Positions 1 to 64,000 of a stretch of 64,000 nt of DNA are shown here, piece after piece. Under the pieces are notes generated by a model that ran no database searches, was not told the DNA's origin, and was given only the letters and a program-made list of their open reading frames with translations. The stretch covers positions 63,374 through 127,373 of the forward strand of contig CADFMD010000002.1 of assembly GCA_902835305.1 (NCBI GenBank), given 5' to 3'. Position 1 is the stretch's first letter, and each line of letters opens with the position of its first letter. The stretch comes from Coriobacteriaceae bacterium. Its GTDB lineage: Bacteria > Actinomycetota > Coriobacteriia > Coriobacteriales > Coriobacteriaceae. Made by a program: the position numbers and the translations under genes.

Positions 1-704
1 GCAACGTACGCCTGATGGACGAGCTGGGCGTTACCGTGCCCGCGGGTCTTGCCGAACAATTTGCCGCCGAGGGCAAGACGCCGCTGTTCTTTGCCAAGAA
101 CGGCGAGCTTGCCGGCACCATTGCCGTGGCTGACGAGGTCAAGGAGACGAGCGCCGGGGCCATCGCCGCACTGCGCTCGCTTGGCGTCGACGTGCGCATG
201 CTCACCGGCGACAACCGCGTGACGGCCGAGGCCATCGCCCGCCGCGTGGGACTGAACAGCAAGCAGGTCATCGCCGACGTCCTCCCCGCCGACAAGGAGC
301 GCCACGTGCGCAATCTGCAGGATGCGGGCAGCAAGGTCGCCATGGTGGGCGACGGCATCAATGACTCCCCCGCCCTGGCGCGCGCCGACGTGGGCCTTGC
401 TATCGGCACCGGCGCCGACATCGCCAAAGAAGGGGCTGATGTGGTGCTCATGCGCAGTGACCTCATGGATGTTGCGCGGGCCATCGAGCTTTCGCGCGCC
501 ACGATCCGCAACATCAAGCAGGACCTGTTCTGGGCGCTGTTCTACAACGGCATCGGCATTCCGCTGGCGGCGGGCGTGTTCTTCCCGCTCACCGGATGGC
601 AGCTCTCGCCGATGTTTGGCGCTGCGGCCATGAGCCTGTCGAGCGTGTGCGTCGTGACCAACGCGCTGCGCCTGAAATCCTTTAAGCCGAAAGTGGCAAA
701 ATAG
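1..704 (+). CDS. copA: Heavy-metal (Cu+) P-type ATPase, C-terminal part; 5' end lies outside the window
   Basis: P-type ATPase hinge motif VGDGINDSPALARADVGLAIGTGADIAKEGADVVLM and C-terminal TM helices; followed by copZ and csoR. Confidence 0.85.
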   Translation, partial: NVRLMDELGVTVPAGLAEQFAAEGKTPLFFAKNGELAGTIAVADEVKETSAGAIAALRSLGVDVRMLTGDNRVTAEAIARRVGLNSKQVIADVLPADKERHVRNLQDAGSKVAMVGDGINDSPALARADVGLAIGTGADIAKEGADVVLMRSDLMDVARAIELSRATIRNIKQDLFWALFYNGIGIPLAAGVFFPLTGWQLSPMFGAAAMSLSSVCVVTNALRLKSFKPKVAK

Positions 705-851
705 GCTCACCATTAAGTCCATTTAGAACGGGTTTTCCAGGTGCCCGAGATTGACCTGAAAGAGGAGTGACGCGTACTTTGGTACGCGAGCGACGGCTTG
801 AAGGTCAAGGTCGGGTGCCTGGGAAAGCCGACACAACAGAGAGGAATACCC

Positions 852-1073
852 ATGCGATACACAATCAAGACTTCCGGCCTTATGTGCGGCCACTGCGACG
901 CCACCGTCGAGACCGCGCTGCTCAACGTTGCAGGCGTAACCGACGCCGACGCCGATCACGAGACCCAAACCGTCCAGGTGGAGTGCGCCGACACCGTGAC
1001 CGCCGAGCAGCTCGCCGCCGCCGTCGAGGGCGCCGGCGAGAAGTTCCACGCCCTATCCGTGACCGCCGCGTAG
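852..1073 (+). CDS. copZ: Copper chaperone, heavy-metal-associated (HMA) domain
   Basis: MxCxxC motif (LMCGHCDATVE), ~73 aa; RBS GAGAGGAA upstream of the ATG at 852. Confidence 0.8.
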   Translation: MRYTIKTSGLMCGHCDATVETALLNVAGVTDADADHETQTVQVECADTVTAEQLAAAVEGAGEKFHALSVTAA

Positions 1074-1121
1074 CAGCTACCAGAGGCATTCGACCCCATC
1101 GACCAGAAACGAGGACCCGCC

Positions 1122-1394
1122 ATGATGGCAGACCACAAATCGGTGACCCGCATGCTCAAGACGGCACGCGGCCAGATCGACGGCATCTTGCGGATGGTCG
1201 ATGAGGACCGCTACTGCGTCGATATTTCCACGCAGCTCATGGCAACGCAGGCGCTCATTGCGCGCATCAACGCCGATGTGCTCAAAGCGCATATCGAGGG
1301 CTGCGTGACTTCGGCAATCGAATCGGGCGACGAAGACCTCAAAGCCGCCAAGCTCGCCGAGATCGAACGCGTCGTCGACAAGCTCTCCAAGTAA
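1122..1394 (+). CDS. csoR: CsoR/RcnR-family metal-sensing transcriptional repressor
   Basis: DUF156 signature: R..GQ..G..RMV..DRYCVDI..Q..A...A...V...H...C; 90 aa; adjacent to copZ/copA. Confidence 0.8.
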   Translation: MMADHKSVTRMLKTARGQIDGILRMVDEDRYCVDISTQLMATQALIARINADVLKAHIEGCVTSAIESGDEDLKAAKLAEIERVVDKLSK

Positions 1395-1541
1395 TTGGGG
1401 GCATTGGGGGCAGGCTGCTTTGCACCATCTTGGTGTATCGGGGACAGGTACGTTTGCACCACCTTGGTGCAGATTAACCTGTCCCCCTTGCTCTAAATCG
1501 GGTATAAAGGCGTGCAGCATATCGAACGAAAGGCAATTTGC

Positions 1542-2015
1542 ATGAATGACTTTATGAAGGGTCGCAATGGCGCTGACGAGCTCACCATCGTAATGGGTTT
1601 TGCTGGCATCATCATCGCGATGATCGGATCGATCGCCCGCATCCAGTGGCTCAGCTGGATCGCCATCGCCGTCATCGTGATTGGCGTGCTGCGCGGCCTG
1701 TCCAAAAACATCGACGCACGTCGCAAGGAGAACGAGGCCTTTGTCGCCGCGACCGCGAACGTCCCCGGCTTGGGCAAGTTCGTCGCCAGCTTGGGCGGTG
1801 GAACTGCAGCGGCCGGCACCTCGCGCGCGGCTGGAACGAGCAAGGAAGACTTTGAGCGTGCCAAGCGCACGGCCAAGAAGATGTGGAAGGGCCGCAAGAC
1901 CACGGCATACCTCAAGTGCCCCAACTGCGGCCAGATGCTCTCCGTCCCCAAGGGCAAAGGCAAGATCCGCGTCACCTGCCCCAAGTGCCACGCCAAGATG
2001 GAAACCCGCTCCTAG
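1542..2015 (+). CDS. Hypothetical small membrane protein with C-terminal zinc-ribbon (CPNCG...CPKCH)
   Basis: Two hydrophobic helices then a Lys-rich linker and CxxC...CxxC; start chosen at the ATG preceded by GAAAGG. Confidence 0.5.
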   Translation: MNDFMKGRNGADELTIVMGFAGIIIAMIGSIARIQWLSWIAIAVIVIGVLRGLSKNIDARRKENEAFVAATANVPGLGKFVASLGGGTAAAGTSRAAGTSKEDFERAKRTAKKMWKGRKTTAYLKCPNCGQMLSVPKGKGKIRVTCPKCHAKMETRS

Positions 2016-2077
2016 CGCCCGCACGCGGGACAAATTAATCAGGTTTGTTTGTCCCAAATCTTAAGTATTTGTTCGAT

Positions 2078-2117
2078 AAAAAAGCCGAGGCCTCGTGTTG
2101 AGACCTCGGCTTTTTTG
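2078..2117. terminator. Bidirectional intrinsic terminator between convergent genes
   Basis: aaaaaGCCGAGGcctcgtgttgagaCCTCGGCtttttt: GC stem with an A-tract 5' and a T-tract 3'. Confidence 0.7.
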
Positions 2118-2149
2118 AACGCGGCATAGGGGCCGCCCCTTTGTCACAC

Positions 2150-3520
2150 CTATGCCACGCCGTCGCGGGCGAGCTCCTCGGCCAGCGCTTCGGCAGGCAT
2201 GGCCATAATCGCGTCGAGCTCGGCGTCCACCTCGGGTATGCGCTTCACCTTGAGCTTTCGCACCAGGTTGCCGCGGCACATCACGTGCATTGGCTCACGC
2301 AGAGCGCACAGGTCATCGAGCGGGTTCTCGTGCGTCACCAAAATGTCGGCCGCCTTACCGCACTCGATCGTGCCGGTCTCGTCACCCAGGCCCAGTAGCT
2401 CAGCATTGACTTGCGTGGCCGTATGCAGCGCAAACGCGTTGCTCACGCCCACGTACTTGGCAAAATAGGCCACCTCGCGCCACATGTCGTACTGGGTCAC
2501 GAACGGGCAGCTCGAGTCCGTGCCCAGGCCCACCTTAACGCCTGCTTCCAGCGCCGCACGAGCACTCTCGATAATGCCCGAGCACACGATGTCGCCGTTC
2601 TTCTTTTGCGTGTCAGTCGAATGGGTCTTCTCCGGATCGAGCAGGACGAACGGCAGCGCCGGGCTGATCGTGCAGGTAACGCTGGGCGCGCGTCCCTCGA
2701 GCTGTGTTCCCGCGGCGCCGCGGTACAGCTCCAGAATCTCAGGCGTCAGCGGAGCGCCGTGCTCGATTGTGTCGACACCGGCCTGAAGCGCGGCCTTCAC
2801 ACCTTCGGTGCTCTCGACATGGGCCATGACCGGAAGGCCAACCTCGTGCGCCGCCTTGCACGCCGCCGCGGCGACACCGACCGGCATGCGCAGCACGCCA
2901 GGCTCGCCTACTTCGGTCGCGTCGAACACGCCGCCCGTCACGAACAACTTGATGACATCGGCACCGCGCGTATACAGATCGCGCACCTGTTCGGCCGCCT
3001 CGGCGGGGGTATTGGCGACCTGCGCGAACAGCCCCGCACCGTGACCGCCCGGCACCGTGACACCCGTTCCCGGCGCCACCAGACGTGGACCCTGATACTT
3101 GCCGGCGTCGATAGCGTTGCGCACGGCAATATCGGCAAACAGCGGGTCACCCGCACCGCGCACCGTGGTCACGCCGCTTGCCAACTGTTGCTGGGCACTG
3201 CCTTTGAGGATGTGGCGAACGATGGCGCGGCCCACGGGATTGTCGAGCTTCTTCATCAGCGCACCCGCATCGCCCGCCGAAACTGGCTTGCCCGAGCCGC
3301 ACAGATGCACGTGCATATTGATGAGACCCGGCATGAGATACGCCCCTGCCAGGTCAATGACCTCGGCCCCCGCTGGAGCTTGGGCCACAGCGCTCGGCCC
3401 CATCCATGTGATGACACCGCGCTCGACGGCCACGGCCATATCGGGCTGCGGCTCCATATGCTCCGAACCATCCAGAACGGTCGCATTGATAAACAACGTG
3501 GGACGATCAGCAGACGCCAT
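2150..3520 (-). CDS. Amidohydrolase-family metal-dependent hydrolase
   Basis: LINMHVHL and HxH metal-binding motifs; start set at ATG 3520 preceded by GGGGGAGGAG; the ORF track extends upstream to 3649. Confidence 0.75.
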   Translation of the reverse strand: MASADRPTLFINATVLDGSEHMEPQPDMAVAVERGVITWMGPSAVAQAPAGAEVIDLAGAYLMPGLINMHVHLCGSGKPVSAGDAGALMKKLDNPVGRAIVRHILKGSAQQQLASGVTTVRGAGDPLFADIAVRNAIDAGKYQGPRLVAPGTGVTVPGGHGAGLFAQVANTPAEAAEQVRDLYTRGADVIKLFVTGGVFDATEVGEPGVLRMPVGVAAAACKAAHEVGLPVMAHVESTEGVKAALQAGVDTIEHGAPLTPEILELYRGAAGTQLEGRAPSVTCTISPALPFVLLDPEKTHSTDTQKKNGDIVCSGIIESARAALEAGVKVGLGTDSSCPFVTQYDMWREVAYFAKYVGVSNAFALHTATQVNAELLGLGDETGTIECGKAADILVTHENPLDDLCALREPMHVMCRGNLVRKLKVKRIPEVDAELDAIMAMPAEALAEELARDGVA

Positions 3521-3669
3521 ATCGAGCTCCTCCCCCTCAGAAAACTTCAACATTTGTCCATTATTACCCAGTTCGGCAGGATTGCTGCGGACATATCGGT
3601 TAACGGAGAAAGGAGGAGATGCGGAGAATGGAATGCGTTGCAGCCCCATCCCAGCGACATCCGGGAAAT

Positions 3670-3967
3670 GTCTAGATCTGTAACAGGTGGACCGTCTTTA
3701 ACCTTCCAAATGTTACAGATCGAGATCTTTCGGCACCGCGTCCAACCTTTGTCTCAATCTGTAACAGTTAGAGCGGTTTTTGGCCGTTAGATGTTACAGA
3801 TTAAGATATTCTCCAGCCCTGTCGTCAAACGTCTAAATCTGTAACAAGTAGACAGGTTTTCGGCCGTTAGATGTTACAGATCGAGATATTTTAGCGGCAG
3901 CCAACCTTCTGTCTCGATCTGTAACAGTTGCGAGGCCAAACGGCCCCTTGTTGTTACAGATCGAGAC
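3670..3967. repeat. Hairpin-repeat array 1: four 57-bp palindromic units (arms GTCT[ACT][GA]ATCTGTAACA / its reverse complement) separated by 23-24 bp linkers
   Basis: Units at 3670-3726, 3751-3807, 3831-3887 and 3911-3967; 16-bp arms are near-perfect inverted repeats around a semi-conserved ~25-nt loop (..AGAC.GGTTTT.GGCCGTTAGAT). Confidence 0.9.
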
Positions 3968-4008
3968 AAACTCGGCAGGAACAACCACATCCGCGTCAGT
4001 TACACCCC

Positions 4009-5085
4009 TCAGCGCCCATACCACTGCCGCCTCCACTGCTCAGCCAAATCGGCCCACTGCGGAATGCCCGCCAGTCTCATCTTTTCAGCCAGCTTCCCCG
4101 GATTCTTGAGCTCATCAAACGTAAACCTCAGCACCTTATGTCCGAGCATCGTCAGATGAGACTCTCGCTGACGTTCTGCCACGAACGGGTCGACCGACTC
4201 CCGACCCTCGTCGTTCTGTAAGGCATACTTTCCCTTTCCATCGAGCTCGCCAATCACGCACGTCCCGTCCTCGAGCCTCCAGAAATAATCAACGCGAAAC
4301 ACTTGGCTCGAATCAAGCGGGTCACGAAACTCCACCTGCAACTCTGGCACCGGAAAACCGTATGCAATAAAGAATGCCCGGAACCGAGACTCGCCACCGT
4401 TTTCGGACAGCCCGTCCGCATGCGACGCAATCACCTGAGCTCTGCGATATCCGCGTCTGCCCTCGCAATCGGCCTGGAGCCGTTCGCAGAGGTCGTCGCG
4501 CGATATGCCCTTCGCCCGCAGCGCAGAATCGGCGATCGCCAGACCATACGAAAACGGCGCACGCAGCAGACAGTCCTTCACCGTGCGCCAAAACGGCGTC
4601 ACTCGCACGCCGTCGACGCGCTCAAGCGCACCCGCCGCCTGCGGACGCAACAGCCGGCATCCTGCACTCAGCGGCACCGAGCAACCTGTCTTAACAAGAA
4701 ATCGCGGCCCAAGCAGATCATTTGGCACCTCCAGACCCCACAAAAGTGCCGCGTCGTAACCCCAAAACGCCCAATCGGGATGAAACTCCGCAAGCCCTTT
4801 GATGGTCCGCAGCGCTCGCTCCGTCGGCGTCAACGCATCCCAATCATGCTGAAAACAGAACAGGTGCGACTCAGGCTCCGCGATATCGTCGGTTCCCACA
4901 TGGCGCCGCAGCCACATGAGCTCGGCATTGTCGTGCGTCACAAGCAGCACGCCTAGTTCAGCCGCCTCCGTGAGCCTGGCAAGCATCCTATTCCGCGCCA
5001 ACGTGTTGCGAGCCGTATGCTTGTGTTTGAGAACGGTATTAGACACTTCCATCACCACCACATCGGACAAATGGACCATTGTCAC
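4009..5085 (-). CDS. DUF559 / Vsr-like (PD-(D/E)xK) endonuclease-domain protein with an N-terminal AbiEi-like region
   Basis: C-terminal VEFRDP..D..FRVDYFW..DGTCVIGELDGKGKY..ESHLTMLGHKVLRFTFDEL is the typical DUF559 signature; GTG start at 5085 or ATG at 5079. Confidence 0.7.
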   Translation of the reverse strand: MTMVHLSDVVVMEVSNTVLKHKHTARNTLARNRMLARLTEAAELGVLLVTHDNAELMWLRRHVGTDDIAEPESHLFCFQHDWDALTPTERALRTIKGLAEFHPDWAFWGYDAALLWGLEVPNDLLGPRFLVKTGCSVPLSAGCRLLRPQAAGALERVDGVRVTPFWRTVKDCLLRAPFSYGLAIADSALRAKGISRDDLCERLQADCEGRRGYRRAQVIASHADGLSENGGESRFRAFFIAYGFPVPELQVEFRDPLDSSQVFRVDYFWRLEDGTCVIGELDGKGKYALQNDEGRESVDPFVAERQRESHLTMLGHKVLRFTFDELKNPGKLAEKMRLAGIPQWADLAEQWRRQWYGR

Positions 5086-5105
5086 CGTTGCCTCCGCTGA
5101 TAAAC

Positions 5106-5242
5106 GTCTTGATCTGTAACAGTTAGACGTTCTCCAGGCCCCTAAACGTTACAGATTTAGACAAACCAGCGGCGCCCAGGTATTCGTCTCGATCTGTAAC
5201 AGGTAGACCGGTTTTTTGTCCCTAAACGTTACAGATCGAGAC
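5106..5242. repeat. Hairpin-repeat array 2: two 57-bp units with a 23-bp linker
   Basis: Units at 5106-5162 and 5186-5242 with the same GTCTYGATCTGTAACA arms as array 1. Confidence 0.9.
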
Positions 5243-5282
5243 ATAAAGGCAGAAGGCAAGGCAGGCGACAACCGTCCATCCC

Positions 5283-5990
5283 CTACTCCCATTCCTGTTC
5301 GTAGATGTTGAGCGACTTCACATACCGCCCCTGGGCACCCATGATGTCGCGGACCAGGCGCAAAAAGAAGCTGATGCACGAGGTGTCGAAACCGTCCTCC
5401 AGGTCCTCGGGATGCACCGAGCCCGGCCCGTCGACCGTCGTGTCGCTCAGGCGCGCGATGTCATACAGGTAGAGCTGCCCCGCCGTCAGCCAGACATCGT
5501 CGACGCACGCGAGTCGCACCGCAATCGCACCATCGTTCCAGCGCTCCTTTTGCACGATATGTGGGTCGTAGACGTCAAAGCGACGGTCGGTGCGCGTGTC
5601 CTTCAGCACGACCATGCCAGTCGCGGGATCCTTGTCCAAAATGCCAAAGCGCGAGAAATACTGCGTGTCGCGTACCTGCTCGAGCCGCTTGAGCGAGGCA
5701 GGCGAAAGCGATGCCGGCGGCTCGTCAACATACAGCTCGAGCAGCGTCTTGCCATGGCGATAGGGGCGCTCGAAGAGCAGCCAATCGGTAAATGCCATGT
5801 TGTAGGCCATGATTTCGTTTTGAGAAGGTTCCTCGCAATAGCTGAGCCACGGGTCGACGATAATCTCGAACTGTTCGCGTGCCGGCTCCAGGAATTGAAA
5901 CTTCCGCAGCATCCAAAAGTGAGCCATGTCGGCAATATCGTTGCCGACGGCTTCGGCTAGCTCTGCTCGGTCAAAAGCGTGGTCAGTCAT
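5283..5990 (-). CDS. Hypothetical protein (235 aa)
   Basis: Intact ORF in coding-like context; no motif recognised. Confidence 0.5.
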   Translation of the reverse strand: MTDHAFDRAELAEAVGNDIADMAHFWMLRKFQFLEPAREQFEIIVDPWLSYCEEPSQNEIMAYNMAFTDWLLFERPYRHGKTLLELYVDEPPASLSPASLKRLEQVRDTQYFSRFGILDKDPATGMVVLKDTRTDRRFDVYDPHIVQKERWNDGAIAVRLACVDDVWLTAGQLYLYDIARLSDTTVDGPGSVHPEDLEDGFDTSCISFFLRLVRDIMGAQGRYVKSLNIYEQEWE

Positions 5991-6302
5991 GGCATCCTCC
6001 TCAAACTGATGGACCTCAATTTGAGCTTACGAGGAAGGTGGGCAGCCACGACCAGCGCGGGCAAAATAGGCCTCCGACTGCAAACCAGATACTGACCAAA
6101 CACTTGACGAAAAGCTTGATCGAAAATGCGCACCGCAACAAAACCGCAGGTAGACATAGACGGCCAACCCGCCCTTTTGAGCCAGATGCCCGCAGCCACC
6201 ACAGAAACAACAGGTGACCACAGCCCGAGAAGTCGACAAATGAACACCCGTACGTCGACAAACGAGCAAACTGCTCGCAAATCCGCAAGGAGTGTCCCCG
6301 AA

Positions 6303-6364
6303 TGCCGGCACAAAAGGAACGTCCCTAACTGTCGGCACTTAGGGACGTTCCTTTTGTGCCGGCA
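6303..6364. repeat. Perfect 26-bp-stem hairpin built from two inverted copies of the GCCGGCACAAAAGGAACGTCCC box (repeat family B)
   Basis: tgccggcacaaaaggaacgtccctaa / ctgtcggcac / ttagggacgttccttttgtgccggca; lies just 3' of gltD on its strand and may act as a terminator or operator. Confidence 0.85.
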
Positions 6365-6414
6365 GTTAGGGACAGCCCTTGCCGATTCGATTGTTGAATA
6401 TCTCCGTGACTACT

Positions 6415-7896
<1,482 letters not shown>

Positions 7897-7901
7897 AGCA
7901 C

Positions 7902-10900
7902 TTACGCCTCCTTCTTGGTCGAAGCAACAGAGCTGGCGGCCACGGACGCAGCACCCGCAGCACCGCCCGCAATATCGAAGCGAGCGACATCCGCGGCGCT
8001 CGCGCGACCGGTCACAATGTCAAACGCCAGCTCCTCTGCCTGCGCATGTGTCTTGCCGGCAGCCTCGCTCGCAGCGACAATCGCCAGCACACGCTCGTAC
8101 TCGGTCGGAATGACCTTCACAAAGTGCTTGCTCATCGTCTCAAAGCTGTAGAGCAGCTTGATGCCGCGCGGGCTCTGCGTCGCGTCCACGTGCTCCTGGA
8201 TGAGCTCGCGAATCTGCGCCAGCTCGCCGGCAGTCGGGGCCTTGAGCTCAACGCTCTCGTGGTTCACGCGGGCATCGAGCGTGCCGTACTGGTCAAAGAC
8301 ATAAGCCACGCCACCCGTCATGCCGGCAGCGAAGTTCTGCCCGACCTCGCCCAGGATGAGCGCCAGGCCACCCGTCATGTACTCGCAACCGTGGTTGCCG
8401 CAACCCTCGACCACCACGGTGGCACCGGAGTTGCGTACGCCAAAGCGCTGGCCCGCCAGACCGTTAATGAAGCCGCGGCCGCTCGTAGCGCCAAAGAACG
8501 CAACGTTGCCCACAATGATGTTCTCGTCGAACTTGTAGGTCGCATGCGGGTTGGGGCGCACAGACACCTCGCCGCCCGAAAGGCCCTTGCCAAAGTAGTC
8601 GTTGGCGTCACCGCACACGTTGAGCGTAATGCCGCGCGGCAGGAAGGCGCCAAAGCTCTGACCGGCCGAACCATCGCAATCGATGGTGATGGAGCCGGCG
8701 GGCAGGCCCTCGGGATGAGCCTTGGTCACCGCGTTGCCCAGGATGGTGCCCACGCAGCGGTTGACGTTGGCGATATCGGCGCGGAAACGAATCGGACGCA
8801 GGTGCGCACGGGCATCGGCCGTATAGGGCACAAACAACGTGGAGTCGAGCGTCTTATCGAGCTCGCTGTCCGCAGCCATCTGCGGCAGGAAGTGGCGACC
8901 GTCGGCGCCCGGAATATGGGCACCGAACTCGCAGGTCGCGCTCGCCAGCACGGGCGACAGATCGAGCAGGTTTGCTTTGCGGTTGCCCGGGACCTCGATC
9001 TGGCGTAAGCACTCGGGATGGCCGACCATCTCGTCGACGGTGCGGAAGCCCAGGCTCGCCATGACCTCGCGCAGTTGCTCGGCAACAAAGAGCATAAAGT
9101 GCTCGACGTGCTCTGGCTTGCCGCGGAAGCCGCGACGCAGGCGGCAGTTTTGCGTAGCGATGCCGGCGGGGCAGGTATCCTGCTGGCAGTCGCGCTGCAT
9201 GAGGCAGCCCATAGAGATGAGCGGCATGGTCGCAAAGCCAAACTCCTCGGCACCCAGCAGGCAGGCGACGGCGACATCGGTGCCGTCCATGAGCTTGCCG
9301 TCAGCCTCGAGCACTACGCGCGAGCGCAGGCCGTTTTGCAGCAGCGTCTGCTGGGCCTCGGCAAGACCGAGCTCCAGCGGCAGACCCGCGTGCCAGATCG
9401 AATCGCGAGCAGCGGCACCCGAGCCGCCGTTGTGGCCGCTGATCAAGATCTTGTCGGCAGCGCCCTTGGCAACACCAGTGGCGATGGTGCCGACGCCGGC
9501 CTCGCTGACCAGCTTGACCGACACGCGCGCGCCGGGGTTGGCGTTCTTAAGGTCAAAGATCAGCTCTGCCAGGTCCTCGATGGAGTAGATGTCGTGGTGC
9601 GGCGGAGGCGAGATCAGGCCGATACCGGGCGTGGACTGACGGACCTCGGCAATCCAGGGGTAGACCTTCTTGCCGGGCAGGTGGCCACCCTCGCCGGGCT
9701 TGGCGCCCTGGGCCATCTTGATCTGAATCTCGAAGGCGCTGCACAGGTAGCGGCTCGTCACGCCAAAGCGCGCACTTGCCACCTGCTTGATCGCGGAGTT
9801 CTTGGAGTCGCCGTTGGCCAGCGGGGTCTCGCGACGCGGATCCTCACCGCCCTCGCCCGAGTTGGAACGGCCGTGTAGGCGGTTCATGGCGATGGCCATG
9901 CACTCGTGTGCCTCTTTGCTGATGGAGCCATACGACATGGCGCCGGTGTTAAAGCGGCGGACGATGTTGAGCGCGGGCTCGACCTCGTCGAGTGCCACCG
10001 GCGTGCGACCGTTGGCATTAAAGTCGAGCAAGTCGCGCAGGCGCACGGCACGGCCGGTGCGGTGCAGGCGGGCGCTGTACTCCTTAAAGGTGTCGTAGCT
10101 GTCCTCGCGGCAGGCGGTCTGCAGCAGGTAGACAGTCTGAGGGTCGATCAGGTGATCCTCGCCGCCGAGCGGGCGCCACTTGGTCAGGCCCAGTGTGGGC
10201 AGCTGATCGGGAGCCGGGCTCTTAAGGATGGCGAGTGCGGCGTCGTAGCGCTCATTCTGCTCGCGCTCGACGTCCTCGACACCCATACCGCCCACACGGC
10301 TCACCGTGCCGGCAAAGTACGCGTTAACAAACTCCGGGGTAAAGCCCACGGCCTCGAAGATTTGCGCCGAATGGTAGCTCTGCACCGTGGAGATGCCCAT
10401 CTTGGACATAATGGAGACGATGCCAGCGGTCGCAGCCCTGTTGTAATTGGCGATGCCCTGCTCGGCCGTCACGTCCAGATCGCCGCGCGCCGCCAGATCG
10501 CGGATGCACGCATGCGCGTTATACGGATAGATGCCGCTCGCGGAGTAACCCACCAGTGCCGCAAAGTCGTGCGGGGACACGGCATCGCCGCACTCCACCA
10601 CGATGTCGGCAAAGGTACGCACGCCGGCGCGGATCAGGTGGTTGTGCACGCAGCCCACGGCAAGCAGCGACGGCACGGGTACCTCGCCCGCTCCGGCACG
10701 ATCGCTCAACACCACGATGTTCACGCCGTCGCGGACCGCAGCCTCAACGTCCTCTGCAAGCTGCTTGAGCGCAGCCTGCAGCGCGCCCTCGCCGGCATCG
10801 CGGCGGTACACGGCACGGAAACGGCGGGTCTTAAAGCCCACGCGGTCGATGGCACAGATACGCTCGAACTCCTCCTCGTTCAGCAGTGGGCGCTCCAAGC

Positions 10901-12599
10901 GCACCAGCTGGCAGGCCGTACGAGAGTCCTCGAGCAGGTTGCCGTGGTTGCCCAGGTAGAGCGTGGTCGAGGTGACCATATGCTCGCGAAGGGCGTCGAT
11001 GGGCGGGTTCGTGACCTGAGCGAACAGCTGATAGAAATAGTCGTAGAAGGAGCGCGTCTTCTTGGACAGGCAGGCCAGCGGCGCATCGATGCCCATCGAG
11101 GCGAGCGGCGCCTTGCCCTGCTGGGCCATGGGACGCACAACCTCGTCAACATCATCCCAGTGATACCCGAGCTTAGCCATGCGCACGGCGGCGGGCACCT
11201 CGGCGTCCTCGGCGGGCGTTGCCGTGGCAGGCCTATCGAGCGCGTCGACGGTCAGCGTCTCCTCGGCAATCCAATCACGGTAGGGCTTTTCCTTGGCGTA
11301 ACGGGCGCGCAGCTCGTCGTTGTAGATCACGCGGCCGCGGGCAAAATCGACCTCGAGCATCTGGCCCGGCCCCAGACAGCCGCTCGTCAGGATGTTCTCG
11401 GGGCTCACCTCGATGGTGCCCACCTCGCTTGCCAGCATAAAGCAACCGTCGCGCGTCACATAGTAGCGGGCGGGGCGCAGGCCGTTACGGTCGAGGGCGG
11501 CGCCCAGCGTGCGACCGTCGGTAAAGGCGATGGCTGCCGGGCCATCCCACGGCTCCATGAGCATGGACTGGTAAGCGTCGTAGGCGCGGCGCTCCTCACT
11601 CAGGCTGTCGTTGTGGTCCCACGGCTCGGGCAGCAACATGGACGCGGCACGCGTGAGCGGACGACCGTTCATGACCAGGAACTCAAGCACGTTATCCAGA
11701 ATCGCGGAATCGGATCCCTCGCGGTTGATGATAGGCATCACGCGCTCAAGATCGTGCTGCAGCACGGGGCTGTACAGGTTGGGCTCGCGGGCGCGAATCC
11801 AGTTGACGTTGCCCTTGAGGGTGTTGATCTCGCCGTTATGGATGATAAAGCGGTTGGGGTGCGCGCGCTCCCAGCTGGGCGTGGTGTTGGTGGAGTAGCG
11901 CGAGTGGACGAGCGCCACGGCCGTCTTGACGGCGGCGTCGTTGAGGTCGATGAAGAAGCGGCGCATCTGCGTGGCGACGAGCATGCCCTTGTACACGATA
12001 GTGCGCGAGCTCATGGAGCAGACGTAGAAGATCTTGTCGCGCAGGGCAAACTCGGCATCGGCCTTCTTCTCGATAGTGCGACGGCACACGTACAGGCGAC
12101 GCTCGAAGGCATCGCCGGCGGGCGTGTCGTCGGGGCGGCCCAGAAAGGCTTGCAGAATGGTGGGCATGCAGGCGCGTGCCGTCTCGCCCAAGTCGTGCGG
12201 GTCGACGGGCACCTCGCGCCAAAAGAGCAGCGGCACGCCGGCCTCGGCGCAGCCCTCCTCAAACACGCGACGGGCATCCTCTACGCCCTTGTCGTCCTGC
12301 GGGAAGAACAGCATGGCCACGCCATAGTCGCCCTCTGCCGGCAGAATCTGGCCGCACTTTTGAGCCTCTTTGCGGAAAAAGTGATGCGGAACCTGGAACA
12401 GGATACCGGCACCGTCGCCGGTGTTCTTCTCGAGTCCGGTGCCGCCGCGGTGCTCCAAGTTGACCAGAATGGACAGTGCATCGTCCAGAATCTGGTGATG
12501 GCGCTCACCGTTGATATCGGCAAGCGCGCCGATGCCACATGCATCGTGGTCGAATTCGGGGCGATAAAGGCCCTGCTGCTGAGCGGAATCTGCCTGCAT
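7902..12599 (-). CDS. gltB: Glutamate synthase large subunit
   Basis: 1565 aa; N-terminal Ntn amidotransferase start MQ..CGIGA, FMN and 3Fe-4S domains, C-terminal GXGXG domain; RBS GGGGAGGA. Confidence 0.95.
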   Translation of the reverse strand: MQADSAQQQGLYRPEFDHDACGIGALADINGERHHQILDDALSILVNLEHRGGTGLEKNTGDGAGILFQVPHHFFRKEAQKCGQILPAEGDYGVAMLFFPQDDKGVEDARRVFEEGCAEAGVPLLFWREVPVDPHDLGETARACMPTILQAFLGRPDDTPAGDAFERRLYVCRRTIEKKADAEFALRDKIFYVCSMSSRTIVYKGMLVATQMRRFFIDLNDAAVKTAVALVHSRYSTNTTPSWERAHPNRFIIHNGEINTLKGNVNWIRAREPNLYSPVLQHDLERVMPIINREGSDSAILDNVLEFLVMNGRPLTRAASMLLPEPWDHNDSLSEERRAYDAYQSMLMEPWDGPAAIAFTDGRTLGAALDRNGLRPARYYVTRDGCFMLASEVGTIEVSPENILTSGCLGPGQMLEVDFARGRVIYNDELRARYAKEKPYRDWIAEETLTVDALDRPATATPAEDAEVPAAVRMAKLGYHWDDVDEVVRPMAQQGKAPLASMGIDAPLACLSKKTRSFYDYFYQLFAQVTNPPIDALREHMVTSTTLYLGNHGNLLEDSRTACQLVRLERPLLNEEEFERICAIDRVGFKTRRFRAVYRRDAGEGALQAALKQLAEDVEAAVRDGVNIVVLSDRAGAGEVPVPSLLAVGCVHNHLIRAGVRTFADIVVECGDAVSPHDFAALVGYSASGIYPYNAHACIRDLAARGDLDVTAEQGIANYNRAATAGIVSIMSKMGISTVQSYHSAQIFEAVGFTPEFVNAYFAGTVSRVGGMGVEDVEREQNERYDAALAILKSPAPDQLPTLGLTKWRPLGGEDHLIDPQTVYLLQTACREDSYDTFKEYSARLHRTGRAVRLRDLLDFNANGRTPVALDEVEPALNIVRRFNTGAMSYGSISKEAHECMAIAMNRLHGRSNSGEGGEDPRRETPLANGDSKNSAIKQVASARFGVTSRYLCSAFEIQIKMAQGAKPGEGGHLPGKKVYPWIAEVRQSTPGIGLISPPPHHDIYSIEDLAELIFDLKNANPGARVSVKLVSEAGVGTIATGVAKGAADKILISGHNGGSGAAARDSIWHAGLPLELGLAEAQQTLLQNGLRSRVVLEADGKLMDGTDVAVACLLGAEEFGFATMPLISMGCLMQRDCQQDTCPAGIATQNCRLRRGFRGKPEHVEHFMLFVAEQLREVMASLGFRTVDEMVGHPECLRQIEVPGNRKANLLDLSPVLASATCEFGAHIPGADGRHFLPQMAADSELDKTLDSTLFVPYTADARAHLRPIRFRADIANVNRCVGTILGNAVTKAHPEGLPAGSITIDCDGSAGQSFGAFLPRGITLNVCGDANDYFGKGLSGGEVSVRPNPHATYKFDENIIVGNVAFFGATSGRGFINGLAGQRFGVRNSGATVVVEGCGNHGCEYMTGGLALILGEVGQNFAAGMTGGVAYVFDQYGTLDARVNHESVELKAPTAGELAQIRELIQEHVDATQSPRGIKLLYSFETMSKHFVKVIPTEYERVLAIVAASEAAGKTHAQAEELAFDIVTGRASAADVARFDIAGGAAGAASVAASSVASTKKEA

Positions 12600-12783
12600 C
12601 GCGATCCTCCCCTAGATATTTAGACAGTCAGTTGAATAGGCATAGTAGGGGCATCGGGGCGTCGTTGTGTTTCCCGCCCGTTTCGAAACAATCGCGTAAC
12701 GCACACCTTACGAGTGGGCACCGCCGACCTCAAGGGCGAAAACATAGGCCCCAAGTTCGACCTGCAAACTCACCTCTTCATAC

Positions 12784-13000
12784 ATCTCAATCTGTAACAG
12801 TAAGACCCAATTTCGACGACTAACTGTTACAGATTGAGATGTTTTCGAGAGACGGTTCCAAATGTCTCAATCTGTAACATGAAGGGCCGGTTTTTGCAGC
12901 TAACTGTTACAGATCGAGATTTTCCATAGGACCATTTCTTCCTGTCTTGATCTGTAACACCTAGACCCAATTTCCATCCCTAGTTAATACAGATCAAGAC
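12784..13000. repeat. Hairpin-repeat array 3: three 57-bp units with 23-bp linkers, in the divergent gltB/gpmA intergenic region
   Basis: Units at 12784-12840, 12864-12920 and 12944-13000; arms (A/G)TCT[CT][AG]ATCTGTAACA. Confidence 0.9.
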
Positions 13001-13165
13001 ATTTCGGCAATCCCCTTTCACCGTCCCATTCAAATACAACAATTTTGTTAGTCATGGTTAACTTTTTAGCATAAAACGGGTATCCTTTGCGGCGTCAAGC
13101 AAACGGCACGCACACCGTGCCAGATCAAGGAGGCCCCTATGGCGCACCGAGCAGACCGACAGACA

Positions 13166-13912
13166 ATGCAACTTGTCCTTATCCGTCACGGAGAATCCGA
13201 GTGGAACAAACTCAACCTGTTCACCGGCTGGACCGACGTAGAACTCACCGACACGGGCCGCGAAGAAGCCGCAGCAGGCGGTCGAGCCCTCAAAGAAGCG
13301 GGCTTCGACTTCGACGTCTGCTACACCTCGCGTCTCAAGCGCGCAATTCACACCCTCGACATCGTGCTCGGCCAAATGGATCGCGAGTGGTTGCCCGTCA
13401 TCAAATCCTGGAAGCTCAACGAGCGCCACTACGGAGCGTTGCAGGGTCTCAACAAGGCCGATGCCGCAGCGGAGCACGGCGACGAGCAGGTGCTCATCTG
13501 GCGCCGCTCCTTCGATGTCTGCCCGCCGGCACTCGAGCCGGACGACGCGCGCGATCCCCACACCCAGGAGCAATACCGTGATGTCGCGCCCGATCAGCTG
13601 CCCTATACCGAGTGCCTCAAGGACACGATCGCCCGCGCCTGGCCTTATTTCGAAGACGAGATTCGCCCCCAGATGCTCGCCGGCAAGCGCGTACTCATCG
13701 CCGCACACGGCAACTCCCTGCGCTCACTCGTCATGAAGCTCGAGCACCTCACGCCCGAGGAGATCCTCAAGGTCAACATCCCCACCGGCGTGCCGCTCGT
13801 CTACACCTTCGACACCGATTTCAACGTCCTCGACAAGCGCTACATCGGCGACCCGGCGACCATCGCCGCCAAGATCGACGCCGTGGCCAATCAGGGCAAA
13901 GCGCACAAGTAG
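13166..13912 (+). CDS. gpmA: 2,3-bisphosphoglycerate-dependent phosphoglycerate mutase
   Basis: LIRHGESEWN catalytic-His motif near the N-terminus; ~248 aa. Confidence 0.9.
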   Translation: MQLVLIRHGESEWNKLNLFTGWTDVELTDTGREEAAAGGRALKEAGFDFDVCYTSRLKRAIHTLDIVLGQMDREWLPVIKSWKLNERHYGALQGLNKADAAAEHGDEQVLIWRRSFDVCPPALEPDDARDPHTQEQYRDVAPDQLPYTECLKDTIARAWPYFEDEIRPQMLAGKRVLIAAHGNSLRSLVMKLEHLTPEEILKVNIPTGVPLVYTFDTDFNVLDKRYIGDPATIAAKIDAVANQGKAHK

Positions 13913-13987
13913 CCCCAACCCAAATCCGAAGCGTGGCGCCGCACGACCCAGATGCGACGTCACGCCGCCCATACGCAGGAGCTCACC

Positions 13988-15244
13988 ATGCTCAACCATC
14001 TCAAACAACACTTTGGCTCCCGACGCACCGGCGGTCACGGAGGCCTAGACATTGCGCGGCATATCGGCCCCGGGCTGCTCGTGACCGTCGGCTTTATCGA
14101 CCCGGGCAACTGGGCCTCCAATATGGCCGCGGGCTCGCAGTTTGGCTACGCGCTGCTGTGGATCGTCACGCTGTCCACGATTATGCTCATTGTGCTGCAG
14201 CACAACGCGGCGCACCTGGGTATCGCCACGGGCGCCTGCCTTGCCGAGGCCACGACACGTTACCTCCCCCGCTTCGTTGGACGCACGGTACTCGCCAGTG
14301 CCTATCTCGCGACTGTCGCCACCGCCATGGCCGAAGTCCTGGGTGGCGCGATTGCCCTTCAAATGCTCTTTGGGCTGCCCGTGCGCGCGGGCTGCGTCAT
14401 CGTGGCGGCAGTATCGATGGCGATGCTCATGACGAACTCCTACAAGCATGCCGAACGCTGGATCATCGCCTTCGTAGGCGTGGTAGGACTCTCGTTTTTG
14501 GCCGAGCTTGCACTAGTCAAGGTCGACTGGCCGCAAGCCGCCGTAAGCTGGATCACGCCTAGTATGCCCACTGGCTCTGCCGCGATTATCGTGAGCGTCC
14601 TGGGTGCGGTCGTTATGCCACACAACCTTTTTCTGCACTCCGAGGTCATCCAATCCATGCACTTCGAAGGCCAAGGCGAGCAGGTTATCGAAGAACGTCT
14701 GCGCTACGAGCTCTTCGACACGCTCTTTTCGATGGGCGTGGGCTGGGCAATCAACTCGGCCATGGTCATCCTGGCCGCAACGACCTTCTTTGCGCACGGC
14801 ATGGTCGTAGACGACCTCACCGTCGCAGCGGCCACGCTCTCCCCCATCTTGGGCCCGGCGAGCTCGACCATCTTTGCGGTAGCGCTGCTGTTCGCGGGAT
14901 TATCGAGCAGCGTGACAGCGGGCATGGCGGCGGGAACCATCACTGCGGGCATGTTCGACGAGGAATACGACATCCACGACCGACATTCCTCGGTCGGGGT
15001 GGCGGCCTGTTTCGCCGGAGCAGTGGCGGCGTGCCTGGTCGTTCCAAATCCTTTTGAAGGTCTCATCTGGAGTCAGGCACTGCTGTCGCTTCAGCTGCCG
15101 ATTACGGTCTTTGTGCTCATACGACTCACCAGTTCACGCCGCGTCATGGGCAAATACGCCAATTCGCGCCCGCTCAACGCGCTGCTTGTAGGGATTGGTG
15201 TCATCGTGACGATTCTCGATGTCGTGTTGTTGACAGGGATGTAA
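13988..15244 (+). CDS. mntH: Nramp-family divalent metal (Mn2+/Fe2+) transporter
   Basis: GPGLLVTVGFIDPGNWASNMAAGSQFGY and MPHNLFLHS Nramp consensus motifs; 11-12 TM helices. Confidence 0.85.
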   Translation: MLNHLKQHFGSRRTGGHGGLDIARHIGPGLLVTVGFIDPGNWASNMAAGSQFGYALLWIVTLSTIMLIVLQHNAAHLGIATGACLAEATTRYLPRFVGRTVLASAYLATVATAMAEVLGGAIALQMLFGLPVRAGCVIVAAVSMAMLMTNSYKHAERWIIAFVGVVGLSFLAELALVKVDWPQAAVSWITPSMPTGSAAIIVSVLGAVVMPHNLFLHSEVIQSMHFEGQGEQVIEERLRYELFDTLFSMGVGWAINSAMVILAATTFFAHGMVVDDLTVAAATLSPILGPASSTIFAVALLFAGLSSSVTAGMAAGTITAGMFDEEYDIHDRHSSVGVAACFAGAVAACLVVPNPFEGLIWSQALLSLQLPITVFVLIRLTSSRRVMGKYANSRPLNALLVGIGVIVTILDVVLLTGM

Positions 15245-15271
15245 TGGGACGGGGCACCTACCCAGGCAAAC

Positions 15272-15408
15272 GTCTCGATCTGTAACATCTAGACCCGCTT
15301 TTGATGTCTAGATGTTACAGATCGAGATCATTCCGAGGGACAGCTCCGTTTGTCTCGATCTGTAACAGGAAGACCCGTTTTGAGCCGTTAGACGTTACAG
15401 ATTAAGAC
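15272..15408. repeat. Hairpin-repeat array 4: two 57-bp units with a 23-bp linker, between convergent mntH and rubredoxin
   Basis: Units at 15272-15328 and 15352-15408; in unit 1 the stem extends into the loop (TCTAGAC...GTCTAGA). Confidence 0.9.
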
Positions 15409-15551
15409 AAAAGGTCGGCCGGACTCACAACAGACAGGATCGGCCAACAGCAACCGTGATCCCTTGGGGGCGGAGGAAAAGGGCCCCGGCCGAGAATTCG
15501 ACCGAGGCCCTTGGACAGAGCTATGTTCGGCTTTCGCCGTGTGTCTGCGAG

Positions 15552-15695
15552 CTACTCCTCGACGAGCTCAAACTGATCGGGACCGACGCCACACACCGGG
15601 CACACATAATCCTCGGGCAGCTCGGGCGTATCGACCTCAACCTCGTAACCGCAAACGACGCACACGAACTTATACGTCTTCTTCTCCTCAGCCAT
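15552..15695 (-). CDS. rub: Rubredoxin (47 aa), absent from the ORF track because it is under 60 aa
   Basis: Hand translation [47 protein letters not shown] with two CxxCG Fe-binding knuckles; RBS GAGGAGA. Confidence 0.85.
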
Positions 15696-15784
15696 GATGT
15701 TCTCCTCTCAAACGCAACTGGTGATGTACTTCATTTATCAGTATAGATTCTTAATAATATAATGCAAGTATTTTTAAAACATTT

Positions 15785-16288
15785 CTAACCTTGATACGAG
15801 GACGCCTTCGGAGGCGTCTTGCCCTTCAGGACCTTATGGTAGTAATCGTAGGTGAGCGGCGTCTCGTCACTCAAGCGCTCGGCATCCTCGACCTCGCCGA
15901 TAAACAGTAGATGCGTGCCAACATCCACAGTGTCGATCAAATGGCAGCTAAACAGGGCCGCCGCGTGCTCGGGCACATAGGGCATGCCCAGAGCCGTCTC
16001 GCGGGTCTCGTATTTAGCAAACTTGTCATAATCGCTGCTGGTGCGGAACCCAAAGTTACCGATGTAGAGCATGTCGGCGGTCTGATCGATCACGGTCAGC
16101 GCGAACGCTTTGGCCGAAGCGATGACGCCCGAGGTGACGTTGTCCTTGTTCACGGCAACCGAAATGCGCGGCGGCATGGACGTCACCTGCACCGCAGTGT
16201 TGATGACGCAGCCGGCGCGCAGCCCGTCTGCCGCGGCGCTCACCACGTACAGACCGCTCGGCATGGTAAAGAACGCAGTTTTGTCCAT
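15785..16288 (-). CDS. Flavin reductase-like (FMN-binding split-barrel) protein; with the downstream rubredoxin resembles a split high-molecular-weight rubredoxin
   Basis: MDKTAFFTMPSGLYVVSAAADG..CVINTAVQVTSMPPRISVAVNKDNVT is typical of the flavin reductase domain; RBS GGGGAG; the track ORF is longer. Confidence 0.65.
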   Translation of the reverse strand: MDKTAFFTMPSGLYVVSAAADGLRAGCVINTAVQVTSMPPRISVAVNKDNVTSGVIASAKAFALTVIDQTADMLYIGNFGFRTSSDYDKFAKYETRETALGMPYVPEHAAALFSCHLIDTVDVGTHLLFIGEVEDAERLSDETPLTYDYYHKVLKGKTPPKASSYQG

Positions 16289-16496
16289 AACAATCACTCC
16301 CCTAACGCGGGTTGGAACCTCATGGATGTATGTACCCACAAAAAAGGCGGCGCCCACAACGGACACCACCTTTGAGACATATGTGTCAAAACAGTATAAG
16401 CAAGATGAGACGCCCGCAGTTGCGGTGAAATAAGGACTGAATAGCCCCTCAAACAGGCAAAACAGTCCGTATTCCACCGCAACTTATACAGAACGC

Positions 16497-16967
16497 CTAG
16501 CGATTGCGCTCCTTGAGGGCGCGGTCGATCTCGCGCTGGACATCGCGCTTGGCCATATCCTCGCGCTTGTCGTAAAGCTTCTTGCCGCGGCCTAGGCCCA
16601 GCAGCAGCTTTACGCGGCCGTCGGTATTAAAGTAGAGCTCCAGCGGCACCAGCGCATAGCCGCGGTTGCGAAGTTTGCCGTCAAGAAAGTCGATCTCCTT
16701 GCGGTGCAGCAGCAGACGGCGCCGACGGTCGGGATCGCGATTCCACACGCCACCATGACTATAAGGGTGGATATGCAGGCCGACGAGCCAGCACTCCCCA
16801 CCACGAATCAGTGCGAAGGTATCGGTAATCTGGCACGCGCGCTCGCGAATCGACTTGACCTCGGTACCGCTCAGCTCAATACCGCACTCAAACGTCTCAT
16901 CGATAAAGTACTCGTGATGTGCCGAGCGATTCTTGGAAATGAGCTTGCGCTCGCGCTTACTGGGCAT
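16497..16967 (-). CDS. smpB: SsrA-binding protein
   Basis: KNRSAHHEYFIDETFEAGIEL..GTEVKSIR.. consensus; 156 aa from the internal ATG. Confidence 0.9.
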   Translation of the reverse strand: MPSKRERKLISKNRSAHHEYFIDETFECGIELSGTEVKSIRERACQITDTFALIRGGECWLVGLHIHPYSHGGVWNRDPDRRRRLLLHRKEIDFLDGKLRNRGYALVPLELYFNTDGRVKLLLGLGRGKKLYDKREDMAKRDVQREIDRALKERNR

Positions 16968-17874
16968 CGCCGGCCTCCTTGGCGCCATCGGCGTTTGAGC
17001 CCGCAGCCTCGCGCTTTGCCCTGCGCTCGGCATTAAGCTCGGCATCGCTCTCGCGCACCAGTTTGATAATCGCCGCGCAGGCCTCCTCGCCCACCAAGTC
17101 GCGAGCACGGACCGTCAGGCGCGTAGCCTCCTGCTTGTCGCCGTCGCTTGCAGCATCGGTCGCGCACATGATCAGGCAGATGGCGATCTCGGCCGAAGGC
17201 GAGGTCGGCACGCCCTGCAGGGCGAGCTCACCCATCACATGGTCGTCACTCTCGTCCGCGGCATCCGGATAGGTGGTATGGATCTTGTTGAGCAGGCGCG
17301 TCGTATGCGCATCATTGGGCGCCAGGCGCAGCGCCAGACGCGCGCAGCCCACGGCAGCCGAAACGTTCTCGGTCTCGGGCTCCAAGAAGTACTGACCTAG
17401 ATTGGCGTAAGCGCGGGCGGCGCACTTGCCATCGCTTGCACGCTCCAGCACCGAAAACGAAAGCGAAGCCCACTCCTGCTTGTCCTCGAGCGCGCGGAAC
17501 AGCTCGGCCAAGTCCAAGCGATAGTTGCAGTTCATGGGATCCCAACGCACGGCCTGCATCAGGGCATTCCGAGCACTCACATAATCCTGCTGGCGAATGT
17601 AGGCATACGCCATGTCGGAATACAGGCGATCAAAGGGCACCTCGACCTGCACCAGCTCGCGCGGATCCTTTTCCACGCGGCGGTAGGCCAGACGCTCAAA
17701 CTTGCTGTCGAAGCTAAAATACTGGCGCTTCTCCTCCGTCTTGCATTCAGCGTCGATATACTCCTCGGCAAGCTCCACCAGACGCTCCAGCAGCGGCGTC
17801 GCCGTAGCCAGGTCGCCCTGCGCCAGATAGTTCTCGGCATACGTGATGTCTTCCAAGCTGATAGGCAGGTCCAT
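16957..17874 (-). CDS. Hypothetical helical-repeat (TPR-like) protein
   Basis: 305-aa ORF overlapping the smpB start by 11 nt; Ala/Leu-rich repeats. Confidence 0.5.
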   Translation of the reverse strand: MDLPISLEDITYAENYLAQGDLATATPLLERLVELAEEYIDAECKTEEKRQYFSFDSKFERLAYRRVEKDPRELVQVEVPFDRLYSDMAYAYIRQQDYVSARNALMQAVRWDPMNCNYRLDLAELFRALEDKQEWASLSFSVLERASDGKCAARAYANLGQYFLEPETENVSAAVGCARLALRLAPNDAHTTRLLNKIHTTYPDAADESDDHVMGELALQGVPTSPSAEIAICLIMCATDAASDGDKQEATRLTVRARDLVGEEACAAIIKLVRESDAELNAERRAKREAAGSNADGAKEAGDAQ

Positions 17875-17971
17875 GACAACTCCTCGGTCCGGGCGGCAGA
17901 CTCAACGCGCGCCTTAAATATCGGTCAATACACAAAACCCGGGTCTCTTACGAGGCCCGGGCGTTCAATTT

Positions 17972-18048
17972 TGGTAGCCCGTACCAGATTCGAACTGGTG
18001 ATCTCCGCCTTGAGAGGGCGGCGTCCTAAACCGCTAGACGAACGGGCC
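17972..18048 (-). tRNA. tRNA-Glu (anticodon CUC)
   Basis: Cloverleaf folded by hand: GGCCCGT acceptor stem, anticodon arm CCGCC/cuCUCaa/GGCGG, TTCGAATC T-loop, encoded CCA. Confidence 0.8.
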
Positions 18049-18065
18049 ATATGTAGCAAATGCAA

Positions 18066-18139
18066 TGGCTGGGATGGAGGGAGTCGAACCCCCATTGACG
18101 GAACCAGAATCCGCTGTCCTGCCATTAGACGACATCCCA
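18066..18139 (-). tRNA. tRNA-Gln (anticodon CUG)
   Basis: Acceptor stem TGGGATG/CATCCCA, anticodon loop uuCUGgu, GGTTCGACT T-arm, encoded CCA. Confidence 0.75.
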
Positions 18140-18255
18140 ATGACTGCATCGCTGCGCTCGGCTGTGCCTTTGCGCAAGAAAGAAATATACGGGAAGTCCG
18201 GCCGTGACGCAAGCCCCAATTTTGACTTTTTTGAAATTCAGTCAAATACGGCCGA

Positions 18256-18315
18256 CACGTGAAGGACCTGTGAAGCGCCAGCGACACGTGAAGGACCTGT
18301 GAAGCGCCAGCGACA
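18256..18315. repeat. Perfect tandem duplication of a 30-bp unit (acgtgaaggacctgtgaagcgccagcgac x2)
   Basis: Direct reading of the sequence. Confidence 0.8.
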
Positions 18316-18412
18316 CGTACGGCGCCAAAGCCCGTAAAACATCCCGCATCTACCGCTGGTAGATTACAACAATGCAGCACTCACGGCTGATGGCACAATC
18401 GAACCGTCATCA

Positions 18413-18844
18413 TTGCACGGATATCGAGGCGCCATGGACGAAGAGCTTGATTACCTATGGGAGACCCTGGGCCTCGAGATCACTGCTGACCTTTGGCCCG
18501 AACGGGACAAAATCCATCCCACTCTGCGCCCCGCCATCACGGTGATGCAGGCAAAATACCGCCGTGCATCCTTTTTGATCATGCGGATGTCATGGCACGC
18601 GGGACTCCCCGACCTTAAGCGAATCCAGGCAAGCCTCGTCGAGCTGTCCGGTATGCCGACTGTCATATCCGAGGCGCACCTGGAGCAGCGACAGCGCGAG
18701 CGACTGCAACAGCAGCGGATTCCCTTTATCTGCCCCGGTGTTCAGGCATATCTGCCCTTTATGGACGAGGAGTACTGGAGCGGCAAGCCCAACAAGCACG
18801 TAAAGGTCTACGATCCGCACGAATGGGCGCAGCTCAAGGATTGA
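18413..18844 (+). CDS. Hypothetical protein (143 aa)
   Basis: Intact ORF; no recognisable motif. Confidence 0.4.
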   Translation: MHGYRGAMDEELDYLWETLGLEITADLWPERDKIHPTLRPAITVMQAKYRRASFLIMRMSWHAGLPDLKRIQASLVELSGMPTVISEAHLEQRQRERLQQQRIPFICPGVQAYLPFMDEEYWSGKPNKHVKVYDPHEWAQLKD

Positions 18845-18916
18845 GCCGAGCGAGCCCTCCGATGGAAAACACGTCCCACCCCGAGCGCTCAAAACGGGTC
18901 GCACTTTCCGCAGCCG

Positions 18917-19276
18917 CTACAGCAGCGCCTCGGTCCAAGCTGCTTCCCTAAAGCCGGGAATCGCAAAGTCGTCGCCCACCAACAGCGGACGCTTGACCAG
19001 CATGCCGTCGGTCGCCAGCAGCTCGTAGCACTCCCGATCCGTCATGCCCGCATCTAGACGTGCCTTCAGGCCCAGCTCTCGATATTTCATGCCCGACGAA
19101 TTAAAGAAGCGCCGCACCGGCAGTCCCGAACGAGCAATCCAGGTCGCAAGCTCATCAGCCGCGGGATTGTCCAAAACGATATCGCGGTCGATATACTCTA
19201 CCCCGTGTTCGTCCAGCCATGCCTTGGCCTTCTTACAGGTCGAGCACTTGGGATATTCAACAAACAGTACGGTCAT
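18917..19276 (-). CDS. ArsC/Spx-family (YffB-like) thioredoxin-fold protein
   Basis: MTVLFVEYPKCSTCKKAKAWLDEHGVEY..: CxxC at the start of a glutaredoxin-like fold, ~119 aa; RBS AAGGAAA. Confidence 0.65.
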   Translation of the reverse strand: MTVLFVEYPKCSTCKKAKAWLDEHGVEYIDRDIVLDNPAADELATWIARSGLPVRRFFNSSGMKYRELGLKARLDAGMTDRECYELLATDGMLVKRPLLVGDDFAIPGFREAAWTEALL

Positions 19277-19398
19277 GGGATTTCCTTTCTTAGAGAAAAC
19301 AGGTGTCTGGAAAACTGCACATCGACGACCGCTCGCGATTGCAGCCGTTATTGTAGTCAATGTCGAAGCATAGGCAGTCGCGATGTCTCGTCTTAAGG

Positions 19399-19980
19399 CT
19401 AGCGCCTCGCATGGGCGCCGATCGGCCGAGTCGCATGGCGCACCAACGCCGCTGTCAGCAATACCAACAGCATGGCGGTGACATAGCCCGCAGCATCGAA
19501 TCCTAAATCGATAACGTCGAAATGCCTGCCGGGAACAAAGATCTTATGTACCTGATCGCCAACGGAGCAGACGGCGCAAAAGAGCAACACGGGCACGCAA
19601 CGGGAGCATACGCTCCACGGACGCCTGGAAAAGCAAACCACGACCACCGAGGCGAACAATCCGACGAAGAAAAACTCTACGGTATGGGCAACGCGACGGA
19701 CGTTCGTGCCCACCCACATGCGAATGGAAGCAAGTCGGCCAGACCGTACATTCGAGGCAGCCGAATCGGTGCCCCCGGTCATTCCGTTCTCCGTCTGAGC
19801 TTCACCCGTGGCATCGGCAGCCTGTACGCCCGTAGCCTGACCCTCCACCACACGCGCGGTGGACTCGCTCAGCAACGACGTCTGCACCGCGTTTTGCTCC
19901 GTCAGCACCCAGATGCCCGCCAGCGTTGCAGTGAACAGAGCGATCGCGGTCCATCCGATTATTTGTTTTACGCGTGCCAA
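19399..19980 (-). CDS. Hypothetical polytopic membrane protein (possibly VanZ-like)
   Basis: 4-5 predicted TM helices; no firm motif. Confidence 0.4.
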   Translation of the reverse strand: MARVKQIIGWTAIALFTATLAGIWVLTEQNAVQTSLLSESTARVVEGQATGVQAADATGEAQTENGMTGGTDSAASNVRSGRLASIRMWVGTNVRRVAHTVEFFFVGLFASVVVVCFSRRPWSVCSRCVPVLLFCAVCSVGDQVHKIFVPGRHFDVIDLGFDAAGYVTAMLLVLLTAALVRHATRPIGAHARR

Positions 19981-20085
19981 AGGCCAACCTCCGTTTTTTG
20001 AATATCAGCGAGTGTAGTCCAAAATGACATCGTCACCGTATCAAAATTTGAATCGCAACAGGAAGCAACAAAGCGACGCAAACTC

Positions 20086-20691
20086 CTACCCCGCCTCGCG
20101 CATCCAGCGATCGAACGTCCCCACGCACACGCCCAGGCACTTTGCCGCCTGGCTGCGGGTAATATCGCCCGCCTCATAGCTATCGCGTACCAGCTCAAAC
20201 TGAGGAGGGCACGGCTTGCGAGGTCGACCGAAACGAACCCCTCGCGCCCGCGCCGCTGCAATTCCCTCCGCCTGGCGCCGATGGATATTCTCGCGCTCCA
20301 CCTGCGCCACGTAGCTCAGCAGTTGCAGCACAATATCGGCAATCAGGGTGTTGGTCACATCCGGCGCGCCGCTGGCCCTGACGCGCGTGTCAAGCAATGG
20401 CATATCCAACACCACAATGGCAACCCCGAGCTCCTTGGTAATGCGTCGCCATTCCTCAAGAATCTCGGAGTAATTACGACCAAGTCGGTCGATAGAAAGC
20501 ACCACCAGCACGTCCCCGTCTCCCAGGACGTGTAGCAGCTCGCGATAACGCGGTCGATCGAAGTCCTTGCCGCTCGCATGGTCGGCATAAATATTCGCCG
20601 AGCCCACGCCATAGGCGCCCAGCGCATCCAGCTGCCGATTAAGGTTCTGATCGCGCGAACTCACCCGCGCATAACCGTACACCGTCGCCAT
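20086..20691 (-). CDS. Small serine recombinase (resolvase/invertase family)
   Basis: N-terminal YARVSSRDQNL with the catalytic Ser, D..R resolvase core, C-terminal HTH; ~201 aa. Confidence 0.85.
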   Translation of the reverse strand: MATVYGYARVSSRDQNLNRQLDALGAYGVGSANIYADHASGKDFDRPRYRELLHVLGDGDVLVVLSIDRLGRNYSEILEEWRRITKELGVAIVVLDMPLLDTRVRASGAPDVTNTLIADIVLQLLSYVAQVERENIHRRQAEGIAAARARGVRFGRPRKPCPPQFELVRDSYEAGDITRSQAAKCLGVCVGTFDRWMREAG

Positions 20692-20803
20692 CTCATCCCC
20701 GCTTTCTTGTATACCTGCCAAAAAGGGACAGGTTTATTTTGGTAGGTTTTACCTCTCAAATAGCAGGTAAGCGGGCAGCCGAGCAGACGGCAAGGTAGCC
20801 ACG

Positions 20804-20831
20804 ATTCAAATGCGGAGGGCGGCCCCGAAAG
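20804..20831 (-). terminator. GC-rich hairpin immediately 3' of rnr
   Basis: GGAGGGCGGccccgaaagaCCGCCCTCC, 9-bp stem; the U-tract is weak. Confidence 0.5.
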
Positions 20832-20868
20832 ACCGCCCTCCACTCTCCCGCCACGAGTCGGGATTTAG

Positions 20869-23004
20869 CTAATGGATAAGCTTAAAGTCCAAGTGTCCAC
20901 GCGTGGTATTGACGCGCGAGACCTCGATAATCACGCGCTGGTCCAGTTCATAGCGAGTCCCCGTGTCGGTGCCCGTCAGCGTAAGCGCGTCCTCGTCGAA
21001 CTCGAACCACTCGTTGCCCAGGCTCTTAATTGAAACCAGGCCCTCGACCTGCGTCAAATCCAGGCGTACGAACAGGCCCATACTGCTAACCCACGAGACG
21101 GTTCCGGCATAGCGCTCGCCCAGACGGTCCTCATAGTACTGGGCAATCTTGATCTTTTGCGTCGCATGGCTGGCGGCATCTGCCGCGCGCTCGGCATCGC
21201 TGCATGCGCGGCAGATCTGCGGCAGAATGCGCGGCAGCGACTCGCGCCCCTTGCCGATCAGCCGCGGCGTGCGGACCAAGGCGTCCTTGCCGCCGAGCTG
21301 CTCATAGGCCAACTGCAGCTTGAGTACGCGGTGCACCACCAGATCGGGGTAGCGACGGATGGGACTCGTAAAGTGACAGTAGCACGGCGCGGCGAGCGCA
21401 AAGTGGCCCTCGTTGCGCGGCTTGTACAGCGCGCGCTGCATGCTGCGCAGAAGCAGCGTGTTAACGAGCGGTGCGTTGGCCGTACCGGCGGCAGCATCGA
21501 CTGCAGCCTGCAGCTCATCGGGACTCCCCAGGGCAATACCGGCAGCACGGCGATCGTCGATGATGCCGAGCTGCGCCAGCGCAACGGCGGCACCGTGCAG
21601 GCTATCGGGGCTCGGATCCTCATGCACGCGATAGCAGGCCTCGATATCACGGTCTGCCAGCCACTCTGCAACGCACTCGTTGGCGAGCAGCATGGCTTCC
21701 TCGATAAGCGACGTGGCACACGAACGCTCACGCGCCACAATCTGCACGGGTGCTCCGTCCTCATCCAATAGAGCGCGAATCTCGGCCGTGTCAAAATCGA
21801 CTGAGCCGCGAGCACGACGAATACGACGGCGAAGTTCGGCGAGTTCGTTAGCGGCGACAAGGAAATCGCCGAGGTCGATGTTGTAGCCGCGGGCGGTCTC
21901 CTCGCACGCAAGACCGCGCTCAAGCGCCTCCTCGCGCGAGGTCTCAGCAGCCGCAACATCCTCGGCCGCACCCTCCAGCACCGAATACTCAACCGCGCCG
22001 GCACGCACCAGCAGCGCCTCGGCGCCGTCATAGTCCATACGCACACGCGAGCGAATCACGCTGGGGTACGGATCGTAATGCCGCACGCGACCCTGCGCAT
22101 CGAGCTCGATATCGACGGTAAACGCAAGACGGTCCTCGTCAGGGCGAAGCGAGCACAGGTCACAGGACAGGCGTTCGGGCAGCATGGGAAGCACGCGATC
22201 GGCCAGATACACCGATGTCGTGCGATGGCGAGCCTCAAGATCGATATGCCCGTCCCAAGCCACATAGTGTGAAACGTCGGCGATATGCACGCCCAGCTTG
22301 TAGCCACCCTCGGGCGTGCGCTCCAGCGAAATGGCATCGTCAAAGTCGCGCGCGTCGATTGGGTCGATCGTGATGACAAAGCGGTCACGAAGATCGCGGC
22401 GGAGCGGGTCCTTAAGCGCCGCGGACACATCGAGCGAAAGCCCCTTGGCCTCGTCCAGCGCGGCCTCGGGATAGCTATCGGTATAGCCGTAACGCGCCAT
22501 CACATACTGAACGCCCAAATCGGGCGCGTCATCTCCGCCAATGCGACGCTCGATCGTCACGGTGCCCGATTCCAGGCGCGTCGGGTAGGTCAAAATGCGC
22601 GCGACAACGGCATCACCCGGGTGGACGCCCAGACGATCCGCCGAGGTATCCTCGGGCAGAATGAAGAAGTCGGCCTTCAAGCGCGAATCGAGCGGTTCGA
22701 TCACACCGAGCGGACCGGCGGTCTGGTACGTACCCACCACGCTTATGGCTGCGCGCTCAACCACGCCTTCGATCACGGCGCGCCGCTCACCGTGCGGGCT
22801 GTTCTTAATGCTCACGGCAACGGTATCGCCATCCATGATCTCGCGCTTACCGCGGCCCATGACCTTGTAGTCGCCATTCTCGGTTACGACGTAGGCACTG
22901 TGCTCATGGAGCTGCACGCGCCCGGTCAGGCTCGGACGGCGTTCGCTGCGCACCGGCCCGCGCTTATTGCGAGCTCCACGCTTATGCTTGTTATTGCGCC
23001 CCAT
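20869..23004 (-). CDS. rnr: Ribonuclease R
   Basis: 711 aa; cold-shock/OB domains, RNB catalytic domain, C-terminal S1 domain; RBS TAGGAGG. Confidence 0.9.
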   Translation of the reverse strand: MGRNNKHKRGARNKRGPVRSERRPSLTGRVQLHEHSAYVVTENGDYKVMGRGKREIMDGDTVAVSIKNSPHGERRAVIEGVVERAAISVVGTYQTAGPLGVIEPLDSRLKADFFILPEDTSADRLGVHPGDAVVARILTYPTRLESGTVTIERRIGGDDAPDLGVQYVMARYGYTDSYPEAALDEAKGLSLDVSAALKDPLRRDLRDRFVITIDPIDARDFDDAISLERTPEGGYKLGVHIADVSHYVAWDGHIDLEARHRTTSVYLADRVLPMLPERLSCDLCSLRPDEDRLAFTVDIELDAQGRVRHYDPYPSVIRSRVRMDYDGAEALLVRAGAVEYSVLEGAAEDVAAAETSREEALERGLACEETARGYNIDLGDFLVAANELAELRRRIRRARGSVDFDTAEIRALLDEDGAPVQIVARERSCATSLIEEAMLLANECVAEWLADRDIEACYRVHEDPSPDSLHGAAVALAQLGIIDDRRAAGIALGSPDELQAAVDAAAGTANAPLVNTLLLRSMQRALYKPRNEGHFALAAPCYCHFTSPIRRYPDLVVHRVLKLQLAYEQLGGKDALVRTPRLIGKGRESLPRILPQICRACSDAERAADAASHATQKIKIAQYYEDRLGERYAGTVSWVSSMGLFVRLDLTQVEGLVSIKSLGNEWFEFDEDALTLTGTDTGTRYELDQRVIIEVSRVNTTRGHLDFKLIH

Positions 23005-23196
23005 GGCGCCTCCTAACTATCGATGGACGTTTACACCCCAAGAGTCTACCCAAATGGTCCTTAGGGGGCGGAGGAAAACGGATCACATAGATAGACCAGC
23101 GCCACGATGATCCGCAATCCTGCCGTCCCCTAGGGATCAAAAAACGGGCCGCCCCATAAGAGACGACCCGTTGGAAGGGATGAATTCCAGGCATGC

Positions 23197-24117
23197 CTAC
23201 ACGCGCAGGTAGCGGCGCATGGCTATGGCAGAACCAAAGAGACCGATAATCACACCGACCAGAATCAGCGCAGCATAGGTCACCAGGTAGTACTGCATCG
23301 GCAGGGCAAACGACATCCAGCCGATGCTCTCCTGCAAACGCGGAATCATCAGATTGCGCAGCAACTCCAGAACGCCGATGGAAAGCAGCGAGCCCAAAAT
23401 GGCCTGCAGTACGCCCTCGGTGATAAACGGGCCGCGAATGAAGCCGTTGCTTGCGCCCACCAGACGCATGATCGCAATCTCACGACGACGCGCCGTGATG
23501 GACAGGCGAATCGTGTTGTTGATGAAGATGAATGCGATAAAGGTCAAAAGGCCAACGAGCACCACGGCGGCGATGCGGATGTAGTTGGTCACCTGGAACA
23601 GGCGGCTCACTTCCTCTTGGCCGTACAGCACGCTCGCGTTGACGTCGCCGTCATCCGCGATCTTCTGGAAGTCGGCGTTCTTCTTGAGCTTCTGGGCCGT
23701 GCTCTCGACCTTGGACGGATCGTCCATCTCAATTGCAAACGAAGCCGGCAGCGGGTTCTGGCCATCGAGCGCGCTCATGGTGGCGTCGGCGTTGCCCGAC
23801 ATCTTGCTCGTATACTCGGCCAGCGCGTCGTCCTTGTCCTTGTACGTCACGGACTTGACGTTGCTCCACGTCTTGAGCTCAGCCTCAAAGGCCTGAACAT
23901 CTGCCTGGTCGGCGTCATCGCTAATAAAGGCGTTGATGACGACCTGATCCTCGACGGTGCCGATCACGGAGTTCAGCATCGCGGAGCCCATGATGAACAG
24001 GCCGATGATAAACAGCGAAAGGAAGATCGTGATGACGGCGCCGAGCGAGGTAGTCCAGTTACGGAAGAAGTGACTGATTGCCTCTTTGAAGGAGTAGCCC
24101 ACGTTAGTTGGTGCCAT
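23197..24117 (-). CDS. ftsX: Cell-division ABC transporter permease
   Basis: 306 aa, four TM helices with a large extracellular loop; overlaps ftsE by 14 nt. Confidence 0.85.
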   Translation of the reverse strand: MAPTNVGYSFKEAISHFFRNWTTSLGAVITIFLSLFIIGLFIMGSAMLNSVIGTVEDQVVINAFISDDADQADVQAFEAELKTWSNVKSVTYKDKDDALAEYTSKMSGNADATMSALDGQNPLPASFAIEMDDPSKVESTAQKLKKNADFQKIADDGDVNASVLYGQEEVSRLFQVTNYIRIAAVVLVGLLTFIAFIFINNTIRLSITARRREIAIMRLVGASNGFIRGPFITEGVLQAILGSLLSIGVLELLRNLMIPRLQESIGWMSFALPMQYYLVTYAALILVGVIIGLFGSAIAMRRYLRV

Positions 24118-24829
24118 AGTTGCCGTAACCTCCCCTCTCCTGGTCGCGGATAACGTGGCCGCCCTCGAGGGCGATCACGCGACGGTGCATGCTATCGACC
24201 ATCTCGCGGTCGTGCGTGGCGACGATCACGGTGGTGCCGGTGCGGTTAATACGCTCGAGCAGCTTCATGATGCCCAGCGAGATCGCCGGGTCGAGGTTAC
24301 CCGTGGGCTCGTCGCAGATCAGCAGCGGCGGACGGTTGACCATAGCGCGGGCGACGGCGACGCGCTGCTGCTCGCCACCGGAAAGCTGGTCGGGCAGCGA
24401 ATCCATCTGATCGGCCAGACCGACCAGACGCAGCACCTCCGGCACCTGGCTGCGAATGACGCCCTTGGGCTTGCCGATGCACTGCAGGGCAAACGCCACG
24501 TTTTCGTAGGCGGTCTTTTGCGGCAGAAGCTTAAAGTCCTGGAACACGGCGCCAATCTGGCGGCGCAGGAACGGAACCTTGCGGTTCTTGATCTTCATGA
24601 GGTCCTGACCGGCAACCAAGATGCGGCCGCTCGTCGGCTTGACGTCGCGGTTGAGCGTCGACAGCAGCGTGGTCTTACCCGAGCCGGAATGACCGACCAG
24701 GAAGACGAACTCGCCCGGATAGATCTCGATGTTGATGTCGTCGAGTGCAGGCTTGTTGGGCTGTGCCGGATAGATCTTGGTGACATGCTCCATAAGGATG
24801 ACGGGCTCGACACCGGCCTGCTTGGCCAT
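24104..24829 (-). CDS. ftsE: Cell-division ABC transporter ATPase; the ORF stays open upstream to 25324, which would add a ~165-aa Pro/Ala/Gln-rich N-terminal extension
   Basis: Walker A GHSGSGKTT, ABC signature LSGGEQQR, Walker B LLICDEPT; core start taken at MAKQAG (24829), alternative MEH (24793). Confidence 0.8.
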   Translation of the reverse strand: MAKQAGVEPVILMEHVTKIYPAQPNKPALDDINIEIYPGEFVFLVGHSGSGKTTLLSTLNRDVKPTSGRILVAGQDLMKIKNRKVPFLRRQIGAVFQDFKLLPQKTAYENVAFALQCIGKPKGVIRSQVPEVLRLVGLADQMDSLPDQLSGGEQQRVAVARAMVNRPPLLICDEPTGNLDPAISLGIMKLLERINRTGTTVIVATHDREMVDSMHRRVIALEGGHVIRDQERGGYGNYGTN

Positions 24830-25431
24830 CTTCTTGCGGCTGGCTTGCGGATCGATGGGCGCAAACACCGACGTAAAATCGGGGTTGTTGAGCGCGTTAT
24901 CGAGGCTTGCGACCTCGGCGGCCTGATCGCTCTCGACCACCGGGGCAGCAGGCTGCGTGGGATCGGGAATAGCGGCAAAGAGACCGGACTGCGCAGGCTG
25001 AGGAACCGGCGTCGCAGGGGCCATGGGGTCGGGAATGCCGGCCATGGTAGGCTGCGGCGCGGCGGCGCCAGCCTGAGGCTGCTCCACGCGAGCGGTCACA
25101 GCCTGAACGGGCTCAAAACCCGCCGTGCCGGAAAGCGCAACATCGCTGGTGGGATTGTAGGCAAAGGGATCGGATGCCGGCTGTGCCTGATCTGCCGGCT
25201 GAGCGGGGGCCTGAGCAACAGGCTGGCCCTCTGAATCCGGAGTGGCGAAACGACTGCCCTGGACGACTGTCTGCGTCTTGGGGGCATCATCGCCCGCACC
25301 GGAGGTACGGAAGTGGTTACCCACTGGTGCTCCTTATCGTCGTGCGTTTAAACTACATGAGCGCTTTGTATTTTAGCAGCATTAGCTTTACTGCACATAA
25401 GAAGCATGGCGGGGTTTGGTCCCACCGGCTG

Positions 25432-25544
25432 CGCACAGGGTTACCTCCCAAATCGTCCTCGGACATGTCGGCGCCCCCGCTGCGCGCTTCGCGCTGCGGG
25501 GGCGCCTCCGTCCTGCGGAAAGATTTGGGAGGTAATCCTGTGCG
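25432..25544. promoter_or_regulatory. Three-tier imperfect palindrome (~113 nt) between tkt and ftsE
   Basis: Outer 23-bp arms CGCACAGGGTTACCTCCCAAATC / GATTTGGGAGGTAATCCTGTGCG with one mismatch; inner 11-bp arms GGCGCCCCCGC / GCGGGGGCGCC. Confidence 0.6.
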
Positions 25545-25772
25545 CGGCCTGCGGCTACTATGGGGTCGCCGCGTGATCTTGGGGTGCTGCACATACAAAG
25601 TTGGGAGGGCTGAATTGCACGTTGCCGTACTGGGCCCTTTTCCCGAAGAAGGCCTTGCTTGATGCGGCACTGATTTTGCTGAAATATAAAAACAGGGGCG
25701 TCCTCTTTTTGAGGGCGTCCCTGTCTACGTCTATTTGCTATTGGCTTGTGGCCGATTTGAGCGGTGGTTGCT

Positions 25773-26714
25773 CTATGCCAAGAACTCCTTGGTGGTCGCC
25801 ACGATGTTGGCGGCGTCCAGGCCGTACTTGTGCAGGAGCTCGGCACCCGGGCCGGACTCGCCGAAGGTGTCGTTGACACCAATCTTCTTGAGCGGCGTCG
25901 GGCACTGCTCACACAGGACGTCGGCAACGGCGCTGCCCAGGCCACCGATCACGGAGTGCTCCTCGACGGTCACGACGTGGCCGGTCTTGGTGGCGCTCTT
26001 GACGATCAGATCGGCATCGATGGGCTTGATGGTGTGCATGTTGATGACCTCGGCGTCGATGCCCTCGGCAGCGAGCTGCTCGGCGGCCTCGAGAGCCTCG
26101 CCGACCATCAGGCCGCAGGCGATGATGGTCACATCGGCGCCCTCGCGCATGACAATGCCCTTACCCAACTCGAACTTGTAGGTCTCGGGGTCGTTGATAA
26201 CCGGCGAGGCCAAACGGGCGAAGCGCATGTACACCGGACCGTCGCACTCGTAGGCGGCGCGCGTCACGGCGCGGGCCTCCACGTCGTCGGCGGGAACAAT
26301 TACGGTCATGCCGGGGATGACGCGCATGAGGGCGATATCCTCGCAGCACTGGTGCGTGGCGCCGTCCTCGCCCACCGAGATGCCGGCGTGCGTGGCACCG
26401 ATCTTAACGTTGAGGTGCGGGTAGCCGATGGAGTTGCGGACCTGCTCAAAGGCGCGACCGGCAGCGAACATGGCAAAGGTACTCGCGAAGGCAACACGAC
26501 CGGTGGTCGCGATACCGGCGGCGACGCCCATCAGGTTGCTCTCGGCGATACCCACGTCGAAGAAGCGGTCGGGGCAAGCGGCCTTAAACTTACCGGTCTG
26601 CGTGGCGGCGGCCAGGTCGGCGTCGAGGACCACAAAGTCATCGTGCTCGTTGGCGAGCTCGACGAGGGCCTCGCCGTAGCTTACACGCGTGGCGATTTTC
26701 TTGACGTCTGCCAT
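25773..26714 (-). CDS. Transketolase, C-terminal (pyrimidine-binding) subunit
   Basis: 313 aa; ..FFDVGIAESNLMGVAAG.. consensus; RBS GGAGAGGAG; the track ORF is longer but its N-terminal part is non-coding low complexity. Confidence 0.9.
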   Translation of the reverse strand: MADVKKIATRVSYGEALVELANEHDDFVVLDADLAAATQTGKFKAACPDRFFDVGIAESNLMGVAAGIATTGRVAFASTFAMFAAGRAFEQVRNSIGYPHLNVKIGATHAGISVGEDGATHQCCEDIALMRVIPGMTVIVPADDVEARAVTRAAYECDGPVYMRFARLASPVINDPETYKFELGKGIVMREGADVTIIACGLMVGEALEAAEQLAAEGIDAEVINMHTIKPIDADLIVKSATKTGHVVTVEEHSVIGGLGSAVADVLCEQCPTPLKKIGVNDTFGESGPGAELLHKYGLDAANIVATTKEFLA

Positions 26715-26715
26715 C

Positions 26716-27546
26716 CTAGAGCTCCTCTCCGGCGGCCGTGAGCTCTGCCATGGCCTGCTCAAACTGTTCATCGTTGGGGGCCTTGCCGTGCCAACCAACC
26801 TGGTTCTCCATAAAGGACACGCCCTTGCCCTTTGTGGTCTCGGCGATAATGGCGGTCGGCTGCCCCTTGGTGGCGCGAGCCTCGGCAAAGGCGGCGCGGA
26901 TCTGGTCGAAGTCGTTGCCGTCGGCAAGCTCCACCACGTGGAACTTGAACGCGCGGAACTTGTCGGCGAGCGGCATGGGGTCGTTGACCTCCTCGACGGG
27001 ACCGTCAATCTGAAGGCCGTTGTGGTCGACGATCACGCAGAGGTTATCGAGCTGCTGGTTGCCGGCAAACATGGCGGCCTCCCAGACCTGGCCCTCCTCG
27101 CTCTCGCCATCACCCAGCAGGGCGTACGTGCGATAAGTATCGCCCCAGTGCTTGGCGGCAACGGCCATGCCCACGGCGGCGGAAATGCCCTGGCCGAGCG
27201 AGCCGGTGGACATATCGACGCCCGGGGTGTCGTTCATGTTAGGGTGACCTTGCAGGTGGCTGCCGATGTGGCGCAGCGTCTCGAGATCCTCCTTGGGGAA
27301 GAATCCGCGCTCGGCGAGCACGGCGTACAGACCAGGCGCGCAATGACCCTTGGAAAGCACGAAGCGATCGCGGTCGGCCTTGCGGGGGTCGGCCGGGTCG
27401 ACGTTCATTTCCTCAAAGTACAGATAGGTCATGATGTCGGCAGCGCCGAGCGAACCGCCCGGATGGCCGGACTTGGCAGCGTGCACGCCGGTGACGATGC
27501 CCTTCCTTACCTCGTTGGCAACCTTTTTGAGCTCTTCGTCGCTCAT
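26716..27546 (-). CDS. Transketolase, N-terminal (TPP-binding) subunit
   Basis: 276 aa; GHPGGSLGAADIM and GDGE..EG TPP motifs; stop lies 1 nt from the start of the C-terminal subunit gene. Confidence 0.9.
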   Translation of the reverse strand: MSDEELKKVANEVRKGIVTGVHAAKSGHPGGSLGAADIMTYLYFEEMNVDPADPRKADRDRFVLSKGHCAPGLYAVLAERGFFPKEDLETLRHIGSHLQGHPNMNDTPGVDMSTGSLGQGISAAVGMAVAAKHWGDTYRTYALLGDGESEEGQVWEAAMFAGNQQLDNLCVIVDHNGLQIDGPVEEVNDPMPLADKFRAFKFHVVELADGNDFDQIRAAFAEARATKGQPTAIIAETTKGKGVSFMENQVGWHGKAPNDEQFEQAMAELTAAGEEL

Positions 27547-27753
27547 TGTGCCTTCCTTTCATCCTCATTAGACAAAATGCGCACGGCACCGAAGGTAATC
27601 CCAACACAGCCGCAATGCACGTACGTCATTCATTATGCTGGAAACTGATGGCTTTACCAGAGTTTTTATCATTATTTGAACAATTGAGCAGGCAGAACCG
27701 CTGATGAAACGGTTTATCAATGTGAACGTCTTTTGGATGGGACGCGGTCGGCC

Positions 27754-28644
27754 CTACGCGCTAATGTCCTTGAATCCCTCGCCGAAGGCTTCCGTAACGT
27801 CGGCGACCGTCACAATGGCGTGAGGATCGCGCTCGCGCACGATCGTCTTGAGGGTATTGAGCTCCCGACGGCTCACGATGACCATGATCACCGGCTTCTC
27901 GGCACCCGAATACATGCCAGTCGCCTTAAACTTGGTACAACCACGACCCAGGCCATACATGATATCGGCAGCGATATCGGGGAACTTGTCCGAGATGATG
28001 AGTACCATACGGCGTTTGTTGCCACCATCGACCACGGCATCGATCACGTAGCCGCTAATGACCATCGAAAGGCCTGCATATAGTGCATTTTCGATTGAAA
28101 AGACCGGAGCCGACAGCGCACATACGGCAACATCGATCGCCATGACGGTCGAGCCCACGGGCAGCGAGGTATTACGCGAGATGATTTGGCCAATCGTGTC
28201 CGAGCCGCCGGTGTTGGCGCCGGCGCGCAGCACCATGCCATAACCGATGCCCGTGATGATGCCGCCCCACATAGCGGGCAGCATCAGATCGGCATGTGCC
28301 AGCGGCGCCACAAACGGAGCGAACAGGTCGGTGAAAAAGCCCAGCAGCACAAAGCCCGTCGCCGTCTGCACCACGTAGAACATGCCACCCTCGCGCATAA
28401 CGACCAGCAGCAGCAAGGCGTTCATCACGATCGTCTGAATACCAACGGGAAGCGATAGACCGCGCGATGCGCCGACCGCCTGGATAATGGTGGCAAGGCC
28501 CGTAACGCCACCGGCAGCAAGGCCGTTGGGAATCAAAAACAGGTCGGTCGCAATAGCGGCCAGAGCGCACCCCAACATAATCTGGGGCAGGTCGTGAAAG
28601 AAGTTCATCGAAAGAATACGCTTAATGTCCAGACGATATGCCAT
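27754..28644 (-). CDS. YitT-family (DUF161/DUF2179) membrane protein
   Basis: N-terminal 5-TM domain plus C-terminal DUF2179 region; typical YitT organisation. Confidence 0.65.
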   Translation of the reverse strand: MAYRLDIKRILSMNFFHDLPQIMLGCALAAIATDLFLIPNGLAAGGVTGLATIIQAVGASRGLSLPVGIQTIVMNALLLLVVMREGGMFYVVQTATGFVLLGFFTDLFAPFVAPLAHADLMLPAMWGGIITGIGYGMVLRAGANTGGSDTIGQIISRNTSLPVGSTVMAIDVAVCALSAPVFSIENALYAGLSMVISGYVIDAVVDGGNKRRMVLIISDKFPDIAADIMYGLGRGCTKFKATGMYSGAEKPVIMVIVSRRELNTLKTIVRERDPHAIVTVADVTEAFGEGFKDISA

Positions 28645-28809
28645 GCTGCCTCCCTCAAAAAAGCGCACCCAAACGGATGCGCTTCGAACTTCTTGCTGTA
28701 TTCGATTCTACCGATTCGCCGGACAAAAACCACCCCTGCGCAGGGTTTATTCCGGATACAAACCCGTCCAACCGTTGGGCTTAGCATCGGCTTGAAGCCG
28801 CCCGATGTT

Positions 28810-29957
28810 TTAGATCTCCGAGCCTTCTGCATCGGCGTTGCCGGTGGCCCAGCGATGATAGCCAATAACAAACGGGTCCAGGTCGCCATCGTCAAGAACT
28901 GCCTCGACGTTGCTGGTCTCAACGCCCGTGCGTAGGTCCTTAACCATCTGATACGGGTAGAGCACGTAGCTGCGGATCTGGTTGCCAAAACCAATCGTGG
29001 TTTTGGGTCCGCGAATCTCATCCAGGGCCTCGGCGCGCTTCTCGAGCTCAATCTCGTACAGGCGAGCCTTGAGGATCTGCATGCACGCGGCCTTGTTCTG
29101 GATCTGGCTGCGCTCGTTTTGGCAGGTGACCACAATGCCGCTGGGGAAATGCGTCACGCGCACGGCGGAGTCGGTGGTGTTAACGCCCTGACCGCCCGGG
29201 CCGCTCGCGTGGTACACGTCCACGCGGATGTCATCGGGACTGATTTCGATGTCGATATCATCGGGTAGCACGGGGATGACCTCGACGCCGGCAAACGTGG
29301 TCTGGCGGCGCTTCTTGTCGTCGGTGGGGCTAATGCGAACCAAGCGGTGGACGCCGGCCTCGGCGCGCAGCATGCCAAATGCGTCCTTGCCCTCGACGGT
29401 AAAGGTCGCGCGGTCGATGCCGATGACCTCAGCAGCGGGGCAGTCGTTAATCGTGACCTTCCAGCCGCGACGCTGGCAGTACTTCATGTACATCTTAAAG
29501 AGCATGAAGGTCCAGTCCTGGGCCTCCAGACCACCCTGTCCGGGCTTGATGGTCACAATGGCATCGCCGTGATCGAACTCACCGGTAAACCAGCTCGAAA
29601 GCTCAAGCTCATCGATGGCACGGGCCAGGCGCTCAGCCGTGGCTGTAGCCTCCTCGCGAAGAGCGGCGGCATCGGGGTCATCCCCCATCTCCTCGGCAAG
29701 CTCCAGCGCGGCGCGGGCATCGGAAAGCTCGCCGCGCGCGTTGTCCACGGCGGCGATATCTTCCTTGGTGCGCGCGATTTCCTCCATGGTGGCACGGGCG
29801 GCGTCGGCGTCATCCCAAAAGCCGGGGGCCACGCTTTTGGCCTCAAGCTCGGTCACGCGCGTGCGCTTCTCGTCCAAATGAAGATACGACTCGACCTCGC
29901 CGAGCCGGTCCGCAAACGCGTCCAGCTCGGCGGGCGTTACCTCTAAAGCCTCGGCCA

Positions 29958-29958
<1 letters not shown>
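28810..29958 (-). CDS. prfB: Peptide chain release factor 2, a single uninterrupted ORF with no programmed frameshift
   Basis: SPF tripeptide and GGQHVNTTDSAVR (GGQ) motif; start ATG overlaps the secA stop (TAATG). Confidence 0.9.
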
Positions 29959-32786
<2,828 letters not shown>

Positions 32787-33072
32787 CGCCCACGCCGTGC
32801 AGCTGCGGGCGAGTTAAACACAGATGATTGTACTTTAGCCAAACAAGGCGCGGCCTATACGGTCGACCTCGACCGCCACGTAATAACTATGACCAACCTG
32901 CCACAATGGGACAGGTTTATTTTGGCAAGTTTTATCTGAGCAAACGCCGTCTCTCTGCCATTTGGTGCCACGGGGACAGGTTAGCTTGCACCAATAAAAA
33001 GAAAAGGGCCGCGCACCCAAATGGATGCACGGCCCTTGTGCCATGAATGCGAGCGATTCCGCGGCGAGCTAT

Positions 33073-33498
33073 TTACTCAGCAGCCTCGGTGGTCTCGGCC
33101 TCGGCAGCGGCCTCCTCGACGGGAGCCTCTGCGGGAGCCTCGGCGGCCTGCTTGGCAGCCTCCTCGGCGAACTTAGCAGCACGCTTAGCCTTCTCGGCAG
33201 CCTTAGCCTCAGCGGCGGCCTTGCGAGCGGCCTCGGCCTCAGCAGCCTTGGCGGCCTTGGCAGCCTTGGCCTCCTCAGCCTTCTTGAGCTGGGCGGCAGC
33301 GGCGCCACCGAACTTGTCGGCGAAGCGCTGGACGCGTCCACCGGTGTCGACGAACTTCTGCTGGCCGGTGTAGAACGGGTGGCACTCGTTGCAAAGCTCG
33401 ACCTTCATCTCGGACACGGTAGCGTGCGTCTTGAAGGTGTTGCCGCAGGAGCACGTCACCGTGCACTCGACATACTGGGGATGGATACCCTGCTTCAT
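33073..33498 (-). CDS. rpmE: 50S ribosomal protein L31 (zinc-ribbon form) carrying a ~70-aa Ala/Lys/Glu-rich C-terminal tail
   Basis: [29 protein letters not shown] core; RBS AGGAG; terminator-like hairpin plus T-tract at ~33005-33045. Confidence 0.85.
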
Positions 33499-33721
33499 GG
33501 TAGGACTCCTTATTGGTCAGGCGCTGGTTACCGATCAGCGCATAAGGCGTCTTGGTTTCCGACCAAGACAACAAACTCGGCTATGGTACCACGGCGCCGC
33601 GCGTCCCACAAAAGGTTCACGGTCTTTTCGGAACGACACGAATCTGACCCATCGAAACACATCTCCACCGTTCCTTCAACTGGGAAAATGCCGTCCCCGG
33701 GGCCTGAGAAGGGCCCCGGGG

Positions 33722-33786
33722 ACGTTCGACTGACTGCGGGAACGGCCTTTCCGCTCAATGTGTTCGGCTGAGATCGGAAATCAACC
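33722..33786 (+). repeat. 65-bp direct repeat, copy 1 (left boundary of the 33.8-41.4 kb islet)
   Basis: 62 of 65 nt identical to 41351-41415: (a/g)cgttcg(a/g)ctgactgcgggaacggcct(t/g)tccgctcaatgtgttcggctgagatcggaaatcaacc. Confidence 0.85.
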
Positions 33787-33865
33787 AAACTGAACTAGGT
33801 TCAGTTGACATGGTTAAAAACGAGGGGCGACGCTTTTGCGTCACCCCTCGTCCCGGCCGGTTGCT

Positions 33866-34219
33866 TTAGTTGTACACACGGTAGTTACACTTGAACTGGG
33901 TTATGTGTCCATAGTTTGAGCCGTACCAACCCGATGTATAGCTGATTGCCTCTGCGCCTAGATAGTCGTAGCCCTTGTTGTAGCGAAGCTGACGGTAGGT
34001 CGTGTCGTACTCTGCTACGTAAAACGTGTCTCCAGAGAAGGCTTTGTACCGGTCCTTAACCGTCGAAGCCATGTACGCGGGTTCGACATCGCCTTTCTCC
34101 CCGTTGAGCGCATAGACGGGTGCCGCGATTCCGCATAAAGCCGTTGCCACGAGGATGGCGTAGACAGCCATGCGCGACGCATTGGACTTCAGCTGTTCAA
34201 ATAGTTTCATGTCATTCAC
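33866..34219 (-). CDS. Small secreted Tyr/Gly-rich protein (signal peptide plus ~85-aa mature part); candidate bacteriocin-like peptide
   Basis: N-terminal hydrophobic h-region ending ..PVYA; mature part YNKGYDYLGAEAISYTSGWYGSNYGHITQFKCNYRVYN; overlaps the upstream permease gene by 8 nt. Confidence 0.6.
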   Translation of the reverse strand: MNDMKLFEQLKSNASRMAVYAILVATALCGIAAPVYALNGEKGDVEPAYMASTVKDRYKAFSGDTFYVAEYDTTYRQLRYNKGYDYLGAEAISYTSGWYGSNYGHITQFKCNYRVYN

Positions 34220-36026
34220 CTCCCTCGTATGTATCGAGGTATTCCTGCTTGAGCGTCTGCGAGGACGACTTGATCTTTTCCACGAGCGTGCCGGCCTCGA
34301 TGAAGTAGAACGAGTTGGTGAGGTCTGCCAGGTCGTCGAGCAGATGGCTTGAAATGAGCACGCTTCGTCCCCGCGCCACCTCGCTGCGCATCGCGTCGCA
34401 GGAGGTTTTCCGCTTTCCCGGATCGAGGCCGTTCAGCGGTTCATCGAGGATGAGGTACGGGCAATCGGTCGATATCGCCATGGCAAGCTTTACCTGCTGC
34501 TTCATTCCTGTCGAGAGTTTACGGGTCGGCTTGTCGAGATATGGGGAGATTCCGAGGGAGTCGCAGAGCGAGTCGATGTCGGCGGCCGATTTCCACGCCT
34601 CCCTAACGAAAGCAAGGTGCTCGATGGCCGATAGCGTGGGATAGAGATCCGCGCCGCCCGAAGAGCTCAGGTAGACGAGTTCTGCAAATTCGGCTGATCG
34701 ACGTTGGCAGATTCCGTCTGCCGCCAGGCTTCCCGAGCGGATGCGGGCGGGAAATTGGCCCGACAGCGCTTCAAGAAGGGTGGTTTTCCCCGAGCCGTTG
34801 GGAGCAACGAGGCCCGCCGCCGTTCCCGGGCTCAGGAAAAGCGACCCGATTGAAAGTATCGTCGTGCTTCCGTATCCCACGCTCGCGTCCAGAAGCTCGA
34901 GCCCATGGTGCTTTTTCGCGGGTCCGGGCTGTTTGGGGGAACGTGTCGCAACGGCGCCGACCGCAAAAAAGACCGCGACGTATGCCAGGGCCACGGCAAG
35001 CATCGATGCGCTGCCTGAACCGGAGCCGATGAATTCTGTCGGGAAGCATCCTACGTAACCCGTTGCCTCGATAGGCGAGAATACGGCCAGCGGCAGGAGA
35101 TTGAGCGCGGCGTTATGCTCCAGTGCCGAATCGGACAGTAACGGGAATGCCGGGGCCGCGACAAGCAGCGCGGAGGTAAGGGGGCCCGCGAGGACGCGCC
35201 TCGTTGCGGTCGATAGGACGGCGGAGCAAACGGATATCAAGGTTCCGCCCGCAAGCAGCGCGAGAAGCAGGGCTGTGAAGACGTTTCCCGCGGTCGTGGT
35301 GGTAAGCGCGCCGTCATGGAAGAAGGCGATCGGGTACCCAATTTGCCCGAAGCCGTTTAGGGCCAAGGCGTAAATGCCCCCGGGTGCGAGGCCGGCGAGG
35401 AGCATCGCGGTCCCCGCGGCGATTATCGAAAACACGATCTGGATAAGGCGCCGGAATTTGGGCACGGGCGCCTTCGCCGCCAGGGTCGCAGGCCTTGTGG
35501 CCCCGAGCAGGAGTATCGACGAGAGAAGGAAGGGAATGAAGGGAAGGAAAGACGGCGCCGTGGCAATGGCGTAAGGCAGGAAGGAAAGGAATGGCAGGTC
35601 GTTTGCGGAGGCCGGGATATCCGTGATGCCGGAACTGCTCAGGGCACGGCAATATGCGAGCGCCGCGTCATTGGTCTCTCGGTCTCCCACGATGGACCCG
35701 GATTGGAAGCCTTCGCCCATGAGCGCGTAGTAGCTCTCGGCAGAATCGAGAAAGGCGGCGTCGGTTTGAGCGGCAAGGGCGGCGTTCGCGTATCTTGCAA
35801 GCTCCGCGTCGACTTGCTGCTCTGGAGATAGGTCTGTGCCGCTGGCCTGGGGCGCGCGCGTATTGAATGCGTCGACAAAGCTCTGCATGCCCTGTTTCAT
35901 AAAGAAGGGCCCGTAGATGGGTGAATTGAACGCAATGGGGACGGAAAAGGCTGCAGCGAGAACGAGCGTACAAATCCATACGGCCTTGTCTCTTAGGATT
36001 AGTTTGAGAAGAAGTCGACAGTACAT
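34212..36026 (-). CDS. Fused polytopic membrane protein (~390 aa) plus ABC ATPase (~210 aa)
   Basis: N-terminal half with multiple TM helices; C-terminal Walker A GLVAPNGSGKTT, signature LSTGMKQQ, Walker B LILDEP. Confidence 0.75.
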   Translation of the reverse strand: MYCRLLLKLILRDKAVWICTLVLAAAFSVPIAFNSPIYGPFFMKQGMQSFVDAFNTRAPQASGTDLSPEQQVDAELARYANAALAAQTDAAFLDSAESYYALMGEGFQSGSIVGDRETNDAALAYCRALSSSGITDIPASANDLPFLSFLPYAIATAPSFLPFIPFLLSSILLLGATRPATLAAKAPVPKFRRLIQIVFSIIAAGTAMLLAGLAPGGIYALALNGFGQIGYPIAFFHDGALTTTTAGNVFTALLLALLAGGTLISVCSAVLSTATRRVLAGPLTSALLVAAPAFPLLSDSALEHNAALNLLPLAVFSPIEATGYVGCFPTEFIGSGSGSASMLAVALAYVAVFFAVGAVATRSPKQPGPAKKHHGLELLDASVGYGSTTILSIGSLFLSPGTAAGLVAPNGSGKTTLLEALSGQFPARIRSGSLAADGICQRRSAEFAELVYLSSSGGADLYPTLSAIEHLAFVREAWKSAADIDSLCDSLGISPYLDKPTRKLSTGMKQQVKLAMAISTDCPYLILDEPLNGLDPGKRKTSCDAMRSEVARGRSVLISSHLLDDLADLTNSFYFIEAGTLVEKIKSSSQTLKQEYLDTYEGGE

Positions 36027-36179
36027 TTGGAAGCACCTACGTTCCTCAAAGAATCGTTAGATTAAAAGTAACAGACCGGATGAAGATACGTGCGACGGGG
36101 GCGAGGCGAATGGCTGAGCGGTATCGATACGCGGGTTCAACGGTATCACATTGGCCACATAGATTTTTAACTTGCATTT

Positions 36180-36929
36180 CTACCCGCCCTTTTCGTAGAG
36201 TCGCCGATACGTGCTTAGCGCACCCTCGGCGCGTCCGGCAGGCTTTGCGAAATGGGATCCAGGAGACTTCGGCGCAGCATCATCTTGCGGAATGCTTCTA
36301 ATGAGCCTCCCATCCTTCAAAAACAGAATCTCATCGCACAGCCTATCGACCGAATCCAAGATGTGGGATGACATGATGATGCACGTACCAGAATCGGCCA
36401 GCTTCCTGAGAATCTCGGAATGCAAGTCCACCCTGCTGGGGTCGAGCGCGTTCATGGGCTCATCTAATAGAAGGTACCGCGCGCCCGTCGCATACGCAAT
36501 CGCCAGAGTAAGCTGCTGCTTCATGCCCTGGCTCAGAGTGCGGATCCTCATCTTCGCGAACTCGCCTATCTGCGTTTGTTCCACTATCTCTTCGATATCG
36601 CGAGCATGCGGCCACATATCGCAAACCATCTTGAGGTGATCTTCCGCACGCAATCCGGGATACAGCAGCGTCCCCTCACCAGGTGCATAGAAGATCATAG
36701 AACGGACCTCTCTCGCACCCGTACCCTGCACCTCATCCAGAACGATGCTCCCGTCCACGCGAGGACCCGGCAAACCTGCCATCGCACGCAGCAACGTCGT
36801 CTTTCCATGCCCGTTCGGAGCGACGAGACCGTAGACCGTACCCGGGGCAAACTCAGCGTTCACCGAATCTACGAGCACCTTCTTTCCATAAGAGATCGTC
36901 AGCGTTTGAAGGTCAATCATCGAGATCAT
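36180..36929 (-). CDS. ABC transporter ATP-binding protein
   Basis: Walker A GLVAPNGHGKTT, signature LSQGMKQQ, Walker B LLLDEP; overlaps the upstream permease stop by 4 nt. Confidence 0.85.
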   Translation of the reverse strand: MISMIDLQTLTISYGKKVLVDSVNAEFAPGTVYGLVAPNGHGKTTLLRAMAGLPGPRVDGSIVLDEVQGTGAREVRSMIFYAPGEGTLLYPGLRAEDHLKMVCDMWPHARDIEEIVEQTQIGEFAKMRIRTLSQGMKQQLTLAIAYATGARYLLLDEPMNALDPSRVDLHSEILRKLADSGTCIIMSSHILDSVDRLCDEILFLKDGRLIRSIPQDDAAPKSPGSHFAKPAGRAEGALSTYRRLYEKGG

Positions 36930-39214
36930 CCCCTTTCGATCTTTGGAACACTCAGGCGCACCATCAACGGAGATACGGCGCCCAAGACCACCAGCAGAGC
37001 GCCCGATGCGCCGACGACCTCTCCAAAAGGCATCGCGTTCGTCCCTCGCCCAAGGAACCCAATCGTCCCCACCTGGGAAGCGGGATCAAACGAGGCGAAT
37101 GGAGCCAGCAGCGCGACGCCCATGCCCACGCTTTCAACATGAGCGCTCAACGAACCCAACACCAAGAGAACCGCGCAAACCATTCCGGTGACAACGGGGT
37201 TGCGGCTAATCGCTGCTGTCAACGCAGCGACGACGGAAATCACGCCGTATGCCATGACCAGCAACGGAATACTGCACAACACCGCCTCCCCCACCATGGA
37301 CGTTGTCGAAGCTCCCGCCCGAATGAGAGCGACGGGATACTCCGATCCACCCGCACCGTTCTTAATCACGGACACAACGACAGCGGGAACCATCGACACC
37401 AAAAGCAGCACCAAGCCAAGCAGGAGAGCCAGCGCAACAGCCGTCAGAAAACGCACATGCGCTGTTGCGGGGATCTGGAGAACCAGAAGGGAACGACACT
37501 GCAGGTGGGTGCACGCGAGCGATGTGACAACCACGGGCAACAGCAAAAATAAGGAGGGAAGCGCTGCCTGGAGATACGAAAGGAGGATTAATGGGGGCAT
37601 CTTCGTACTTAACTCGTAAACCTTGGGGTCCGGCAAGCTCGCGATCGACTCAAGCAGAAGGGCGCGCGCCTCCGCACGAGAAGGAGTCTCCGGCTCGATT
37701 CCAATCGATTGCAGGAGAGTCGCATCTGCCGCGCCCAGCTCACCTCGAGCGCGCTCGTACGTCGCAAGGCTTCGAAACCCCTCCGCAGGCATAGGCGCGT
37801 ACACGAAACCCGAAAGAGCATCCCGCATGTCTTCCAGGGCCGCTTTGCCCTCGACGTCCATATTCGCAGCGTTCTGCTCTAGATACCGATCTATTGAACG
37901 GAGCTCCCCATCCCTATACCGAACAGCGGAAACGTTATCAGCGTCAGGAAACATCTCGACCAGAGCCGGGGCCAGCATCGTCGTCGACATTGCAATCGCG
38001 CATACGGCGAGGGTAGGAGAACGCAGGAGCAGTTTCCCCATCGTTCTTACGTATGCAACGGCGGAGGCACAAGCGCTCGAACGAGTTGCCGTTCTCGATG
38101 CAGTGAAGGAACCTCTCTCAAGACAAATCGGGGATATCGGGCACGCGCAGCCGCTCTTTCCAGCAACGCAAAGCAGGCTAATTGCCAGCACCTCGATCCC
38201 GATTGCGCATACGAGGGCAATCGCGCCACGCTCGAAGCAAAGTCCAGGCAGATTCACTATCTGCGTTGTCGGGTACGGGCTATAGGCGCCGACGGTCAAC
38301 TCAGTGTTCGCATACGTAAGGGGATTCAACAGGGCGAACTCACGTAAAGCGATGGATCTTCCGTAATACCCGGGAACCATCGTCACCCCCATCAGGGCAC
38401 ATACGAACACGATTCCAAGCGTAGGGTTATTGGCAATCTTCACGGCAAGGTGAACGACAAGCGAGATGAACGCTGCCACCAAGAATTGCAAGATGGCCGT
38501 CTGCGCGAACACCAGCCAAGCCGGTTTGATAACCGGAGTCGCATATTGAATGTAGCCTATCGGATAGAACGGCGAGCCCGGGCCATTCTTCACAAGCGCG
38601 GCGATTATCCCTGGAAGATTGATGGCGAGGACGGCAAGCATTGCAAAAACACTCGCCCATACGCTCGATGCAACAAGTCTACCCAGCTCGCCCATCGGTG
38701 CCTGGATGATGAGCTTTTCACATTTGTTAAGACGCGCGGCAAGGAACGAGACGGCAACGGCCGTTGCGACCCATAGCAAGTACTCCTTCGATCCGTCATA
38801 ATAGGTGTACTCTCCATCCGATATCTGCAGAAACGGAAGTAGGGGAGAGAGCGGTGCCAAGATAAGACGTCCCGCGGCAAGAGGGTACAGAAGCGCGGGC
38901 ATGCTTGATGAAGAGGTATAGACACCGTCCTCCCCCGCATTCACAAGCGCATCCGCATAGGATGCTGACAATTCCTGCTCAACACGGGTTATTCCCGACT
39001 CGAGGTATTCGACCCGTCCGTCGATGCCAGCCGCGCTCCTGAAGACGGGCAGAGCACAAAGAACCATCAACGCAACAACGACAACACAGAGCGACCTGGA
39101 GGAGAGAAGCGACCTAAAGATCGCCTTCGAGATTTTGAGCATATTCATCGCCAACCTTAACCTCATCCAGTCGGAACAGAGGGGCCGAACAAAATGCTCG
39201 GCCCTTCCTCGCAT
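36926..39214 (-). CDS. Large polytopic membrane protein (762 aa, internally duplicated) of the kind found as immunity/permease partners in lactococcin-972-type loci
   Basis: Two similar halves, each with an N-terminal TM, a soluble region and a multi-helix bundle; no nucleotide-binding motifs. Confidence 0.65.
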   Translation of the reverse strand: MRGRAEHFVRPLCSDWMRLRLAMNMLKISKAIFRSLLSSRSLCVVVVALMVLCALPVFRSAAGIDGRVEYLESGITRVEQELSASYADALVNAGEDGVYTSSSSMPALLYPLAAGRLILAPLSPLLPFLQISDGEYTYYDGSKEYLLWVATAVAVSFLAARLNKCEKLIIQAPMGELGRLVASSVWASVFAMLAVLAINLPGIIAALVKNGPGSPFYPIGYIQYATPVIKPAWLVFAQTAILQFLVAAFISLVVHLAVKIANNPTLGIVFVCALMGVTMVPGYYGRSIALREFALLNPLTYANTELTVGAYSPYPTTQIVNLPGLCFERGAIALVCAIGIEVLAISLLCVAGKSGCACPISPICLERGSFTASRTATRSSACASAVAYVRTMGKLLLRSPTLAVCAIAMSTTMLAPALVEMFPDADNVSAVRYRDGELRSIDRYLEQNAANMDVEGKAALEDMRDALSGFVYAPMPAEGFRSLATYERARGELGAADATLLQSIGIEPETPSRAEARALLLESIASLPDPKVYELSTKMPPLILLSYLQAALPSLFLLLPVVVTSLACTHLQCRSLLVLQIPATAHVRFLTAVALALLLGLVLLLVSMVPAVVVSVIKNGAGGSEYPVALIRAGASTTSMVGEAVLCSIPLLVMAYGVISVVAALTAAISRNPVVTGMVCAVLLVLGSLSAHVESVGMGVALLAPFASFDPASQVGTIGFLGRGTNAMPFGEVVGASGALLVVLGAVSPLMVRLSVPKIERG

Positions 39215-39592
39215 CTAGTAGGTGCTATAGACAAATTGCCATTTATCAGTTGTGCCAAGAACACCACAGGAGCACATTGCAGCGAGGCGGGATTCCCTAT
39301 GATGCGCGGATCGGCGATAGCCATTTCGGTAGGAGATCGTCTTGTAAGAGATGTTGAACATCGAGATGCTGTGCCCGCTTACGCCGCGAGGACAGCTGTA
39401 GCTCCAGTAGGTATCGACGACGTCGTCCGTATACCCGAGGGGCTCAACGAGGGCACACTGGCTGCTCTCCTGGGAAGGAGGCATCGGGGTATCCGCAAAA
39501 GCGGGGGCTCCCGGCAGCAACAGACAAAGAGCGAGGCCGAGGAAAACCAAGAGCTTACACGACTTAACAGTACTGAACATAATCCTCTCCAA
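39215..39592 (-). CDS. Small secreted Cys/Tyr-rich protein (signal peptide plus ~95-aa mature part); candidate bacteriocin-like peptide
   Basis: Signal peptide LLVFLGLALCLLLPGAPAFA, then a mature region with 5 Cys and many Tyr/Trp; lies directly 5' of the 762-aa membrane protein gene. Confidence 0.6.
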   Translation of the reverse strand: MERIMFSTVKSCKLLVFLGLALCLLLPGAPAFADTPMPPSQESSQCALVEPLGYTDDVVDTYWSYSCPRGVSGHSISMFNISYKTISYRNGYRRSAHHRESRLAAMCSCGVLGTTDKWQFVYSTY

Positions 39593-39698
39593 TCTAGAGG
39601 GGTTTCGGTTACAGTATGCTGTGATTACTTGCCGGCAAAGTCAATTTAACATAAACTGTTAAAAAGTAACCTGAGTTTTTTAAATTCTTCGGAGGTTA

Positions 39699-40213
39699 TT
39701 ATGAGTTCCGACAATCGCACTCCCCGGCTTCATTCCTTCCGCATCGCATGTGCGATAGCCTCTGCGACCCTTTGCGCCACCGCCATCGCACAAGTGGCGT
39801 TCTCCTTAAAGCCAGCAATCGAAGTGCTCGACAACCCTGTAATTGCAGACTCCCCCGCGTATCCAGCCCTTGCGATCTCGACATTGGTCCCTGCCGTCAT
39901 CGGTATCGCTACGACCATCCTCAGCGCCGTTCTCGTGTGGACGATCAAGAGCGGAGACCCCTTCAAGAAAGGGTCTGCGACATGCTTGAAGGTGCTCGGC
40001 ATTCTCTTCGTTGTTCAAGCTGCCACCAGCCTCTACGCCGGCTCACTCAAAACCTCCGTTTCGATGTTTGGCGGCGAGGGGGCCGTCGGCGCCCAAGAGA
40101 TCGCTTCATCATTCGATTGGACCTCTCTGGTTCTCGGCATCGTCCTGTTCATGCTTTCCCAGCTCTTCTTGTACGCCCGAGAGCTGTACCTCGACTCCGA
40201 CGAGATTGCGTAA
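39699..40213 (+). CDS. DUF2975-type membrane protein, the usual partner of YozG-like HTH regulators
   Basis: Four TM helices in the characteristic arrangement; followed 9 nt later by the XRE regulator. Confidence 0.6.
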
Positions 40214-40222
40214 GGAAACGCC

Positions 40223-40474
40223 ATGCCCGTAATTGTTCGCCTCGACAAGATCATGGCCGAGCGAAAGATTTCCTCGAACGAACTTGCCGAAAGGATTGGA
40301 ACCACGCCCGTGAACCTGTCCCGTATTAAAAAAGGGCATATTCGCGGCATTCGCTTCAACACACTCGAGCAGCTATGCCTCGCCCTTCGTTGCCAACCCG
40401 GAGACCTTCTCGAAGTCATGAGCGAAGAGGATGCCCGAAAGGAGTTCGGACTCGATTGGTCCGCCGAGGATTAG
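40223..40474 (+). CDS. XRE-family (YozG-like) helix-turn-helix transcriptional regulator
   Basis: MPVIVRLDKIMAERKISSNELAERIGTTPVNLSRIKKG..IRFNTLEQLCLAL matches the YozG consensus. Confidence 0.85.
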   Translation: MPVIVRLDKIMAERKISSNELAERIGTTPVNLSRIKKGHIRGIRFNTLEQLCLALRCQPGDLLEVMSEEDARKEFGLDWSAED

Positions 40475-41200
40475 AGGGCGGTCGTACTCGCCCTGCACAC
40501 GGGGATGCGAATCGGCGAGGTCTGCGGCCTTCGGTGGTGCGATGTGGATTTCGAGACGGGCCTGATCTCGATCAGACACTCGGTGGCGTACGCGAAGGGA
40601 ATGGGTTCGTTCATCAAGGACACCAAGACCCATGACGCCAGGGGTATCCCCATCGACCCGGTCGGCCTACTCCCCTTCCTGAAGGAGACCCACGAGATCG
40701 ACTGCGGAAAGCTGCGCTTGCGCGGCCTTACCGGGGCGGTCGAGATCGGGGACTGCTACATCCTGTCGGAGCCGGGCGCGACCTTCGCGACGACAAGCTA
40801 TATCCGCAGGGCGTTCAAGACGTTCTCGGAGACCAACGGCCTCATGGGCACCAACGACGAGCTGATCACGTTCCACGGCCTTCGCCACACGTTCGCAACG
40901 CAGTGGATCCGCCAAGGCGGCGATATCAAGGCGCTCCAATCGATCCTCGGCCACAAGGACGCCATGGCGACGCTCAACGTCTACGCCGACATCGAGCCCA
41001 TCTCCAAAATCCATAACATGCTGCGCGCCACGCCGTGCCTTTGGCGCGGGCACCTCGGGCCGAGGGTCGATCCGGGTCCCATGTTCCAACAGAGGATCCA
41101 GGAGTCCATCGAGACGCTCCAGGCGTTCGGCTACGGCATCACCGAGCCGGACGACCGAAATATCGCCATACGCGACGTGAAGACGAACAGTTGGCTCTAG
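40475..41200 (+). pseudogene. Tyrosine recombinase (phage-type integrase), catalytic domain only; the N-terminal ~150 aa are missing
   Basis: ALHTGMRIGE (Arg I), HGLRHTFAT (H-x-x-R), LGHKD, ATLNVYAD (Tyr nucleophile); reading frame continues straight from the XRE gene across a single TAG at 40472-40474. Confidence 0.75.
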
Positions 41201-41350
41201 CTCACCGAGTACGCGGCAGTGCTGGGCCCATCCCAACTGAGGTCACGGTGGTCCGATAGGGGCGCCGCCCGCGGCATGCGCCGCGGAGCGGTATCCCCTA
41301 CCGAAGGGCGGGGATGCCCTCCGCTTCCAGTTCGGAATCAGCCGTCGGAG

Positions 41351-41415
41351 GCGTTCGGCTGACTGCGGGAACGGCCTGTCCGCTCAATGTGTTCGGCTGA
41401 GATCGGAAATCAACC
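41351..41415 (+). repeat. 65-bp direct repeat, copy 2 (right boundary of the islet, 150 nt past the integrase remnant)
   Basis: See 33722-33786. Confidence 0.85.
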
Positions 41416-41596
41416 CAACACGAGCCGGACACGCGCCAGACGGCTCTTCCCCGTGCGGCCTTCCCCCTTACGCTCATGTTGCAGGCATGTAACGCCGCAG
41501 CGAGCGCGCCTTTTTTGCGCCAGACAGGTACAATGATGAACACTGTACCGTAGCGGAGCGCCCCGCGCGCGCCGCAATCACGCGAAAGGGTTTCCC

Positions 41597-41884
41597 ATGG
41601 CCGAGATCTCGTCCTCCCGTATCGTCATCACCGTCCTTGGCAAGAACCGCCCCGGCATCGTCGCCGGCGTCACCCGTGTCCTAGGCGAGGCCAACGTCGA
41701 CATCCGCGACATCACGCAGTCCATTATCGAGGACATCTTCACCATGACCATGCTGGCCGATACCGCCGAGTCCAAGCTCGACTTCGCCGAGCTGCAGAAG
41801 GCGCTGGCCGAGGCCGGCGAGCTTTCGGGCGTCAACGTGTCCATCCAGCGCGAGGACGTCTTTAACTTTATGTACCGCCTGTAG
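41597..41884 (+). CDS. ACT-domain protein (UPF0237 family)
   Basis: RIVITVLGKNRPGIVAGVTRVLGEANVDIRDITQ is the ACT fold signature; 95 aa. Confidence 0.75.
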   Translation: MAEISSSRIVITVLGKNRPGIVAGVTRVLGEANVDIRDITQSIIEDIFTMTMLADTAESKLDFAELQKALAEAGELSGVNVSIQREDVFNFMYRL

Positions 41885-41961
41885 CGAGCAGGCCGCTGGG
41901 AATAGCCTGACACGCGCATGCCCATGCAGGCCACCCCGATGCGGCCCGGAGAGGAGCGCGC

Positions 41962-43380
41962 ATGGCTTACGACGCCAAGAAAATCTACTACCGCTTCGAT
42001 GACCATCTGAGCCGCCTGGTCTTGGATTATGAGGCGAGCCGCCAGATTTCGCCCGAAAGCGAAAACCTCTACTACGGCCTGCCGACTGATCCGTACGACG
42101 AGGGTCTGTTCGTCGAGCATAACGTCAAGCGCGGCCTGCGAAACGCCGACGGCTCGGGCGTGGTCGCGGGCCTCACTCGCATCTCGGATGTGCACGGCTA
42201 CAACAAGGTCGACGGAAAGGTCGTGCCCGATCAGGGCAAGCTCACGCTTCGCGGCTACAGCATCGAGGATCTGGTCAACAATGCCCAGGCCGAGAATCGC
42301 TACGGCTACGAGGAAGTCGCCTATCTGCTTATCACGGGTTCGCTACCCAACAAGGAAGAGCTCGACGGCTTTTGCGAGCGCCTGGGCGCCTTTAGACATC
42401 TGAGCGACGAGTACGTCAAAGAGTTCCCTATGACCACGGTGTCGTCGAGCATCATGAACGTGCTCCAGCGCGCCGTGCTGCTGCTCTACGCCTTCGATGC
42501 CGAACCAGACGTGATCACGCCCGAGCACGAAATCGACGTCGCCATTTCCATGCTCGCACGTCTCCCGCGCATCGCCGCCTTCGCACACATGGCCTCGATC
42601 GCCAAGCTTCGCGGCTCCGAGGTTCACGTGCCGCACCCCACGCCCGGTCTCTCCACCGCCGAGACCATCCTACAGGTCCTGCGCGGCGGCATGGCATTCA
42701 CCCGCGATGAGGCGATGCTGCTCGACGTTATGCTCATGCTGCATGCCGAGCACGGCGGCGGCAACAACTCCACCTTCGCCTGCCGCGTGCTGTCCTCTTC
42801 GGCAACCGACCCGTATTCCGCTTACGCCGCGGCTATCGGCTCGCTCAAGGGCCCGCGCCACGGCGGTGCCAATGCCAAGGTCGTGTCTATGCACGAGGAC
42901 ATCCGCGCGCATGTCTCCAACTGGGAGGACGAGGACGAGGTTGCAGCCTACCTGGGCAAGATTCTCGACAAGCAGGCCTTCGACGGCACGGGTCTCATCT
43001 ACGGTATGGGCCACGCCGTCTACACGCTGAGCGACCCGCGTGCCGAGGTGTGCCGCCGTTACGCGCGCTCACTGGCAGCCAAGAAGGACTTGGGCGAAGA
43101 GTTCGCACTCATCGAGCGCATCGAGCGCCTGGCACCGCAGGTGATGCGCGACCACGGCATGACCAAGCCCATCTGCGCCAACATCGACCTGTACACAGGC
43201 TTTATCTACAAGATGCTCGGCGTGCCCGAAACGCTCTTTACGCCGCTATTCGCCGTCGCCCGCATGGCCGGCTGGTCGGCACACCGCATGGAAGAGCTCT
43301 TCTGCGCGCACCGTATCATCCGCCCCGCCTATCGTCCGGTGATCGAGCCGCTGGAGTACAAGCCGCTCGCCGACCGCTAG
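41962..43380 (+). CDS. gltA: Citrate synthase-family enzyme
   Basis: Citrate synthase signature GMGHAVYTLSDPR and LHAEHGGGNNSTF..LKGPRHGGAN; 472 aa. Confidence 0.8.
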   Translation: MAYDAKKIYYRFDDHLSRLVLDYEASRQISPESENLYYGLPTDPYDEGLFVEHNVKRGLRNADGSGVVAGLTRISDVHGYNKVDGKVVPDQGKLTLRGYSIEDLVNNAQAENRYGYEEVAYLLITGSLPNKEELDGFCERLGAFRHLSDEYVKEFPMTTVSSSIMNVLQRAVLLLYAFDAEPDVITPEHEIDVAISMLARLPRIAAFAHMASIAKLRGSEVHVPHPTPGLSTAETILQVLRGGMAFTRDEAMLLDVMLMLHAEHGGGNNSTFACRVLSSSATDPYSAYAAAIGSLKGPRHGGANAKVVSMHEDIRAHVSNWEDEDEVAAYLGKILDKQAFDGTGLIYGMGHAVYTLSDPRAEVCRRYARSLAAKKDLGEEFALIERIERLAPQVMRDHGMTKPICANIDLYTGFIYKMLGVPETLFTPLFAVARMAGWSAHRMEELFCAHRIIRPAYRPVIEPLEYKPLADR

Positions 43381-43466
43381 GACGCGGACCGTTATAGAAC
43401 TCGAGCGTGGCCAGGGACCCAAGCCCTCGGCCACGCTTTTTATGCCAGTAGAAAGGACCGCATCAA

Positions 43467-44309
43467 ATGATTGTGTTTTCCGATATGGATGGGACGCTGC
43501 TGACGAGCGATAAGCAAATGAGCGATGCCACCTGGGCGATGCTCGACGAGCTCGCACATCGTGGCATCGAGTTTGTTCCCTGCACGGGACGTCCACTGTC
43601 GGGCATCTTTGAGCCCATTCTCGCCCATCCCGCCGTGCACTACGCGGTCTGTGCCAACGGCGCCAGCGTCTGGCAGCTCGACGAGGATACGCCCACCGAC
43701 GCCTCGCGCGCCACGTGCATCTTGAGCCGTCCGCTCGACCGTGGCATTGCCCACCGCATCCATCGCATTGCCGCCGGCCACGATGTGACCTTCGATATCT
43801 TCGCGGACGGGCAGTGCTTCCTCCCCCGCTCGCTCTACACGCGCCTGGACGAATTCTGCGGCGGCGACCCCCACATCGCGGCTTCGCTCAAGCGCACACG
43901 AACACCGATCGACATGAATATCGACAGCAAGATCGACGAGGTCGAGACGCTCGAACGCATCGCCATGTACTGGCACGACCCGGCCGATCGCGACGCCATC
44001 GCGGCGGAGCTCGACACGCTCGGAGGCATTGAGGTCACACGTTCGTACGCCATGAATATCGAGGTCATGGGCGAGGGCGCCACCAAGGGAACGGCCCTCA
44101 CGTGGCTATGCGAGCACTTGGGCGAGCGTCTCGCCGACGCCTGGGCGTTCGGCGACAACATCAACGACATTCCCATGCTGCAGGCAGCAGGCCACGGCAT
44201 GGCCATGGTCAACGGCGAGCCCGAAGACCGCGACGCCGCCGACGCCATCACCGAGTTCGACAACGACCACGACGGCGTCGCCCGCACCATCATGGCCGCC
44301 CTCGCCTAG
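43467..44309 (+). CDS. Cof-type HAD-IIB phosphatase
   Basis: N-terminal FSDMDGTLL (DxDGT), internal GD.ND motif. Confidence 0.8.
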   Translation: MIVFSDMDGTLLTSDKQMSDATWAMLDELAHRGIEFVPCTGRPLSGIFEPILAHPAVHYAVCANGASVWQLDEDTPTDASRATCILSRPLDRGIAHRIHRIAAGHDVTFDIFADGQCFLPRSLYTRLDEFCGGDPHIAASLKRTRTPIDMNIDSKIDEVETLERIAMYWHDPADRDAIAAELDTLGGIEVTRSYAMNIEVMGEGATKGTALTWLCEHLGERLADAWAFGDNINDIPMLQAAGHGMAMVNGEPEDRDAADAITEFDNDHDGVARTIMAALA

Positions 44310-44320
44310 TCATTGGCCAG

Positions 44321-44422
44321 TCACTGGGGACGTTCTTGAATGACTAGTCGTTGGGGACAGTCTTCGCGAAAAAGCTGCTGCAAGGACTGTCCCCCACTGC
44401 CGGCAGAAAAGGAACGTCCCCA
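44321..44422. repeat. Family-B GC-rich repeats: one inverted copy (44321-44362) and one direct copy (44382-44422)
   Basis: cactGGGGACGTTCTTgaatGACTAGTCgttGGGGACAgtc and caaggactGTCCCCcacTGCCGGCAgAAAAGGAACGTCCCC. Confidence 0.8.
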
Positions 44423-44431
44423 TCTGCCGGA

Positions 44432-45226
44432 TTAAGCGAGACTCTCCAGCACGCGACGGAGCTCCTGCTGGACGGCGTGGTCGCGATTACAACCCACCAC
44501 GCGATCGGCCACCGCCTTGAGCGCGGGGCGCGCGTTTCCCATCGCACAGCCCGTACCGACAAAGCGAATGATCTCGTAGTCGTTCATCGAGTCGCCAAAC
44601 GCCATGACCTCGTCGCGTTCGACGCCATAGTGCTCCATGAGCTGTGCGATGCCCGAGGCCTTCGACACACCGGGCTGCATGGCATCGATCCACGCGTTGC
44701 CCGAAGGCGCAAAAGTAAAGAGCTGACCGAGTTCACGCTGCAGTACGTAAGCGCTGTCCATAACGGCACCGTCATCGCAAAAGATACTCGCCTTGATGAT
44801 ATTTACGCTGGGATCGGGCAGCTCCCAAATACGCTCGGCATTGGGAAGGTCCTTATCGACCTCACGCACGAACTTGCACTCGTCATCGAGCAAGAAGGAC
44901 TTGGTTCGGTCAAAAAGCGCAAGATGCAGATTGGGAAACGTCGCGACGGCTTGGGCGAGCCTTCGAATCGCCAGGTGCGAATACACCTCACGGTCTACCA
45001 TCTTGCCGTCGGCGAAGACCTGGGCACCGTTAGCGGCGACAAAGTCCATCTTGTCGCGAACGGGCGCAAAGAACTCGCACAGGCGATCGTAGCGACGACC
45101 TGACGATGCGGCGAAATGCACGCCATGCTCGCGTAGCGCCAGAATCAGTTCGTAGGTCTCGGGAGGCACCTGGCCGTTTTCGTCAAGCAACGTGCCGTCC
45201 ATATCGGATGCAATCAGTTTAAACAT
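44432..45226 (-). CDS. Cof-type HAD-IIB phosphatase (second copy, convergent with the first)
   Basis: MFKLIASDMDGTLLDENG..; GDSMND motif. Confidence 0.8.
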   Translation of the reverse strand: MFKLIASDMDGTLLDENGQVPPETYELILALREHGVHFAASSGRRYDRLCEFFAPVRDKMDFVAANGAQVFADGKMVDREVYSHLAIRRLAQAVATFPNLHLALFDRTKSFLLDDECKFVREVDKDLPNAERIWELPDPSVNIIKASIFCDDGAVMDSAYVLQRELGQLFTFAPSGNAWIDAMQPGVSKASGIAQLMEHYGVERDEVMAFGDSMNDYEIIRFVGTGCAMGNARPALKAVADRVVGCNRDHAVQQELRRVLESLA

Positions 45227-45387
45227 AGAAAAGCTCCCTTCGGGCTTGTTGGAATCGAACGTGTATCCGATTCCAACGTACCCAAAGGGAGCTCAAATAA
45301 GACTCCGCGGGCGTAAACGTTACAAGGACCTGGCAAATAGCTCACACATGCCAGAGGTCTCACGGTCGCGGCGTCAGGCGACACGCC

Positions 45388-45438
45388 AAAGAGTGTCCCC
45401 AACGACTAGTCGTTTAAGAACGTCCCCGATGACTAGTC
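45388..45438. repeat. Family-B repeat copy, direct orientation, with GACTAGTC palindromes
   Basis: aaagagtGTCCCCaacGACTAGTCgtttaAGAACGTCCCCgatGACTAGTC is the reverse complement of the 44321-44362 copy at ~90% identity. Confidence 0.8.
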
Positions 45439-47253
45439 GGCGTAGGTGAAGGTTGTAACGTCGAACATGCCCTCGGGGCGGATGCGGAGCGTCGGGATCA
45501 CCGGCAGGGGCAGGAAAATGATGCCCATGATGGGGTCGAGCGGCGGCTCAATACCCATGGCGCGCGCCTTGACCATAAAGTCGTCGTGCTGCGCGGCAAC
45601 GTCCTCGGCCGTACCCTCGCTCATAAGGCCACCGAGCGCCAGCGGAATGCGCGCCACGACCTCGCCGTTGCGCACCAGCACGTGGCCGCCCTGGCCCACG
45701 GCCTCAACGGCAGCCATCATATCCGCCGCATTGTCGCCCACCACGCACACGTTATGCGAATCGTGGCCGATCGTGGAGGCAATGGCACCACCGGTGATGG
45801 TGAAACCGCGCACCCAACCGCGACCGATATGCTTGCCGACCAAGCCCAGACCGGCGGGGCCGTCGCCGTCGACACCCTCGACCTGCAACGACACGCCACG
45901 GCCATGGCGCTCAATCAGCATAATGCGGCGCAAGTCCTCGTCAGTCTCGGGGCGAATCATGCCCGTGATAGCCATGCCCGGGATCACATCGATAACGGCC
46001 TCGCCCGGCTTAAAGGCATAGTCGAACACATCGAGCGAAAGCTTCGGCAGCTTAACGGAGGCACGCAGCTCATCGGCAAGGGCCGCAACCTCGGCCATCT
46101 CGGGTGCAATCTCGCCCACAAAGGTGCCGTCCTGCGCCACCAGGGCACCGGCGGCATATACGCGATGCGGAGCCGTGGCAAACGTCAGATCATTGAGCAC
46201 CAGCAGGTCGGCACGCTTGCCCGGGGCAATCGCACCGCGTAGCTCGTACGGGTCGCGGCAGCCGTGATCCAGGCCAAACGCCTCGGCCGTGGAGAGGGAC
46301 GCCATAGAGATGGCAACCACGGGGTCAATGCCGGCCTCGATAGCCACACGGCAGGCGTTGTCGATCATACCGGTCGAAAGCGCGTCGGAGGGAGCACGGT
46401 CGTCGGTCGCAAAGCAGCAGCGGCGGGCACGGGCGGGGTTTTCCAGCAGCATCGGCGACAAGTTGGCCAGGTCATGGCTGCACGTACCCTCGCGCAGCAT
46501 CACATACATGCCGCGGGACAGCTTGTCGAGTGCCTCCTCGGGAATCGTCGACTCGTGGTCGGCGATAATGCCCGCCGCGGCATAGGCGTTGAGGTCCTTT
46601 CCGGCAACGAGCGGCGCGTGGCCGTCAACCTGCTTGGACGGCGTCTGGTTGGCAGCATCGATGCGAGCACAGGTCTCGGGGTCGCCCATAAAGACGCCCG
46701 GCAGGTTCATCATCTCACCCAGACCGAAGACATCGCCCGGATACTCGGCAAAAAACGCCTGCATATCGGCGGCGGTAATGACGGCACCGGCCTGCTCATC
46801 GGGCAGCGCGGGCACGCACGAGGGCATCATGTACTTGATGGAAATGGGCGCGCGACGGCCGTCCTCGATCATAAAGCGCAGGCCGTCCAGGCCGGAAACG
46901 TTGGCAATCTCGTGGCTGTCGGCAATGGCAGTGGTGGTGCCGCGCGTCGCCGCCATGCGCGCATACTCAGCAGGGCGGATGTTCGAAGATTCGATATGCA
47001 AGTGCCCGTCGATAAAACCGGGGGCAAGATAGCGGCCCTGGCAGTCGATGACTTCAGCCGCCTCGTAGGTGCCAGCAGCGTCATCGCGACCGTCGTAGAG
47101 CACGCCGACGATTACGCCATCCTTGACGGCAACGCTACCGGGCGCCACGCGCTGGCCATATACGTCGACAATCTGCGCATTGGTAAACAGCGTGTCGACG
47201 GGCACGCGACCCTCGGCAGCGTCGATCACAGACCTCATGACCTCAACGGACAT
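45433..47253 (-). CDS. ade: Adenine deaminase
   Basis: FIDGHLHIESS metal-binding motif, ~606 aa; start at ATG 47253 with RBS AAGGAG; the track ORF runs to 47442 through leader sequence. Confidence 0.85.
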   Translation of the reverse strand: MSVEVMRSVIDAAEGRVPVDTLFTNAQIVDVYGQRVAPGSVAVKDGVIVGVLYDGRDDAAGTYEAAEVIDCQGRYLAPGFIDGHLHIESSNIRPAEYARMAATRGTTTAIADSHEIANVSGLDGLRFMIEDGRRAPISIKYMMPSCVPALPDEQAGAVITAADMQAFFAEYPGDVFGLGEMMNLPGVFMGDPETCARIDAANQTPSKQVDGHAPLVAGKDLNAYAAAGIIADHESTIPEEALDKLSRGMYVMLREGTCSHDLANLSPMLLENPARARRCCFATDDRAPSDALSTGMIDNACRVAIEAGIDPVVAISMASLSTAEAFGLDHGCRDPYELRGAIAPGKRADLLVLNDLTFATAPHRVYAAGALVAQDGTFVGEIAPEMAEVAALADELRASVKLPKLSLDVFDYAFKPGEAVIDVIPGMAITGMIRPETDEDLRRIMLIERHGRGVSLQVEGVDGDGPAGLGLVGKHIGRGWVRGFTITGGAIASTIGHDSHNVCVVGDNAADMMAAVEAVGQGGHVLVRNGEVVARIPLALGGLMSEGTAEDVAAQHDDFMVKARAMGIEPPLDPIMGIIFLPLPVIPTLRIRPEGMFDVTTFTYAD

Positions 47254-47272
47254 ACATACTCCTTTAACCGTA

Positions 47273-47309
47273 GAAAAAAGCTGCGGGGCGGACAGACCTT
47301 CACCGCAGC
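47273..47309 (-). terminator. Intrinsic terminator-like hairpin plus U-tract located inside the ade 5' leader, ~20 nt upstream of the ade start codon
   Basis: On the minus strand GCTGCGG..(loop)..CCGCAGC followed by UUUUUUC; candidate attenuator or expression platform. Confidence 0.55.
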
Positions 47310-47625
47310 AAGTCAATAGCCATTGTATGCCCAAACGATGGGTCGGGAATACACCCCCTCCGCTTAACGGCACACGCCGCTTGGCGCAATGGGGACAGGT
47401 TGCTTTGTACCAATGACAAGGAGTGTCCCAAAGTGCCGGCACAAAAGGAACGTCCCCAAGTGCCGCAGAGTGGATAATCTCCCACTTTGAACCCCCAAGC
47501 AGGCCAAAAACGGAAGATTATCCACTCTCATTCTGTGGGCACTCATTTAAGTCTGTCCCCAATGAGTGCACCTAACTGCCACCTACAACAACGGAAGCGC
47601 CGATGTCTTGGCAACGACAGCGAAA

Positions 47626-47718
47626 ACCCGCCAGAGCGAGCAAGGTGCCTTGAAACGAGGCGGCATTGACCTTCTGGTCATGCCGCCGAAGTTGAAAGGC
47701 AGATTGCCGCGCTGGCGG
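47626..47718. ncRNA. Structured element, copy A (nested helices; a second copy lies at 59768-59896); strand unknown
   Basis: Outer stem CCCGCCAG/CTGGCGGG, middle GCCTTGAAA/TTGAAAGGC, inner GGCGGCAT/ATGCCGCC, with conserved loops; copy B keeps the same architecture with compensatory substitutions. Confidence 0.55.
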
Positions 47719-47762
47719 GTTTGCAGCGTCGACCGGTTACGCGGTTTGGTAAAACCGCGTAA

Positions 47763-48974
47763 CTAAATAAGCTTGAAGCCCTTGCGCTTGCCCACGGAGA
47801 GGGTGTCGCCCAGCTTGAGCGCGCTGGGGTCGATGTTGTAGCTCTTGGGAGCCACGGCCTCGCCATTAATCTTGACGCCGCCGCCGTCGATATCGCGACG
47901 GGCCTGGCCGGCGCTGGCCGAAAGTCCCAGATCCTTGAGCAGGCCGGCGAGGTAGATCTGACCCTCGTCGTTGACGGTCAGCTCGACATGCTTCTCGGGG
48001 AAGTCGGCGAGCTGGCCTTCCTTGAACACGCGGTCGAACTCGGCCTGAGCCTCGTCGCCGGCACCGGCGCCGTGGTAGGTGTCGCACAGGTCGCGGCCCA
48101 GGGCACGCTTGAGCTCATAGGGGTCGGCAGAGCCATCGGCCAAAGCGGCGTCGATCTTGTCGACCTCGGCCGGGGTGAGCGAGCTGGCCAGACGATAGTA
48201 CTTGCCGATCATCTCGTCGGGGATGGACATGGTCTTGCCGAACATATCCTTGGGGGCGTCGGTCAGGCCGATGTAGTTGCCATAGGACTTGGACATCTTA
48301 CGAACGCCATCGGTGCCCTCGAGCAGCGGCATGGTGAGCGCGATCTGGGGCTCCATGCCCATCTTCTCCATGAGCTCGCGGCCGGCGAGCAGGTTGAAGA
48401 GCTGATCGGTGCCACCCATCTCCACGTCGGCCTTGATCTGCACAGAGTCGAAGGCCTGCATCACGGGATACAGGAACTCATGCAGGGCGATCGGCGTCTG
48501 AGACTGGTAGCGCTTGGTAAAGTCGTCGCGCTCAAGGATGCGGGCAACGGTGAACTTGGAGCACACCTGCAGCAGACCGGCCAGATCCATCGACAGAATC
48601 CAGTCACCGTTGTGCACGATGGTGGTCTTCTCGGGGTCCAGGATCTTCATGGCCTGGCTCACGTAGGTCTCGGCATTGGCCTCGATCTGCTCCTGCGAAA
48701 GCTGCGGGCGGGTGGAGTTCTTGCCCGAGGGGTCGCCGATCAGCGCGGTGCCGTTGCCGATGATAAGGGTGACGTTGTGGCCCAGGTCCTGGAACTGGCG
48801 CATCTTGCGCAGCGGCACGGCATGGCCCAGGTGCAGGTCGGGGCTGGTGGGGTCGACGCCGAGCTTGATGTTGAGGGGCTCGCCCTTCTCAAGCTTCTTA
48901 CGAAGGTCGGCCTCGGGGACGATCTTCGCAGCGCCCGAGGTGATGATACGCATTTGCTCGTCAACAGACAGCAT
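47763..48974 (-). CDS. tyrS: Tyrosyl-tRNA synthetase
   Basis: HLGH and KMSKS class-I motifs, C-terminal S4 domain; RBS AAAAGGAGG. Confidence 0.9.
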   Translation of the reverse strand: MLSVDEQMRIITSGAAKIVPEADLRKKLEKGEPLNIKLGVDPTSPDLHLGHAVPLRKMRQFQDLGHNVTLIIGNGTALIGDPSGKNSTRPQLSQEQIEANAETYVSQAMKILDPEKTTIVHNGDWILSMDLAGLLQVCSKFTVARILERDDFTKRYQSQTPIALHEFLYPVMQAFDSVQIKADVEMGGTDQLFNLLAGRELMEKMGMEPQIALTMPLLEGTDGVRKMSKSYGNYIGLTDAPKDMFGKTMSIPDEMIGKYYRLASSLTPAEVDKIDAALADGSADPYELKRALGRDLCDTYHGAGAGDEAQAEFDRVFKEGQLADFPEKHVELTVNDEGQIYLAGLLKDLGLSASAGQARRDIDGGGVKINGEAVAPKSYNIDPSALKLGDTLSVGKRKGFKLI

Positions 48975-49070
48975 TGGGTATCCTCCTTTTGCTATAGCAC
49001 CCTCACCGGATACGGCGGTGCTGGAAGTCCATAAACTCTCATATGATAACAAACTGACGCGACGCGGCAC

Positions 49071-51056
49071 CTACGACAGGAAAATCCTCGTCCTGCCGCA
49101 CGCGTCAACGGCGACCGGCAGACGTGTACCGTCACGCTCGACCAGATAGCGTACCCGCCGACGACGCAAGCAGTCGCGGCAACGGACCTGTCCCGTCGCA
49201 TCGGTAGCGCAGACGCCCTCGGCGGTCAGCAGGCAGTGCTCGCACACCATAAGCTCGGGACGATCGGCGTCGACCGGACCCCAGACGCCGGGTTCAGCAG
49301 CCAGTTCGGCAATACGCTCCGCATCATTGCCGAGCAACTCGGCCGGCAAGTACACCCGCCCCGCACCGAGTTCGCGCAGCCAGGCAAGCGTGGCCCGATT
49401 CGCGCAGAACACCGGCGCCGCCACGTCAAACGTCACGCCCAGCTCGCGAGCGATCACCACCTGTCCTAGGTTGCGGCAGACGACGCGCCCGGCACGCTGT
49501 GTCAGTGAGCGGGTCCGGTCAGCGTCACCCGTGCGGCACACCTCGTCAAGCACCACAGCGGCGTCGGACAAATCGAGTTCTCCGCGCGGGTCGGCATCCA
49601 TCAGCTGCCAAGCAAAAACCATGCGAGCGGGAGCCGTGCACTCCACCAACTCCGTCGACGCACCGCCATCCACCGCAACGTCCTCAAAGGGCAGTACCTC
49701 AACGGCACGTGCAACGGGCGCAATCGCATCTGCCTCGGCCCGCATGCGCTCCAACACCGTTGCCGTTTGCCCCAGCACGCCGGCACTGCGAATCAGGTAC
49801 ACCTCGCAGCCCGCGTCCACCTTACGCTTGCAATGCACGACGACGCGCTTCCCCGCTGCGGCATCCACCGGGCAGGGCACCTGCGGCCAGCGCTTGGGCA
49901 CATCGGGACGCGCGTCGGCACCCGGATAGAACCGAATCTCGAGCGTGTCACCCGCCGCCACGGCGGCATCGAGCTCGACGGTCACTTCCTCGTGGCCAAC
50001 GGCCACCAGGCGTCCCACGCGCACACCTTGGTTGATCGCACGCTCAAAGCTCATAAGCTCGGCGCCCGAACGCCCCCGCAGATACGCGTCGGTAAACCCG
50101 CGGTTGAACGACCGGCCCAGCTCGCGTTCAAGCTCTTCCACGGCACCGGGGTCCCACGCGCCGTCGCACAGCATATCGAGCGCCCGGCGCCACACCCGCA
50201 CCACGTTAAAGACGTAGTCGGGATTCTTCATGCGCCCCTCGATCTTGAGCGACGCCACGCCGGCATCTACAAGCTCGGGCAGATGCGCAATACCCAGATA
50301 GTCGCGCGGGCACAGCAGGCGATCTCCCTCGACGGCGACAACGCTCTGTCCCGCCTCGTCCACCAGGTCGTACGCCAGACGGCACGGCTGTGTGCATTCC
50401 CCGCGCATCGCCGAGCGCCCGCGTCTCAGGGCTGAGAACTCACAAGCACCCGAGTAGCCAATGCAGATGGCCCCGTGGCAGAACACCTCGATAGGCACGC
50501 CCGTACCGCACAAGGAGGCAATCTCGTCGACCGTCAGCTCGCGTGCCGTCGTCACGCGTTCGACCCCCAGCTCATCGGCGGCAAGCCGCACGGCGCCTTC
50601 GCTATGAGCGCCCGCCTGCGTGGACAGGTGAATCTCGACCCCGGGAATCGCCGCGCGCAGCGCGCAGGCCAACCCGGCATCGGCGACAATCAGAGCATCG
50701 GCGCCCAGCTCTAGTGCATGAGCTCCCAACGCCACCGCGTCGGACAACTCGTCGTCAAATACGAACACGTTGAGCGTTACGTACACACGCACGCCATGGG
50801 CATGCGCCACGGCGCAGCCGCGTGCAAACTCGTCGTCGGTAAAACCGTGCGCACTCACACGGGCGTTAAAGCCGCCCAACCCCGCATAGATGGCATCGGC
50901 ACCCGCGGCGATGGCCGCAAGCATCTGGTCGAGCCCGCCCGCCGGCGCCAGCAGCTCGGGCAGCGCCGCACCGGCAGCATCCAATCCAGTCTCGTATTGT
51001 CCGCTCGGCCCCATCGTCCGAATCGCCATCGACAAACTCCTTACCAAGGTATGCAT
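49071..51056 (-). CDS. Peptidase U32-family protein
   Basis: U32 core with conserved Cys (..VFCHGAICIGYSGAC..); exact start uncertain (alternative MAIRT.. or MGPSG..). Confidence 0.7.
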   Translation of the reverse strand: MHTLVRSLSMAIRTMGPSGQYETGLDAAGAALPELLAPAGGLDQMLAAIAAGADAIYAGLGGFNARVSAHGFTDDEFARGCAVAHAHGVRVYVTLNVFVFDDELSDAVALGAHALELGADALIVADAGLACALRAAIPGVEIHLSTQAGAHSEGAVRLAADELGVERVTTARELTVDEIASLCGTGVPIEVFCHGAICIGYSGACEFSALRRGRSAMRGECTQPCRLAYDLVDEAGQSVVAVEGDRLLCPRDYLGIAHLPELVDAGVASLKIEGRMKNPDYVFNVVRVWRRALDMLCDGAWDPGAVEELERELGRSFNRGFTDAYLRGRSGAELMSFERAINQGVRVGRLVAVGHEEVTVELDAAVAAGDTLEIRFYPGADARPDVPKRWPQVPCPVDAAAGKRVVVHCKRKVDAGCEVYLIRSAGVLGQTATVLERMRAEADAIAPVARAVEVLPFEDVAVDGGASTELVECTAPARMVFAWQLMDADPRGELDLSDAAVVLDEVCRTGDADRTRSLTQRAGRVVCRNLGQVVIARELGVTFDVAAPVFCANRATLAWLRELGAGRVYLPAELLGNDAERIAELAAEPGVWGPVDADRPELMVCEHCLLTAEGVCATDATGQVRCRDCLRRRRVRYLVERDGTRLPVAVDACGRTRIFLS

Positions 51057-51191
51057 TCACTCTGAAAAATGCCGTCTTCCAGCATACACGAGGCCTCGCG
51101 CGCCCCGTTTGGTTTATCGTGTAATAACTTATGTCCATCCTGCCCCGACGGCACATCCACCGTCCGGCACGACATACCTGGAGGTCAATAT

Positions 51192-53402
51192 ATGGGTCCT
51201 CGCCAACGACAGGGACGCAGCCGTTCAAAGACGCATGCTCTGCCCATAATCCTGCTCTCGTTTTTGGGCTTTTTGCTTATCGCGGGCGTGGCATTTGGCA
51301 TCGGCATGGTCGGCAACGTCAACCGCTGGCTGTCCGATCTGCCCGACTACACCGACGCCAACGCGTATCTGGTGAGCGAGCCCACCGAGATCGTCGACTG
51401 CAACGGCAACAAGATTGCGAGCTTCTACACGCAAAACCGCAAGTCTATCACCAAGGACGAGGTCTCCCCCTACGTGCTGCAGGGCACCGTTGACGTCGAG
51501 GACGAGCGCTTCTACGAGCACGGCGGTATCGACCTGTGGGGTATCGCGCGCGCTGCGGTGGCAACCCTCGGCGGCGGTCACGAAGGCGCCTCGACTATCA
51601 CCCAGCAGCTGGTGCGCAACACCATCCTGCAGGAGGAGCAGTTCGACTCGACCATCGAGCGTAAGGTGCGCGAGGCTTACATCGCCGTCAAGATGGAGGA
51701 TATGTACTCCAAAGACGAGATCCTCATGATGTACCTCAACACCATCTATTACGGCCACGGCGCCTACGGTATCGAGGCCGCCGCCGAGACCTACCTATCC
51801 AAGAGCGCCGCCGACCTCACCCTGAGCGAAGCCGCGCTGTTGATCGGCCTTCCCAACTCGCCCTCGCAGTACGACCCCACGGTCAACCCCGACCTGGCGC
51901 TGTCCCGTCGCAACAAGGTCCTCGACAACATGTTGCGCCTGGGCCACATCACGCAGGAGGAGCACGATGCCGCACAGGCCGAGCCCATCACCCTCAACGT
52001 GACCGAGATTTCGGGCAGCGGCGTCGACGTATACTCGCAGCCCTACTTTGTCGCCTATGTTAAGCAGCTGCTGGAGCAGGAGTTCTCGACCGACGTGCTC
52101 TTTAAGGGCGGTCTGACCGTCAAGACCACCATCGATCCCACGATGCAGCAGGTGGCAGAGAATGCCGTTCGCGAGCAGCTCGACACGCTCTCGCTCGACG
52201 GCCTGGACATGGGCATGGTCGTCGTCGACCCCAAGACCGGCTACATCAAGTGCATGGTGGGCGGCTACGACTACAACGCCGACGAGAACCACGTAAACCA
52301 TGCCACGGCCAAGCGTCCCGTCGGCTCCACCTTTAAGGCCTTTACGCTGGCAACTGCCATCCAAAACGGCATGAACCCCAACGTCACCCTCAACTGCAAC
52401 TCGCCGCTCAAGGCCAAGGGCACCACGACCGAGGTCCAAAACTACGCCAACCATAGCTATGGCAACATCACGCTTAAGCAGGCGACGGCATACTCCTCCA
52501 ACACCGGCTACATCCAGGTGGCGGAAGCCGTCGGCAACAGCAAGATCATCTCGCTCGTCAAAAAGCTCGGCATCGATCCCGCCAAGGACAACATCGAGGA
52601 CGTTCCCGTCATGACGCTCGGCACCGGCTCGATCTCGCCGCTCGAGATGGCCGCCGCCTACGCAACGTTTGCCAATGGCGGCTACTATCGCCAGCCGATC
52701 GCCATCACCGAGATTGACTCTCGTACCGGCTCGGTGCTGTACCAGCACACTGACAATCCCTCACAGGTGCTTACCGAGGGCGAGGCCGCCGCGGTCACCG
52801 ATGTTCTGTCCGGCGTCATGCAGGGCGGCGGTACGGGCGCTGCCGGTGCCCTAAGCGTCAACCAGCCCTATGCCGGCAAGACGGGCACCACCGACAACAC
52901 CACCAACCTGTGGTTCTGCGGCTATACCCCGCAGCTGGCGTGCGCCCTGTGGACCGGCTATTCCGCGGGCGAGATCCCCATCCAAAAGTACGGCACGGAC
53001 CTGCTGGGCGACAGCACCAACCTGCCTGTCTTTAAGCGGTTTATGAACACCGTTCTGACCGGTACCGAGCGCGAGGAGTTTGCGACCGGAACGGCGCCCA
53101 CCTACAAGAACAACAGCGTCTGGAAGTTCTACGGCACCAACAACACCAAGAAGTCGGAGAACGACGACAAGGACAAGGACGAAGAGGAAGAGGAAACCAC
53201 CACAACGACTACCACGACGACCACGACCACCGAGACCACGGGCGGCGACACCACCGGCGGCACCGGTACGACCGGTGGCTCGACGGGTGGCTCCACTGGT
53301 GGTTCGACCGGCGGCGATGGCGGCACGCCTACGCCTACGCCTACGCCTACGCCTACGCCCACTCCCGACCCCTCGCCCACGCCTGACGATACGGTCGGCT
53401 AA
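51192..53402 (+). CDS. Class A penicillin-binding protein (transglycosylase/transpeptidase) with a Thr/Gly/Pro-rich C-terminal tail
   Basis: GT51 motifs (EDERFYEHGGID, RKVRE), transpeptidase STFK and KTGT; tail encoded partly by an (ACGCCT)5 hexanucleotide repeat at ~53326-53360; RBS GGAGG. Confidence 0.85.
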   Translation: MGPRQRQGRSRSKTHALPIILLSFLGFLLIAGVAFGIGMVGNVNRWLSDLPDYTDANAYLVSEPTEIVDCNGNKIASFYTQNRKSITKDEVSPYVLQGTVDVEDERFYEHGGIDLWGIARAAVATLGGGHEGASTITQQLVRNTILQEEQFDSTIERKVREAYIAVKMEDMYSKDEILMMYLNTIYYGHGAYGIEAAAETYLSKSAADLTLSEAALLIGLPNSPSQYDPTVNPDLALSRRNKVLDNMLRLGHITQEEHDAAQAEPITLNVTEISGSGVDVYSQPYFVAYVKQLLEQEFSTDVLFKGGLTVKTTIDPTMQQVAENAVREQLDTLSLDGLDMGMVVVDPKTGYIKCMVGGYDYNADENHVNHATAKRPVGSTFKAFTLATAIQNGMNPNVTLNCNSPLKAKGTTTEVQNYANHSYGNITLKQATAYSSNTGYIQVAEAVGNSKIISLVKKLGIDPAKDNIEDVPVMTLGTGSISPLEMAAAYATFANGGYYRQPIAITEIDSRTGSVLYQHTDNPSQVLTEGEAAAVTDVLSGVMQGGGTGAAGALSVNQPYAGKTGTTDNTTNLWFCGYTPQLACALWTGYSAGEIPIQKYGTDLLGDSTNLPVFKRFMNTVLTGTEREEFATGTAPTYKNNSVWKFYGTNNTKKSENDDKDKDEEEEETTTTTTTTTTTTETTGGDTTGGTGTTGGSTGGSTGGSTGGDGGTPTPTPTPTPTPTPDPSPTPDDTVG

Positions 53403-53426
53403 GAAGTACGCGACTAAAGCCAACAA

Positions 53427-53465
53427 GGCCCCGAGCAGCTTATTGAACTGCTCGGGGCCTTTTAG
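53427..53465. terminator. Bidirectional intrinsic terminator between the PBP gene and argR
   Basis: GGCCCCGAGCAGcttattgaaCTGCTCGGGGCCttttag. Confidence 0.75.
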
Positions 53466-53586
53466 TTTGAAGCGACCTGGTGGGCGGTCTTTATACCGGC
53501 AAACAAAAAGGGGTACCGACCAACGTCGATGCCCCTTACAAGCCACTATGTCAGCGCACACAATGCCGAGCGCACGACCCGCACAC

Positions 53587-54024
53587 CTACTTGCGAGAAT
53601 TGCTCAACTTATTGATCAGCGCCTCGAGACGCTCGCCGTCCTCGGCCGTCTGGGCAATAACCAAAATCGTATCGTTGCCGGCAAGCGAGCCAAGCACATC
53701 GGGTAACTCTGCCGCATCAACGGCGGCGGCGATGCCGGAAGCCGTGCCAGGCTGAGCCTTGATCATAACCAGATTATCAGTACGCAGAACGCCCGTTACG
53801 AGCTCGGAAACCATACGCTGCAGGTGCAGGTCCTCTGCCAGAACATAGATGCCCTCAGGGAGCTTACGCAGCCCCATATCGGCAATATCGCGAGAGACAG
53901 TCGCCTGCGTGCAATCAAAGCCCATAGCACGGAGCTCATCGACCAGCACGCGCTGCGTGCGGACATCCTTATTGCGCACAATATCTCTAATGGCATCCTG
54001 GCGCCCATTGCGTTTTTTAGCCAT
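53587..54024 (-). CDS. argR: Arginine repressor
   Basis: Winged-helix N-terminal domain (QATVSRDI) and C-terminal oligomerisation domain; ~145 aa. Confidence 0.85.
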   Translation of the reverse strand: MAKKRNGRQDAIRDIVRNKDVRTQRVLVDELRAMGFDCTQATVSRDIADMGLRKLPEGIYVLAEDLHLQRMVSELVTGVLRTDNLVMIKAQPGTASGIAAAVDAAELPDVLGSLAGNDTILVIAQTAEDGERLEALINKLSNSRK

Positions 54025-54156
54025 ACAAACCCTCTCTCCAAAAGATGGCGGAGACAATCAATCAGTGATTGAATAGTTTAACGCTATTTGAAGGCTTTTG
54101 TGTATAAGAACGCATTTCGAAACAATTCTATGCAAGTTTGTTTCGTAATGAGCCGT

Positions 54157-55197
54157 TTAGGCGGTTTTTGCGCCCGTCCGGTTAAGAAAAGCTGCCAGAT
54201 GCGTACACATCACGCAGCGCGCGGGCTTGGCGCTGGCGATCGGCCCAAACAACAGACCGAGTCCCCGATGGTTATCCTTGAGCGCGGCGACCATCTGACG
54301 GGTTCGAGGCGCCTCGAGCATATCACGCATGCGGGCGGAACGCTCGATTGACGACACCCCATGCGGGCTCAGACACAAATTCTCGATGCAGGCGACCAGT
54401 CCGGCAAAGTAGAACTTTTGGCTTGCCAGCTTGAGCCGACCACCGCTATCTGCTTCCGAGAGTGAGTCCGCAAGCTCGTCGAGCGCTCGAGTGTCATCGG
54501 ATATCCTGGCATACATGGTGGGATCAAAGGCATCTGTAAGCTTAGGTGCCGCCGCGTGGAAACAAGCGTCGCCGCAGCCGGACACGAATCGTGCCTGCGA
54601 GAGCGCATAAGCCATAAACTCAACCGTACGGTACGCCTTGCCGCGCGACAGGCATGCCTCAAACAGCGGACGGCTATACATCACGCCAGAGGTCTGAGCG
54701 ACTAGGCCGCCCAAAATCAACTGGGGCAGCCCAGTCACCATAGAAGACTCGTCTTCTATGGCAATAGAGGCAGCATCCAAGACGCGCGAATGACGCTCGC
54801 GATGCGCATCGTATCGATCGAGCGACACCGAGGGGAGCACAATGTCTGCCGCAGTATCGCACGCGATATCGACCATCTTGGAAAGGGCCTGCGGAGCAAA
54901 CCACTCATCGGCGTTCATGGCGATGATTTGAGAGCCGCGCGAGGCATCAAAACCGGCACGAAGACAAGCGCCGCGCTTCGCGTCCTCGACGTCAATCAAA
55001 TCAATATGGATGTCCCTGTCGGCAGCAACTTGAAGCGAATGGCGCACACCGGGCGCAGCATCGCGGCAGACAACGACAATCTGCAAATCGTAGAGGTCTT
55101 GGTTCTGGATACTCTCGAGCGCACGCATCGCATAGCTGGGCGAACCTTCTACCACAAGGATCACCGAAAGTCGCGGATGCGAACCACGTCGAACCAA
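54157..55197 (-). CDS. Family-2 glycosyltransferase
   Basis: N-terminal LSVILVVEGSPSYAMRALESIQNQ typical of a GT-A fold; 346 aa. Confidence 0.65.
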   Translation of the reverse strand: MVRRGSHPRLSVILVVEGSPSYAMRALESIQNQDLYDLQIVVVCRDAAPGVRHSLQVAADRDIHIDLIDVEDAKRGACLRAGFDASRGSQIIAMNADEWFAPQALSKMVDIACDTAADIVLPSVSLDRYDAHRERHSRVLDAASIAIEDESSMVTGLPQLILGGLVAQTSGVMYSRPLFEACLSRGKAYRTVEFMAYALSQARFVSGCGDACFHAAAPKLTDAFDPTMYARISDDTRALDELADSLSEADSGGRLKLASQKFYFAGLVACIENLCLSPHGVSSIERSARMRDMLEAPRTRQMVAALKDNHRGLGLLFGPIASAKPARCVMCTHLAAFLNRTGAKTA

Positions 55198-55358
55198 ATT
55201 ATCCGTCCTCTCGACAGCAATGAATCAAACCGTGGTTCATGGTACACCCCGGCAATAAAAGCAATGAGACACCGGTTGCATTGCACGCCAAGAACAGATG
55301 TTGCACACGCGCAGCCCACAGATGACAGGTGTCGACGCACGACACGTCGAGCCCTCCC

Positions 55359-56198
55359 CTAGTCGAGCACGACAAGCTCGGCGGGATCGTAATCCACGCC
55401 CATAAACGCAAGGCCGCAGGCAGGAGCCGTGGGGCCCGCAGCGGTACGGTCGCAAGCATCGATAACCTCGCGCATCCACTCGGGTTCACGGCGATGCATG
55501 CCAATCTCGACAAGCGTGCCCACGATCGTACGGACCATCGAATGCAGAAACGCATTGCCCTCGATGGTAAACGTCAGGATGTCCTCGCCAAACGCAACCT
55601 CATGGCCAAATTCGGCACGCATCACGCAGCGATGCGTGGGTTTGCCAACGGCCGAGGCAACCTTGCAAAAGCTTTTAAAGTCCTGCTCGCCCAGCAGCGC
55701 GGGGCAGGCAGAAGACATAGCCTCAACATCCAAGGGATAGCGATGCCACCACACGGCACCGCGGGACAGCACGGGGCGCGCATCGCGATCGGCAATACGG
55801 TATGTATACGTACGGGAATGCGCGTCAAAGCGTGCAGAAAAGCCTTTACGGGCCCTGTAGACCTCGTTTATGGCGATATCTTTGGGCAGCAGGGCATCCA
55901 TGGCCCGCAGCCACCTACGGCGCGTCAGAGCGAGCTCAGCGTCCGTAACGGGCACGCTGATGTACTGAGCCACGGCATGCACGCCGGCATCGGTACGCCC
56001 CGCGCACGTCAGATCGATCGGGCGGCGAAGCAGCGTCTCGATGGCTCGACGTAGCTCACCAGCAACCGTCGTCTGTCCCGGCTGCTCGGCAAATCCGCTA
56101 TACGACGAGCCATCATAGGCCACACGAAATACGAGTGTGGCGTCAAGCTCGGAAATCGAATTGAAATCAGACGGCGCAGTCATGGGCGCTCCCAACAA
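55359..56198 (-). CDS. truA: tRNA pseudouridine(38-40) synthase
   Basis: VAYDGSSYSGF..GRTDAGVHA catalytic Asp motif. Confidence 0.9.
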   Translation of the reverse strand: MLGAPMTAPSDFNSISELDATLVFRVAYDGSSYSGFAEQPGQTTVAGELRRAIETLLRRPIDLTCAGRTDAGVHAVAQYISVPVTDAELALTRRRWLRAMDALLPKDIAINEVYRARKGFSARFDAHSRTYTYRIADRDARPVLSRGAVWWHRYPLDVEAMSSACPALLGEQDFKSFCKVASAVGKPTHRCVMRAEFGHEVAFGEDILTFTIEGNAFLHSMVRTIVGTLVEIGMHRREPEWMREVIDACDRTAAGPTAPACGLAFMGVDYDPAELVVLD

Positions 56199-56274
56199 AC
56201 AAGCAACGGTATCGCGACAAAAAAGAGGGGTACGCGAACGTACCCCTCGAATATAGCCTATGCAGACGGAAAGT

Positions 56275-56742
56275 CTACTCAGCGGTCTCCTCAGCAGGAG
56301 CTTCCTCGACGGCCTCGACCTTCTTGGGAGCAGCGGCCTTCTTGGGGGCCGGAGCAGCCTTCTTGGCCTTAGGCGTGCAAGGCTCGGTGACGAGCTCCAT
56401 GATAACGATGGGAGCGTTGTCGCCCTTGCGGTTGCCGAGCTTCATGATGCGGGTGTAACCGCCGTTGCGGTCCTGCCACATGCCCTGGGCAGCCTTGTCG
56501 AAGATCTCGGCAACGAGCTGCTTATCGCCGAGCTTGGCGATAGCCAGACGACGAGAGTGCAGGTCGCCTTTCTTGGCCCAAGTGATGATCGGGTCGACGA
56601 CCGAACGCAGCGCCTTAGCGCGGGTCTCGGTGGTCTTGATGCGGTCGTTCTCGAAGAGGGCCTTAGCAAGGCTCTTCTTCATGGCCTTGGTGTGGCTCGC
56701 ATCGGTGCCGAGCTTCAGGCCCTTCTTAACGTTGTGACGCAT
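56275..56742 (-). CDS. rplQ: 50S ribosomal protein L17 with an Ala/Lys/Pro-rich C-terminal tail
   Basis: L17 core; tail PKAKKAAPAPKKAAAPKK. Confidence 0.9.
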   Translation of the reverse strand: MRHNVKKGLKLGTDASHTKAMKKSLAKALFENDRIKTTETRAKALRSVVDPIITWAKKGDLHSRRLAIAKLGDKQLVAEIFDKAAQGMWQDRNGGYTRIMKLGNRKGDNAPIVIMELVTEPCTPKAKKAAPAPKKAAAPKKVEAVEEAPAEETAE

Positions 56743-56772
56743 GGTCTAGTTTCTCCTCAAATATGCGAAGCA

Positions 56773-57714
56773 TTAAGCCTTCAGGCTCAGGCCCATGGAC
56801 TCAAGCTTGTCCTTCACTTCCTCGATCGACTTAACACCGAAGTTACGGATGTTGAGCAGATCGTTCTCCGAGAACTCAACGAGCTGACGGACCGAGTGAA
56901 TGCTGGCGCGCTTAAGGCAGTTGTAGGAACGGACAGAAAGGTCCAGATCCTCGATCTGCTTGTCCAGCTCGGCGTTGTCGTTGGTGACCTCGGGAGCGAA
57001 GATCGAAGCCTCCTCCTCGACCTCGGGGGTCTCGGCAAGGTTCATAAAGGCAGCCATATGCTGGTTGATGATATTGGCAGCCTGGACCACGGCGTCGCGC
57101 GGAGCGATGGAGCCGTTGGTCTCGATCTCGAGGACAAGGCGGTCGTAGTCGGTGTGCTGACCGACACGGCAAGCCTCAACGAGCTTGGCGCAACGGGACA
57201 CCGGCGAGTACAGCGAGTCGACGTGGATCACACCGATGGGATCGTTGTCGCGCTTGTTAGCCTCGCCAGAGACATAGCCGCGGCCATAGCCGATGCGCAT
57301 GCTCATGGTGAGATGGCCGCCCTCGGTGAGCGTAGCGATGTGCTGCTCGGGGTTGACCAGCTCAAACTCGGACGGAATAAAGAAGTCCGCACCGGTGACC
57401 TCGCAGGGGCCGTCAACCGAGATGGTGGCGGTCGCCTCGTCGGTCGTGCCGAGAGCCCTGAAGACAAGACCCTTGACATTCAGGACGATGTCGGTGACAT
57501 CCTCGACCATGTTAGGGATGGTCATGAACTCGTGCTGTGCACCATCGATCTGAATAGCCTCGACGGCGGCACCCTCGAGCGAGGACAGAAGTACGCGACG
57601 AAGGGAGTTACCCAGCGTATCGCCGTAGCCACGCTCGAGCGGCTCGACGGAGACACGAGCAGACGTCTCGTTGATCTCTTCGACCTGAACCTGAGGCCTA
57701 ATGAATTCTGACAT
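56773..57714 (-). CDS. rpoA: DNA-directed RNA polymerase alpha subunit
   Basis: 313 aa; NTD and CTD consensus. Confidence 0.95.
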   Translation of the reverse strand: MSEFIRPQVQVEEINETSARVSVEPLERGYGDTLGNSLRRVLLSSLEGAAVEAIQIDGAQHEFMTIPNMVEDVTDIVLNVKGLVFRALGTTDEATATISVDGPCEVTGADFFIPSEFELVNPEQHIATLTEGGHLTMSMRIGYGRGYVSGEANKRDNDPIGVIHVDSLYSPVSRCAKLVEACRVGQHTDYDRLVLEIETNGSIAPRDAVVQAANIINQHMAAFMNLAETPEVEEEASIFAPEVTNDNAELDKQIEDLDLSVRSYNCLKRASIHSVRQLVEFSENDLLNIRNFGVKSIEEVKDKLESMGLSLKA

Positions 57715-57746
57715 GTATTACCTCCAGCCTCAGCAGCCCGGATGGA

Positions 57747-58343
57747 CTACTTAGAGTAGAGCTCGACGATGAGCTGCTCGTTGATATCACCGCTGATCTG
57801 CTCACGCGTCGGCAGAGCGAGCACGTTACCAGACAGCTTCTCGATATCGACCTCGAGCCAGCCAGGGACCTCAAAGCGCTCGGAGGAAATCAGAGCCTCC
57901 TTGATGGGGAGGAGGTCACGGAACTTCTCGCCGACAGCGACGACGTCGCCGGCCTTGACGCGGTAGGACGGGATGTCCACGCGCTTGCCGTTCACGGTGA
58001 AGTGACCGTGACGGACGGACTGACGAGCCTCTTTGCGGGTGCGGGCGAAGCCAAGACGGAAGACGACGTTGTCGAGGCGAGACTCAAGGATGATCATGAG
58101 GTTCTCACCGGTGACGCCGTTCATCTTGCGGGCCTTGTTGAAGTAGCCGTGGAACTGCTTCTCCAGAACGCCATAGATGAACTTGACCTTCTGCTTCTCG
58201 CGCAGCTGCATGCCGTACTCAGATTCCTTGCGACGGCGCTTGGGCTGACGGATAGATTCCTTCTTGCTGCTGTAACCGAGCTCAGCGGGATCGATCCCGA
58301 GCTGACGGCAGCGCTTAAGAACAGGAGTCCTGTCGATTGCCAT
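57747..58343 (-). CDS. rpsD: 30S ribosomal protein S4
   Basis: 198 aa; S4 domain. Confidence 0.95.
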   Translation of the reverse strand: MAIDRTPVLKRCRQLGIDPAELGYSSKKESIRQPKRRRKESEYGMQLREKQKVKFIYGVLEKQFHGYFNKARKMNGVTGENLMIILESRLDNVVFRLGFARTRKEARQSVRHGHFTVNGKRVDIPSYRVKAGDVVAVGEKFRDLLPIKEALISSERFEVPGWLEVDIEKLSGNVLALPTREQISGDINEQLIVELYSK

Positions 58344-58362
58344 ATTGATACGATCCTTTCAG

Positions 58363-58767
58363 TTACACGCGGCGACGCTTCTTGGGGCGGCAGCCGTTGT
58401 GCGGGATGGGGGTCTTGTCCTGGATGCTCGAGACCTCGAGGCCAGCAGCCTGGAGGGAGCGGATGGCGGTCTCACGACCGGAGCCGGGGCCCTTGACGAA
58501 GACGGAAACCTTCTTCATACCGTGCTCCATGGCCTGCTTGGCAGCAGCCTCGGCAGCCATCTGGGCAGCGAACGGCGTGGACTTACGGGAGCCCTTGAAG
58601 CCCACCTGGCCAGCCGACTTCCAGGAAATGACGTTGCCCTGGGGATCGGTGATCGAAACGATCGTGTTGTTGAACGTAGAACGAATGTGAGCCTGGCCCA
58701 CGGAAATGTTCTTACGGTCCGCGCGCTTCAGACGGGCAGCGCGAACGTTCTTCTTAGCAGTAGCCAT
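58363..58767 (-). CDS. rpsK: 30S ribosomal protein S11
   Basis: 134 aa consensus. Confidence 0.95.
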
Positions 58768-58781
58768 CTATCTAGCGCTCC

Positions 58782-59156
58782 TTATTTCTTCTTCTTAGCA
58801 CCGATCTGACGCTTCGGGCCCTTGCGGGTACGAGCGTTAGTGTGGGTGCGCTGGCCGCGGACCGGGAGGCCCTTGCGGTGACGAAGGCCGCGGTTGCAGC
58901 CGATGTCCATAAGGCGCTTGACGTTCTGGTTGCGCTCACGGCGGAGGTCACCCTCAACCATGATCTGGTTCTTATCGATATAATCGCGGATGGCGTTAAC
59001 CTCATCCTCGGTGAGGTCCTTAACGCGCGTATCCACGTTAACGTTGCACTCGACGCAGATCTTCGTCGCAGTGGTGCGGCCGATGCCGTAAATGTAGGTC
59101 AGACCGATCTCAACGCGCTTCTCACGCGGGAGGTCGACACCATTAATACGGGCCAA
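58782..59156 (-). CDS. rpsM: 30S ribosomal protein S13
   Basis: 124 aa consensus. Confidence 0.95.
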
Positions 59157-59170
59157 CGTAGTCTCCTCTC

Positions 59171-59284
59171 TTAACCCTGACGCTGCTTATGACGGGGGTT
59201 CTCGCAAATGACGAGGACCTTGCCATGGCGCCTAATGATTTTGCACTTATCGCACATCTTCTTGACCGAAGGACGTACCTTCAT
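59171..59284 (-). CDS. rpmJ: 50S ribosomal protein L36 (37 aa), absent from the ORF track
   Basis: Hand translation [37 protein letters not shown]. Confidence 0.9.
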
Positions 59285-59434
59285 CGTTCTTCCTTTCGGT
59301 AGCGCTCAAACTACTTCCCTACTATCTACTCGCCCAGCCGCAGGCGTTTAAAACTATGGCTGGTCTTCACACACAATCCGACCGTAGGTTGAGCTAAGCC
59401 TGCAGCCGGAAATGGAGTGCGTGTATGCGTGCCG

Positions 59435-59659
59435 CTATTTGTAGCGATAGGTGATGCGGCCGCGGGTCAGGTCGTACGGGGAAAGCTCCACGACAACCCT
59501 GTCACCGGGGAGAATACGGATGTAATTCATTCGGATCTTGCCAGAAATGTTGCACAGAACCGAATGACCGTTCTCGAGCTCGACCTTAAACATGGCGTTG
59601 GGCAGCGGTTCCTTTACCGTACCCTCGAGCTCAATTGCGTCTTCCTTCTTCACAAGCAA
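59435..59659 (-). CDS. infA: Translation initiation factor IF-1
   Basis: S1-like fold; [16 protein letters not shown].. Confidence 0.9.
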
Positions 59660-59767
59660 TCATCTTTCTCTAGAAAACGACAGCGATTGAGTATTCTACA
59701 ATACGCATGCACGTATCGTAGTATCTTCGTAATGGCTCCACAACTAAGCGGAACTTGTTACATTTGA

Positions 59768-59896
59768 GAAATGTAAAACAAAGCCGTTCCCTGATGCCCA
59801 AGATCGCCTTGAAATGAGAAGGCATAGACCTTGGGGTCATGCCTTCGAAATTGAAAGGCGAGGTTGGGCATCAGGGGGCGGCGACTTTTACATTTC
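59768..59896. ncRNA. Structured element, copy B, with an extra outer stem (GAAATGTAAAA/TTTTACATTTC); sits between map and infA
   Basis: Outer CCTGATGCCCAA/TTGGGCATCAGG, middle GCCTTGAAA/TTGAAAGGC, inner AAGGCAT/ATGCCTT; ~80% identical to copy A with compensatory stem changes. Confidence 0.55.
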
Positions 59897-60676
59897 ACCG
59901 CCTTGCAAGGAACACCAAGCACCCTGGGCATCCGTGGTGAGAATCACCGGACCGTCATTGGTAATGGCGACGGTGTTCTCGTAGTGTGCGGCGGGCAGGT
60001 GGTCGTTGGTCGTAACAATCCAACCGTCGGAGCCCGTGCTCACATGGTTGGAACCCATCGTAACCATCGGCTCGATGGCAATGACCATGCCGGCCTGGAG
60101 GCGAACGCCCCTCCCCTTCTTTCCATAGTTAGGAACGTTGGGGTCCTCGTGCATCACGCGGCCAATGCCATGGCCCACATAGTCACGAAGCACGCCGTAA
60201 CCGTGAGACTCGGCGAGGGACTGAACGGCGTAACCAACATCCCCGATATGGTTACCGGGAACAGCCTGCTCGATGGCAGCCTTAAGGCAATCGCGCGTGA
60301 CCTCGCACAGGGCCTTGGCCTCGGGCGTGGGTGTGCCGACAAAAAACGTCCAAGCGTTATCGCCAACCCAACCGTCGACAACGGCTCCCGTATCGATGGA
60401 GATGATATCGCCATCGCGCAGGATCATGTCGGGGTTGGGAATACCGTGGACCACGGCATCGTTAATCGATGCGCAAATGGTACCGGGGAACCCGCCGTAA
60501 CCCTTAAAGGCCGGGGTGCCGCCATGCATACGGATAATCTGCTCCGCGAGCTGATCGAGCTCAAAGGTCGAAACACCAGGGCGCACCATGGCTCCAACGT
60601 GGCGGAGCGCCATCTTAGATAGCGCTCCTGCCTTCTTCATCTGCTCGATTTGCGTTGCAGACTTAATCTTGATCAT
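59888..60676 (-). CDS. map: Methionine aminopeptidase type I
   Basis: 262 aa consensus. Confidence 0.9.
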   Translation of the reverse strand: MIKIKSATQIEQMKKAGALSKMALRHVGAMVRPGVSTFELDQLAEQIIRMHGGTPAFKGYGGFPGTICASINDAVVHGIPNPDMILRDGDIISIDTGAVVDGWVGDNAWTFFVGTPTPEAKALCEVTRDCLKAAIEQAVPGNHIGDVGYAVQSLAESHGYGVLRDYVGHGIGRVMHEDPNVPNYGKKGRGVRLQAGMVIAIEPMVTMGSNHVSTGSDGWIVTTNDHLPAAHYENTVAITNDGPVILTTDAQGAWCSLQGGEM

Positions 60677-61305
60677 AGACCAAGAGCCTCTTTGACATCC
60701 CCGTACACGGTCTCGCGAGCCTGGTCACCGTTGACCGACTTGAGCAGACCCTGGCCACGATAGTAGTCGACGAGCGGGCTCGTGGACTTCTCGTAGACGT
60801 CGAGACGGTTCTTGATGGTCTCGGGCTTGTCGTCGTCGCGCTGATACATCTCGCCGGCGCACTTGGGGCAGGTAGCATCGGCAGCGGTGCCGGTGTAACC
60901 GCAGGCGCGGCAGGTGCGACGCGAAGACAGACGATCGATGATGACCTCGGGGGCCACGTCGACCAGAAGGGCGCAGTCGATCTCGCGACCCATGGCGGAG
61001 AGCTCGGAATCGAGCGTCACAGCCTGGGCGGTGTTGCGCGGGAAGCCGTCGAGGATGAAGCCCTGCTGGGCGTCATCGGCAGCAAGGCGCTCCTTGACAA
61101 GGTCGATCACGAGCTGGTCGGGAACGAGCTCGCCAGCGTCCATGTACTTCTTAGCCTGAATACCAAGCTCGGTGCCACCCTTGACGGCAGCACGCAGCAG
61201 GTCGCCCGTGGAAATGTGAGCGACGCCAAACTCGGCGACGAGCTCCTGTGCGACGGTGCCCTTACCGGCACCCGGAGCTCCGAGCAATACGAGGTTCATG
61301 AGCAA
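60673..61305 (-). CDS. adk: Adenylate kinase
   Basis: GAPGAGKGT P-loop; lid with a CxxC...CxxC zinc site. Confidence 0.95.
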   Translation of the reverse strand: MLMNLVLLGAPGAGKGTVAQELVAEFGVAHISTGDLLRAAVKGGTELGIQAKKYMDAGELVPDQLVIDLVKERLAADDAQQGFILDGFPRNTAQAVTLDSELSAMGREIDCALLVDVAPEVIIDRLSSRRTCRACGYTGTAADATCPKCAGEMYQRDDDKPETIKNRLDVYEKSTSPLVDYYRGQGLLKSVNGDQARETVYGDVKEALGL

Positions 61306-61317
61306 TCCTCCTCTAGC

Positions 61318-62604
61318 CTATTTAAAGAATCCATCGTAATCATACATCTTGATCTGGCCTTCGAGCTTATCGACCGTGTCGAGCACGACGCCGACCATGA
61401 TGAGGATGGACGTGCCGCCAAATGCCTGGATCAGATGGTTACCCGTGAAGGAGAAGATGATCGAAGGCACGATGGCGATGAGCGCCAAAAAGACAGCGCT
61501 GGGAAGCGTGATCTTGTTGAGCGCGTTCTTGATGTAGGCCGCGGTAGCCCTACCCGGACGGACGCCCGGAATAAAGCCGCCCTGCTTCTTAAGGTTGTCG
61601 GCCGTGTCATCGGGGTTGAACACCATGGAGGTGTAGAAGTACGCGAAGAACACGATGAGGACAACATTAAGCACCCAGTTGAGCCAACCGGTCGAAAGCG
61701 CAGAGGCAACTGCCTGAATCCAGCCGATGCCGGGGAAGAACACGGCAATCTGAGCCGGGAAGTACAGCAGCGCCGAAGCGAAGATGATCGGCACGACACC
61801 CGCGGTATTGACCTTGATGGGCAGGTAGGTGGTCTGGCCACCCATCATGCGACGGCCCACGACGCGCTTAGCGTAGGAGACCGGGATGCGGCGCTGGCCG
61901 CGCTCAAGAAAAACAATCAGCGGGATAACCAGCAGGATGATGGCGCAGATGATCACCATGGTGATGATGCCGCCGGCATTACCCTCGGTGCTGGAGAAGA
62001 TCGCCTGCGGCAGGCCGGCCATGATGTTCGCAAAGATGATCAGGGACATGCCATTGCCGATACCGCGCTGGGTGATGAGCTCACCAATCCACATGATCAG
62101 CATAGCGCCCGCAGTGAGCGTGCCGACGATCATGAGGTCGAAGATGATCTCGGGAGCGCCGGCGCCATTAAAGCTGATGCCGAAGCTCTTAAAGAGGAAG
62201 AGGTAACCCACGGAGTTGAGGATTGCCAGAGCCAGGGTGAGGTAACGCGAATACTGCGTAATCTTGGTCTGACCGACCTCGCCCTCGCGGGCAAGCTCAT
62301 GCAGGGAAGGCACAACGGCCTGGAGCATCTGGAGGATGATTGAGCTGGTGATGTAAGGCATGATGCCCAGCGAAAACACCGACACATAGCTCAACGCGCC
62401 GCCAGAGAAAAGATTCAGGAGGGCCATAGCACCTGCGGCGACCGAATTGTTATCGGTCGAGAAAAGGCCCAGCATCCCCTGGAAGGGAATGCCGGGCACA
62501 GGAACGTGCGCACCAATGCGGTACACGACGAGCATAGCTATGGTAAAAAGAATCTTTTCGCGCAATTCTTTGATGCGGAAAGCATTCTTAAGACCATTTA
62601 GCAC
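61318..62604 (-). CDS. secY: Preprotein translocase subunit SecY
   Basis: 428 aa, 10 TM helices. Confidence 0.95.
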
Positions 62605-63047
62605 GGCAGCTCGACCTTTCCGCCGGCGGCCTCGATCTTGGCCTGCGCAGAAGCGCTTACCTTGTCGACCTTGACCGTGAACTTCTTGGTGAGCTCACCA
62701 TTGCCGAGCACCTTGACGGGCTCGAACTCGCTCTTGGTGATGCGAGCGGCCTTAAGAGCGGCACCGTCGATCACAGCGCCATCCTCGAACTTACGCTCGA
62801 GACGCTCAACGTTAACAGCGGTGTACTCGATACGACGGGGGTTGCGGAAGCCCGGAAGCTTGGGCAGGCGCATAGCCAGCGGAGTCTGGCCACCCTCGAA
62901 GCCGGCACCCTTGGTGCCGCCAGAGCGGGAACCCTGGCCCTTCTGGCCGCGGCCAGAAGTGGTGCCGTGACCCGAAGAATTGCCACGGCCGACGCGCTTG
63001 CGGTTCTTGGTGGAACCGGGCGCGGGAGTAAGATCGTGAAGCTGCAT
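62598..63047 (-). CDS. rplO: 50S ribosomal protein L15
   Basis: Consensus. Confidence 0.95.
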
Positions 63048-63050
63048 TTG

Positions 63051-63233
63051 CTACTCCTCTACAATCTCGACAAGGTGCTTGACCTTGAAGATCATGCCGC
63101 GGACGGACTCGTTGTCAGCAATCTCGCGAACCTCGCGGATCCTGTGGAGACCGAGGGCACGGACAGTACGGACCTGGTCCTGCTTGCAACCGTTGGTGCT
63201 GCGGACCTGCTTGATCTTGATGGTGTCAGCCAT
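63051..63233 (-). CDS. rpmD: 50S ribosomal protein L30
   Basis: 60 aa consensus. Confidence 0.9.
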   Translation of the reverse strand: MADTIKIKQVRSTNGCKQDQVRTVRALGLHRIREVREIADNESVRGMIFKVKHLVEIVEE

Positions 63234-63235
63234 GC

Positions 63236-63760
63236 TTAGTTCTCCTTACCGACGAACATCTCGGAGACCGTCAGGCCACGGCGAGCCGCGACGTCCTCAG
63301 GGCTGGAGAGCTCCTTGAGGCCCTCGACGGCAGCCTTGATGATGTTGAGGCCGTTGTCGGTACCGAGGGACTTGGACAGGACGTTCTTGATGCCAGCAAG
63401 CTCGAAGAGGGGACGCACAGCGCCGCCGGCGATAACGCCGGTACCCTCGACAGCGGGCTTGATGATGATGCGGCCGGCACCAAAGTGGCCGAGAACCTCG
63501 TGCGGGATGGTGCCCTGCTCGGTCACCGGCACGTGGAACATGTTCTTCTTGGCATCGAGAGACGCCTTGGAGATGGCCAGGGGCACCTCAGCGGACTTGC
63601 CCATGCCAACGCCGACGTTGCCCTTGCCGTCGCCAACGACGACGAGAGCGACGAGGCTCATGCGACGACCACCCTTGACGGTCTTCGACACGCGGTTGAT
63701 GTAAACGACGCGCTCCTCGAACTCGGAGGCCTCGCGCTGCTGCTTCTGATTACGAGCCAT
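63236..63760 (-). CDS. rpsE: 30S ribosomal protein S5
   Basis: Consensus. Confidence 0.95.
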
Positions 63761-63777
63761 GTGCTACATACCTCCTA

Positions 63778-64000
63778 GAACTCGAGACCGGCGGCACGAG
63801 CACCGTCGGCGAGGGCCTTGACGCGGCCATGGTAGATACGGCCACCGCGATCGAAGGCGACCTTGGTGATGCCGGCCTCGATGGCGCGCTTGCCAACGAG
63901 CTGACCGACCTTCTCCGCAGCCTCCTTGTTCGAGGTGTGGGTGCCCTTGAACTCGGCCTCGAGGGTCGAGGCAGAGACGAGCGTCAGGCTAGAGCCCTTG
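63778..64000 (-). CDS. rplR: 50S ribosomal protein L18, 3' part; the 5' end lies outside the window
   Basis: C-terminus ..[15 protein letters not shown]. Confidence 0.85.

Follow-up and report, generated by a model that had tools for sequence, protein, structure and literature searches.

The four intergenic arrays found in a 64,000-nucleotide stretch of DNA from Collinsella (Coriobacteriia), referred to here as the window, consist of a previously undescribed, low-copy, REP/BIME-like repeat. Arm sequence and spacings of this repeat are conserved, whereas loop and linker accumulate changes as fast as third codon positions. The arrays stay at fixed orthologous sites across species, where the number of units changes by unit-to-unit recombination or slippage. 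Most likely, the repeats persist since a sequence-specific protein reads their arms on DNA.

In a search of the window with the arm pattern GTCTYRATCTGTAACA, allowing up to two mismatches, 22 matches were obtained versus 0.03 expected from shuffled sequences. These matches make up 11 units, each with a left arm of 16 bp, a 25-nt loop and an inverted right arm, and fall exactly at the positions of the eleven units in four arrays given by a preliminary description of this DNA. Array A (3670..3967) contains four units (3670-3726, 3751-3807, 3831-3887 and 3911-3967), array B (5106..5242) two (5106-5162 and 5186-5242), array C (12784..13000) three (12784-12840, 12864-12920 and 12944-13000) and array D (15272..15408) two (15272-15328 and 15352-15408). 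The period in the window arrays is 80 bp, a value also returned by Tandem Repeats Finder for array A, and a profile search of the 64 kb recovered the same 11 units and no weaker copies elsewhere. When the 11 units are aligned, the 10-nt core of the arms, ATCTGTAACA/TGTTACAGAT, is invariant except in the right arm of the third and last unit of array C, which carries two mismatches. The loop is asymmetric, with TAGA followed by a central T-run and then CTAGA, and the idea that it extends the stem does not hold in general; positions 17-41 show no complementarity beyond chance. As for the linkers, previously regarded as weakly conserved, their length (23-24 nt) and the A/T triplets beside the arms are indeed maintained, while their centres are variable.

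Array A lies between two minus-strand genes, with the stop of a DUF559-like gene (4009) on one side and the start of an amidohydrolase gene (3649) on the other. Array B is bordered by the start of the same DUF559-like gene (5085) and by the stop (5283) of a gene coding for 235 amino acids. Both arrays lie in a co-directional string of minus-strand genes, with the next start codon 20 nt away, and must be transcribed within it. Array C is located in the divergent spacer between gltB (start at 12599, minus strand) and gpmA (start at 13139, plus strand), and array D, in a convergent spacer, begins 27 nt past the stop codon of mntH. The gene on the other side of array D had been called a rubredoxin; the RefSeq annotation of a syntenic strain supports a rubredoxin-like protein plus flavin reductase, whereas Pfam detects only Flavin_Reduct at this position.

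The repeat unit, with equal period, was detected in at least 119 Collinsella contigs, and the family is so far found only in Collinsella, in the C. aerofaciens group, a gut bacterium. A piece of C. aerofaciens chromosome of 899,693 bp (the 0.9-Mb record) contains 29 units in 13 arrays, which corresponds to about 14 array sites per 0.9 Mb and, by extrapolation, to approximately 75-80 units per 2.4-Mb genome; the first 400 kb of this piece contain no unit (P=5e-4 for a uniform distribution). The dispersed family proposed in the preliminary description is thus borne out by contigs and chromosome piece alike, and further copies, on which that proposal depended, do exist. In a census of 367 units, the loop measured 25 nt in 364 of 366, and units were spaced by 80 or 81 bp at 211 of 221 junctions. 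The module is a non-coding element of about 80 bp in which a 16-bp arm, a 25-bp loop and the inverted 16-bp arm are enclosed by two A/T triplets. Modules follow one another head to tail in arrays of 1-7 units with 23-24 bp between the arms of neighbours; the arms alternate in orientation, separated in turn by gaps of 25 nt and 23-24 nt. Arms start with GTCT or ATCT, the preceding base being C in only 82 of 351 units, and positions -2..0, 28-30 and 58-60 are kept as A/T tracts of one polarity or the other (AAA or TTT). No Rfam family, Collinsella-1 included, matched the arrays at gathering score in a scan of the whole window; at E<=10 over positions 3500-5400 (arrays A and B), only chance matches to miRNA and snoRNA families were obtained. 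In the literature we found no paper on this repeat.

Nearly all arrays (145 of 146) are outside called genes, as are all 13 in the 0.9-Mb record. Among 121 arrays with assigned context, 44 are in tandem, 39 in convergent and 38 in divergent spacers; overall, roughly a quarter to a third are located in divergent spacers. A hairpin at gene ends, together with the share of arrays in convergent spacers (39 of the 121, and 5 of the 13 in the 0.9-Mb record), could suggest intrinsic, possibly bidirectional, terminators or insulators at operon boundaries, a role that had been put forward initially. However, on both strands the consensus flank TTT-unit-AAA is the opposite of a hairpin with a U-tract behind it, a terminator scan at the arrays gave 11 sites versus 11.7 expected, divergent promoter spacers hold arrays equally often and, at a GDSL-lipase site, the array is followed by a distinct canonical terminator. 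We consider this role very improbable, and the intrinsic terminator in its strict form, a G+C-rich stem followed by a T-run, was rejected on flank polarity and the lack of any excess in the scan. The T-run of the loop was found on the sense strand in 19 cases and on the antisense strand in 25, without orientation bias, and single arrays contain units of both loop orientations. Since the palindrome reads alike on both strands, the absence of strand bias does not discriminate between a function in DNA and one in RNA.

Between orthologous arrays, loops (0.123) and linkers (0.116) diverge like third codon positions (0.124), whereas values were 0.057 for the outer arm, 0.023 for the arm core and 0.019 for codon positions 1+2. 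Arm cores diverge 3-9 times slower than loops, linkers and third codon positions. The slow rate of the core also survives when ascertainment is one-sided: 210 unit pairs had 0-3 core mismatches and none had 4-15, while 11 more pairs with 16-18 core mismatches were taken to be aligned out of register and were left aside. Where neutral divergence was below 0.2, the binned ratio of core to neutral rate went from about 0.6 in the closest pairs to about 0.1. Arms are equally constrained in divergent, tandem and convergent spacers, with arm-core divergences of 0.026, 0.024 and 0.019, respectively. In principle, part of this conservation could stem from enzyme-driven copy correction rather than from selection at the level of the host.

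These data bear on a role of the repeat as an RNA cis element, in which transcribed 16-bp hairpins in 3' UTRs or between cistrons would block 3'-5' exonucleases or serve as processing sites for RNase III/J/Y, as likewise proposed for E. coli REPs. Array A folds at -131.6 kcal/mol (z = -10, as RNA or ssDNA) and single units at -6 to -23 kcal/mol, many arrays begin 20-110 nt past a stop codon, and at the GDSL-lipase site the array sits between the stop codon and a terminator-like hairpin with T-run. Since arrays A and B, within their co-directional gene string and 20 nt from the next start codon, must be transcribed and the folds are very stable, an RNA-level role keeps a place. Nevertheless, we judge it unlikely, and the RNA-stability function suggested at the outset is disfavoured: arm conservation is just as strong in divergent promoter spacers, which cannot act as 3' UTRs and hold the share of arrays mentioned above. 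Moreover, no Rfam family matches, and the variable stem positions lack compensatory changes: at arm pairs 1/57, 5/53 and 6/52, mutual information was near 0 and Watson-Crick counts equalled the expectation for independence, indicating that the sequence is kept and not the pairing.

Orthologous arrays differ by whole units of 80-81 bp only, and range from 1 to 7 units. One, two or four units are present at sites orthologous to array A, two to five at those of array B, one, two or three at those of array C, and two, three or four at those of array D. The one-unit allele between gltB and gpmA is chimeric, combining units 1 and 3 of array C, and no loop inversion was seen between orthologues (0 reverse-complement matches versus 338 forward). 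In L038, a single unit stands in place of the array-gene-array segment of 1.41-1.49 kb of other genomes. Recombination between neighbouring arrays can delete, or has inserted, an intervening gene. Both the differences in unit number and this replacement directly support the role as recombination hot spots considered in the preliminary description.

MITEs such as Correia/NEMIS, RUP and ERIC are short, non-coding, hairpin-forming intergenic elements with terminal inverted repeats (PMC3184786), and the Collinsella unit resembles them in being short, non-coding and intergenic and in forming a hairpin from inverted arms. An active non-autonomous transposon of MITE or REPIN type, mobilised in trans, for instance by a Y1 enzyme (RAYT or IS200-like), would agree with 16-bp arms that look like terminal inverted repeats, with dispersal over tens of sites, with the IS200/IS605 TnpA copies of Collinsella, and with the two loop orientations inside arrays, as would result from independent insertions. 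On the other hand, none of the hallmarks of MITEs, namely target-site duplications, presence/absence polymorphism and a parent IS whose ends match, was found for the Collinsella repeat. A target-site duplication of 5-6 bp was present at 0 of 146 arrays, and flank identity of 2-4-mers at 10-13 of 146, which is the level of chance. At least one unit occupied the site in every orthologous comparison, in a sample that is biased towards occupied sites, and no empty site was observed. No parent IS bearing these arms at its ends was detected in the 0.9 Mb, where recognised units leave 13 further arm-like matches, none of them at the end of an IS, and the ends of IS200/IS605 elements bear unrelated hairpins. 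Copy number is low and decayed copies were not found. Using E. coli RayT and Collinsella IS200 TnpA as queries, we found no RAYT in the window, as noted earlier, and neither a Y1 transposase of this kind nor another recombinase beside arrays in the approximately 1.9 Mb sampled (window, 119 loci and 0.9-Mb record), although the E. coli query is insensitive, missing Collinsella IS200 TnpA, and about 1.5 Mb of any genome is outside the sample. We do not regard the repeat as an active MITE, and current transposition of MITE or REPIN type appears quite unlikely.

A conserved repeat at regular spacing with variable inserts of fixed length also recalls CRISPR or another adaptive array, in which loops or linkers would be acquired spacers. 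However, repeat orientation alternates, the loops share the consensus described above, loops and linkers are kept between species at the neutral rate without turnover, and the arrays are scattered as tens of short clusters. Array A had no match in 50,697 phage records, neighbouring genes are metabolic, and no cas genes were present among the scanned neighbours of arrays. We agree with the previous rejection of this interpretation, the probability of which is practically negligible.

By architecture only, the repeat is REP/BIME-like. REPs are imperfect palindromes of 20-40 bp with a GT(A/G)G or CGTC head (PMC2817692, PMC3733652), which are known, with BIMEs, in Enterobacteria, Pseudomonas, Xanthomonas and Stenotrophomonas (PMC2817692; PMC3733652). 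As anticipated in the preliminary description, the Collinsella arrays have a BIME-like arrangement of intergenic palindromic units with alternating arms and a spacing of 80 or 81 bp; like REP/BIME (PMC2817692; PMC3733652), they consist of clustered extragenic palindromes in alternating copies, regularly spaced and with linkers of fixed length. Also in common are sequence conservation, which in REPs reflects recognition by proteins (RAYT, IHF, gyrase), a number of copies per cluster that varies among strains, and the condition of being IS insertion targets; in strain TSDC17.2-1.1, a unit at the array D site is disrupted by an IS200/IS605 element. Three defining features of REPs were either absent or not found, namely the GTAG-type head, a copy number above 100 per genome and the cognate RAYT. 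The Collinsella unit has neither a GTAG nor a CGTC head, its 16-nt arm is not self-palindromic, its palindrome measures 57 bp, its extrapolated 75-80 units per genome compare with >100 to 600 for REPs, no RAYT appeared in the DNA sampled, and its host is an actinobacterium. REPs are reported to retain palindromy via complementary mutations (PMC2817692), unlike the Collinsella stems. REPINs (PMC3116915, PMC3337134) resemble the unit in that two conserved sequences, inverted relative to each other, enclose a less conserved spacer and form one long hairpin, here with 16-bp arms, a 25-nt loop and the folding energies given above, and in being non-coding, vertically inherited and present as singlets, doublets and tandem clusters. 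Nonetheless, the arm of a REPIN is a REP hairpin by itself, and REPINs are tied to a single-copy RAYT that they flank (PMC3116915, PMC3337134). The Collinsella repeat differs in its loop fixed at 25 nt, its low copy number and the lack of a known RAYT.

In Neisseria, NIMEs are intergenic arrays in which dRS3 repeats alternate with RS blocks, and which act as recombination substrates and targets of mobile DNA. The alternation of a short conserved repeat with variable blocks in intergenic arrays is shared with Collinsella, but the dRS3 repeat measures 20 bp and has inverted ends of its own, RS blocks measure 50-150 bp and belong to several families, and their spacing is not rigid as it is here. 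The MIRU/VNTR loci of mycobacteria, likewise actinobacteria, comprise tens of intergenic sites with tandem units of 40-100 bp, whose copy number varies among strains and is useful for typing, and in these respects they are similar to our arrays. MIRUs, however, lack long inverted arms; they are repeated directly, follow the orientation of the operon and often contain small ORFs, whereas the Collinsella unit is palindromic, has no orientation preference and, with 80 bp, is not a multiple of three.

On balance, we lean towards considering the repeat a new, genus-specific member of the REP/BIME-like class whose arms are protein recognition sites. What is maintained would be a phased array of sequence-specific sites on DNA, in which, by arithmetic on the consensus, arm centres lie 41 and 39-40 bp apart and the A/T tracts, of either polarity, approximately 30, 30 and 20 bp apart. 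The sites would be read by a putative Collinsella protein. One candidate is a transposase-like enzyme that has been domesticated, comparable to RAYT in the case of REPs; another is an architectural or topological protein, with a part similar to that of IHF and gyrase at E. coli BIMEs. The potential to form a hairpin or cruciform may be used by this putative protein or may be a by-product, and the family probably spread by transposition in the ancestor of the group, being today not detectably mobile. A more specific proposal, which we advance as possible but doubtful, is that the arrays are not junk or selfish DNA but are maintained by the host as helically phased binding-site platforms for a putative DNA-binding protein, either architectural/topological or a domesticated recombinase. 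If this were true, arm sequence and the 41/39-40-bp spacing would be under purifying selection whatever the transcriptional context, and unit number would tune local chromosome structure or recombination.

The gene between arrays A and B (4009..5085, minus strand) codes for a 358-aa Collinsella-specific protein with a weakly DUF559-like C-terminus; the original assignment to DUF559 is retained only as a resemblance, the Pfam match being below threshold (E=0.039). We regard it as a context gene, and its membership in the repeat system is only a candidate idea. That this DUF559-like (Vsr/PD-(D/E)XK-type) gene codes for the cognate enzyme of the repeats, as a non-Y1 analogue of the RAYT-REP pair, seems to us a long shot. 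The gene is missing in L038. All homologues listed are 85-98% identical, the few with a source name being from Collinsella, and the dN/dS of the gene is 0.17.

A search of the window with the arm pattern GTCTYRATCTGTAACA, allowing at most 2 mismatches, returned 22 matches where 0.03 were expected, and these pair into 11 units, each made of a left arm, a 25-nt loop and a right arm. Their positions are exactly those at which the preliminary description had placed 11 palindromic units: four in array A (3670-3967), two in array B (5106-5242), three in array C (12784-13000) and two in array D (15272-15408). Tandem Repeats Finder gave a period of 80 bp for array A, and a profile HMM trained on several hundred units recovered the same 11 units, the other 48 kb of the window giving no weaker hits. 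Across the 11 aligned units the core ATCTGTAACA/TGTTACAGAT was invariant, with the single exception of a degenerate right arm in unit 3 of array C.

The unit consensus, read from left flank through arm, loop and arm to right flank, is TtT-GTCTCGATCTGTAACA-gcTAGAcCcGtTTTTGgCgcCTAGa-TGTTACAGATCGAGAC-Aat, and the arms hardly vary outside positions 1, 5 and 6 and the positions paired with these. The loop is asymmetric, with a T-run at its centre; it measures exactly 25 nt in 364 of 366 cases (window and Collinsella loci listed) and exists in both orientations, which are often mixed within one array. The linkers had been called weakly conserved, which holds for their length, fixed at 23-24 nt, and for the A/T triplets abutting the arms, but not for their sequence, which is variable. 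At -2..0, 28-30 and 58-60 there are homopolymeric A/T tracts of either polarity (AAA or TTT). Judging from these positions, the tracts would lie about 30, 30 and 20 bp apart and the arm centres 41 and 39-40 bp apart, distances that would correspond to whole helical turns within the 80-81-bp period. A CRISPR-like reading of these arrays, already dismissed in the preliminary description, is likewise rejected here.

That the units belong to a dispersed family was borne out by a search through one genome per species for the pattern ATCTGTAACA-N20-30-GTTACAGAT, which was present in at least 119 contigs, essentially all from Collinsella and including C. aerofaciens isolates. The 80-81-bp spacing was common to all contigs listed, which together with the window held 367 units. 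Spacings between units were 80 bp (n=129), 81 bp (n=82) or 79 bp (n=7) in the window and the loci listed, where arrays contained one (19 arrays), two (61), three (44), four (18), five (3) or seven (1) units and fell into about 54 site groups defined by their flanks. No Rfam family was found at the arrays, either at gathering thresholds over the whole window or at E<=10 over arrays A and B, and neither the 16-mer nor Collinsella repeats of this type were found in the literature, in which the supplement of PMC8040213 names Collinsella motifs without sequences.

In NZ_OY725717.1, an 899,693-bp sequence of C. aerofaciens TSDC17.2-1.1, there were 13 arrays with 29 intact units, plus one unit disrupted by an IS. 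None of these arrays lay in the first 400 kb (1-400,000; P=5e-4 if arrays were uniformly placed), and five were found within 20 kb, in a region syntenic with the start of the window. The family is thus low-copy and clumped; extrapolation from this 0.9-Mb sequence gives about 35-40 sites and 75-80 units per genome. The array-free 400 kb is rich in core housekeeping genes and IS elements and holds a BREX island, and three of the arrays stand at paralogous lac/PTS clusters. Solo arm-like sequences, CGTTACAGATTGAGAC and GGTTACAGATCGAGGA, from which the partner arm is absent, occur at 770,019 (L166 20019-20034) and 343,279 (L157 43279-43294); CGTTACAGATTGAGAC adjoins a restriction-modification/toxin-antitoxin island and GGTTACAGATCGAGGA immediately precedes a start codon. 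Both may be what is left of truncated units. PLSDB lists NZ_OY725717.1 as 'plasmid 6', typed non-mobilizable; since it carries recA, ftsK, rpoBC, ribosomal protein operons and tRNA synthetases, it is plainly a mis-typed piece of chromosome and, as it was the sole 'plasmid' match, we reject plasmid carriage of the repeat. Phage carriage was rejected as well, with no match to array A in 50,697 phage records.

Nearly all arrays (145 of 146 in the window and the loci listed) lie outside called genes, in tandem (44), convergent (39) and divergent (38) spacers. In NZ_OY725717.1 the corresponding numbers were 5, 5 and 3, against a background of 186, 75 and 80 spacers of at least 100 bp. The neighbouring genes are ordinary ones, encoding amidohydrolase, glutamate synthase, Nramp, LacI/GntR regulators, PTS components, GH1 and DXP synthase. 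Loop T-runs were counted 19 times on the sense and 25 times on the antisense strand. It had been proposed that the hairpins could end transcription, a reading that we reject, as a terminator would have the opposite of the consensus flank TTT-unit-AAA and terminators were not in excess at arrays in a consensus scan. Sigma-70-like sites were not in excess in such a scan either, and a promoter reading was rejected.

Between orthologous arrays, divergence was 0.124 at third codon positions of the flanking genes, 0.123 in loops and 0.116 in linkers, falling to 0.057 at the outer arm positions and to 0.023 in the arm core, a value close to the 0.019 of codon positions 1+2. Since the detection of units could bias this result, the comparison was repeated with detection required in a single genome. 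Of the 221 unit pairs in this one-sided test, 210 had 0-3 core mismatches, none had 4-15 and 11 had 16-18; the latter, which we read as misaligned registers, account for an apparent rise of arm divergence to 0.062. In bins below 0.2 neutral divergence, the ratio of core to neutral rate went from about 0.6 in the closest pairs to about 0.1. Arm constraint did not depend on spacer type, with core divergence of 0.026 for divergent, 0.024 for tandem and 0.019 for convergent spacers. The variable arm positions were independent of their partners, with mutual information near 0 and Watson-Crick counts equal to the expectation under independence (for pair 6/52: GC 99, AT 81, AC 80, GT 76). Low arm divergence together with the absence of covariation indicates that what is maintained is each arm's sequence, along with the spacing, and not base-pairing. 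Arrays A and B must be transcribed, and single-strand folds of units and arrays are very stable, so that a role as RNA stabiliser or processing site is possible, but it is disfavoured by an arm constraint that does not depend on context and by the lack of covariation.

The best-supported reading is that of a REP/BIME-like family whose arms are putative recognition sites of a sequence-specific protein acting on DNA. Such a protein partner is predicted from arms conserved like nonsynonymous sites, without covariation, in every type of spacer and with rigid phasing. The protein would recognise the arms on DNA; the arrays themselves evolve through recombination at the level of whole units.

Every comparison between orthologous sites with flanks 85-96% identical showed an array, and the differences consisted of whole units, with 1, 2 or 3 units at the gltB/gpmA site (array C), 2-4 at the mntH site (array D) and 2-5 at the site of array B. 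In the 1-unit allele at gltB/gpmA, the left half of array C unit 1 is fused to the right half of unit 3, a hallmark of unequal recombination or of slippage between units. In L038, from genome MGYG-HGUT-04358, a single unit (2957-3013 of that locus) stands where array B, a DUF559-like gene and array A are found elsewhere, a block that spans 1.41-1.49 kb in other genomes; this replacement shows that arrays mediate gene loss or gain. Both cases show the arrays to be recombination substrates, in keeping with the hot spots that had been suggested for them. No inverted loops were found between orthologues, and a shufflon-like flip of the loop was rejected, since the exact reverse-complement matches arose artefactually from the arbitrary orientation of the loci. 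Disfavoured, too, is an active MITE or REPIN: target-site duplications were looked for at the arrays and were absent, and there were no empty sites in the comparisons, no parent element in the 0.9 Mb of NZ_OY725717.1 and no decayed copies.

The Collinsella-specific 358-aa gene bracketed by arrays A and B (4009-5085, minus strand) is under purifying selection (dN/dS 0.17). It has a sub-threshold Pfam match to DUF559 at its C-terminus, where, by our own reading of the alignment, the motifs appear typical of the DUF559 nuclease fold. All homologues listed are 85-98% identical, the few with a source name being from Collinsella; no match was found in PDB, PADLOC, PHROGs or NCBIfam, and the AlphaFold model is poor and unusable (pLDDT 42). 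A role as cognate enzyme of the repeats was not supported, as the homologues listed include no distant ones from which co-occurrence could be read, and any link of this gene to the repeats is conjectural.

No Y1 transposase was found beside arrays in about 1.9 Mb sampled with E. coli RayT and Collinsella IS200 TnpA probes, of which the RayT probe is too insensitive. In TSDC17.2-1.1, an IS200/IS605 element (NZ_OY725717.1 422,700-423,490; L159 22700-23490) interrupts a unit at the array D site: the left arm, loop and a single T directly precede it, and the right arm is missing. Its ends are hairpins unrelated to the repeat arms, and no IS with repeat arms as its ends was found in the 0.9 Mb of NZ_OY725717.1. 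A second copy, with an identical tnpA (WP_055287554.1), lies at L161 33290-34045, and L040 and L097 have tnpA remnants that cover its first 20 aa. About 90 bp past an array beside a GDSL-lipase gene, a prophage encoding a tyrosine integrase, a T5orf172 protein and a CI-like HTH/S24 repressor was seen in L121 (1045-2289) and also in L124, L129, L131, L133 and L146. As the host/phage junction comes only after a terminator-like hairpin (...cttaatactgccaca), next to the integrase gene, we rejected the array as a phage attachment site; unit-bearing 'viral' contigs were likewise rejected as phage DNA, their units being in host flank beside prophage.

As defined in the literature (PMC2817692; PMC3733652), a REP is a palindrome of 20-40 bp that carries a GTAG or CGTC head and exceeds 100 copies; in BIMEs, REPs are regularly spaced in alternating orientation, and they are associated with a RAYT that has REPs on either side. 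The Collinsella element resembles them in being extragenic, clustered, alternating and fixed in spacing, but differs in head motif and unit size. It stands outside the RAYT-REP family sensu stricto and is best filed as a genus-specific addition to the broad REP/BIME-like interspersed palindromic repeats, an expected kind of thing and the first such family that we could find for the Coriobacteriia. The predicted protein partner, if true, would carry REP/BIME biology past the Proteobacteria into the Actinomycetota.

Collinsella is among the most strain-diverse genera of the human gut. With about 35-40 intergenic loci in each genome, varying by whole 80-bp units, the family offers a ready-made VNTR-type strain marker, and as recombination substrates the arrays can alter gene content, as in array-gene-array versus single unit. 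Several contigs terminate at arrays, and the repeats are a likely source of contig breaks in metagenome assemblies.

Some minor features were also recorded. Between array C and mntH, the window has a gpmA-like gene (His_Phos_1, 13139-13912) that is missing there in TSDC17.2-1.1, where the Nramp gene begins 122 nt past the array; the roughly 1.5 kb that separate arrays C and D in L016 leave too little room for the gpmA-like gene. An L31-Coriobacteria ribosomal protein leader (RF03128; 33506-33541, minus strand) scored 35.1 bits against a gathering score of 33, consistent with the window being from Coriobacteriia. A perfect 29-bp tandem repeat, CGACACGTGAAGGACCTGTGAAGCGCCAG (18253-18318; 2.3 copies, 100% identical), adjoins two tRNA genes at 17975-18139 on the minus strand. 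Finally, dense short tandem repeats at 53166-53359 (ACCACG-like, CGACCGGTGGCT x3.9 and a perfect ACGCCT x5.8) probably represent a low-complexity coding segment.

Follow-up and report, generated by a model that had tools for sequence, protein, structure and literature searches.

The ~7.8-kb islet between rpmE and an ACT-domain gene in the 64-kb stretch of DNA analysed here (the window) is probably an ordinary decayed composite transposon of the IS30 family, which would have entered the rpmE-ACT spacer of Collinsella by one IS-cargo-IS transposition and afterwards lost its flanking insertion sequences by decay. The two direct repeats that bound it are what is left of an IS30-family insertion sequence (IS) that was present in two copies of the same orientation. 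This reading builds on direct observations, namely that the repeats are IS ends, that they are dispersed, and further the complementary scars in different strains, a target-site duplication, the lack of the repeat at islet-free sites and the truncation of the integrase.

The direct repeats are right ends of an insertion sequence

Sequence comparison within the window confirmed the pair of 65-nt repeats from which the preliminary description had set out, in direct orientation at 33722-33786 and 41351-41415 and identical at 62 of 65 positions. The pair extends without gaps to 74 nt (33717-33790 against 41346-41419, 93% identity), far above chance expectation, and is the sole pair of its repeat family in the 64 kb. 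The repeats had been read as attL and attR of an integrated element. They are indeed relics of moving machinery, but that machinery was an IS30-family IS and not an integrase att system: the 65-mer is part of the last ~70 nt of the IS, made up of the right inverted repeat (IRR) and subterminal DNA.

BLAST against a full IS copy (L113:1153-2789), together with alignments to four full copies, showed that the left scar, at 33646-33786 on the plus strand, corresponds to the last ~141 nt of the IS (nucleotides ~1497-1637, 88.7%). It contains a GC-rich hairpin (33694-33722) and the IRR, and it terminates in ...GGAAATCAACC. The right scar, at 41345-41415 on the same strand, is the last ~71 nt of the same IS including the IRR (BLAST and alignment, nucleotides ~1567-1637). 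The islet ends on the right at the terminus of this scar, and in L008, which has an alternative island, homology resumes at 41421-41422. These two scars are the only remains of this IS in the window. A regulatory RNA at the repeats was rejected after an Rfam scan of the whole window, which returned only two tRNAs and the L31 leader and matched neither repeat. The L31-Coriobacteria leader motif (33506-33541, minus strand; RF03128, 35.1 bits, gathering score 33) lies directly upstream of rpmE, and the left repeat, previously placed in this 5' leader, lies in inserted DNA at least 175 nt past the motif.

The repeat is present in at least 124 copies in species-representative Collinsella genomes. 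Among the matches listed, 58 copies are at the rpmE-ACT locus, all of them between the two genes, and 65 are at 60 distinct flanks unrelated to the island. Many copies of the 65-mer unlinked to the island were named beforehand as the observation that would speak against attachment sites, and this is what was found; the alternative of a dispersed repeat, also named in the preliminary description, was the correct one.

The parent element is a multi-copy IS30 relative with long target duplications

In a stacked alignment of the dispersed copies the flanks past the terminal motif split into 60 unrelated sequences, while the upstream side was conserved. The variable side is not the element interior, as the alignment puts the conserved, transposase-bearing side upstream. 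Four full copies define an IS of 1,637 nt with the ends CCTTGATT...ATCAACC and imperfect 27-nt inverted repeats, in which 18 of the first 27 positions match after two non-complementary terminal bases. The IS codes for a transposase of 430-450 aa with HTH_38 and DDE domains. The 450-aa open reading frame upstream of the repeat matched HTH_38 (1.9e-11) and, weakly, rve, and it scored 100.9 bits against the curated model NF033563, 'IS30 family transposase' (cutoff 80). The catalytic residues are D254, D316 and E355, giving the spacing D-61-D and D-38-E; the latter is 5 aa above the value in the D-(54-61)-D-(33)-E quoted for the IS30 family (PMC2516522). With a match to the family model, an HTH and DDE core, a single reading frame, a length in the range of ~1-1.7 kb and imperfect inverted repeats of 20-30 bp, the element has the features of the IS30 family.

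The exception is the target duplication, which in this family is usually 2-3 bp (PMC5821093). Perfect duplications of 14 bp and 13 bp flank the full IS copies in L077 and L164, respectively, and the islet in L140/L141 is flanked by one of 14 bp. This length marks a variant of the family rather than excluding the element from it, as long duplications have a precedent in IS1630. A clean duplication was seen in only two of ~11 full copies having both flanks; the others are mostly in short metagenome contigs that may be chimeric or recombined, and we took them as uninformative, not as contrary. The three duplications have palindromic cores (AGCT, CGCGCG and GACGTC).

Most transposase-bearing contigs are no longer than the IS (1.5-1.6 kb), as is typical when the many copies of a repeat collapse in assembly, and many contigs bearing the repeat break off inside it. 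Single assemblies also hold the IS in multiple contexts, such as DBGDDN01 (L086 and L110; two copies) and CAAFQK01 (L039 and L113). The IS is thus multi-copy and dispersed through Collinsella genomes.

Strain comparison reveals the target duplication and complementary scars

Twenty loci retrieved with the ACT and rpmE proteins fell into five configurations, with and without the islet, which bears out the earlier view of an acquired, strain-variable insertion. An empty site with one 65-bp copy had also been expected, and none was present among the five configurations. L010 is an empty site that lacks the 65/74-mer altogether, and in the D-type strains (L019, L165 and L166) the rpmE flank continues through a single CAACACGAGCTGGA and CACG into the right flank of the window, again with no 65-mer. 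No close relative with an empty, uninterrupted site came up in two scans of metagenomes; the first returned nothing and the second only two D-type contigs and four chance matches in unrelated organisms. The pre-insertion site was reconstructed from the D type and the divergent L010.

Conserved rpmE-side DNA stops at ~33641 in all strain types. At the junction between this DNA and the IS scar, 33634-33646, junction alignments identified a degenerate left copy of the target-site duplication, CGACACGAATCTG, which matches the right copy at 9 of 13 positions. The right copy, CAACACGAGCCGGA, lies at 41416-41429, directly outside the right scar, and is identical at 14 of 14 positions to the sequence adjoining the left inverted repeat (IRL) scar in L140/L141. 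B-type strains (L003, L005, L015, L018, L140 and L141) have the islet without the left 65-mer; the left junction is at the same place but holds IS nucleotides 1-44, which run directly into window position ~34225, and the sequence adjoining this IRL scar is C[G/A]ACA[C/T]GAGCTGG[A/C]. In L140/L141 the 14-mer CAACACGAGCTGGA occurs twice, immediately to the left of the IRL scar and immediately to the right of the IRR scar, identical at 14/14, and in other B strains the match is 11/13 (e.g. L003). One duplication therefore lies at the outer IS ends of the whole unit, and its length equals that of the duplications around single IS copies. At the inner junctions (33787 onward; upstream of 41345) no target duplications were found.

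What brackets the cargo today is scars only: the left one is IRR-141 or IRL-44, the right one IRR-71. All islet-bearing loci have the right remnant at its 71 nt apart from those of the C type, in which a later deletion shortened it to ~45-49 nt. As the two left scars are complementary, they point to one full left copy. No complete IS was present at either islet edge in the genomes compared; L129 only starts inside an IS that adjoins window position 33787. Among the matches listed in species-representative Collinsella genomes the islet was not found at a second locus.

Insertions have hit the rpmE-ACT spacer repeatedly. L038 has a second type of IS at the junction, next to position 33635; in L095 a deletion begins exactly at the IRR terminus; and the D type has a different island of 10.8 kb only 5 nt away, with a duplication of the same length and no IS remnant. 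A more speculative reading of these three observations, with right ends that may still be engaged by transposase, is taken up below. The cargo in the spacer differs between strains, some of which have the ABC/secreted-protein modules and others a methylase/helicase-nuclease island.

The cargo and the integrase fragment

The islet is foreign in composition, with a GC content of 0.50-0.60 compared to 0.61-0.65 in the flanks. The flanks are conserved: on the left rpmE (33073-33498, minus strand; ribosomal protein L31, 141 aa, PF01197) and on the right the ACT-domain gene (41597-41884, plus strand; PF13740/PF01842), which is kept in all configurations. Profile searches and hydropathy supported the gene content broadly as first described. 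A palindrome (33788-33806) abuts the IS end, followed by what reads as the intrinsic terminator of the islet operon (hairpin and T-run, 33812-33850, minus strand), and a promoter scan around the left junction gave no sigma-70-like site. The genes of the two transporter modules are all on the minus strand. A small secreted protein of 117 aa (114 aa from ATG; 33866-34219) has an N-terminal signal/TM segment by translation and hydropathy and no Pfam or NCBIfam match; the start of its gene overlaps the stop of the upstream ABC gene, and the gene is missing from B-type strains and L095. That ABC gene (34212-36026) codes for a 604-aa fusion of a membrane domain with ~6 hydrophobic segments and an ABC ATPase (PF00005, 1.3e-18).

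A second ABC ATPase of 249 aa (36180-36929; PF00005, 1.7e-21) has its best NCBIfam match in the lantibiotic-protection ABC subfamily TIGR03740, at 124 bits and below the cutoff of 310. At the next higher coordinates lies the gene of a 762-aa polytopic membrane protein with many hydrophobic segments (36926-39214), presumably the permease partner. This protein shares 26% identity (E = 1e-10) with the membrane domain of the 604-aa protein, and the membrane domains of the two modules are homologous. A second small secreted protein (125 aa, 39215-39592) has a signal-like N-terminus, and its gene sits in a 417-nt segment (39207-39623) that some strains have and others lack. Paralogy of the two small secreted proteins was considered and found unsupported (E = 0.024). 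On the plus strand follow a four-TM membrane protein by hydropathy (39701-40213), whose DUF2975 likeness is weak (PF11188, E = 3e-4, 21 bits against a Pfam cutoff of 27), and an XRE/HTH_26 transcription regulator (40223-40474; PF13443, 4.9e-21).

The tyrosine-recombinase fragment (40475-41200, plus strand) comprises the catalytic domain only, covering Pfam profile positions 36-168 of 172. The reading frame proper is 40505-41200, is open from 40475 and ends 150 nt short of the right repeat. By alignment the fragment matches residues 211-377 of a 405-aa integrase, so the truncation suspected from the start is real and amounts to the N-terminal ~210 aa. All orthologues at the rpmE-ACT locus are 197-296 aa. 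A longer relative of 351 aa lies in another context, and homology to it begins exactly at 40474. The fragment is a passenger relic, debris within the cargo, and did not integrate the islet. The 351-aa relative, encoded on a contig of 3.1 kb, was the best candidate for a progenitor with an intact integrase and was rejected; it is probably still incomplete, and no IS is nearby. Since the window retains two direct right ends and no transposase, the islet is immobile here, and the earlier conclusion that it is now fixed in place stands.

Origin of the islet and competing explanations

Most likely a single DDE transposition brought in the islet as a unit of IS, cargo and IS. The ancestral order would have been target duplication, left IS, the secreted-protein/ABC modules, the DUF2975-XRE pair and the integrase fragment, right IS (or at least its right end), target duplication. 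An IS30-type transposase would have acted on the two outermost ends, the IRL of the left copy and the IRR of the right one, and placed the unit as a whole between rpmE and the ACT gene, thereby duplicating 14 bp of the target (CAACACGAGCYGGA). The left IS copy would at that time have been complete, and the right one may have been. Later deletions would have taken most of both copies and given the structures observed: in the lineage of the window the left IS would have been cut down to its last 141 nt, and in the B-type lineages to its first 44 nt with loss of the adjacent 117-aa gene. Among the matches listed the islet is seen at one locus only, and one event is the basis for inferring that it moved as a unit. 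Also against this reading stand the lack of a complete IS at either edge, the small number of clean duplications, a duplication longer than the 2-3 bp usual in the family, the degenerate left copy in the window and an empty site that had to be reconstructed.

IS-mediated cointegration is an unlikely but coherent alternative, in which a lone IS inserts in the spacer with a 14-bp duplication and a circular donor carrying the cargo and the same IS then recombines with it, followed by decay. The donor could be a plasmid, an excised element or an IS-bearing circle, and the route homologous recombination or the IS30 dimer pathway. It predicts the exact architecture, with directly repeated IS scars and the duplication outside; the multi-copy IS offers homologous partners, and IS arrivals at the spacer have been repeated (L038). 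However, no lone complete IS was present at the target among the loci examined. The data do not separate this route from composite transposition.

A further proposal, that the scars may not be inert, concerns the present rather than the past and is likewise unlikely. The 7.2-kb cargo of the B type has an IRL of 44 nt and an IRR of 71 nt at its ends, both intact in appearance, and a 14-bp duplication without mismatch; it might be a giant non-autonomous transposon still mobilisable in trans by the many resident IS copies. Solo right ends may also still be engaged by transposase, and with the L095, L038 and D-type observations the spacer would be a self-perpetuating hotspot of cargo exchange, driven by a relative of IS30 whose stagger is atypical and fixed at 13-14 bp.

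Two independent IS insertions beside an island that came by another route, for example by a once-intact tyrosine integrase, with the matching 14-mers a coincidence or a feature of the target, are very improbable. The spacer has been hit recurrently (the second IS of L038 at 33635; the D-type island 5 nt away) and the target has an internal ACACG repeat, but the 14/14 match lies exactly at the outer IRL and IRR termini, for which chance would be ~4^-14. Independent insertions would also each bring their own duplication, which the inner junctions do not show, and the D-type strains carry the 14-mer once, in uninterrupted DNA. Integration by a tyrosine integrase at an atypical attB upstream of rpmE, with the 65-mers as att cores, would account for direct repeats, lower GC and an integrase 3' end pointing at the right repeat, but is hardly credible for a repeat that is an IS30-family end in at least 60 other genomic contexts, is absent from L010 and the D type and from the left end of the islet in B-type strains, and has an outer left edge that is not at the junction, as IS homology goes on for 70 nt to 33646, next to an integrase without its entire DNA-binding N-terminal half.

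Comparison with known systems

For composite transposition with later decay, the closest analogue is the decay of Tn6330 (ISApl1-mcr-1-pap2-ISApl1), an IS30-family composite that decays by deletion of the flanking ISApl1, of which the final 42 or 90 bp with the IRR stay behind (Snesrud et al. 2018, PMC5821093). In Tn6330 a unit lies, and in the islet it would once have lain, between IS30-family copies in direct repeat that are themselves enclosed by the target duplication. In both cases later deletions leave short IRR-bearing right ends (71 and 141 nt in the islet), and the cargo is immobilised by IS loss with ragged deletion joints that differ by lineage. Unlike Tn6330, the islet is chromosomal in a gut actinobacterium, carries ABC-transporter/secreted-protein modules instead of a resistance gene, and has a duplication of 13-14 bp instead of 2 bp. 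Moreover, one islet lineage retains an IRL scar in place of the right-end scar, and no intact version or second insertion site was found among the genomes compared.

The long duplications are in line with IS1630, an IS30-type element of Mycoplasma fermentans (Calcutt et al. 1999, cited in PMC7648426) with target duplications of 16-26 bp (data in PMC3317919). Only some of its copies have them, and it is reported to prefer targets with inverted repeats. The Collinsella IS likewise has unusually long duplications in some copies only, and the palindromic cores of its three duplications may be a parallel to that preference. The two differ in that host and sequence are unrelated and that the Collinsella duplication length is apparently fixed at 13-14 bp. 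With genomic islands bounded by attL and attR (tRNA-type islands, prophages) the islet shares a strain-variable segment of lower GC, direct repeats and a tyrosine recombinase at one end. In contrast to these, its repeat is absent from islet-free sites and dispersed genome-wide as an IS end, its integrase is fragmentary and the junction duplication is of the transposase type.

Taken together, no new mechanism is implied, and the value of the result is in part that of a correction: direct repeats and an integrase of textbook appearance are two insertion-sequence scars, and the true junction signal is a 14-bp transposase duplication visible only through strain comparison. The locus records the 'birth and demise' of a composite transposon, a history familiar from mcr-1, in a commensal that is very abundant in the human gut. 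It also shows that an IS30 relative whose target duplications are long is active throughout the Collinsella aerofaciens complex, where it breaks up the assemblies.

Gene content and terminal repeats of the islet

The islet between rpmE (the L31 gene) and the ACT-domain gene is bounded by two 65-nt sequences, at 33722–33786 and 41351–41415, and pairwise alignment bore out the positions, the shared orientation and the 62/65 identities reported for them in the preliminary description. Ungapped extension lengthened the pair to 74 nt (74-mer, 93% identity), and it is the sole pair of that repeat family within the 64-kb window. A comparison of GC content, which had been proposed in the same description, gave 0.50–0.60 for the islet vs. 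0.61–0.65 for the flanks. The genes recovered between the repeats broadly match those listed earlier: two small signal-peptide proteins (117 and 125 aa), a fused membrane/ABC protein (604 aa), an ABC ATPase (249 aa) with a polytopic membrane protein (762 aa), a weakly matching DUF2975-like membrane protein, an HTH_26/XRE regulator and the catalytic fragment of a tyrosine recombinase, whose end lies 150 nt short of the right repeat.

The 125-aa secreted-protein gene is carried on a 417-nt segment (39207–39623) found in the window and in the related loci L007, L140 and L141, and missing from most other islet-bearing strains. To the left of the islet, the L31 protein (33073–33498) is 141 aa long, about twice the usual length, owing to a C-terminal extension, and gene callers give this length in all related genomes as well.

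The repeat is the right end of an IS30-family element

A 25-nt core of the repeat was scanned against one genome per species and at least 119 stretches matched; nearly all listed matches were labelled Collinsella and many lay at contig ends. Every repeat copy was then oriented and the copies were stacked, which showed that conservation continues for more than 100 nt upstream of the 74-mer and that all copies diverge downstream of ...GGAAATCAACC. Among the listed matches there were 124 repeat copies, 30 with the ACT-side flank and 28 with the flank on the side of the 117-aa gene. The other 65 were spread over 60 unrelated flanks, and the dispersed repeat that the preliminary description had named as its alternative is thus the correct reading.

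The conserved side is preceded by a 450-aa ORF that has an HTH_38 and a weak rve domain, passes the NCBIfam model for IS30-family transposases (100.9 bits vs. a cutoff of 80) and has D254, D316 and E355 as its DDE residues. Four full copies define an IS of 1,637 nt, CCTTGATT...ATCAACC, whose inverted repeats, ~27 nt long, are imperfect. The transposase has close homologues in clusters of thousands of sequences, and most of these lie on contigs of 1.5–1.6 kb, the mark of a collapsed multi-copy IS. Since the window copies correspond to IS nt ~1497–1637 (left scar, 33646–33786) and ~1567–1637 (right scar, 41345–41415), the 65-mer combines the right inverted repeat (IRR) with subterminal DNA of an IS30-family element. 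Only these two solo right-end scars remain in the window, and no transposase.

The 3′ end of the IS has 225 nt of non-coding DNA (e.g. L113:2564–2789) with a GC-rich hairpin, equivalent to 33694–33722 in the window, whose arms differ among copies with pairing largely kept. On the opposite strand the hairpin is followed by a short T-run and may therefore block inward transcription. In the left scar this hairpin is retained, and it separates the islet operon from the rpmE promoter region.

Strain comparison and route of entry

Exact matches to the window's ACT-domain and L31 proteins were used to find contigs with the locus, and 20 loci from long contigs were sorted into five configurations by BLAST against the window; by the record titles of related loci, the window belongs to the Collinsella aerofaciens complex. 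Configuration A is full and window-like with both repeats present. In B (L003, L005, L015, L018 and, in addition, L140 and L141) 33642–34212 is absent, comprising the left repeat, the terminator and the 117-aa gene. In C (L002/L012, L017) 36400–41370 is absent, and this is clearly a derived state, because one end of the deletion lies within the ABC ATPase gene and the other inside the right repeat. Configuration D (L008 and L019, one contig) has an unrelated island of about 10.8 kb in the same spacer and no repeat, and E (L010, CP084004.1) is empty, also with no repeat. Conserved DNA reaches to ~33641 next to rpmE and begins again at ~41416–41421 on the ACT side.

At the left junction of B the first ~44 nt of the IS, including its left inverted repeat (IRL), are joined to the 604-aa ABC gene at its 3′ end (window ~34225). 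The scars of A and B are complementary, and are thus pieces of one IS formerly located between the rpmE flank and the islet; this ancestral left IS would have had its IRL outward and its IRR toward the terminator of the 117-aa gene. The islet of L140 and L141 has the 14-mer CAACACGAGCTGGA both directly left of its IRL scar and directly right of its IRR scar, an exact target-site duplication, and in the other B strains the copies match at 11/13 positions. The window has the right copy at 41416–41429 and a degenerate left copy at 33634–33646. Perfect duplications also border full IS copies elsewhere, 14 bp in L077 (GTTCGCGCGTGGGC) and 13 bp in L164 (TTCCAGACGTCGG); most other full copies, largely on metagenome contigs, showed no duplication. 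In the D-type strains the rpmE flank is followed directly by one copy of CAACACGAGCTGGA and then by CACG, the start of the ACT-side flank of the window, so that the flanks were contiguous with one target copy before insertion.

Together, the complementary scars, the duplication and the single D-type target point to one DDE-transposase event, which would have brought in a unit with an IRL at one outer end and an IRR at the other. This unit could have been an IS-cargo-IS composite transposon or a full left IS with a right-end fragment, and the IS copies would have been lost afterwards by deletion. Our data cannot separate this single event from a two-step route, in which a lone IS inserts first and an IS-bearing circular donor then cointegrates with it. 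An intact IS was recovered at neither islet edge in any strain (L129 only begins inside an IS adjoining 33787), the islet occurred at no other genomic place among the listed matches, and the uninterrupted empty site ...TTTTCGGCAC-CAACACGAGCYGGA-CACGCGCCAGACGG... was not found in a close relative in two metagenome scans.

The preliminary description had read the repeats as attL and attR of a tyrosine-integrase element, which is refuted on its own terms, as the 65-mer is dispersed, an attB with a single copy occurs in none of the five configurations (20 loci) and the islet-free configurations D and E are without it. The truncation of the integrase was borne out: the ORF aligns only to residues 211–377 of a 405-aa integrase, keeping the catalytic Arg, HxxR, His and Tyr and missing the entire N-terminal DNA-binding half. 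Its frame is open only from 40475, right after the stop of the XRE gene (40472–40474) and in the same frame. Nucleotide homology of a 351-aa integrase homologue from a different context covers exactly 40474–41253 of the window, and close homologues at the rpmE–ACT locus are all similarly short. The fragment is cargo debris, and its place beside the right repeat is incidental. Within 40223–41200 one stop codon alone parts the XRE gene from the fragment, and integrase homology starts exactly there.

Taken together, the islet is an insertion resembling an IS30-family composite transposon, decayed and by now immobile.

Other insertions, deletions and small repeats

The alternative island of about 10.8 kb (L008:1–9824 and L019:1–9857 of one contig; also L165 and L166) codes for an N6/N4 DNA methylase, a 904-aa ResIII/TnsA-like-endonuclease protein, a UvrD-like helicase, a UvrD_C/PD-(D/E)XK nuclease protein and several ORFs without matches. 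It is bordered by a 13-bp duplication (CGAGCYGGACACG, 12/13) 5 nt off the target of the islet, and it has no IS remnant. A second, related IS30-like end type (...GCTGAGATTGAAAATCAACC) adjoins the left junction of the islet in L038 (window 33635) and in another genome (L163:100–140) lies 12 nt ahead of the IRL of the main IS, which suggests that IS ends or the target of the islet draw further insertions. In L095 (33786 joined to 34206) 420 nt are deleted from precisely where the left IRR scar ends, with loss of the terminator and the 117-aa gene; this resembles an adjacent deletion mediated by an IS through a solo end. A few kb downstream of the ACT/citrate-synthase genes, different strains carry IS110-family and IS21-family elements at positions that vary (L001:12909–16608, L003:16018–17112, L006:15955–19168, L009:13662–14045, L010:12857–14023), and the whole neighbourhood is rich in IS elements.

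The window also carries ten copies of a ~80-nt unit (TGTCTCGATCTGTAACAG...GTTACAGATCGAGA), each an inverted repeat in itself, in tandem clusters of two or three (families D1/D2; 3669–3904, 5105–5259, 12783–13017 and 15271–15425). Two more small dispersed families have palindromic cores, GCAAGGAGTGTCCCC...AAAAGGAACGTCCC (6285–6362, 44380–44430, 47416–47466) and ACCTGCCAAAAAGGGACAGGTTTATTTTGG (20713–20754 and 32896–32937), the latter also adjoining IS copies in other genomes (L023, L035). Both families could represent REP- or MITE-like elements, or sites into which IS elements prefer to insert.

Comparison with known systems

Tn6330 offers the closest parallel: two direct copies of the IS30-family ISApl1 flank mcr-1, and the transposon decays via deletions. 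Among its products are 'single-ended' forms in which the downstream IS is cut back to its final 42 or 90 bp, IRR included, so that the cargo is trapped (PMC5821093). The main difference is the length of the duplication, 13–14 bp here vs. 2 bp by ISApl1. Long duplications do occur in the IS30 family, as IS1630 makes 16–26 bp (PMC3317919; cf. the title of Calcutt et al. 1999). A short palindrome lies within each of the three duplications of the present data (AGCT, CGCGCG and GACGTC). A liking for palindromic targets is known for the IS30 family, and these three sites fit it, a number too small for a test.

The islet belongs to a well-known kind of insertion, and the value of the finding lies mainly in the annotation of a common gut commensal and in the cautionary example that it provides.

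Follow-up and report, generated by a model that had tools for sequence, protein, structure and literature searches.

Two paralogous cassettes of small, predicted secreted proteins and ABC-2-like exporters in a Collinsella genomic islet: probable analogues, not homologues, of lactococcin 972 loci

A 7.6-kb islet in the genome of a Collinsella of the C. aerofaciens group carries two paralogous modules, each of which joins a gene for a small protein with a predicted Sec signal peptide to an uncurated ABC-2-like permease and an ABC ATPase. The islet lies within the 64,000-nucleotide stretch of DNA that was analysed (hereafter the window). Across Collinsella loci both small genes have been repeatedly and cleanly lost while the transporters are intact, and a cassette with the gene order of the second module is conserved in distant lineages. 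The reading that we favour, tentatively and at somewhat short of even odds, is that the small proteins, sp1 and sp2, are Sec-secreted bacteriocin-like proteins that have cognate ABC-2-type immunity exporters.

The region is an integrated genomic island: repeats flank it, an integrase adjoins one of them, and its presence at a fixed chromosomal site varies. A repeat search placed it between 74-nt direct repeats at 33717..33790, a putative att remnant, and 41346..41419, which are 93% identical and spaced 7629 bp apart. The right repeat was found in all island-bearing loci, and the left repeat is gone along with sp2 in cassette-replacement variants, being absent from the sp2-minus loci L016 and L054. 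With no credible Rfam match, a non-coding RNA was rejected as the identity of the repeat. Adjoining the right repeat is a truncated tyrosine recombinase of 231 aa (40505..41200, plus strand) that retains the catalytic domain only (Phage_integrase model positions 36-168 of 172) and is apparently decaying. Since this integrase is truncated and evolving neutrally (pN/pS 0.90), the islet is probably immobile now. The G+C content is lower inside the islet than outside. The chromosomal site, between rpmE and an ACT gene, has different occupants in loci L097, L102 and L104, and no clean empty site was recovered among the loci compared at this position. Two further genes are divergent from the sp1 operon. 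One encodes a 170-aa, 4-TM membrane protein (39701..40213, plus strand) that is DUF2975-like (PF11188, E=3.2e-4, at 21 bits where the cut-off is 27), and the other an 83-aa HTH_26 (Cro/C1-type) transcription regulator (40223..40474, plus strand; PF13443, 4.9e-21, 75 bits, clearly over the cut-off of 22). Membrane proteins that resemble the 170-aa protein adjoin distant members of the transporter family in L112 and L120, where they have no Pfam match, and in L112 an HTH_26 gene likewise lies 3' of the membrane protein gene. The cassettes have no neighbouring genes for the biosynthesis of lanthipeptides or other RiPPs within the window, and neither the list of open reading frames nor a Pfam search of the window revealed linked glycosyltransferase or envelope-biosynthesis genes. 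An anti-phage defence system was rejected, as PADLOC gave generic partial ABC-ATPase and HTH matches only.

All five open reading frames that a sequence-only reading had proposed were found on the minus strand at the positions it gave, but three of its start codons probably lie slightly downstream, as judged from the gene calls made on dozens of assemblies and from where Shine-Dalgarno sequences stand. The first gene of the module-1 operon, sp1 (39215..39580, minus strand), starts at ATG 39580 behind a GGAGAGG Shine-Dalgarno sequence and encodes a 121-aa precursor, formerly 125 aa, of a mature protein of ~92 aa. Next is mem1 (36926..39148, minus strand), a 740-aa double permease composed of a tandem-duplicated 6-TM unit, which starts at ATG 39148 and had previously been extended to 39214 (762 aa). 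Its stop overlaps the start of atp1 by 4 nt (36926-36929), as had been described, and atp1 (36180..36929, minus strand) encodes a 249-aa ABC ATPase (ABC_tran, 1.7e-21). In module 2, fus2 (34212..36026, minus strand) encodes a 604-aa half-transporter with an N-terminal 6-TM ABC-2-like permease and a C-terminal ABC ATPase (ABC_tran at residues 395-532, 1.3e-18). It is followed by sp2 (33866..34210, minus strand), which starts at ATG 34210 behind the Shine-Dalgarno sequence GGAGGTGA and encodes a 114-aa precursor, formerly 117 aa, with ~80 aa in the mature part. The 8-nt overlap of fus2 and sp2 that had been reported applies with a GTG start only; the ATG start leaves a gap of 1 nt between the two genes. 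Directly 3' of the sp2 stop, a GC-rich hairpin followed by a T run (33815..33849, minus strand; GAGGGGTGACGC-AAAA-GCGTCGCCCCTC-GTTTTT) is the likely intrinsic terminator of module 2; it was read from the sequence and does not appear in a consensus hairpin scan, which marked another hairpin at 33806-33788. In the gap that separates sp1 from the mem1 start codon, a stem-loop (39182..39204, minus strand; centroid hairpin, -18.4 kcal/mol) lies in a 91-nt stretch whose z-score of only -1.6 is weak evidence. The junction alignment shows it kept in sp1-deleted variants, and it is possibly an attenuator or mRNA stabiliser.

The internal duplication of the large membrane protein, noted earlier, is borne out by a match between its halves (BLASTP E=8e-5), and the first 370 aa of fus2 match both of them (E=1e-10 and 0.008). 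An NG-G---YP motif is common to all three permease copies, and the two ATPases are 35% identical. Hydropathy indicates 6 TM per permease unit, and therefore 6+6 in mem1; the first outside loop, which joins TM1 to TM2, is large. The permease family occurs as a single TMD, as a TMD-NBD fusion, seen in P0117, P0119, P0128, P0134 and P0141 as in fus2, and as a double TMD. Neither Pfam nor NCBIfam has a model for it, a search of 1.84 billion proteins turned up only 204 cluster representatives, and its profile found nothing among PDB sequences. Among 40 distant family members, three weakly match ABC2_membrane_3 or ABC2_membrane_2 (best E=9e-4) and two match GldF. The curated models nearest to the ATPases are those for lantibiotic protection, NodI, DrrA and PSM export, with TIGR03740, NodI and DrrA as the best NCBIfam matches (E 1e-31 to 6e-36; 110-124 bits against cut-offs of 310-420); the best matches of atp1 are all below the cut-offs. 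By these ATPase matches, by the 6-TM permease with its large first loop, by the weak permease matches of a few distant members and by a presumed role in immunity by expulsion, the modules resemble the LanFEG, BcrAB, NodIJ and DrrAB ABC-2 exporters of lantibiotic and peptide-antibiotic self-protection, and they differ from them in scores far below curated cut-offs and in a TMD family that has no model. The 80 best Collinsella loci returned agree with mem1 at 100% identity along their best-matching segment, and the 90%-identity clusters of the 740-aa and 604-aa proteins have 14,132 and 26,235 members, respectively.

Read from the sequence, sp1 and sp2 each begin with a canonical type-I signal peptide: the n-region is positively charged, the core is hydrophobic, and at the AXA sites cleavage is predicted between AFA and D in sp1 and between VYA and L in sp2, in keeping with the earlier proposal that they are secreted. 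Neither sequence has a lipobox and an identity as lipoproteins was rejected. Given AXA signal peptides and no lipobox, sp1 and sp2 are probably released and not anchored. There are 4 Cys and 8 Tyr among the 92 residues of mature sp1, and 13 Tyr and 8 Gly among the 80 of mature sp2; both proteins are near neutral (pI about 7). That the two are not alike is essentially right, their similarity being weak and non-significant (BLASTP E=0.016 with signal peptides included; hhalign probability 6.6%; HMM E=3.2). Spurious open reading frames were rejected, for sp2 by a pN/pS below 1 (0.48, from 24 distinct alleles) and conserved homologues elsewhere, and for sp1 on the weaker grounds of its Shine-Dalgarno sequence, its signal peptide and the exact sequence on at least 1000 contigs; the sp1 pN/pS of 0.74 reflects few substitutions and is uninformative. 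Among 5.8 billion proteins, sp1 is restricted to Collinsella, with only rearranged variants or matches of at least 91% identity over the aligned stretch (usually at least 95%). When sp1, sp2 and mem1 were used in word-indexed searches, nearly all matches were near-identical Collinsella sequences, and 55%-identical sp2 homologues that were later found via genomic context were missed, so that absence of matches in such searches does not amount to orphan status. One public record carries the automatic label 'Ig-like domain-containing protein' for sp1; apart from this label, every protein of the locus is 'hypothetical' in public records. Neither sp1 nor sp2 has sequence similarity to any known bacteriocin family in Pfam, NCBIfam or PDB sequences. 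AlphaFold2 models from shallow alignments, which lacked the homologues from L109 and L113, are all-beta with a mean pLDDT of about 45; with models this poor, Foldseek gave no PDB match at E<=0.001 and did not list 2LGN.

Loci that keep the transporters vary in whether they have the small genes. About 90 Collinsella loci were compared. The contig scan behind those selected by mem1 gave only 100%-identical mem1, which biases estimates of module-1 diversity. Where both anchors were present, sp1 was found in 38 of the mem1-selected loci, a near-exact deletion of its open reading frame in 45 and an independent deletion in one (L011); sp2 was found in 32, a cassette replacement in 13 and an internal deletion in one (L010). 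In an unbiased sample of 10 genomes anchored on rpmE, intact sp1 was seen in none and intact sp2 in six, whereas the module-1 transporter genes were present in seven (mem1 frameshifted in one, L105) and the module-2 transporter gene in nine (7 full length, 2 shortened). Orphan transporters numbered 51 for module 1 and 16 for module 2. Conversely, an intact sp1 never stood next to a broken transporter (0/36 loci), and an intact sp2 stood next to a non-intact fus2 at one of 37 loci, where the fusion was merely split into TMD and NBD reading frames; the few broken transporters seen give low power to this test of a toxin never occurring without its immunity. The pN/pS of cassette genes is 0.25-0.6, compared with 0.01-0.04 in flanking core genes.

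The order of an ABC transporter followed by sp2 is a conserved cassette across distant lineages. The sp2 homologues in L109 and L113 are 55% identical to sp2 over the precursor and 60-65% over the mature part, with 35 invariant positions, and are preceded by ABC relatives that are 36% identical in the NBD and about 25% in the TMD. A fused permease-ATPase and a trailing peptide gene had been regarded as atypical variants; both recur in distant relatives. In C. tanakaei sp2 is reduced to a 3' remnant, a further independent loss, and several distant relatives (L106, L118) have no small gene at all. The metagenome scan for relatives yielded one outgroup lineage, and in this nearest double-TMD outgroup a ~300-aa lipoprotein with an LAGC lipobox trails in place of the small secreted protein; no relationship of this lipoprotein to sp1 or sp2 was found. 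Modules 1 and 2 may have been acquired independently, as had been suggested, or later recombination within one islet may account for them; the present sample is compatible with either.

A toxin and immunity function for the cassettes is suggested by several of these observations taken together: the small genes are dispensable and the transporters retained, an intact small gene is almost never beside a broken transporter, the cassette of module 2 is conserved in distant relatives, the AXA signal peptides come without a lipobox, the ATPases are nearest to the models named above, and pN/pS is raised relative to flanking core genes. The size and charge of sp1 and sp2 are also within the range of predicted Sec-dependent gut bacteriocins, which have a median core of 73 aa and low net charge (PMC12648112), and the gene logic is that of the Lcn972 and mediterrocin clusters (PMC12345188). 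We infer secretion with signal-peptide cleavage, antimicrobial activity and an immunity role for the cassette products. In such a scheme, sp1 and sp2 would be exported by the general Sec pathway, freed as ~9-10 kDa beta-rich proteins and directed against the envelope of related bacteria, like unmodified Sec-dependent class IId-like bacteriocins. The products of mem1 and atp1 would assemble as TMD-TMD plus two NBDs, fus2, with its translationally coupled sp2, would presumably act as a homodimer, and the DUF2975-like protein and HTH_26 regulator would probably control expression. As thought for LanFEG-type and Lcn972-cluster transporters, the exporters would serve as immunity pumps that strip or expel the small protein from the producer's membrane or wall, and strains that lose the toxin gene and retain the pump would resist toxin-producing kin. 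Against a bacteriocin function stand the absence of similarity to a known bacteriocin family and of a confident structure, the near-neutral rather than cationic mature proteins, the small-gene-free distant relatives, the ~300-aa lipoprotein that the nearest double-TMD outgroup has in place of a small secreted protein, and the better conservation of sp2 than of its own transporter, which is unusual for rapidly diversifying toxin and immunity pairs.

Were sp1 and sp2 optional accessory subunits of the pumps, the asymmetry of presence and absence would be expected just as much. The exporters could be pumps that confer resistance to, or detoxify, antimicrobial peptides or other envelope-active compounds from outside, with sp1 and sp2 as optional extracellular accessories that capture substrate or shield, much as LanI or NisI beside LanFEG; we consider this rather unlikely. 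The outgroup lipoprotein occupies the partner position and is reminiscent of LanI-type accessory immunity proteins, the translation of sp2 is coupled to that of its transporter, alongside which it is conserved across lineages, transporters persist without small genes, the ATPase is nearest to lantibiotic-protection ATPases, and the accompanying membrane-protein and HTH pair could sense envelope stress. However, proteins whose type-I signal peptides are cleaved, as predicted, and which lack a lipid anchor would diffuse off the cell, the conservation of sp2 at 55-65% identity while the outside loops and TMD of the transporter are at ~25% argues against a tightly co-evolving physical partnership, and repeated clean loss suggests that the pumps are independent of sp1 and sp2. 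It is less probable still that sp1 and sp2 are non-antagonistic secreted envelope, adhesion or signalling proteins, linked by a shared envelope function to exporters that move an unrelated lipid, glycolipid or wall component. Small Tyr-rich, beta-rich, near-neutral proteins are as much like proteins of the surface or matrix as they are like toxins, the automatic Ig-like label would fit, and ABC-2 superfamily exporters commonly transport envelope polymers, but strain-level polymorphism, an islet with an integrase remnant and raised pN/pS are typical of accessory conflict loci and not of housekeeping, and the linked genes in the window include none for glycosyltransferases or envelope biosynthesis.

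A different question is how the cassettes relate to lactococcin 972, the family to which the sequence-only reading had assigned them. Clusters of this class IId type (Lcn972, mediterrocin) share with the cassettes a precursor of about 90-125 aa, Sec-dependent by prediction here, for an unmodified protein of 66-92 aa that in sp1 and sp2 is beta-rich by low-confidence models. Genes for a big polytopic membrane protein and for an ABC ATPase stand next to the precursor gene, both thought to act in immunity and not export, and a small regulator is present on mobile or variable DNA (PMC12345188, PMC7248182). This gene logic stands here, with a predicted Sec-type signal peptide, mature lengths of 92 and 80 aa and an ABC ATPase gene in the operon; the family membership does not. 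No match to Lactococcin_972 (PF09683, TIGR01653) was obtained for sp1 or sp2 even at E<=1, nor in Pfam at E<=1 for the L109 and L113 homologues, and the 2LGN sequence gave nothing by phmmer or hmmsearch and hhalign probabilities of 0.05% and 0.12%. The 762-aa protein had been taken for the bacteriocin-associated 7-TM type; DUF1430/bact_immun_7tm (PF07242, TIGR01654) matches neither mem1, fus2 nor the 40 distant family members, and these are 6-TM ABC-2-like units, duplicated or fused to the ATPase, unlike the 7-TM DUF1430 proteins. In addition, the small gene trails the transporter in module 2, whereas in Lcn972 clusters it leads the operon. Low-confidence fold models aside, this is largely the outcome that had been named as counting against the assignment. 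Judged by sequence, the sp1 and sp2 loci are analogous to Lcn972 loci, not homologous. That the two proteins are extremely diverged members of the superfamily (beta-sandwich, lipid II binders) whose transporter replaced the DUF1430 protein is very improbable: size, Sec dependence, the modelled all-beta structure and an aromatic C-terminal strand are similar, and mediterrocin, at 18% identity to Lcn972, shares the predicted fold (PMC12345188), but models able to detect such members found nothing, hhalign probabilities are minute and 2LGN was not among the structural matches, though the models are poor. The family had also been called uncharacterised in high-GC Actinobacteria, yet Lcn972-like bacteriocins have been reported from Bifidobacterium longum subsp. 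infantis, an actinobacterium (PMC12648112).

Under the bacteriocin and immunity reading, the population pattern has a precedent. The pneumococcal blp locus shows an orphan-immunity, or 'cheater', polymorphism, and as there, strains of one species complex keep the immunity or transport genes and differ in which toxin-like genes they have lost; unlike blp, the islet has no double-glycine leaders, dedicated peptidase-domain transporter or quorum-sensing two-component system. In the human gut Collinsella is very common, being among the most prevalent actinobacteria there, and the genus is linked to several diseases, and the literature searched contains no Collinsella bacteriocin. The locus is present in thousands of assemblies. 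If sp1 and sp2 are toxins, they would represent a new bacteriocin family with a new immunity-transporter family, and the strains would form a natural set of producers, immune-only and naive types for strain-level competition in the gut. If they are pump accessories, the cassettes would be a new three-part ABC-2 exporter architecture. Either way, the TMD family and the sp2 family deserve curated models. As a still more tentative proposal, the unrecognised sp2 family of ~9-kDa Tyr-rich proteins with Sec signals, and possibly sp1, may form with the ABC-2-like exporters a conserved Coriobacteriia toxin and immunity cassette, a new class of unmodified bacteriocin in which Collinsella pumps are nearly fixed while toxins come and go in within-species warfare.

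All five minus-strand open reading frames proposed in a sequence-only reading of the window were found at its coordinates, although three of them are probably shorter than it had them, based on gene calls on many independent assemblies and on ribosome-binding sites. Shorter starts are favoured for the two small secreted protein genes, sp1 (39215-39580, minus strand, 121 aa) and sp2 (33866-34210, minus strand, 114 aa), and for the double-permease gene mem1 (36926-39148, minus strand, 740 aa). In module 1, the overlap between the mem1 stop and the start of the ABC ATPase gene atp1 (36180-36929) is upheld and spans 4 nt, and in module 2 the ATG start model has sp2 beginning one base after the stop codon of fus2, the permease-ATPase fusion gene (34212-36026). 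Each small protein carries a canonical type-I signal peptide (AFA/D in sp1 and VYA/L in sp2) and lacks a lipobox. The predicted mature form of sp1 is 92 aa with 4 Cys, 8 Tyr and a pI of ~7, and that of sp2 is 80 aa with 13 Tyr, 8 Gly and a pI of ~7; their mutual similarity is weak and non-significant, in agreement with the earlier remark that the mature peptides are not alike.

The internal duplication claimed for mem1 is real (half versus half, E=8e-5), and the N-terminal ~370 residues of fus2 are homologous to both mem1 halves (E=1e-10 and 0.008), with an NG-G---YP motif common to all three permease copies. The hydropathy of each copy shows TM1, a loop of 100-130 aa and about five further TM segments; by the positive-inside rule, the large loop after TM1 is predicted to be extracellular and the fus2 ATPase domain cytoplasmic. 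The ATPases of atp1 and fus2 are 35% identical. An exhaustive profile search of 1.84 billion proteins indicates that this permease domain (TMD) family is small, with 204 cluster representatives whose lengths correspond to single-TMD proteins (~370-400 aa), fusions with the ATPase domain (NBD; ~600-645 aa) and double-TMD proteins (~725-880 aa). In species-representative genomes, scanning gave at least 513 candidate stretches encoding a relative of mem1, and the best 80 of these records are from Collinsella, including C. aerofaciens, except for a few labelled Coriobacteriaceae bacterium or uncultured bacterium. The TMD lies outside every Pfam and NCBIfam model, a few family members match ABC2_membrane_2, ABC2_membrane_3 or GldF weakly, and the closest ATPase models are lantibiotic-protection, NodI, DrrA and PSM-export ATPases. 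The expected match to a 7-TM immunity family did not materialize, as neither DUF1430 nor TIGR01654 gives any signal in the membrane proteins. Taken together, these matches mark the transporter as a probable remote, uncurated ABC-2-like exporter and not the 7-TM protein of lactococcin 972 (Lcn972)-type loci.

The fusion and trailing peptide gene of module 2 had been viewed as atypical variants, but both recur in distant relatives, and the fusion is a normal architecture of this family. In three such loci (L109-L111), a single TMD is ~25% identical to that of fus2, the NBD is 36% identical, and a 116-aa ORF overlapping the end of the ATPase gene is an unmistakable sp2 homologue (55% identity over the precursor and ~65% over the mature part). 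Another sp2 homologue comes next after the transporter gene in a fusion-type relative (L113), and these two lineages and that of the window share 35 invariant positions out of the 80 in the mature protein. Given these homologues, an ABC transporter followed by sp2 is a conserved cassette. Elsewhere, the sp2-type gene is reduced to its 3' end beside a C. tanakaei fusion (L114), the small gene is absent at L106 and L118, the L115 locus is degenerate with a truncated ATPase, and the ORF downstream at L116 has no signal peptide. The nearest double-TMD clade (L089-L095, e.g. L089:5001-9341), whose permease is 28% identical to mem1 and whose ATPase is 47-51% identical to atp1, is a paralogous locus on related Coriobacteriaceae metagenome contigs that is not in the window. 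Its gene order is LigA, an FNT-type channel, the double-TMD permease, the ATPase, a ~300-aa lipoprotein with an LAGC lipobox, and then EngB; the lipoprotein is unrelated to sp1 or sp2 and has no Pfam family. Membrane proteins resembling the DUF2975-like protein of the window accompany the transporter in L112, where an HTH_26 gene comes next, and in L120. Two distant fusion-type relatives, L120 (1843-5743) and L118 (2254-4904), adjoin radical-SAM enzymes, the neighbours in L120 being a 161-aa ORF, a protein of 472 aa that matches PQQ_2 faintly, a Fer4_12/radical-SAM protein and the DUF2975-like membrane protein; this may be a peptide-modification cluster with an exporter of the same family.

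Indel structure in Collinsella was read from the distances between flanking anchors. In 38 loci the sp1 slot measures 582 bp; in another 45 it is down to 164-165 bp, the ORF having been removed almost exactly, and an independent deletion leaves 195 bp in L011. The sp2 slot is ~792 bp in 32 loci and ~260 bp in 13, with ~45 nt of unrelated sequence in the latter replacing sp2, the terminator and the left repeat; an internal ORF deletion leaves 475 bp in L010. All four combinations of sp1 and sp2 presence and absence are seen. Ten long contigs picked through rpmE, including the complete genome CP048433.1 (L096), provide a sample unbiased with respect to the island. None of the ten has an intact sp1, and six have an intact sp2, with one further copy truncated. 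Module-1 transporter genes are present in seven, with mem1 frameshifted in one (L105), and the module-2 transporter gene in nine, seven full length and two shortened (L100 and L102). L097, L102 and L001 have lost module 1 through a deletion that spares the 3' end of atp1. Direct mapping in L001 shows window position 41371 joined to 36399, which fits the spacing in L097; in L001 (6265-7960) this junction lies inside the right repeat and carries insertions of an IS1595-type transposase and a RelB antitoxin gene. A damaged transporter is found beside an intact sp1 in 0 of 36 loci and a non-intact fus2 beside an intact sp2 in one of 37 (L001, where the TMD and the NBD each have their own ORF), while transporters without their own small gene number 51 for module 1 and 16 for module 2.

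The modules lie in a 7.6-kb islet enclosed by a pair of direct repeats of 74 nt (33717-33790 and 41346-41419, 93% identical) at a site flanked by rpmE and an ACT-domain gene. An L31-Coriobacteria ribosomal-protein leader lies just upstream of rpmE (33506-33541, minus strand; Rfam, 35.1 bits, gathering score 33), a match by which the window is assigned to Coriobacteriia. Also inside the repeats are the DUF2975-like 4-TM protein, an HTH_26 regulator and a truncated tyrosine recombinase (40505-41200) with a pN/pS of 0.90, indicating neutral evolution. The G+C content is 0.54-0.59 inside the segment versus ~0.63 outside, and the segment is an old integrated islet, probably immobile by now. In the Collinsella genome L104 the site is occupied by an unrelated element (L104:1-9830, upstream of rpmE) that lacks the 74-nt repeat and encodes a UvrD-type helicase, a PD-(D/E)XK nuclease, an N6/N4 DNA methyltransferase and a TnsA-like protein, along with several ORFs with no Pfam match, and is possibly a defence island or a transposon island. 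Elsewhere in the window, and unrelated to the islet, genes for tRNA-Glu(CTC) and tRNA-Gln(CTG) adjoin at 17972-18139 (minus strand).

Synonymous diversity is 0.05-0.09 for the core flanks and module 2 (ACT, rpmE, fus2 and sp2) and 0.004-0.014 for duf2975, sp1, mem1, atp1 and the recombinase, the module-1 values being depressed because loci were ranked by mem1 identity; hth, a small gene between duf2975 and the recombinase, is an exception at 0.046. The sharpness of this step has independent support, since in 39 of 80 MAG-derived loci (L007-L086) the contig ends within ~2 kb past the atp1 stop (window ~34200-36110), 17 in the atp1-fus2 spacer and the rest inside fus2. These ends coincide with the ~10-20-fold diversity step between modules and are what mixed strains would give at such a boundary. 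A second deep allele without sp1 (L087, 8043-11011; L088, 1267-4235) has 80% and 86% amino acid identity in mem1 and atp1, respectively. The first ~300 residues of its mem1 are at least 90% identical to the window, whereas identity drops to 33% in the linker and to 68% in the C-terminal TM bundle, and this concentration of divergence indicates a recombination mosaic. The pN/pS of the cassette genes is 0.25-0.6 versus 0.01-0.04 for the core flanks.

The modules had been read as an Lcn972-type locus, and family membership is the part that is rejected. Pfam and NCBIfam searches relaxed to E<=1 gave no Lactococcin_972 hit for sp1 or sp2, and the distant sp2 homologues likewise have none in Pfam. 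Profile comparison with the Lcn972 mature sequence, checked against PDB 2LGN, gave probabilities of just 0.05% and 0.12%, and PDB sequence searches with the small proteins returned no matches. AlphaFold2 models of the mature proteins are all-beta but of too low a confidence (pLDDT 45) for their lack of a meaningful Foldseek match to bear on the fold. The family label is not supported, and cryptic membership is very unlikely.

The bacteriocin-like part of that reading remains plausible, given a secreted protein, a pump and the pattern of small-gene loss. The observed pattern combines an unanchored small protein with a secretion signal, a cognate pump, repeated loss of the small gene with the pump kept, almost no small gene without a pump, an accessory islet location, and relaxed or diversifying evolution, as would be expected of a bacteriocin and its immunity transporter. 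It also agrees with the gene logic of clusters for Lcn972 and mediterrocin (PMC12345188) and with the reported properties of predicted Sec-dependent gut bacteriocins (PMC12648112). We give slightly less than an even chance to the small proteins being bacteriocin-like and the ABC-2-type pumps conferring immunity. The same presence/absence asymmetry is expected if the small proteins are optional accessory subunits of a resistance pump, and the lipoprotein of the L089-L095 outgroup points this way; such a role is rather unlikely, however. Neither sp1 nor sp2 is membrane-anchored, and sp2 retains 55-65% identity where the transporter TMD and outside loops fall to ~25%, a difference which suggests that the target of sp2 is conserved and external and is not its own pump. 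Less probable again is that the small proteins serve the envelope or signalling without any antagonistic role.

The new elements here are two families that travel together in Coriobacteriia, one of uncurated ABC-2-like exporters and one of conserved but unannotated secreted proteins, with a striking presence/absence polymorphism of the small-protein genes in Collinsella, a very common gut genus.

Follow-up and report, generated by a model that had tools for sequence, protein, structure and literature searches.

A probable family of mobile palindromic repeats at gene 3′ ends in Collinsella

Hairpin-forming bacterial MITEs include Correia/NEMIS of Neisseria, ERIC/RU-1 of enterobacteria, YPAL/RU-2 of Yersinia, and bcr1 of Bacillus (reviewed in PMC3184786). 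Elements of the IS110 family use another type of palindrome, the REP sequences, as insertion targets (PMC1525189, PMC11208160). Here, we analyzed a 64,000-nt stretch of Coriobacteriaceae DNA (the window) containing three hairpin copies, A, B, and C (Table 1). We propose, with a probability of roughly 65%, that they are members of a family of mobile, non-coding palindromic repeats specific to Collinsella (the H module, ~100–130 nt, MITE/REP-like), which probably serve as a 3′-UTR hairpin or terminator and not as a dedicated regulator of infA or ade.

MITEs resemble the Collinsella family in being 100–170 nt long, non-coding, multi-copy, and intergenic, in forming one long imperfect palindrome, in being polymorphic for presence or absence, and probably in being co-transcribed with neighboring genes; a short flanking direct repeat is shared with copy B. 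They differ in that the terminal (outer-stem) sequences of the Collinsella elements vary between subfamilies whereas the apical core is conserved, that the composite A unit has no detectable duplication, and that the Collinsella elements lie within 0–5 nt of stop codons with gene-linked polarity. We know of no IS related to the Collinsella repeats. An interspersed repeat from another phylum is similar in size, in its terminator-like fold, and in its bias towards gene 3′ ends, but it has no sequence relation to the Collinsella hairpins, which are much longer (40–50 bp), form modular composites, and stand beside tandem as well as convergent neighbors. As to REP/BIME of Proteobacteria, these are also extragenic palindromes in mosaics with other modules in 3′ UTRs, and the foot of H is, like REPs, targeted by an IS110-family element. 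REPs are 20–40 nt long, conserve a 5′ GTAG, and are linked to a RAYT gene, whereas H has 100–130 nt and no conserved GTAG; H was rejected as a REP/BIME on size and motif. Integron attC sites are likewise imperfect palindromes (60–140 nt) directly after reading frames, with structure conserved more than sequence and one strand folding better. However, the small hairpin S beside H reads GTTACGC...GCGTAAC, the reverse of the R''(RYYYAAC)...R'(GTTRRRY) order, and H/S was rejected as attC; the Collinsella elements follow housekeeping genes, not cassette arrays, and have no integrase context.

Table 1. Positions of the repeat copies and associated modules in the window
Feature	Position	Strand	Description
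Copy A	47620-47725 (hairpin module H, 47615-47731)		Model core 47641-47706; fold, inverted repeat I2, covariance-model match
Copy B	59766-59887		Palindromic insertion of 122 nt at map/infA; model core 59800-59865; filled/empty site comparison
Copy C	729-830	+	Third, diverged family member; core 747-812; fold and covariance-model match; between copA (15-704) and copZ (853-1073)
Left 8-bp direct repeat of B, TTACATTT	59758-59765		Present in all 22 B copies checked
Right 8-bp direct repeat of B, TTACATTT	59888-59895		AAATGTAA on the minus strand, comprising the final map codons with the TAA stop
Small hairpin S (GTTACGCGGTTT GGTA AAACCGCGTAAC)	47736-47763		Perfect 12-bp inverted repeat; part of the A-type unit
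Conserved spacer of the A-type unit (..GGCAACGCCGATGTTTTGGCAACGAC)	47590-47614		Consensus of A-type units
G hairpins, loop AAGGAACGTCCCCAA	47418-47438, 47445-47465, 47553-47581; inverted copy 47387-47398		tyrS/ade spacer
E hairpin	47467-47528		tyrS/ade spacer; G and E modules together 47387-47581

A sequence-only reading of the window had described A and B as two structured copies, ~80% identical, whose differences preserve pairing. Folds, BLAST, and shuffles confirmed both copies, at the positions given, together with all of the quoted stems. The identity figure holds for the core: BLAST aligned 68 nt at 80.9% identity (E = 5e-11), and a 66-nt core common to A and B has 81% identity, but over the full ranges a global alignment matched 68 of 96 columns (71%). 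The nine differences in the core are made up of three base pairs with compensatory change (C/G to U/A once; GC/GC to AA/UU), two bases in loops, and one in a bulge, all differences at paired positions being compensatory. The outer stems (CCCGCCAG... against CCTGATGCCCAA...) are unalignable and represent replaced stems, not compensatory substitutions. A degenerate 54-nt core, GCCTTGAAAYGAGNNGGCATNGACCTTNNGGTCATGCCNNCGAARTTGAAAGGC, occurs exactly twice in the window (47647-47700 and 59806-59859) and not once in 100 shuffles.

Copies A (47620-47725) and B (59765-59900) each fold into one long imperfect hairpin of 40–50 bp, at −72.3 kcal/mol (z = −10.2) and −86.2 kcal/mol (z = −12.2), respectively, and no shuffle matched the fold energy of either. 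Their covariance-model scores are 97.4 and 82.2 bits. The supposed conserved middle helix, GCCTTGAAA/TTGAAAGGC, is present, yet it has just 5 bp (GCCUU/AAGGC) before purine-rich internal loops, and GACC...GGTC, taken for a loop, is a 4-bp apical stem capped by a tetraloop. The extra outermost stem of B also exists; it is built from the last map codons (GAA ATG TAA) paired with sequence inside the insertion. None of the three copies matched an Rfam family at the gathering threshold, Collinsella-1 and the ribosomal leaders included, and a cut-off of E = 10 yielded nothing beyond chance matches (e.g. miRNA and snoRNA models, 14–21 bits). The Rfam scan also placed an L31-Coriobacteria ribosomal leader in the window.

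A covariance model retrieved diverged members, copy C among them, in which whole stems are swapped with pairing kept, 12 of 23 pairs changing on both sides. Across 22 distinct members, 97.4% of the cells are paired, versus 87.9% in shuffles and 24–42% with partners slid, which strengthens the structural claim: the hairpin is maintained despite wholesale change of its stem sequence. The apical core is the most conserved part and the outer stems are the least. In DNA palindromes, template-switch repair between the arms (quasipalindrome mutagenesis) can yield apparent compensatory changes without RNA selection. Because of such mimicry, covariation alone is no proof of RNA-level selection. Copy C scored 20.6 bits with model R1 and 25.4 bits (E = 2e-4) with model R2, and is ~75% identical to positions 1916-1980 of the variant locus L052, itself in an A-type frame. 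It lies 25 nt past the stop codon in reverse polarity, and is kept in 9 of 10 contigs encoding identical CopZ; these features count against the mobile-repeat reading.

In a scan of one genome per species, all but two of at least 118 stretches belonged to Collinsella or Coriobacteriaceae. The core is present in >116 Collinsella contigs, with only the two forms A and B among the matches listed. Among these listed matches, the B-type was found only at map/infA, and the A-type at about 20 sites apart from tyrS/ade, which accounts for only 7 loci, near-identical 190-nt A units standing behind about 20 unrelated genes; the H module of A is found in about 90 Collinsella loci. Two A copies each are carried by UMGS289 and HGM04255, and second copies also occur inside single 8-kb loci. 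The element has 11 places in one 0.9-Mb C. aerofaciens record and three in the window. Multiple copies at unrelated sites, as in MITEs, are thus observed. Many contigs end within the A unit, as assembly breaks.

The map/infA site was compared in 29 contigs with identical InfA: 23 are empty (104-nt spacer), four have B (229–232 nt), and two have short hairpins. B is a discrete insertion of 122 nt, and an 8-bp direct repeat stands on its two sides in 22 of 22 B copies checked. The empty site, GAAATGTAA|CAAG, holds one repeat copy and the filled site has AAATGTAA on both sides, map being 95–97% identical between filled and empty alleles. Alternatively, the empty map/infA allele may have arisen by loss of the DNA between the two direct repeats. 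Around the composite A unit, no duplication of ≥7 nt was found, and its H has just CAGCG..CAGCG on either side; another filled–empty pair, L035/L068, is not clean. The search for target-site duplications was positive at B only. Such duplications together with terminal inverted repeats had been named as features that would refute an RNA gene. The insertion polymorphism with a direct repeat was found, but conserved terminal inverted repeats matching an autonomous IS were not: the termini differ between A, B, and the variants occupying the same slot, and no partner IS, other autonomous partner, or transposase was identified for the family. An IS110-type element, for which H is a target, was the sole IS seen nearby. 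That the outer stems, where the conserved terminal inverted repeats of a MITE are expected, are least conserved also argues against a mobile repeat.

B stands 106 nt upstream of infA at a ribosomal gene cluster, and ribosomal leaders do exist in the window (L31-Coriobacteria), as would suit a cis-regulatory leader or attenuator of the infA-rpmJ-rpsM-rpsK-rpsD-rpoA-rplQ operon, with A as a regulator of ade. We regard this as hardly credible. A dedicated regulator of this operon is not supported because most contigs with identical InfA lack B (23 of 29, with map 96% identical), and conservation at the orthologous position is absent. Moreover, B is an insertion with flanking repeats, the identical core type lies behind about 20 unrelated genes among the matches listed, and B is probably outside the infA transcript, because an extended −10-like sequence (TGTAGAAT) is located downstream of it. 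Among the four options originally listed (sRNA, cis-regulatory RNA, protein-binding cruciform, and structured MITE), the last, as a mobile repeat, is favored, since A is dispersed over ~20 sites and gained or lost among near-identical strains, and B is an insertion polymorphism with a direct repeat; a dedicated RNA regulator is not supported.

The tyrS site was compared in 80 metagenome contigs (TyrS 92–100% identical). Among strains with TyrS 99–100% identical, A is either present or absent at the tyrS 3′ end. About 37 of the 80 contigs keep the native terminator (GGCCGCAGCCGGGAATCCCGACTGCGGCC then TTTTT), and in about 42 the S hairpin is fused to the tyrS stop and followed by one of several H variants. 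The unit is placed after the native terminator in L177 and L189, nested or tandem forms occur in L193 and L187, and even the "empty" alleles hold other repeat modules. At this site, the element may have displaced the native terminator. On the gene strand, A (..CUGGCGGG UUUUCGCU; U-run GGCGGGUUUUCGCU) and B (..GGC UUUGUUUUACAUUU; U-run GGCUUUGUUUUACAUUU) have intrinsic-terminator features, although a simple scanner cannot score stems this long. Ordinary intrinsic terminators, alike through common descent or gene conversion and not mobile, would also show GC-rich stems and U-runs after stop codons, and replacement of the native terminator at tyrS fits them. This explanation is very improbable in view of the near-identical 190-nt units behind about 20 unrelated genes (among the matches listed), the strain-level presence and absence, the 8-bp duplication at B, the nested copies in L193, and the assembly breaks inside the unit. 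Against the terminator role itself stand several variants with no U-run (L128, L131) and the L035 variant, which lies upstream of a normal terminator.

Copy A appears as H embedded in a larger composite unit (S, H, spacer, and G hairpins; ~190 nt plus small modules) that may spread as a block. The last base of S overlaps the tyrS stop codon (TAG, minus strand, 47763-47765), and S is kept beside H at unrelated sites with compensatory variants. In other genomes, an IS110-family element is inserted at the right edge of the spacer, GAC|AGCGA (IS junctions; Pfam match). Copy A had been said to share the tyrS/ade spacer with other repeats, and this was borne out by the G and E modules, which are also found alone elsewhere. 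Reading frames in H and the composite unit are incidental and not kept among variants, leaving no coding capacity for a transposase, and their size is within the limit of about 400 bp for MITEs.

Based on these results, the modules would be moved in trans by a putative enzyme, with the 8-bp repeat at B pointing to a staggered cut or a core site. After insertion, the transcript of the upstream gene would include the element as its 3′ UTR. The 40–50 bp hairpin and short U-run of A and B most likely constitute a predicted transcription terminator or RNA 3′-end barrier, and the hairpin may also be a target of RNase III. The family appears to be undescribed in Collinsella, a common human gut genus; no published description or Rfam family covering it was found in the literature searched or in Rfam. 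A false lead is removed, as what looked like a "structured RNA" ahead of the infA ribosomal operon would be a dispensable mobile repeat. The family breaks metagenome assemblies, brings strain-level variation into 3′ UTRs and between cistrons (tyrS-ade, map-infA, and copA-copZ), is a landing pad for an IS110-family element, and, judging from the alleles compared, can probably replace native terminators. The natural filled and empty alleles offer a ready-made experiment on the effect of a 45-bp hairpin on the stop codon on termination, mRNA decay, and translation.

The kind of element is ordinary; its fixed-direction placement on stop codons is unexplained. Elements are located at gene 3′ ends, usually 0–5 nt past the stop codon, in one orientation relative to the gene. 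At 15 of 20 A sites among the matches listed, a reading frame with at least 100 codons has its stop −1 to +5 nt from S. The L035 variant (TAG|TTCGGC), L210 (TGA|AGC), and the second copies in L052 and L029 (TAA|TCG) also abut stop codons. Of 68 unique copies, 67 form a less stable hairpin on the mRNA strand than on its complement, and the fixed G·U pairs are all on the non-mRNA strand, which counts against the proposed reading. Stop-codon abutment, gene-following polarity, and better folding of the non-mRNA strand remain unexplained by the mobile-repeat reading.

The strand asymmetry (the window + strand folding better in 67 of 68 copies and bearing fixed G·T wobbles) may point to substrates of a single-stranded-DNA reaction, either a REP/RAYT-like HUH transposase or attC-like recombination, with selection on the folded DNA strand and not on RNA. 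The conserved tip with variable stems, the composite unit with no terminal-repeat or duplication signature, the covariation of S, and the targeting of these hairpins by IS110-type elements as in REPs (PMC1525189) would agree with it. We consider it unlikely: polarity tracks the adjacent gene and not the replication direction, in L052 and L029 two copies between convergent genes stand face to face, HUH transposition makes no direct repeat such as the 8-bp one at B, and the GTTRRRY-like box of S precedes its RYYYAAC-like box, in reverse of attC. No RAYT or integrase link was found at the loci compared. A small RNA encoded by H on the same + strand, antisense to the 3′ end of the neighboring gene, would account for better folding of the sole strand with G·U pairs, and such a transcript could terminate at S and the A/U-rich stretch after it. 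This is decidedly improbable, as the surroundings of A and B showed no promoter-like site, the element is dispensable as well as mobile, copy C has opposite polarity, and no Rfam family matches.

Returning to a mobile repeat, H and S could, as a rather doubtful extension, constitute an element homing to gene ends by strand-specific insertion on the stop codon or a few bases from it, with a hairpin able to replace the native terminator; targeting might use complementarity between element end and target. If true, the mechanism of transposition or recombination would be one that has not been described in MITEs or REPs. Such homing would agree with a hairpin tip that is conserved, outer stems that can be exchanged, and a non-mRNA strand that folds better. 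The left direct repeat of B precedes an inverted copy of itself (TTACATTT-GAG-AAATGTAA), and this layout recurs in L202 and L206 with unrelated short inserts.

The element represented by copies A and B is real and ordinary in kind, belonging as a new member to the mobile palindromic intergenic repeats. Both copies are present in the window as a sequence-only reading had described. A degenerate 54-nt core matched exactly twice in the window and never in 100 shuffles, and BLAST aligned the copies over 68 nt with 81% identity; the earlier figure of ~80% identity is correct for the core, but over the full ranges of that reading the value is 71%. Each copy folds as a single long imperfect hairpin. 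The differences between them preserve pairing, as had been claimed: in the shared core, every difference at a paired position is compensatory (three base pairs), and the remaining ones are confined to the bulge and the apical loop. Other parts of the proposed fold need revision. The outer stems of A and B, read as compensatory changes, are unrelated sequences rather than substitutions; the middle helix exists for 5 bp, but its remainder consists of purine-rich internal loops; and GACC/GGTC, read as a loop, is a 4-bp stem. Rfam searches of A, B, and their surroundings at gathering and permissive thresholds gave no relevant family match. The internal loops depart from the K-turn and loop-E consensus on inspection, and the variant L093 (L numbers denote loci or contigs fetched from other genomes or metagenomes) closes them completely. 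A small reading frame in the hairpin (ATG at GGTCATGCC) is unconserved among variants.

The distribution was surveyed in one genome per prokaryotic species with a pattern in which only the internal loops were fixed (TTGAAAYGAG N22-32 CGAARTTGAAA). At least 118 stretches matched, and among the matches listed, all except two chance hits belong to Collinsella or unnamed Coriobacteriaceae and only two forms occur, corresponding to A and B. Among the same matches, the B form is always in the map/infA spacer, and the A form with the outer stem of the window lies between tyrS and ade in only seven loci and at ~20 other genomic sites. The A form is multi-copy, because some genomes hold two or more copies, several 8-kb loci contain a second one, a 0.9-Mb C. 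aerofaciens record matches A at 11 places, and many contigs terminate within the element. The window belongs to C. aerofaciens or to an organism closely related to it, and its A unit is 96% identical to that of C. aerofaciens strain TSDC17.2-1.1. The 0.9-Mb record (NZ_OY725717.1) is labelled "plasmid 6" of this strain, but it carries the housekeeping genes recA, ftsK, der, miaA, lexA, and tyrS and is therefore evidently a piece of the chromosome; its first 50 kb (L207, 1-50000) contained no copy. A phage or plasmid origin was rejected, as the pattern gave no match in viral contigs and phage records and this mislabelled record was the sole "plasmid" match.

An alignment of 75 copies plus flanks defined the A unit as a conserved block of ~190 nt. 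In the + orientation of the window, it is composed of a spacer ending in GGCAACGCCGATGTTTTGGCAACGAC, AGCGA, the long hairpin H, GCAGCGTC, 5 nt, and the small hairpin S (GTTACGCGGTTTGGTAAAACCGCGTAAC). On its left stand a variable number of small "G" hairpins with the loop AAGGAACGTCCCCAA and covarying stems, and sometimes also an "E" hairpin. Since H, S, G, and sometimes E modules stand side by side, the tyrS/ade spacer combines at least four repeat families in a BIME-like mosaic. The G hairpins also occur in the window alone or as long palindromes (6280-6387), with the loop kept and the stems covarying, and constitute an independent repeat family.

Comparison of filled and empty alleles illustrates the mobility. 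Among 80 metagenome contigs whose TyrS is 92-100% identical to that of the window, a classical terminator (GGCCGCAGCCGGGAATCCCGACTGCGGCC then TTTTT) stands 30 nt past the stop codon in ~37. In ~42, the S hairpin is fused to the stop (TAG followed directly by TTACGCGG or TTCCGCCG), one of several H variants follows, and the native terminator is gone. The unit sits past the native terminator in L177 and L189, S occurs without H in L120 and L138, and nested or tandem forms were found in L193 and L187. At map/infA, 29 contigs encoding identical InfA were compared: 23 have a 104-nt spacer lacking B, four have B, and two have short unrelated hairpins. B is therefore no dedicated regulator of the infA operon, on whose 5' side the sequence-only reading had placed it. 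The empty site reads GAGAAATGTAA directly joined to CAAGTTCC, and the filled site has an insert of 120-122 nt with AAATGTAA at either side. This polymorphism is recent, because map shares 95-97% identity with the window copy of the gene whether the allele is filled or empty. Direct duplications, which had been named as evidence against a dedicated RNA gene, were found at B, where AAATGTAA flanks 22/22 copies checked, but not around the composite A unit, which has no flanking duplication of 7 nt or more and nothing above the control level; a target-site duplication around the whole unit was therefore rejected. In L202 and L206, whose map-infA spacers measure 143-146 nt, the site of B is taken by short unrelated hairpins with the same junction layout: map end, insert, inverted target copy (ACATTTC), and AAATGTAA again. 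These junctions point either to a hot spot or to a mechanism of target duplication in inverted form.

When a covariance model of A and B was run on the fetched loci and the window, it recovered diverged members in the former and a third copy, C, in the latter (25.4 bits, E = 2e-4 with a second covariance model). The variants retain the frame AGCGA..GCAGCGTC and S, and their outer or inner stems are very different yet fully paired. Across 22 distinct sequences, 97.4% of cells are paired, whereas shuffles reach 87.9% and slid partners 24-42%, and both sides changed in 12 of 23 pairs; fitting of the alignment to the model biases these figures towards structure, but the stem swaps are nonetheless plain in the raw sequences.

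The copies have a characteristic position at gene ends. In 15 of the 20 distinct A sites, the opposite strand carries a reading frame of 100 or more codons whose stop lies −1 to +5 nt from where S ends. The repeat flanking B includes the map stop codon, a variant in L035 begins directly past a TAG, L052 and L029 have a second copy that begins past a TAA, and a variant in L210 begins past the copA TGA. All these stop-abutting copies have their model-matching strand antisense to the gene that they touch at its stop codon. Two copies in L052 face each other with convergent genes on either side, and therefore the polarity follows the gene, not the direction of replication. TAG as a special target was rejected, because 43% of the stops annotated in a C. 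aerofaciens record, and ~60% of those in the window, are already TAG. The left neighbours are tandem and convergent genes in similar numbers. Copy C, located 25 nt past a stop codon in sense polarity and fixed in 9/10 contigs, is an exception to this rule. In L210, a contig with identical CopZ, the copA-copZ hairpin is inverted, abuts the copA stop codon, and has flanking sequence different from that of the window; it has been flipped or re-inserted.

In 14 loci, GAC/AGCGA at the foot of H is the exact insertion point of an IS110/IS1111-type IS with subterminal inverted repeats ATGACCCAATCCG / CGGATTGGGTCAT; the insertions lie at several different genomic positions, often where a contig ends. 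The IS appears to use the A hairpin as a specific target; IS110 elements likewise target REPs in other bacteria (PMC1525189, PMC11208160, PMC11187229). A group II intron was considered for this multi-copy neighbour, but it gave no Rfam hit and is an IS110-family IS.

As to function, we infer with moderate confidence that H with S probably serves as a terminator or barrier at the RNA 3' end, because UUUUCGCU in A and UUUGUUUUACAUUU in B come after H on the gene strand and the tyrS allele of the window has lost its native terminator. A duplex of 40-50 bp would also be a natural RNase III substrate. Against termination, some variants are without a U-run and one is upstream of a normal terminator. 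In addition, 67 of 68 unique copies form a hairpin that is ~9 kcal/mol weaker on the mRNA strand than on the other strand, and the fixed G.U pairs are all on the non-mRNA strand. This asymmetry keeps two other readings alive: a folded DNA strand may be the substrate, as with REP/RAYT or attC, or the element may give an antisense RNA.

The H family most closely resembles hairpin-forming MITEs (Correia, ERIC/RU, and bcr1) and the terminator-like pneumococcal SPRITE repeat (PMC3184786), followed by REP/BIME mosaics. It differs from strict MITEs in one defining feature: the termini of H are unconserved and a partner IS is not known, the conserved part being the hairpin tip. All-against-all BLAST of the fetched loci for an autonomous partner was confounded by orthologous genes. 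No description of the family came up in a literature search for its literal sequences and for Collinsella together with REP or MITE. The abutment on stop codons, the gene-linked polarity, the combination of a conserved tip with interchangeable stems, the strand-asymmetric folding, and the inverted target duplication at the B junction are unusual.

Further repeats and RNAs of the window are included in the table. In other strains, the spacer between copZ and a csoR-like repressor gene has or lacks an insertion of ~87 nt, the "F" hairpin (AGTTGCGGTGAAATA...TATTTCACCGCAACT), which in L139 is also found at the 3' end of tyrS. Another palindromic repeat, TCTCGATCTGTAACA / TGTTACAGATCGAGA, forms clusters of 22-nt units in alternating orientation with 11-27 nt spacers, resembling REP/BIME arrays.

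Features in the window (or in the locus named) and their coordinates
Feature	Location	Strand	Remarks
Copy A	47620-47725		tyrS/ade spacer; -72.3 kcal/mol, z about -10
Copy B	59766-59887		map/infA spacer; folded as 59765-59900, -86.2 kcal/mol, z about -12
54-nt core	47647-47700, 59806-59859
Copy C	747-812 (full hairpin 729-830)		between copA and copZ; covariance model match
Inverted copA-copZ hairpin	L210 545-700		compared with window 704-853
G hairpins	1440-1486, 6280-6387, 44384-44419, 47387-47581
F hairpin	16418-16484; L209-L211, L213, L214 at about 945-1020		missing at window 1073-1122
TCTCGATCTGTAACA / TGTTACAGATCGAGA clusters	3665-3891, 5106-5162, 12782-13004, 15273-15414
Inverted repeat	25422-25554		33-nt arms, 88% complementary, 67 nt apart
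L31-Coriobacteria ribosomal protein leader	33506-33541	-	Rfam gathering threshold, 35.1 bits
tRNA genes (two)	17975-18048, 18069-18139	-	Rfam gathering threshold
IS110/IS1111-type IS	L061 3478-4928		Pfam DEDD_Tnp_IS110 + Transposase_20
Right junction of the same IS	L020, L022, L045, L047, L062, L075, L079, L082, L085, L089, L106, L115, L116
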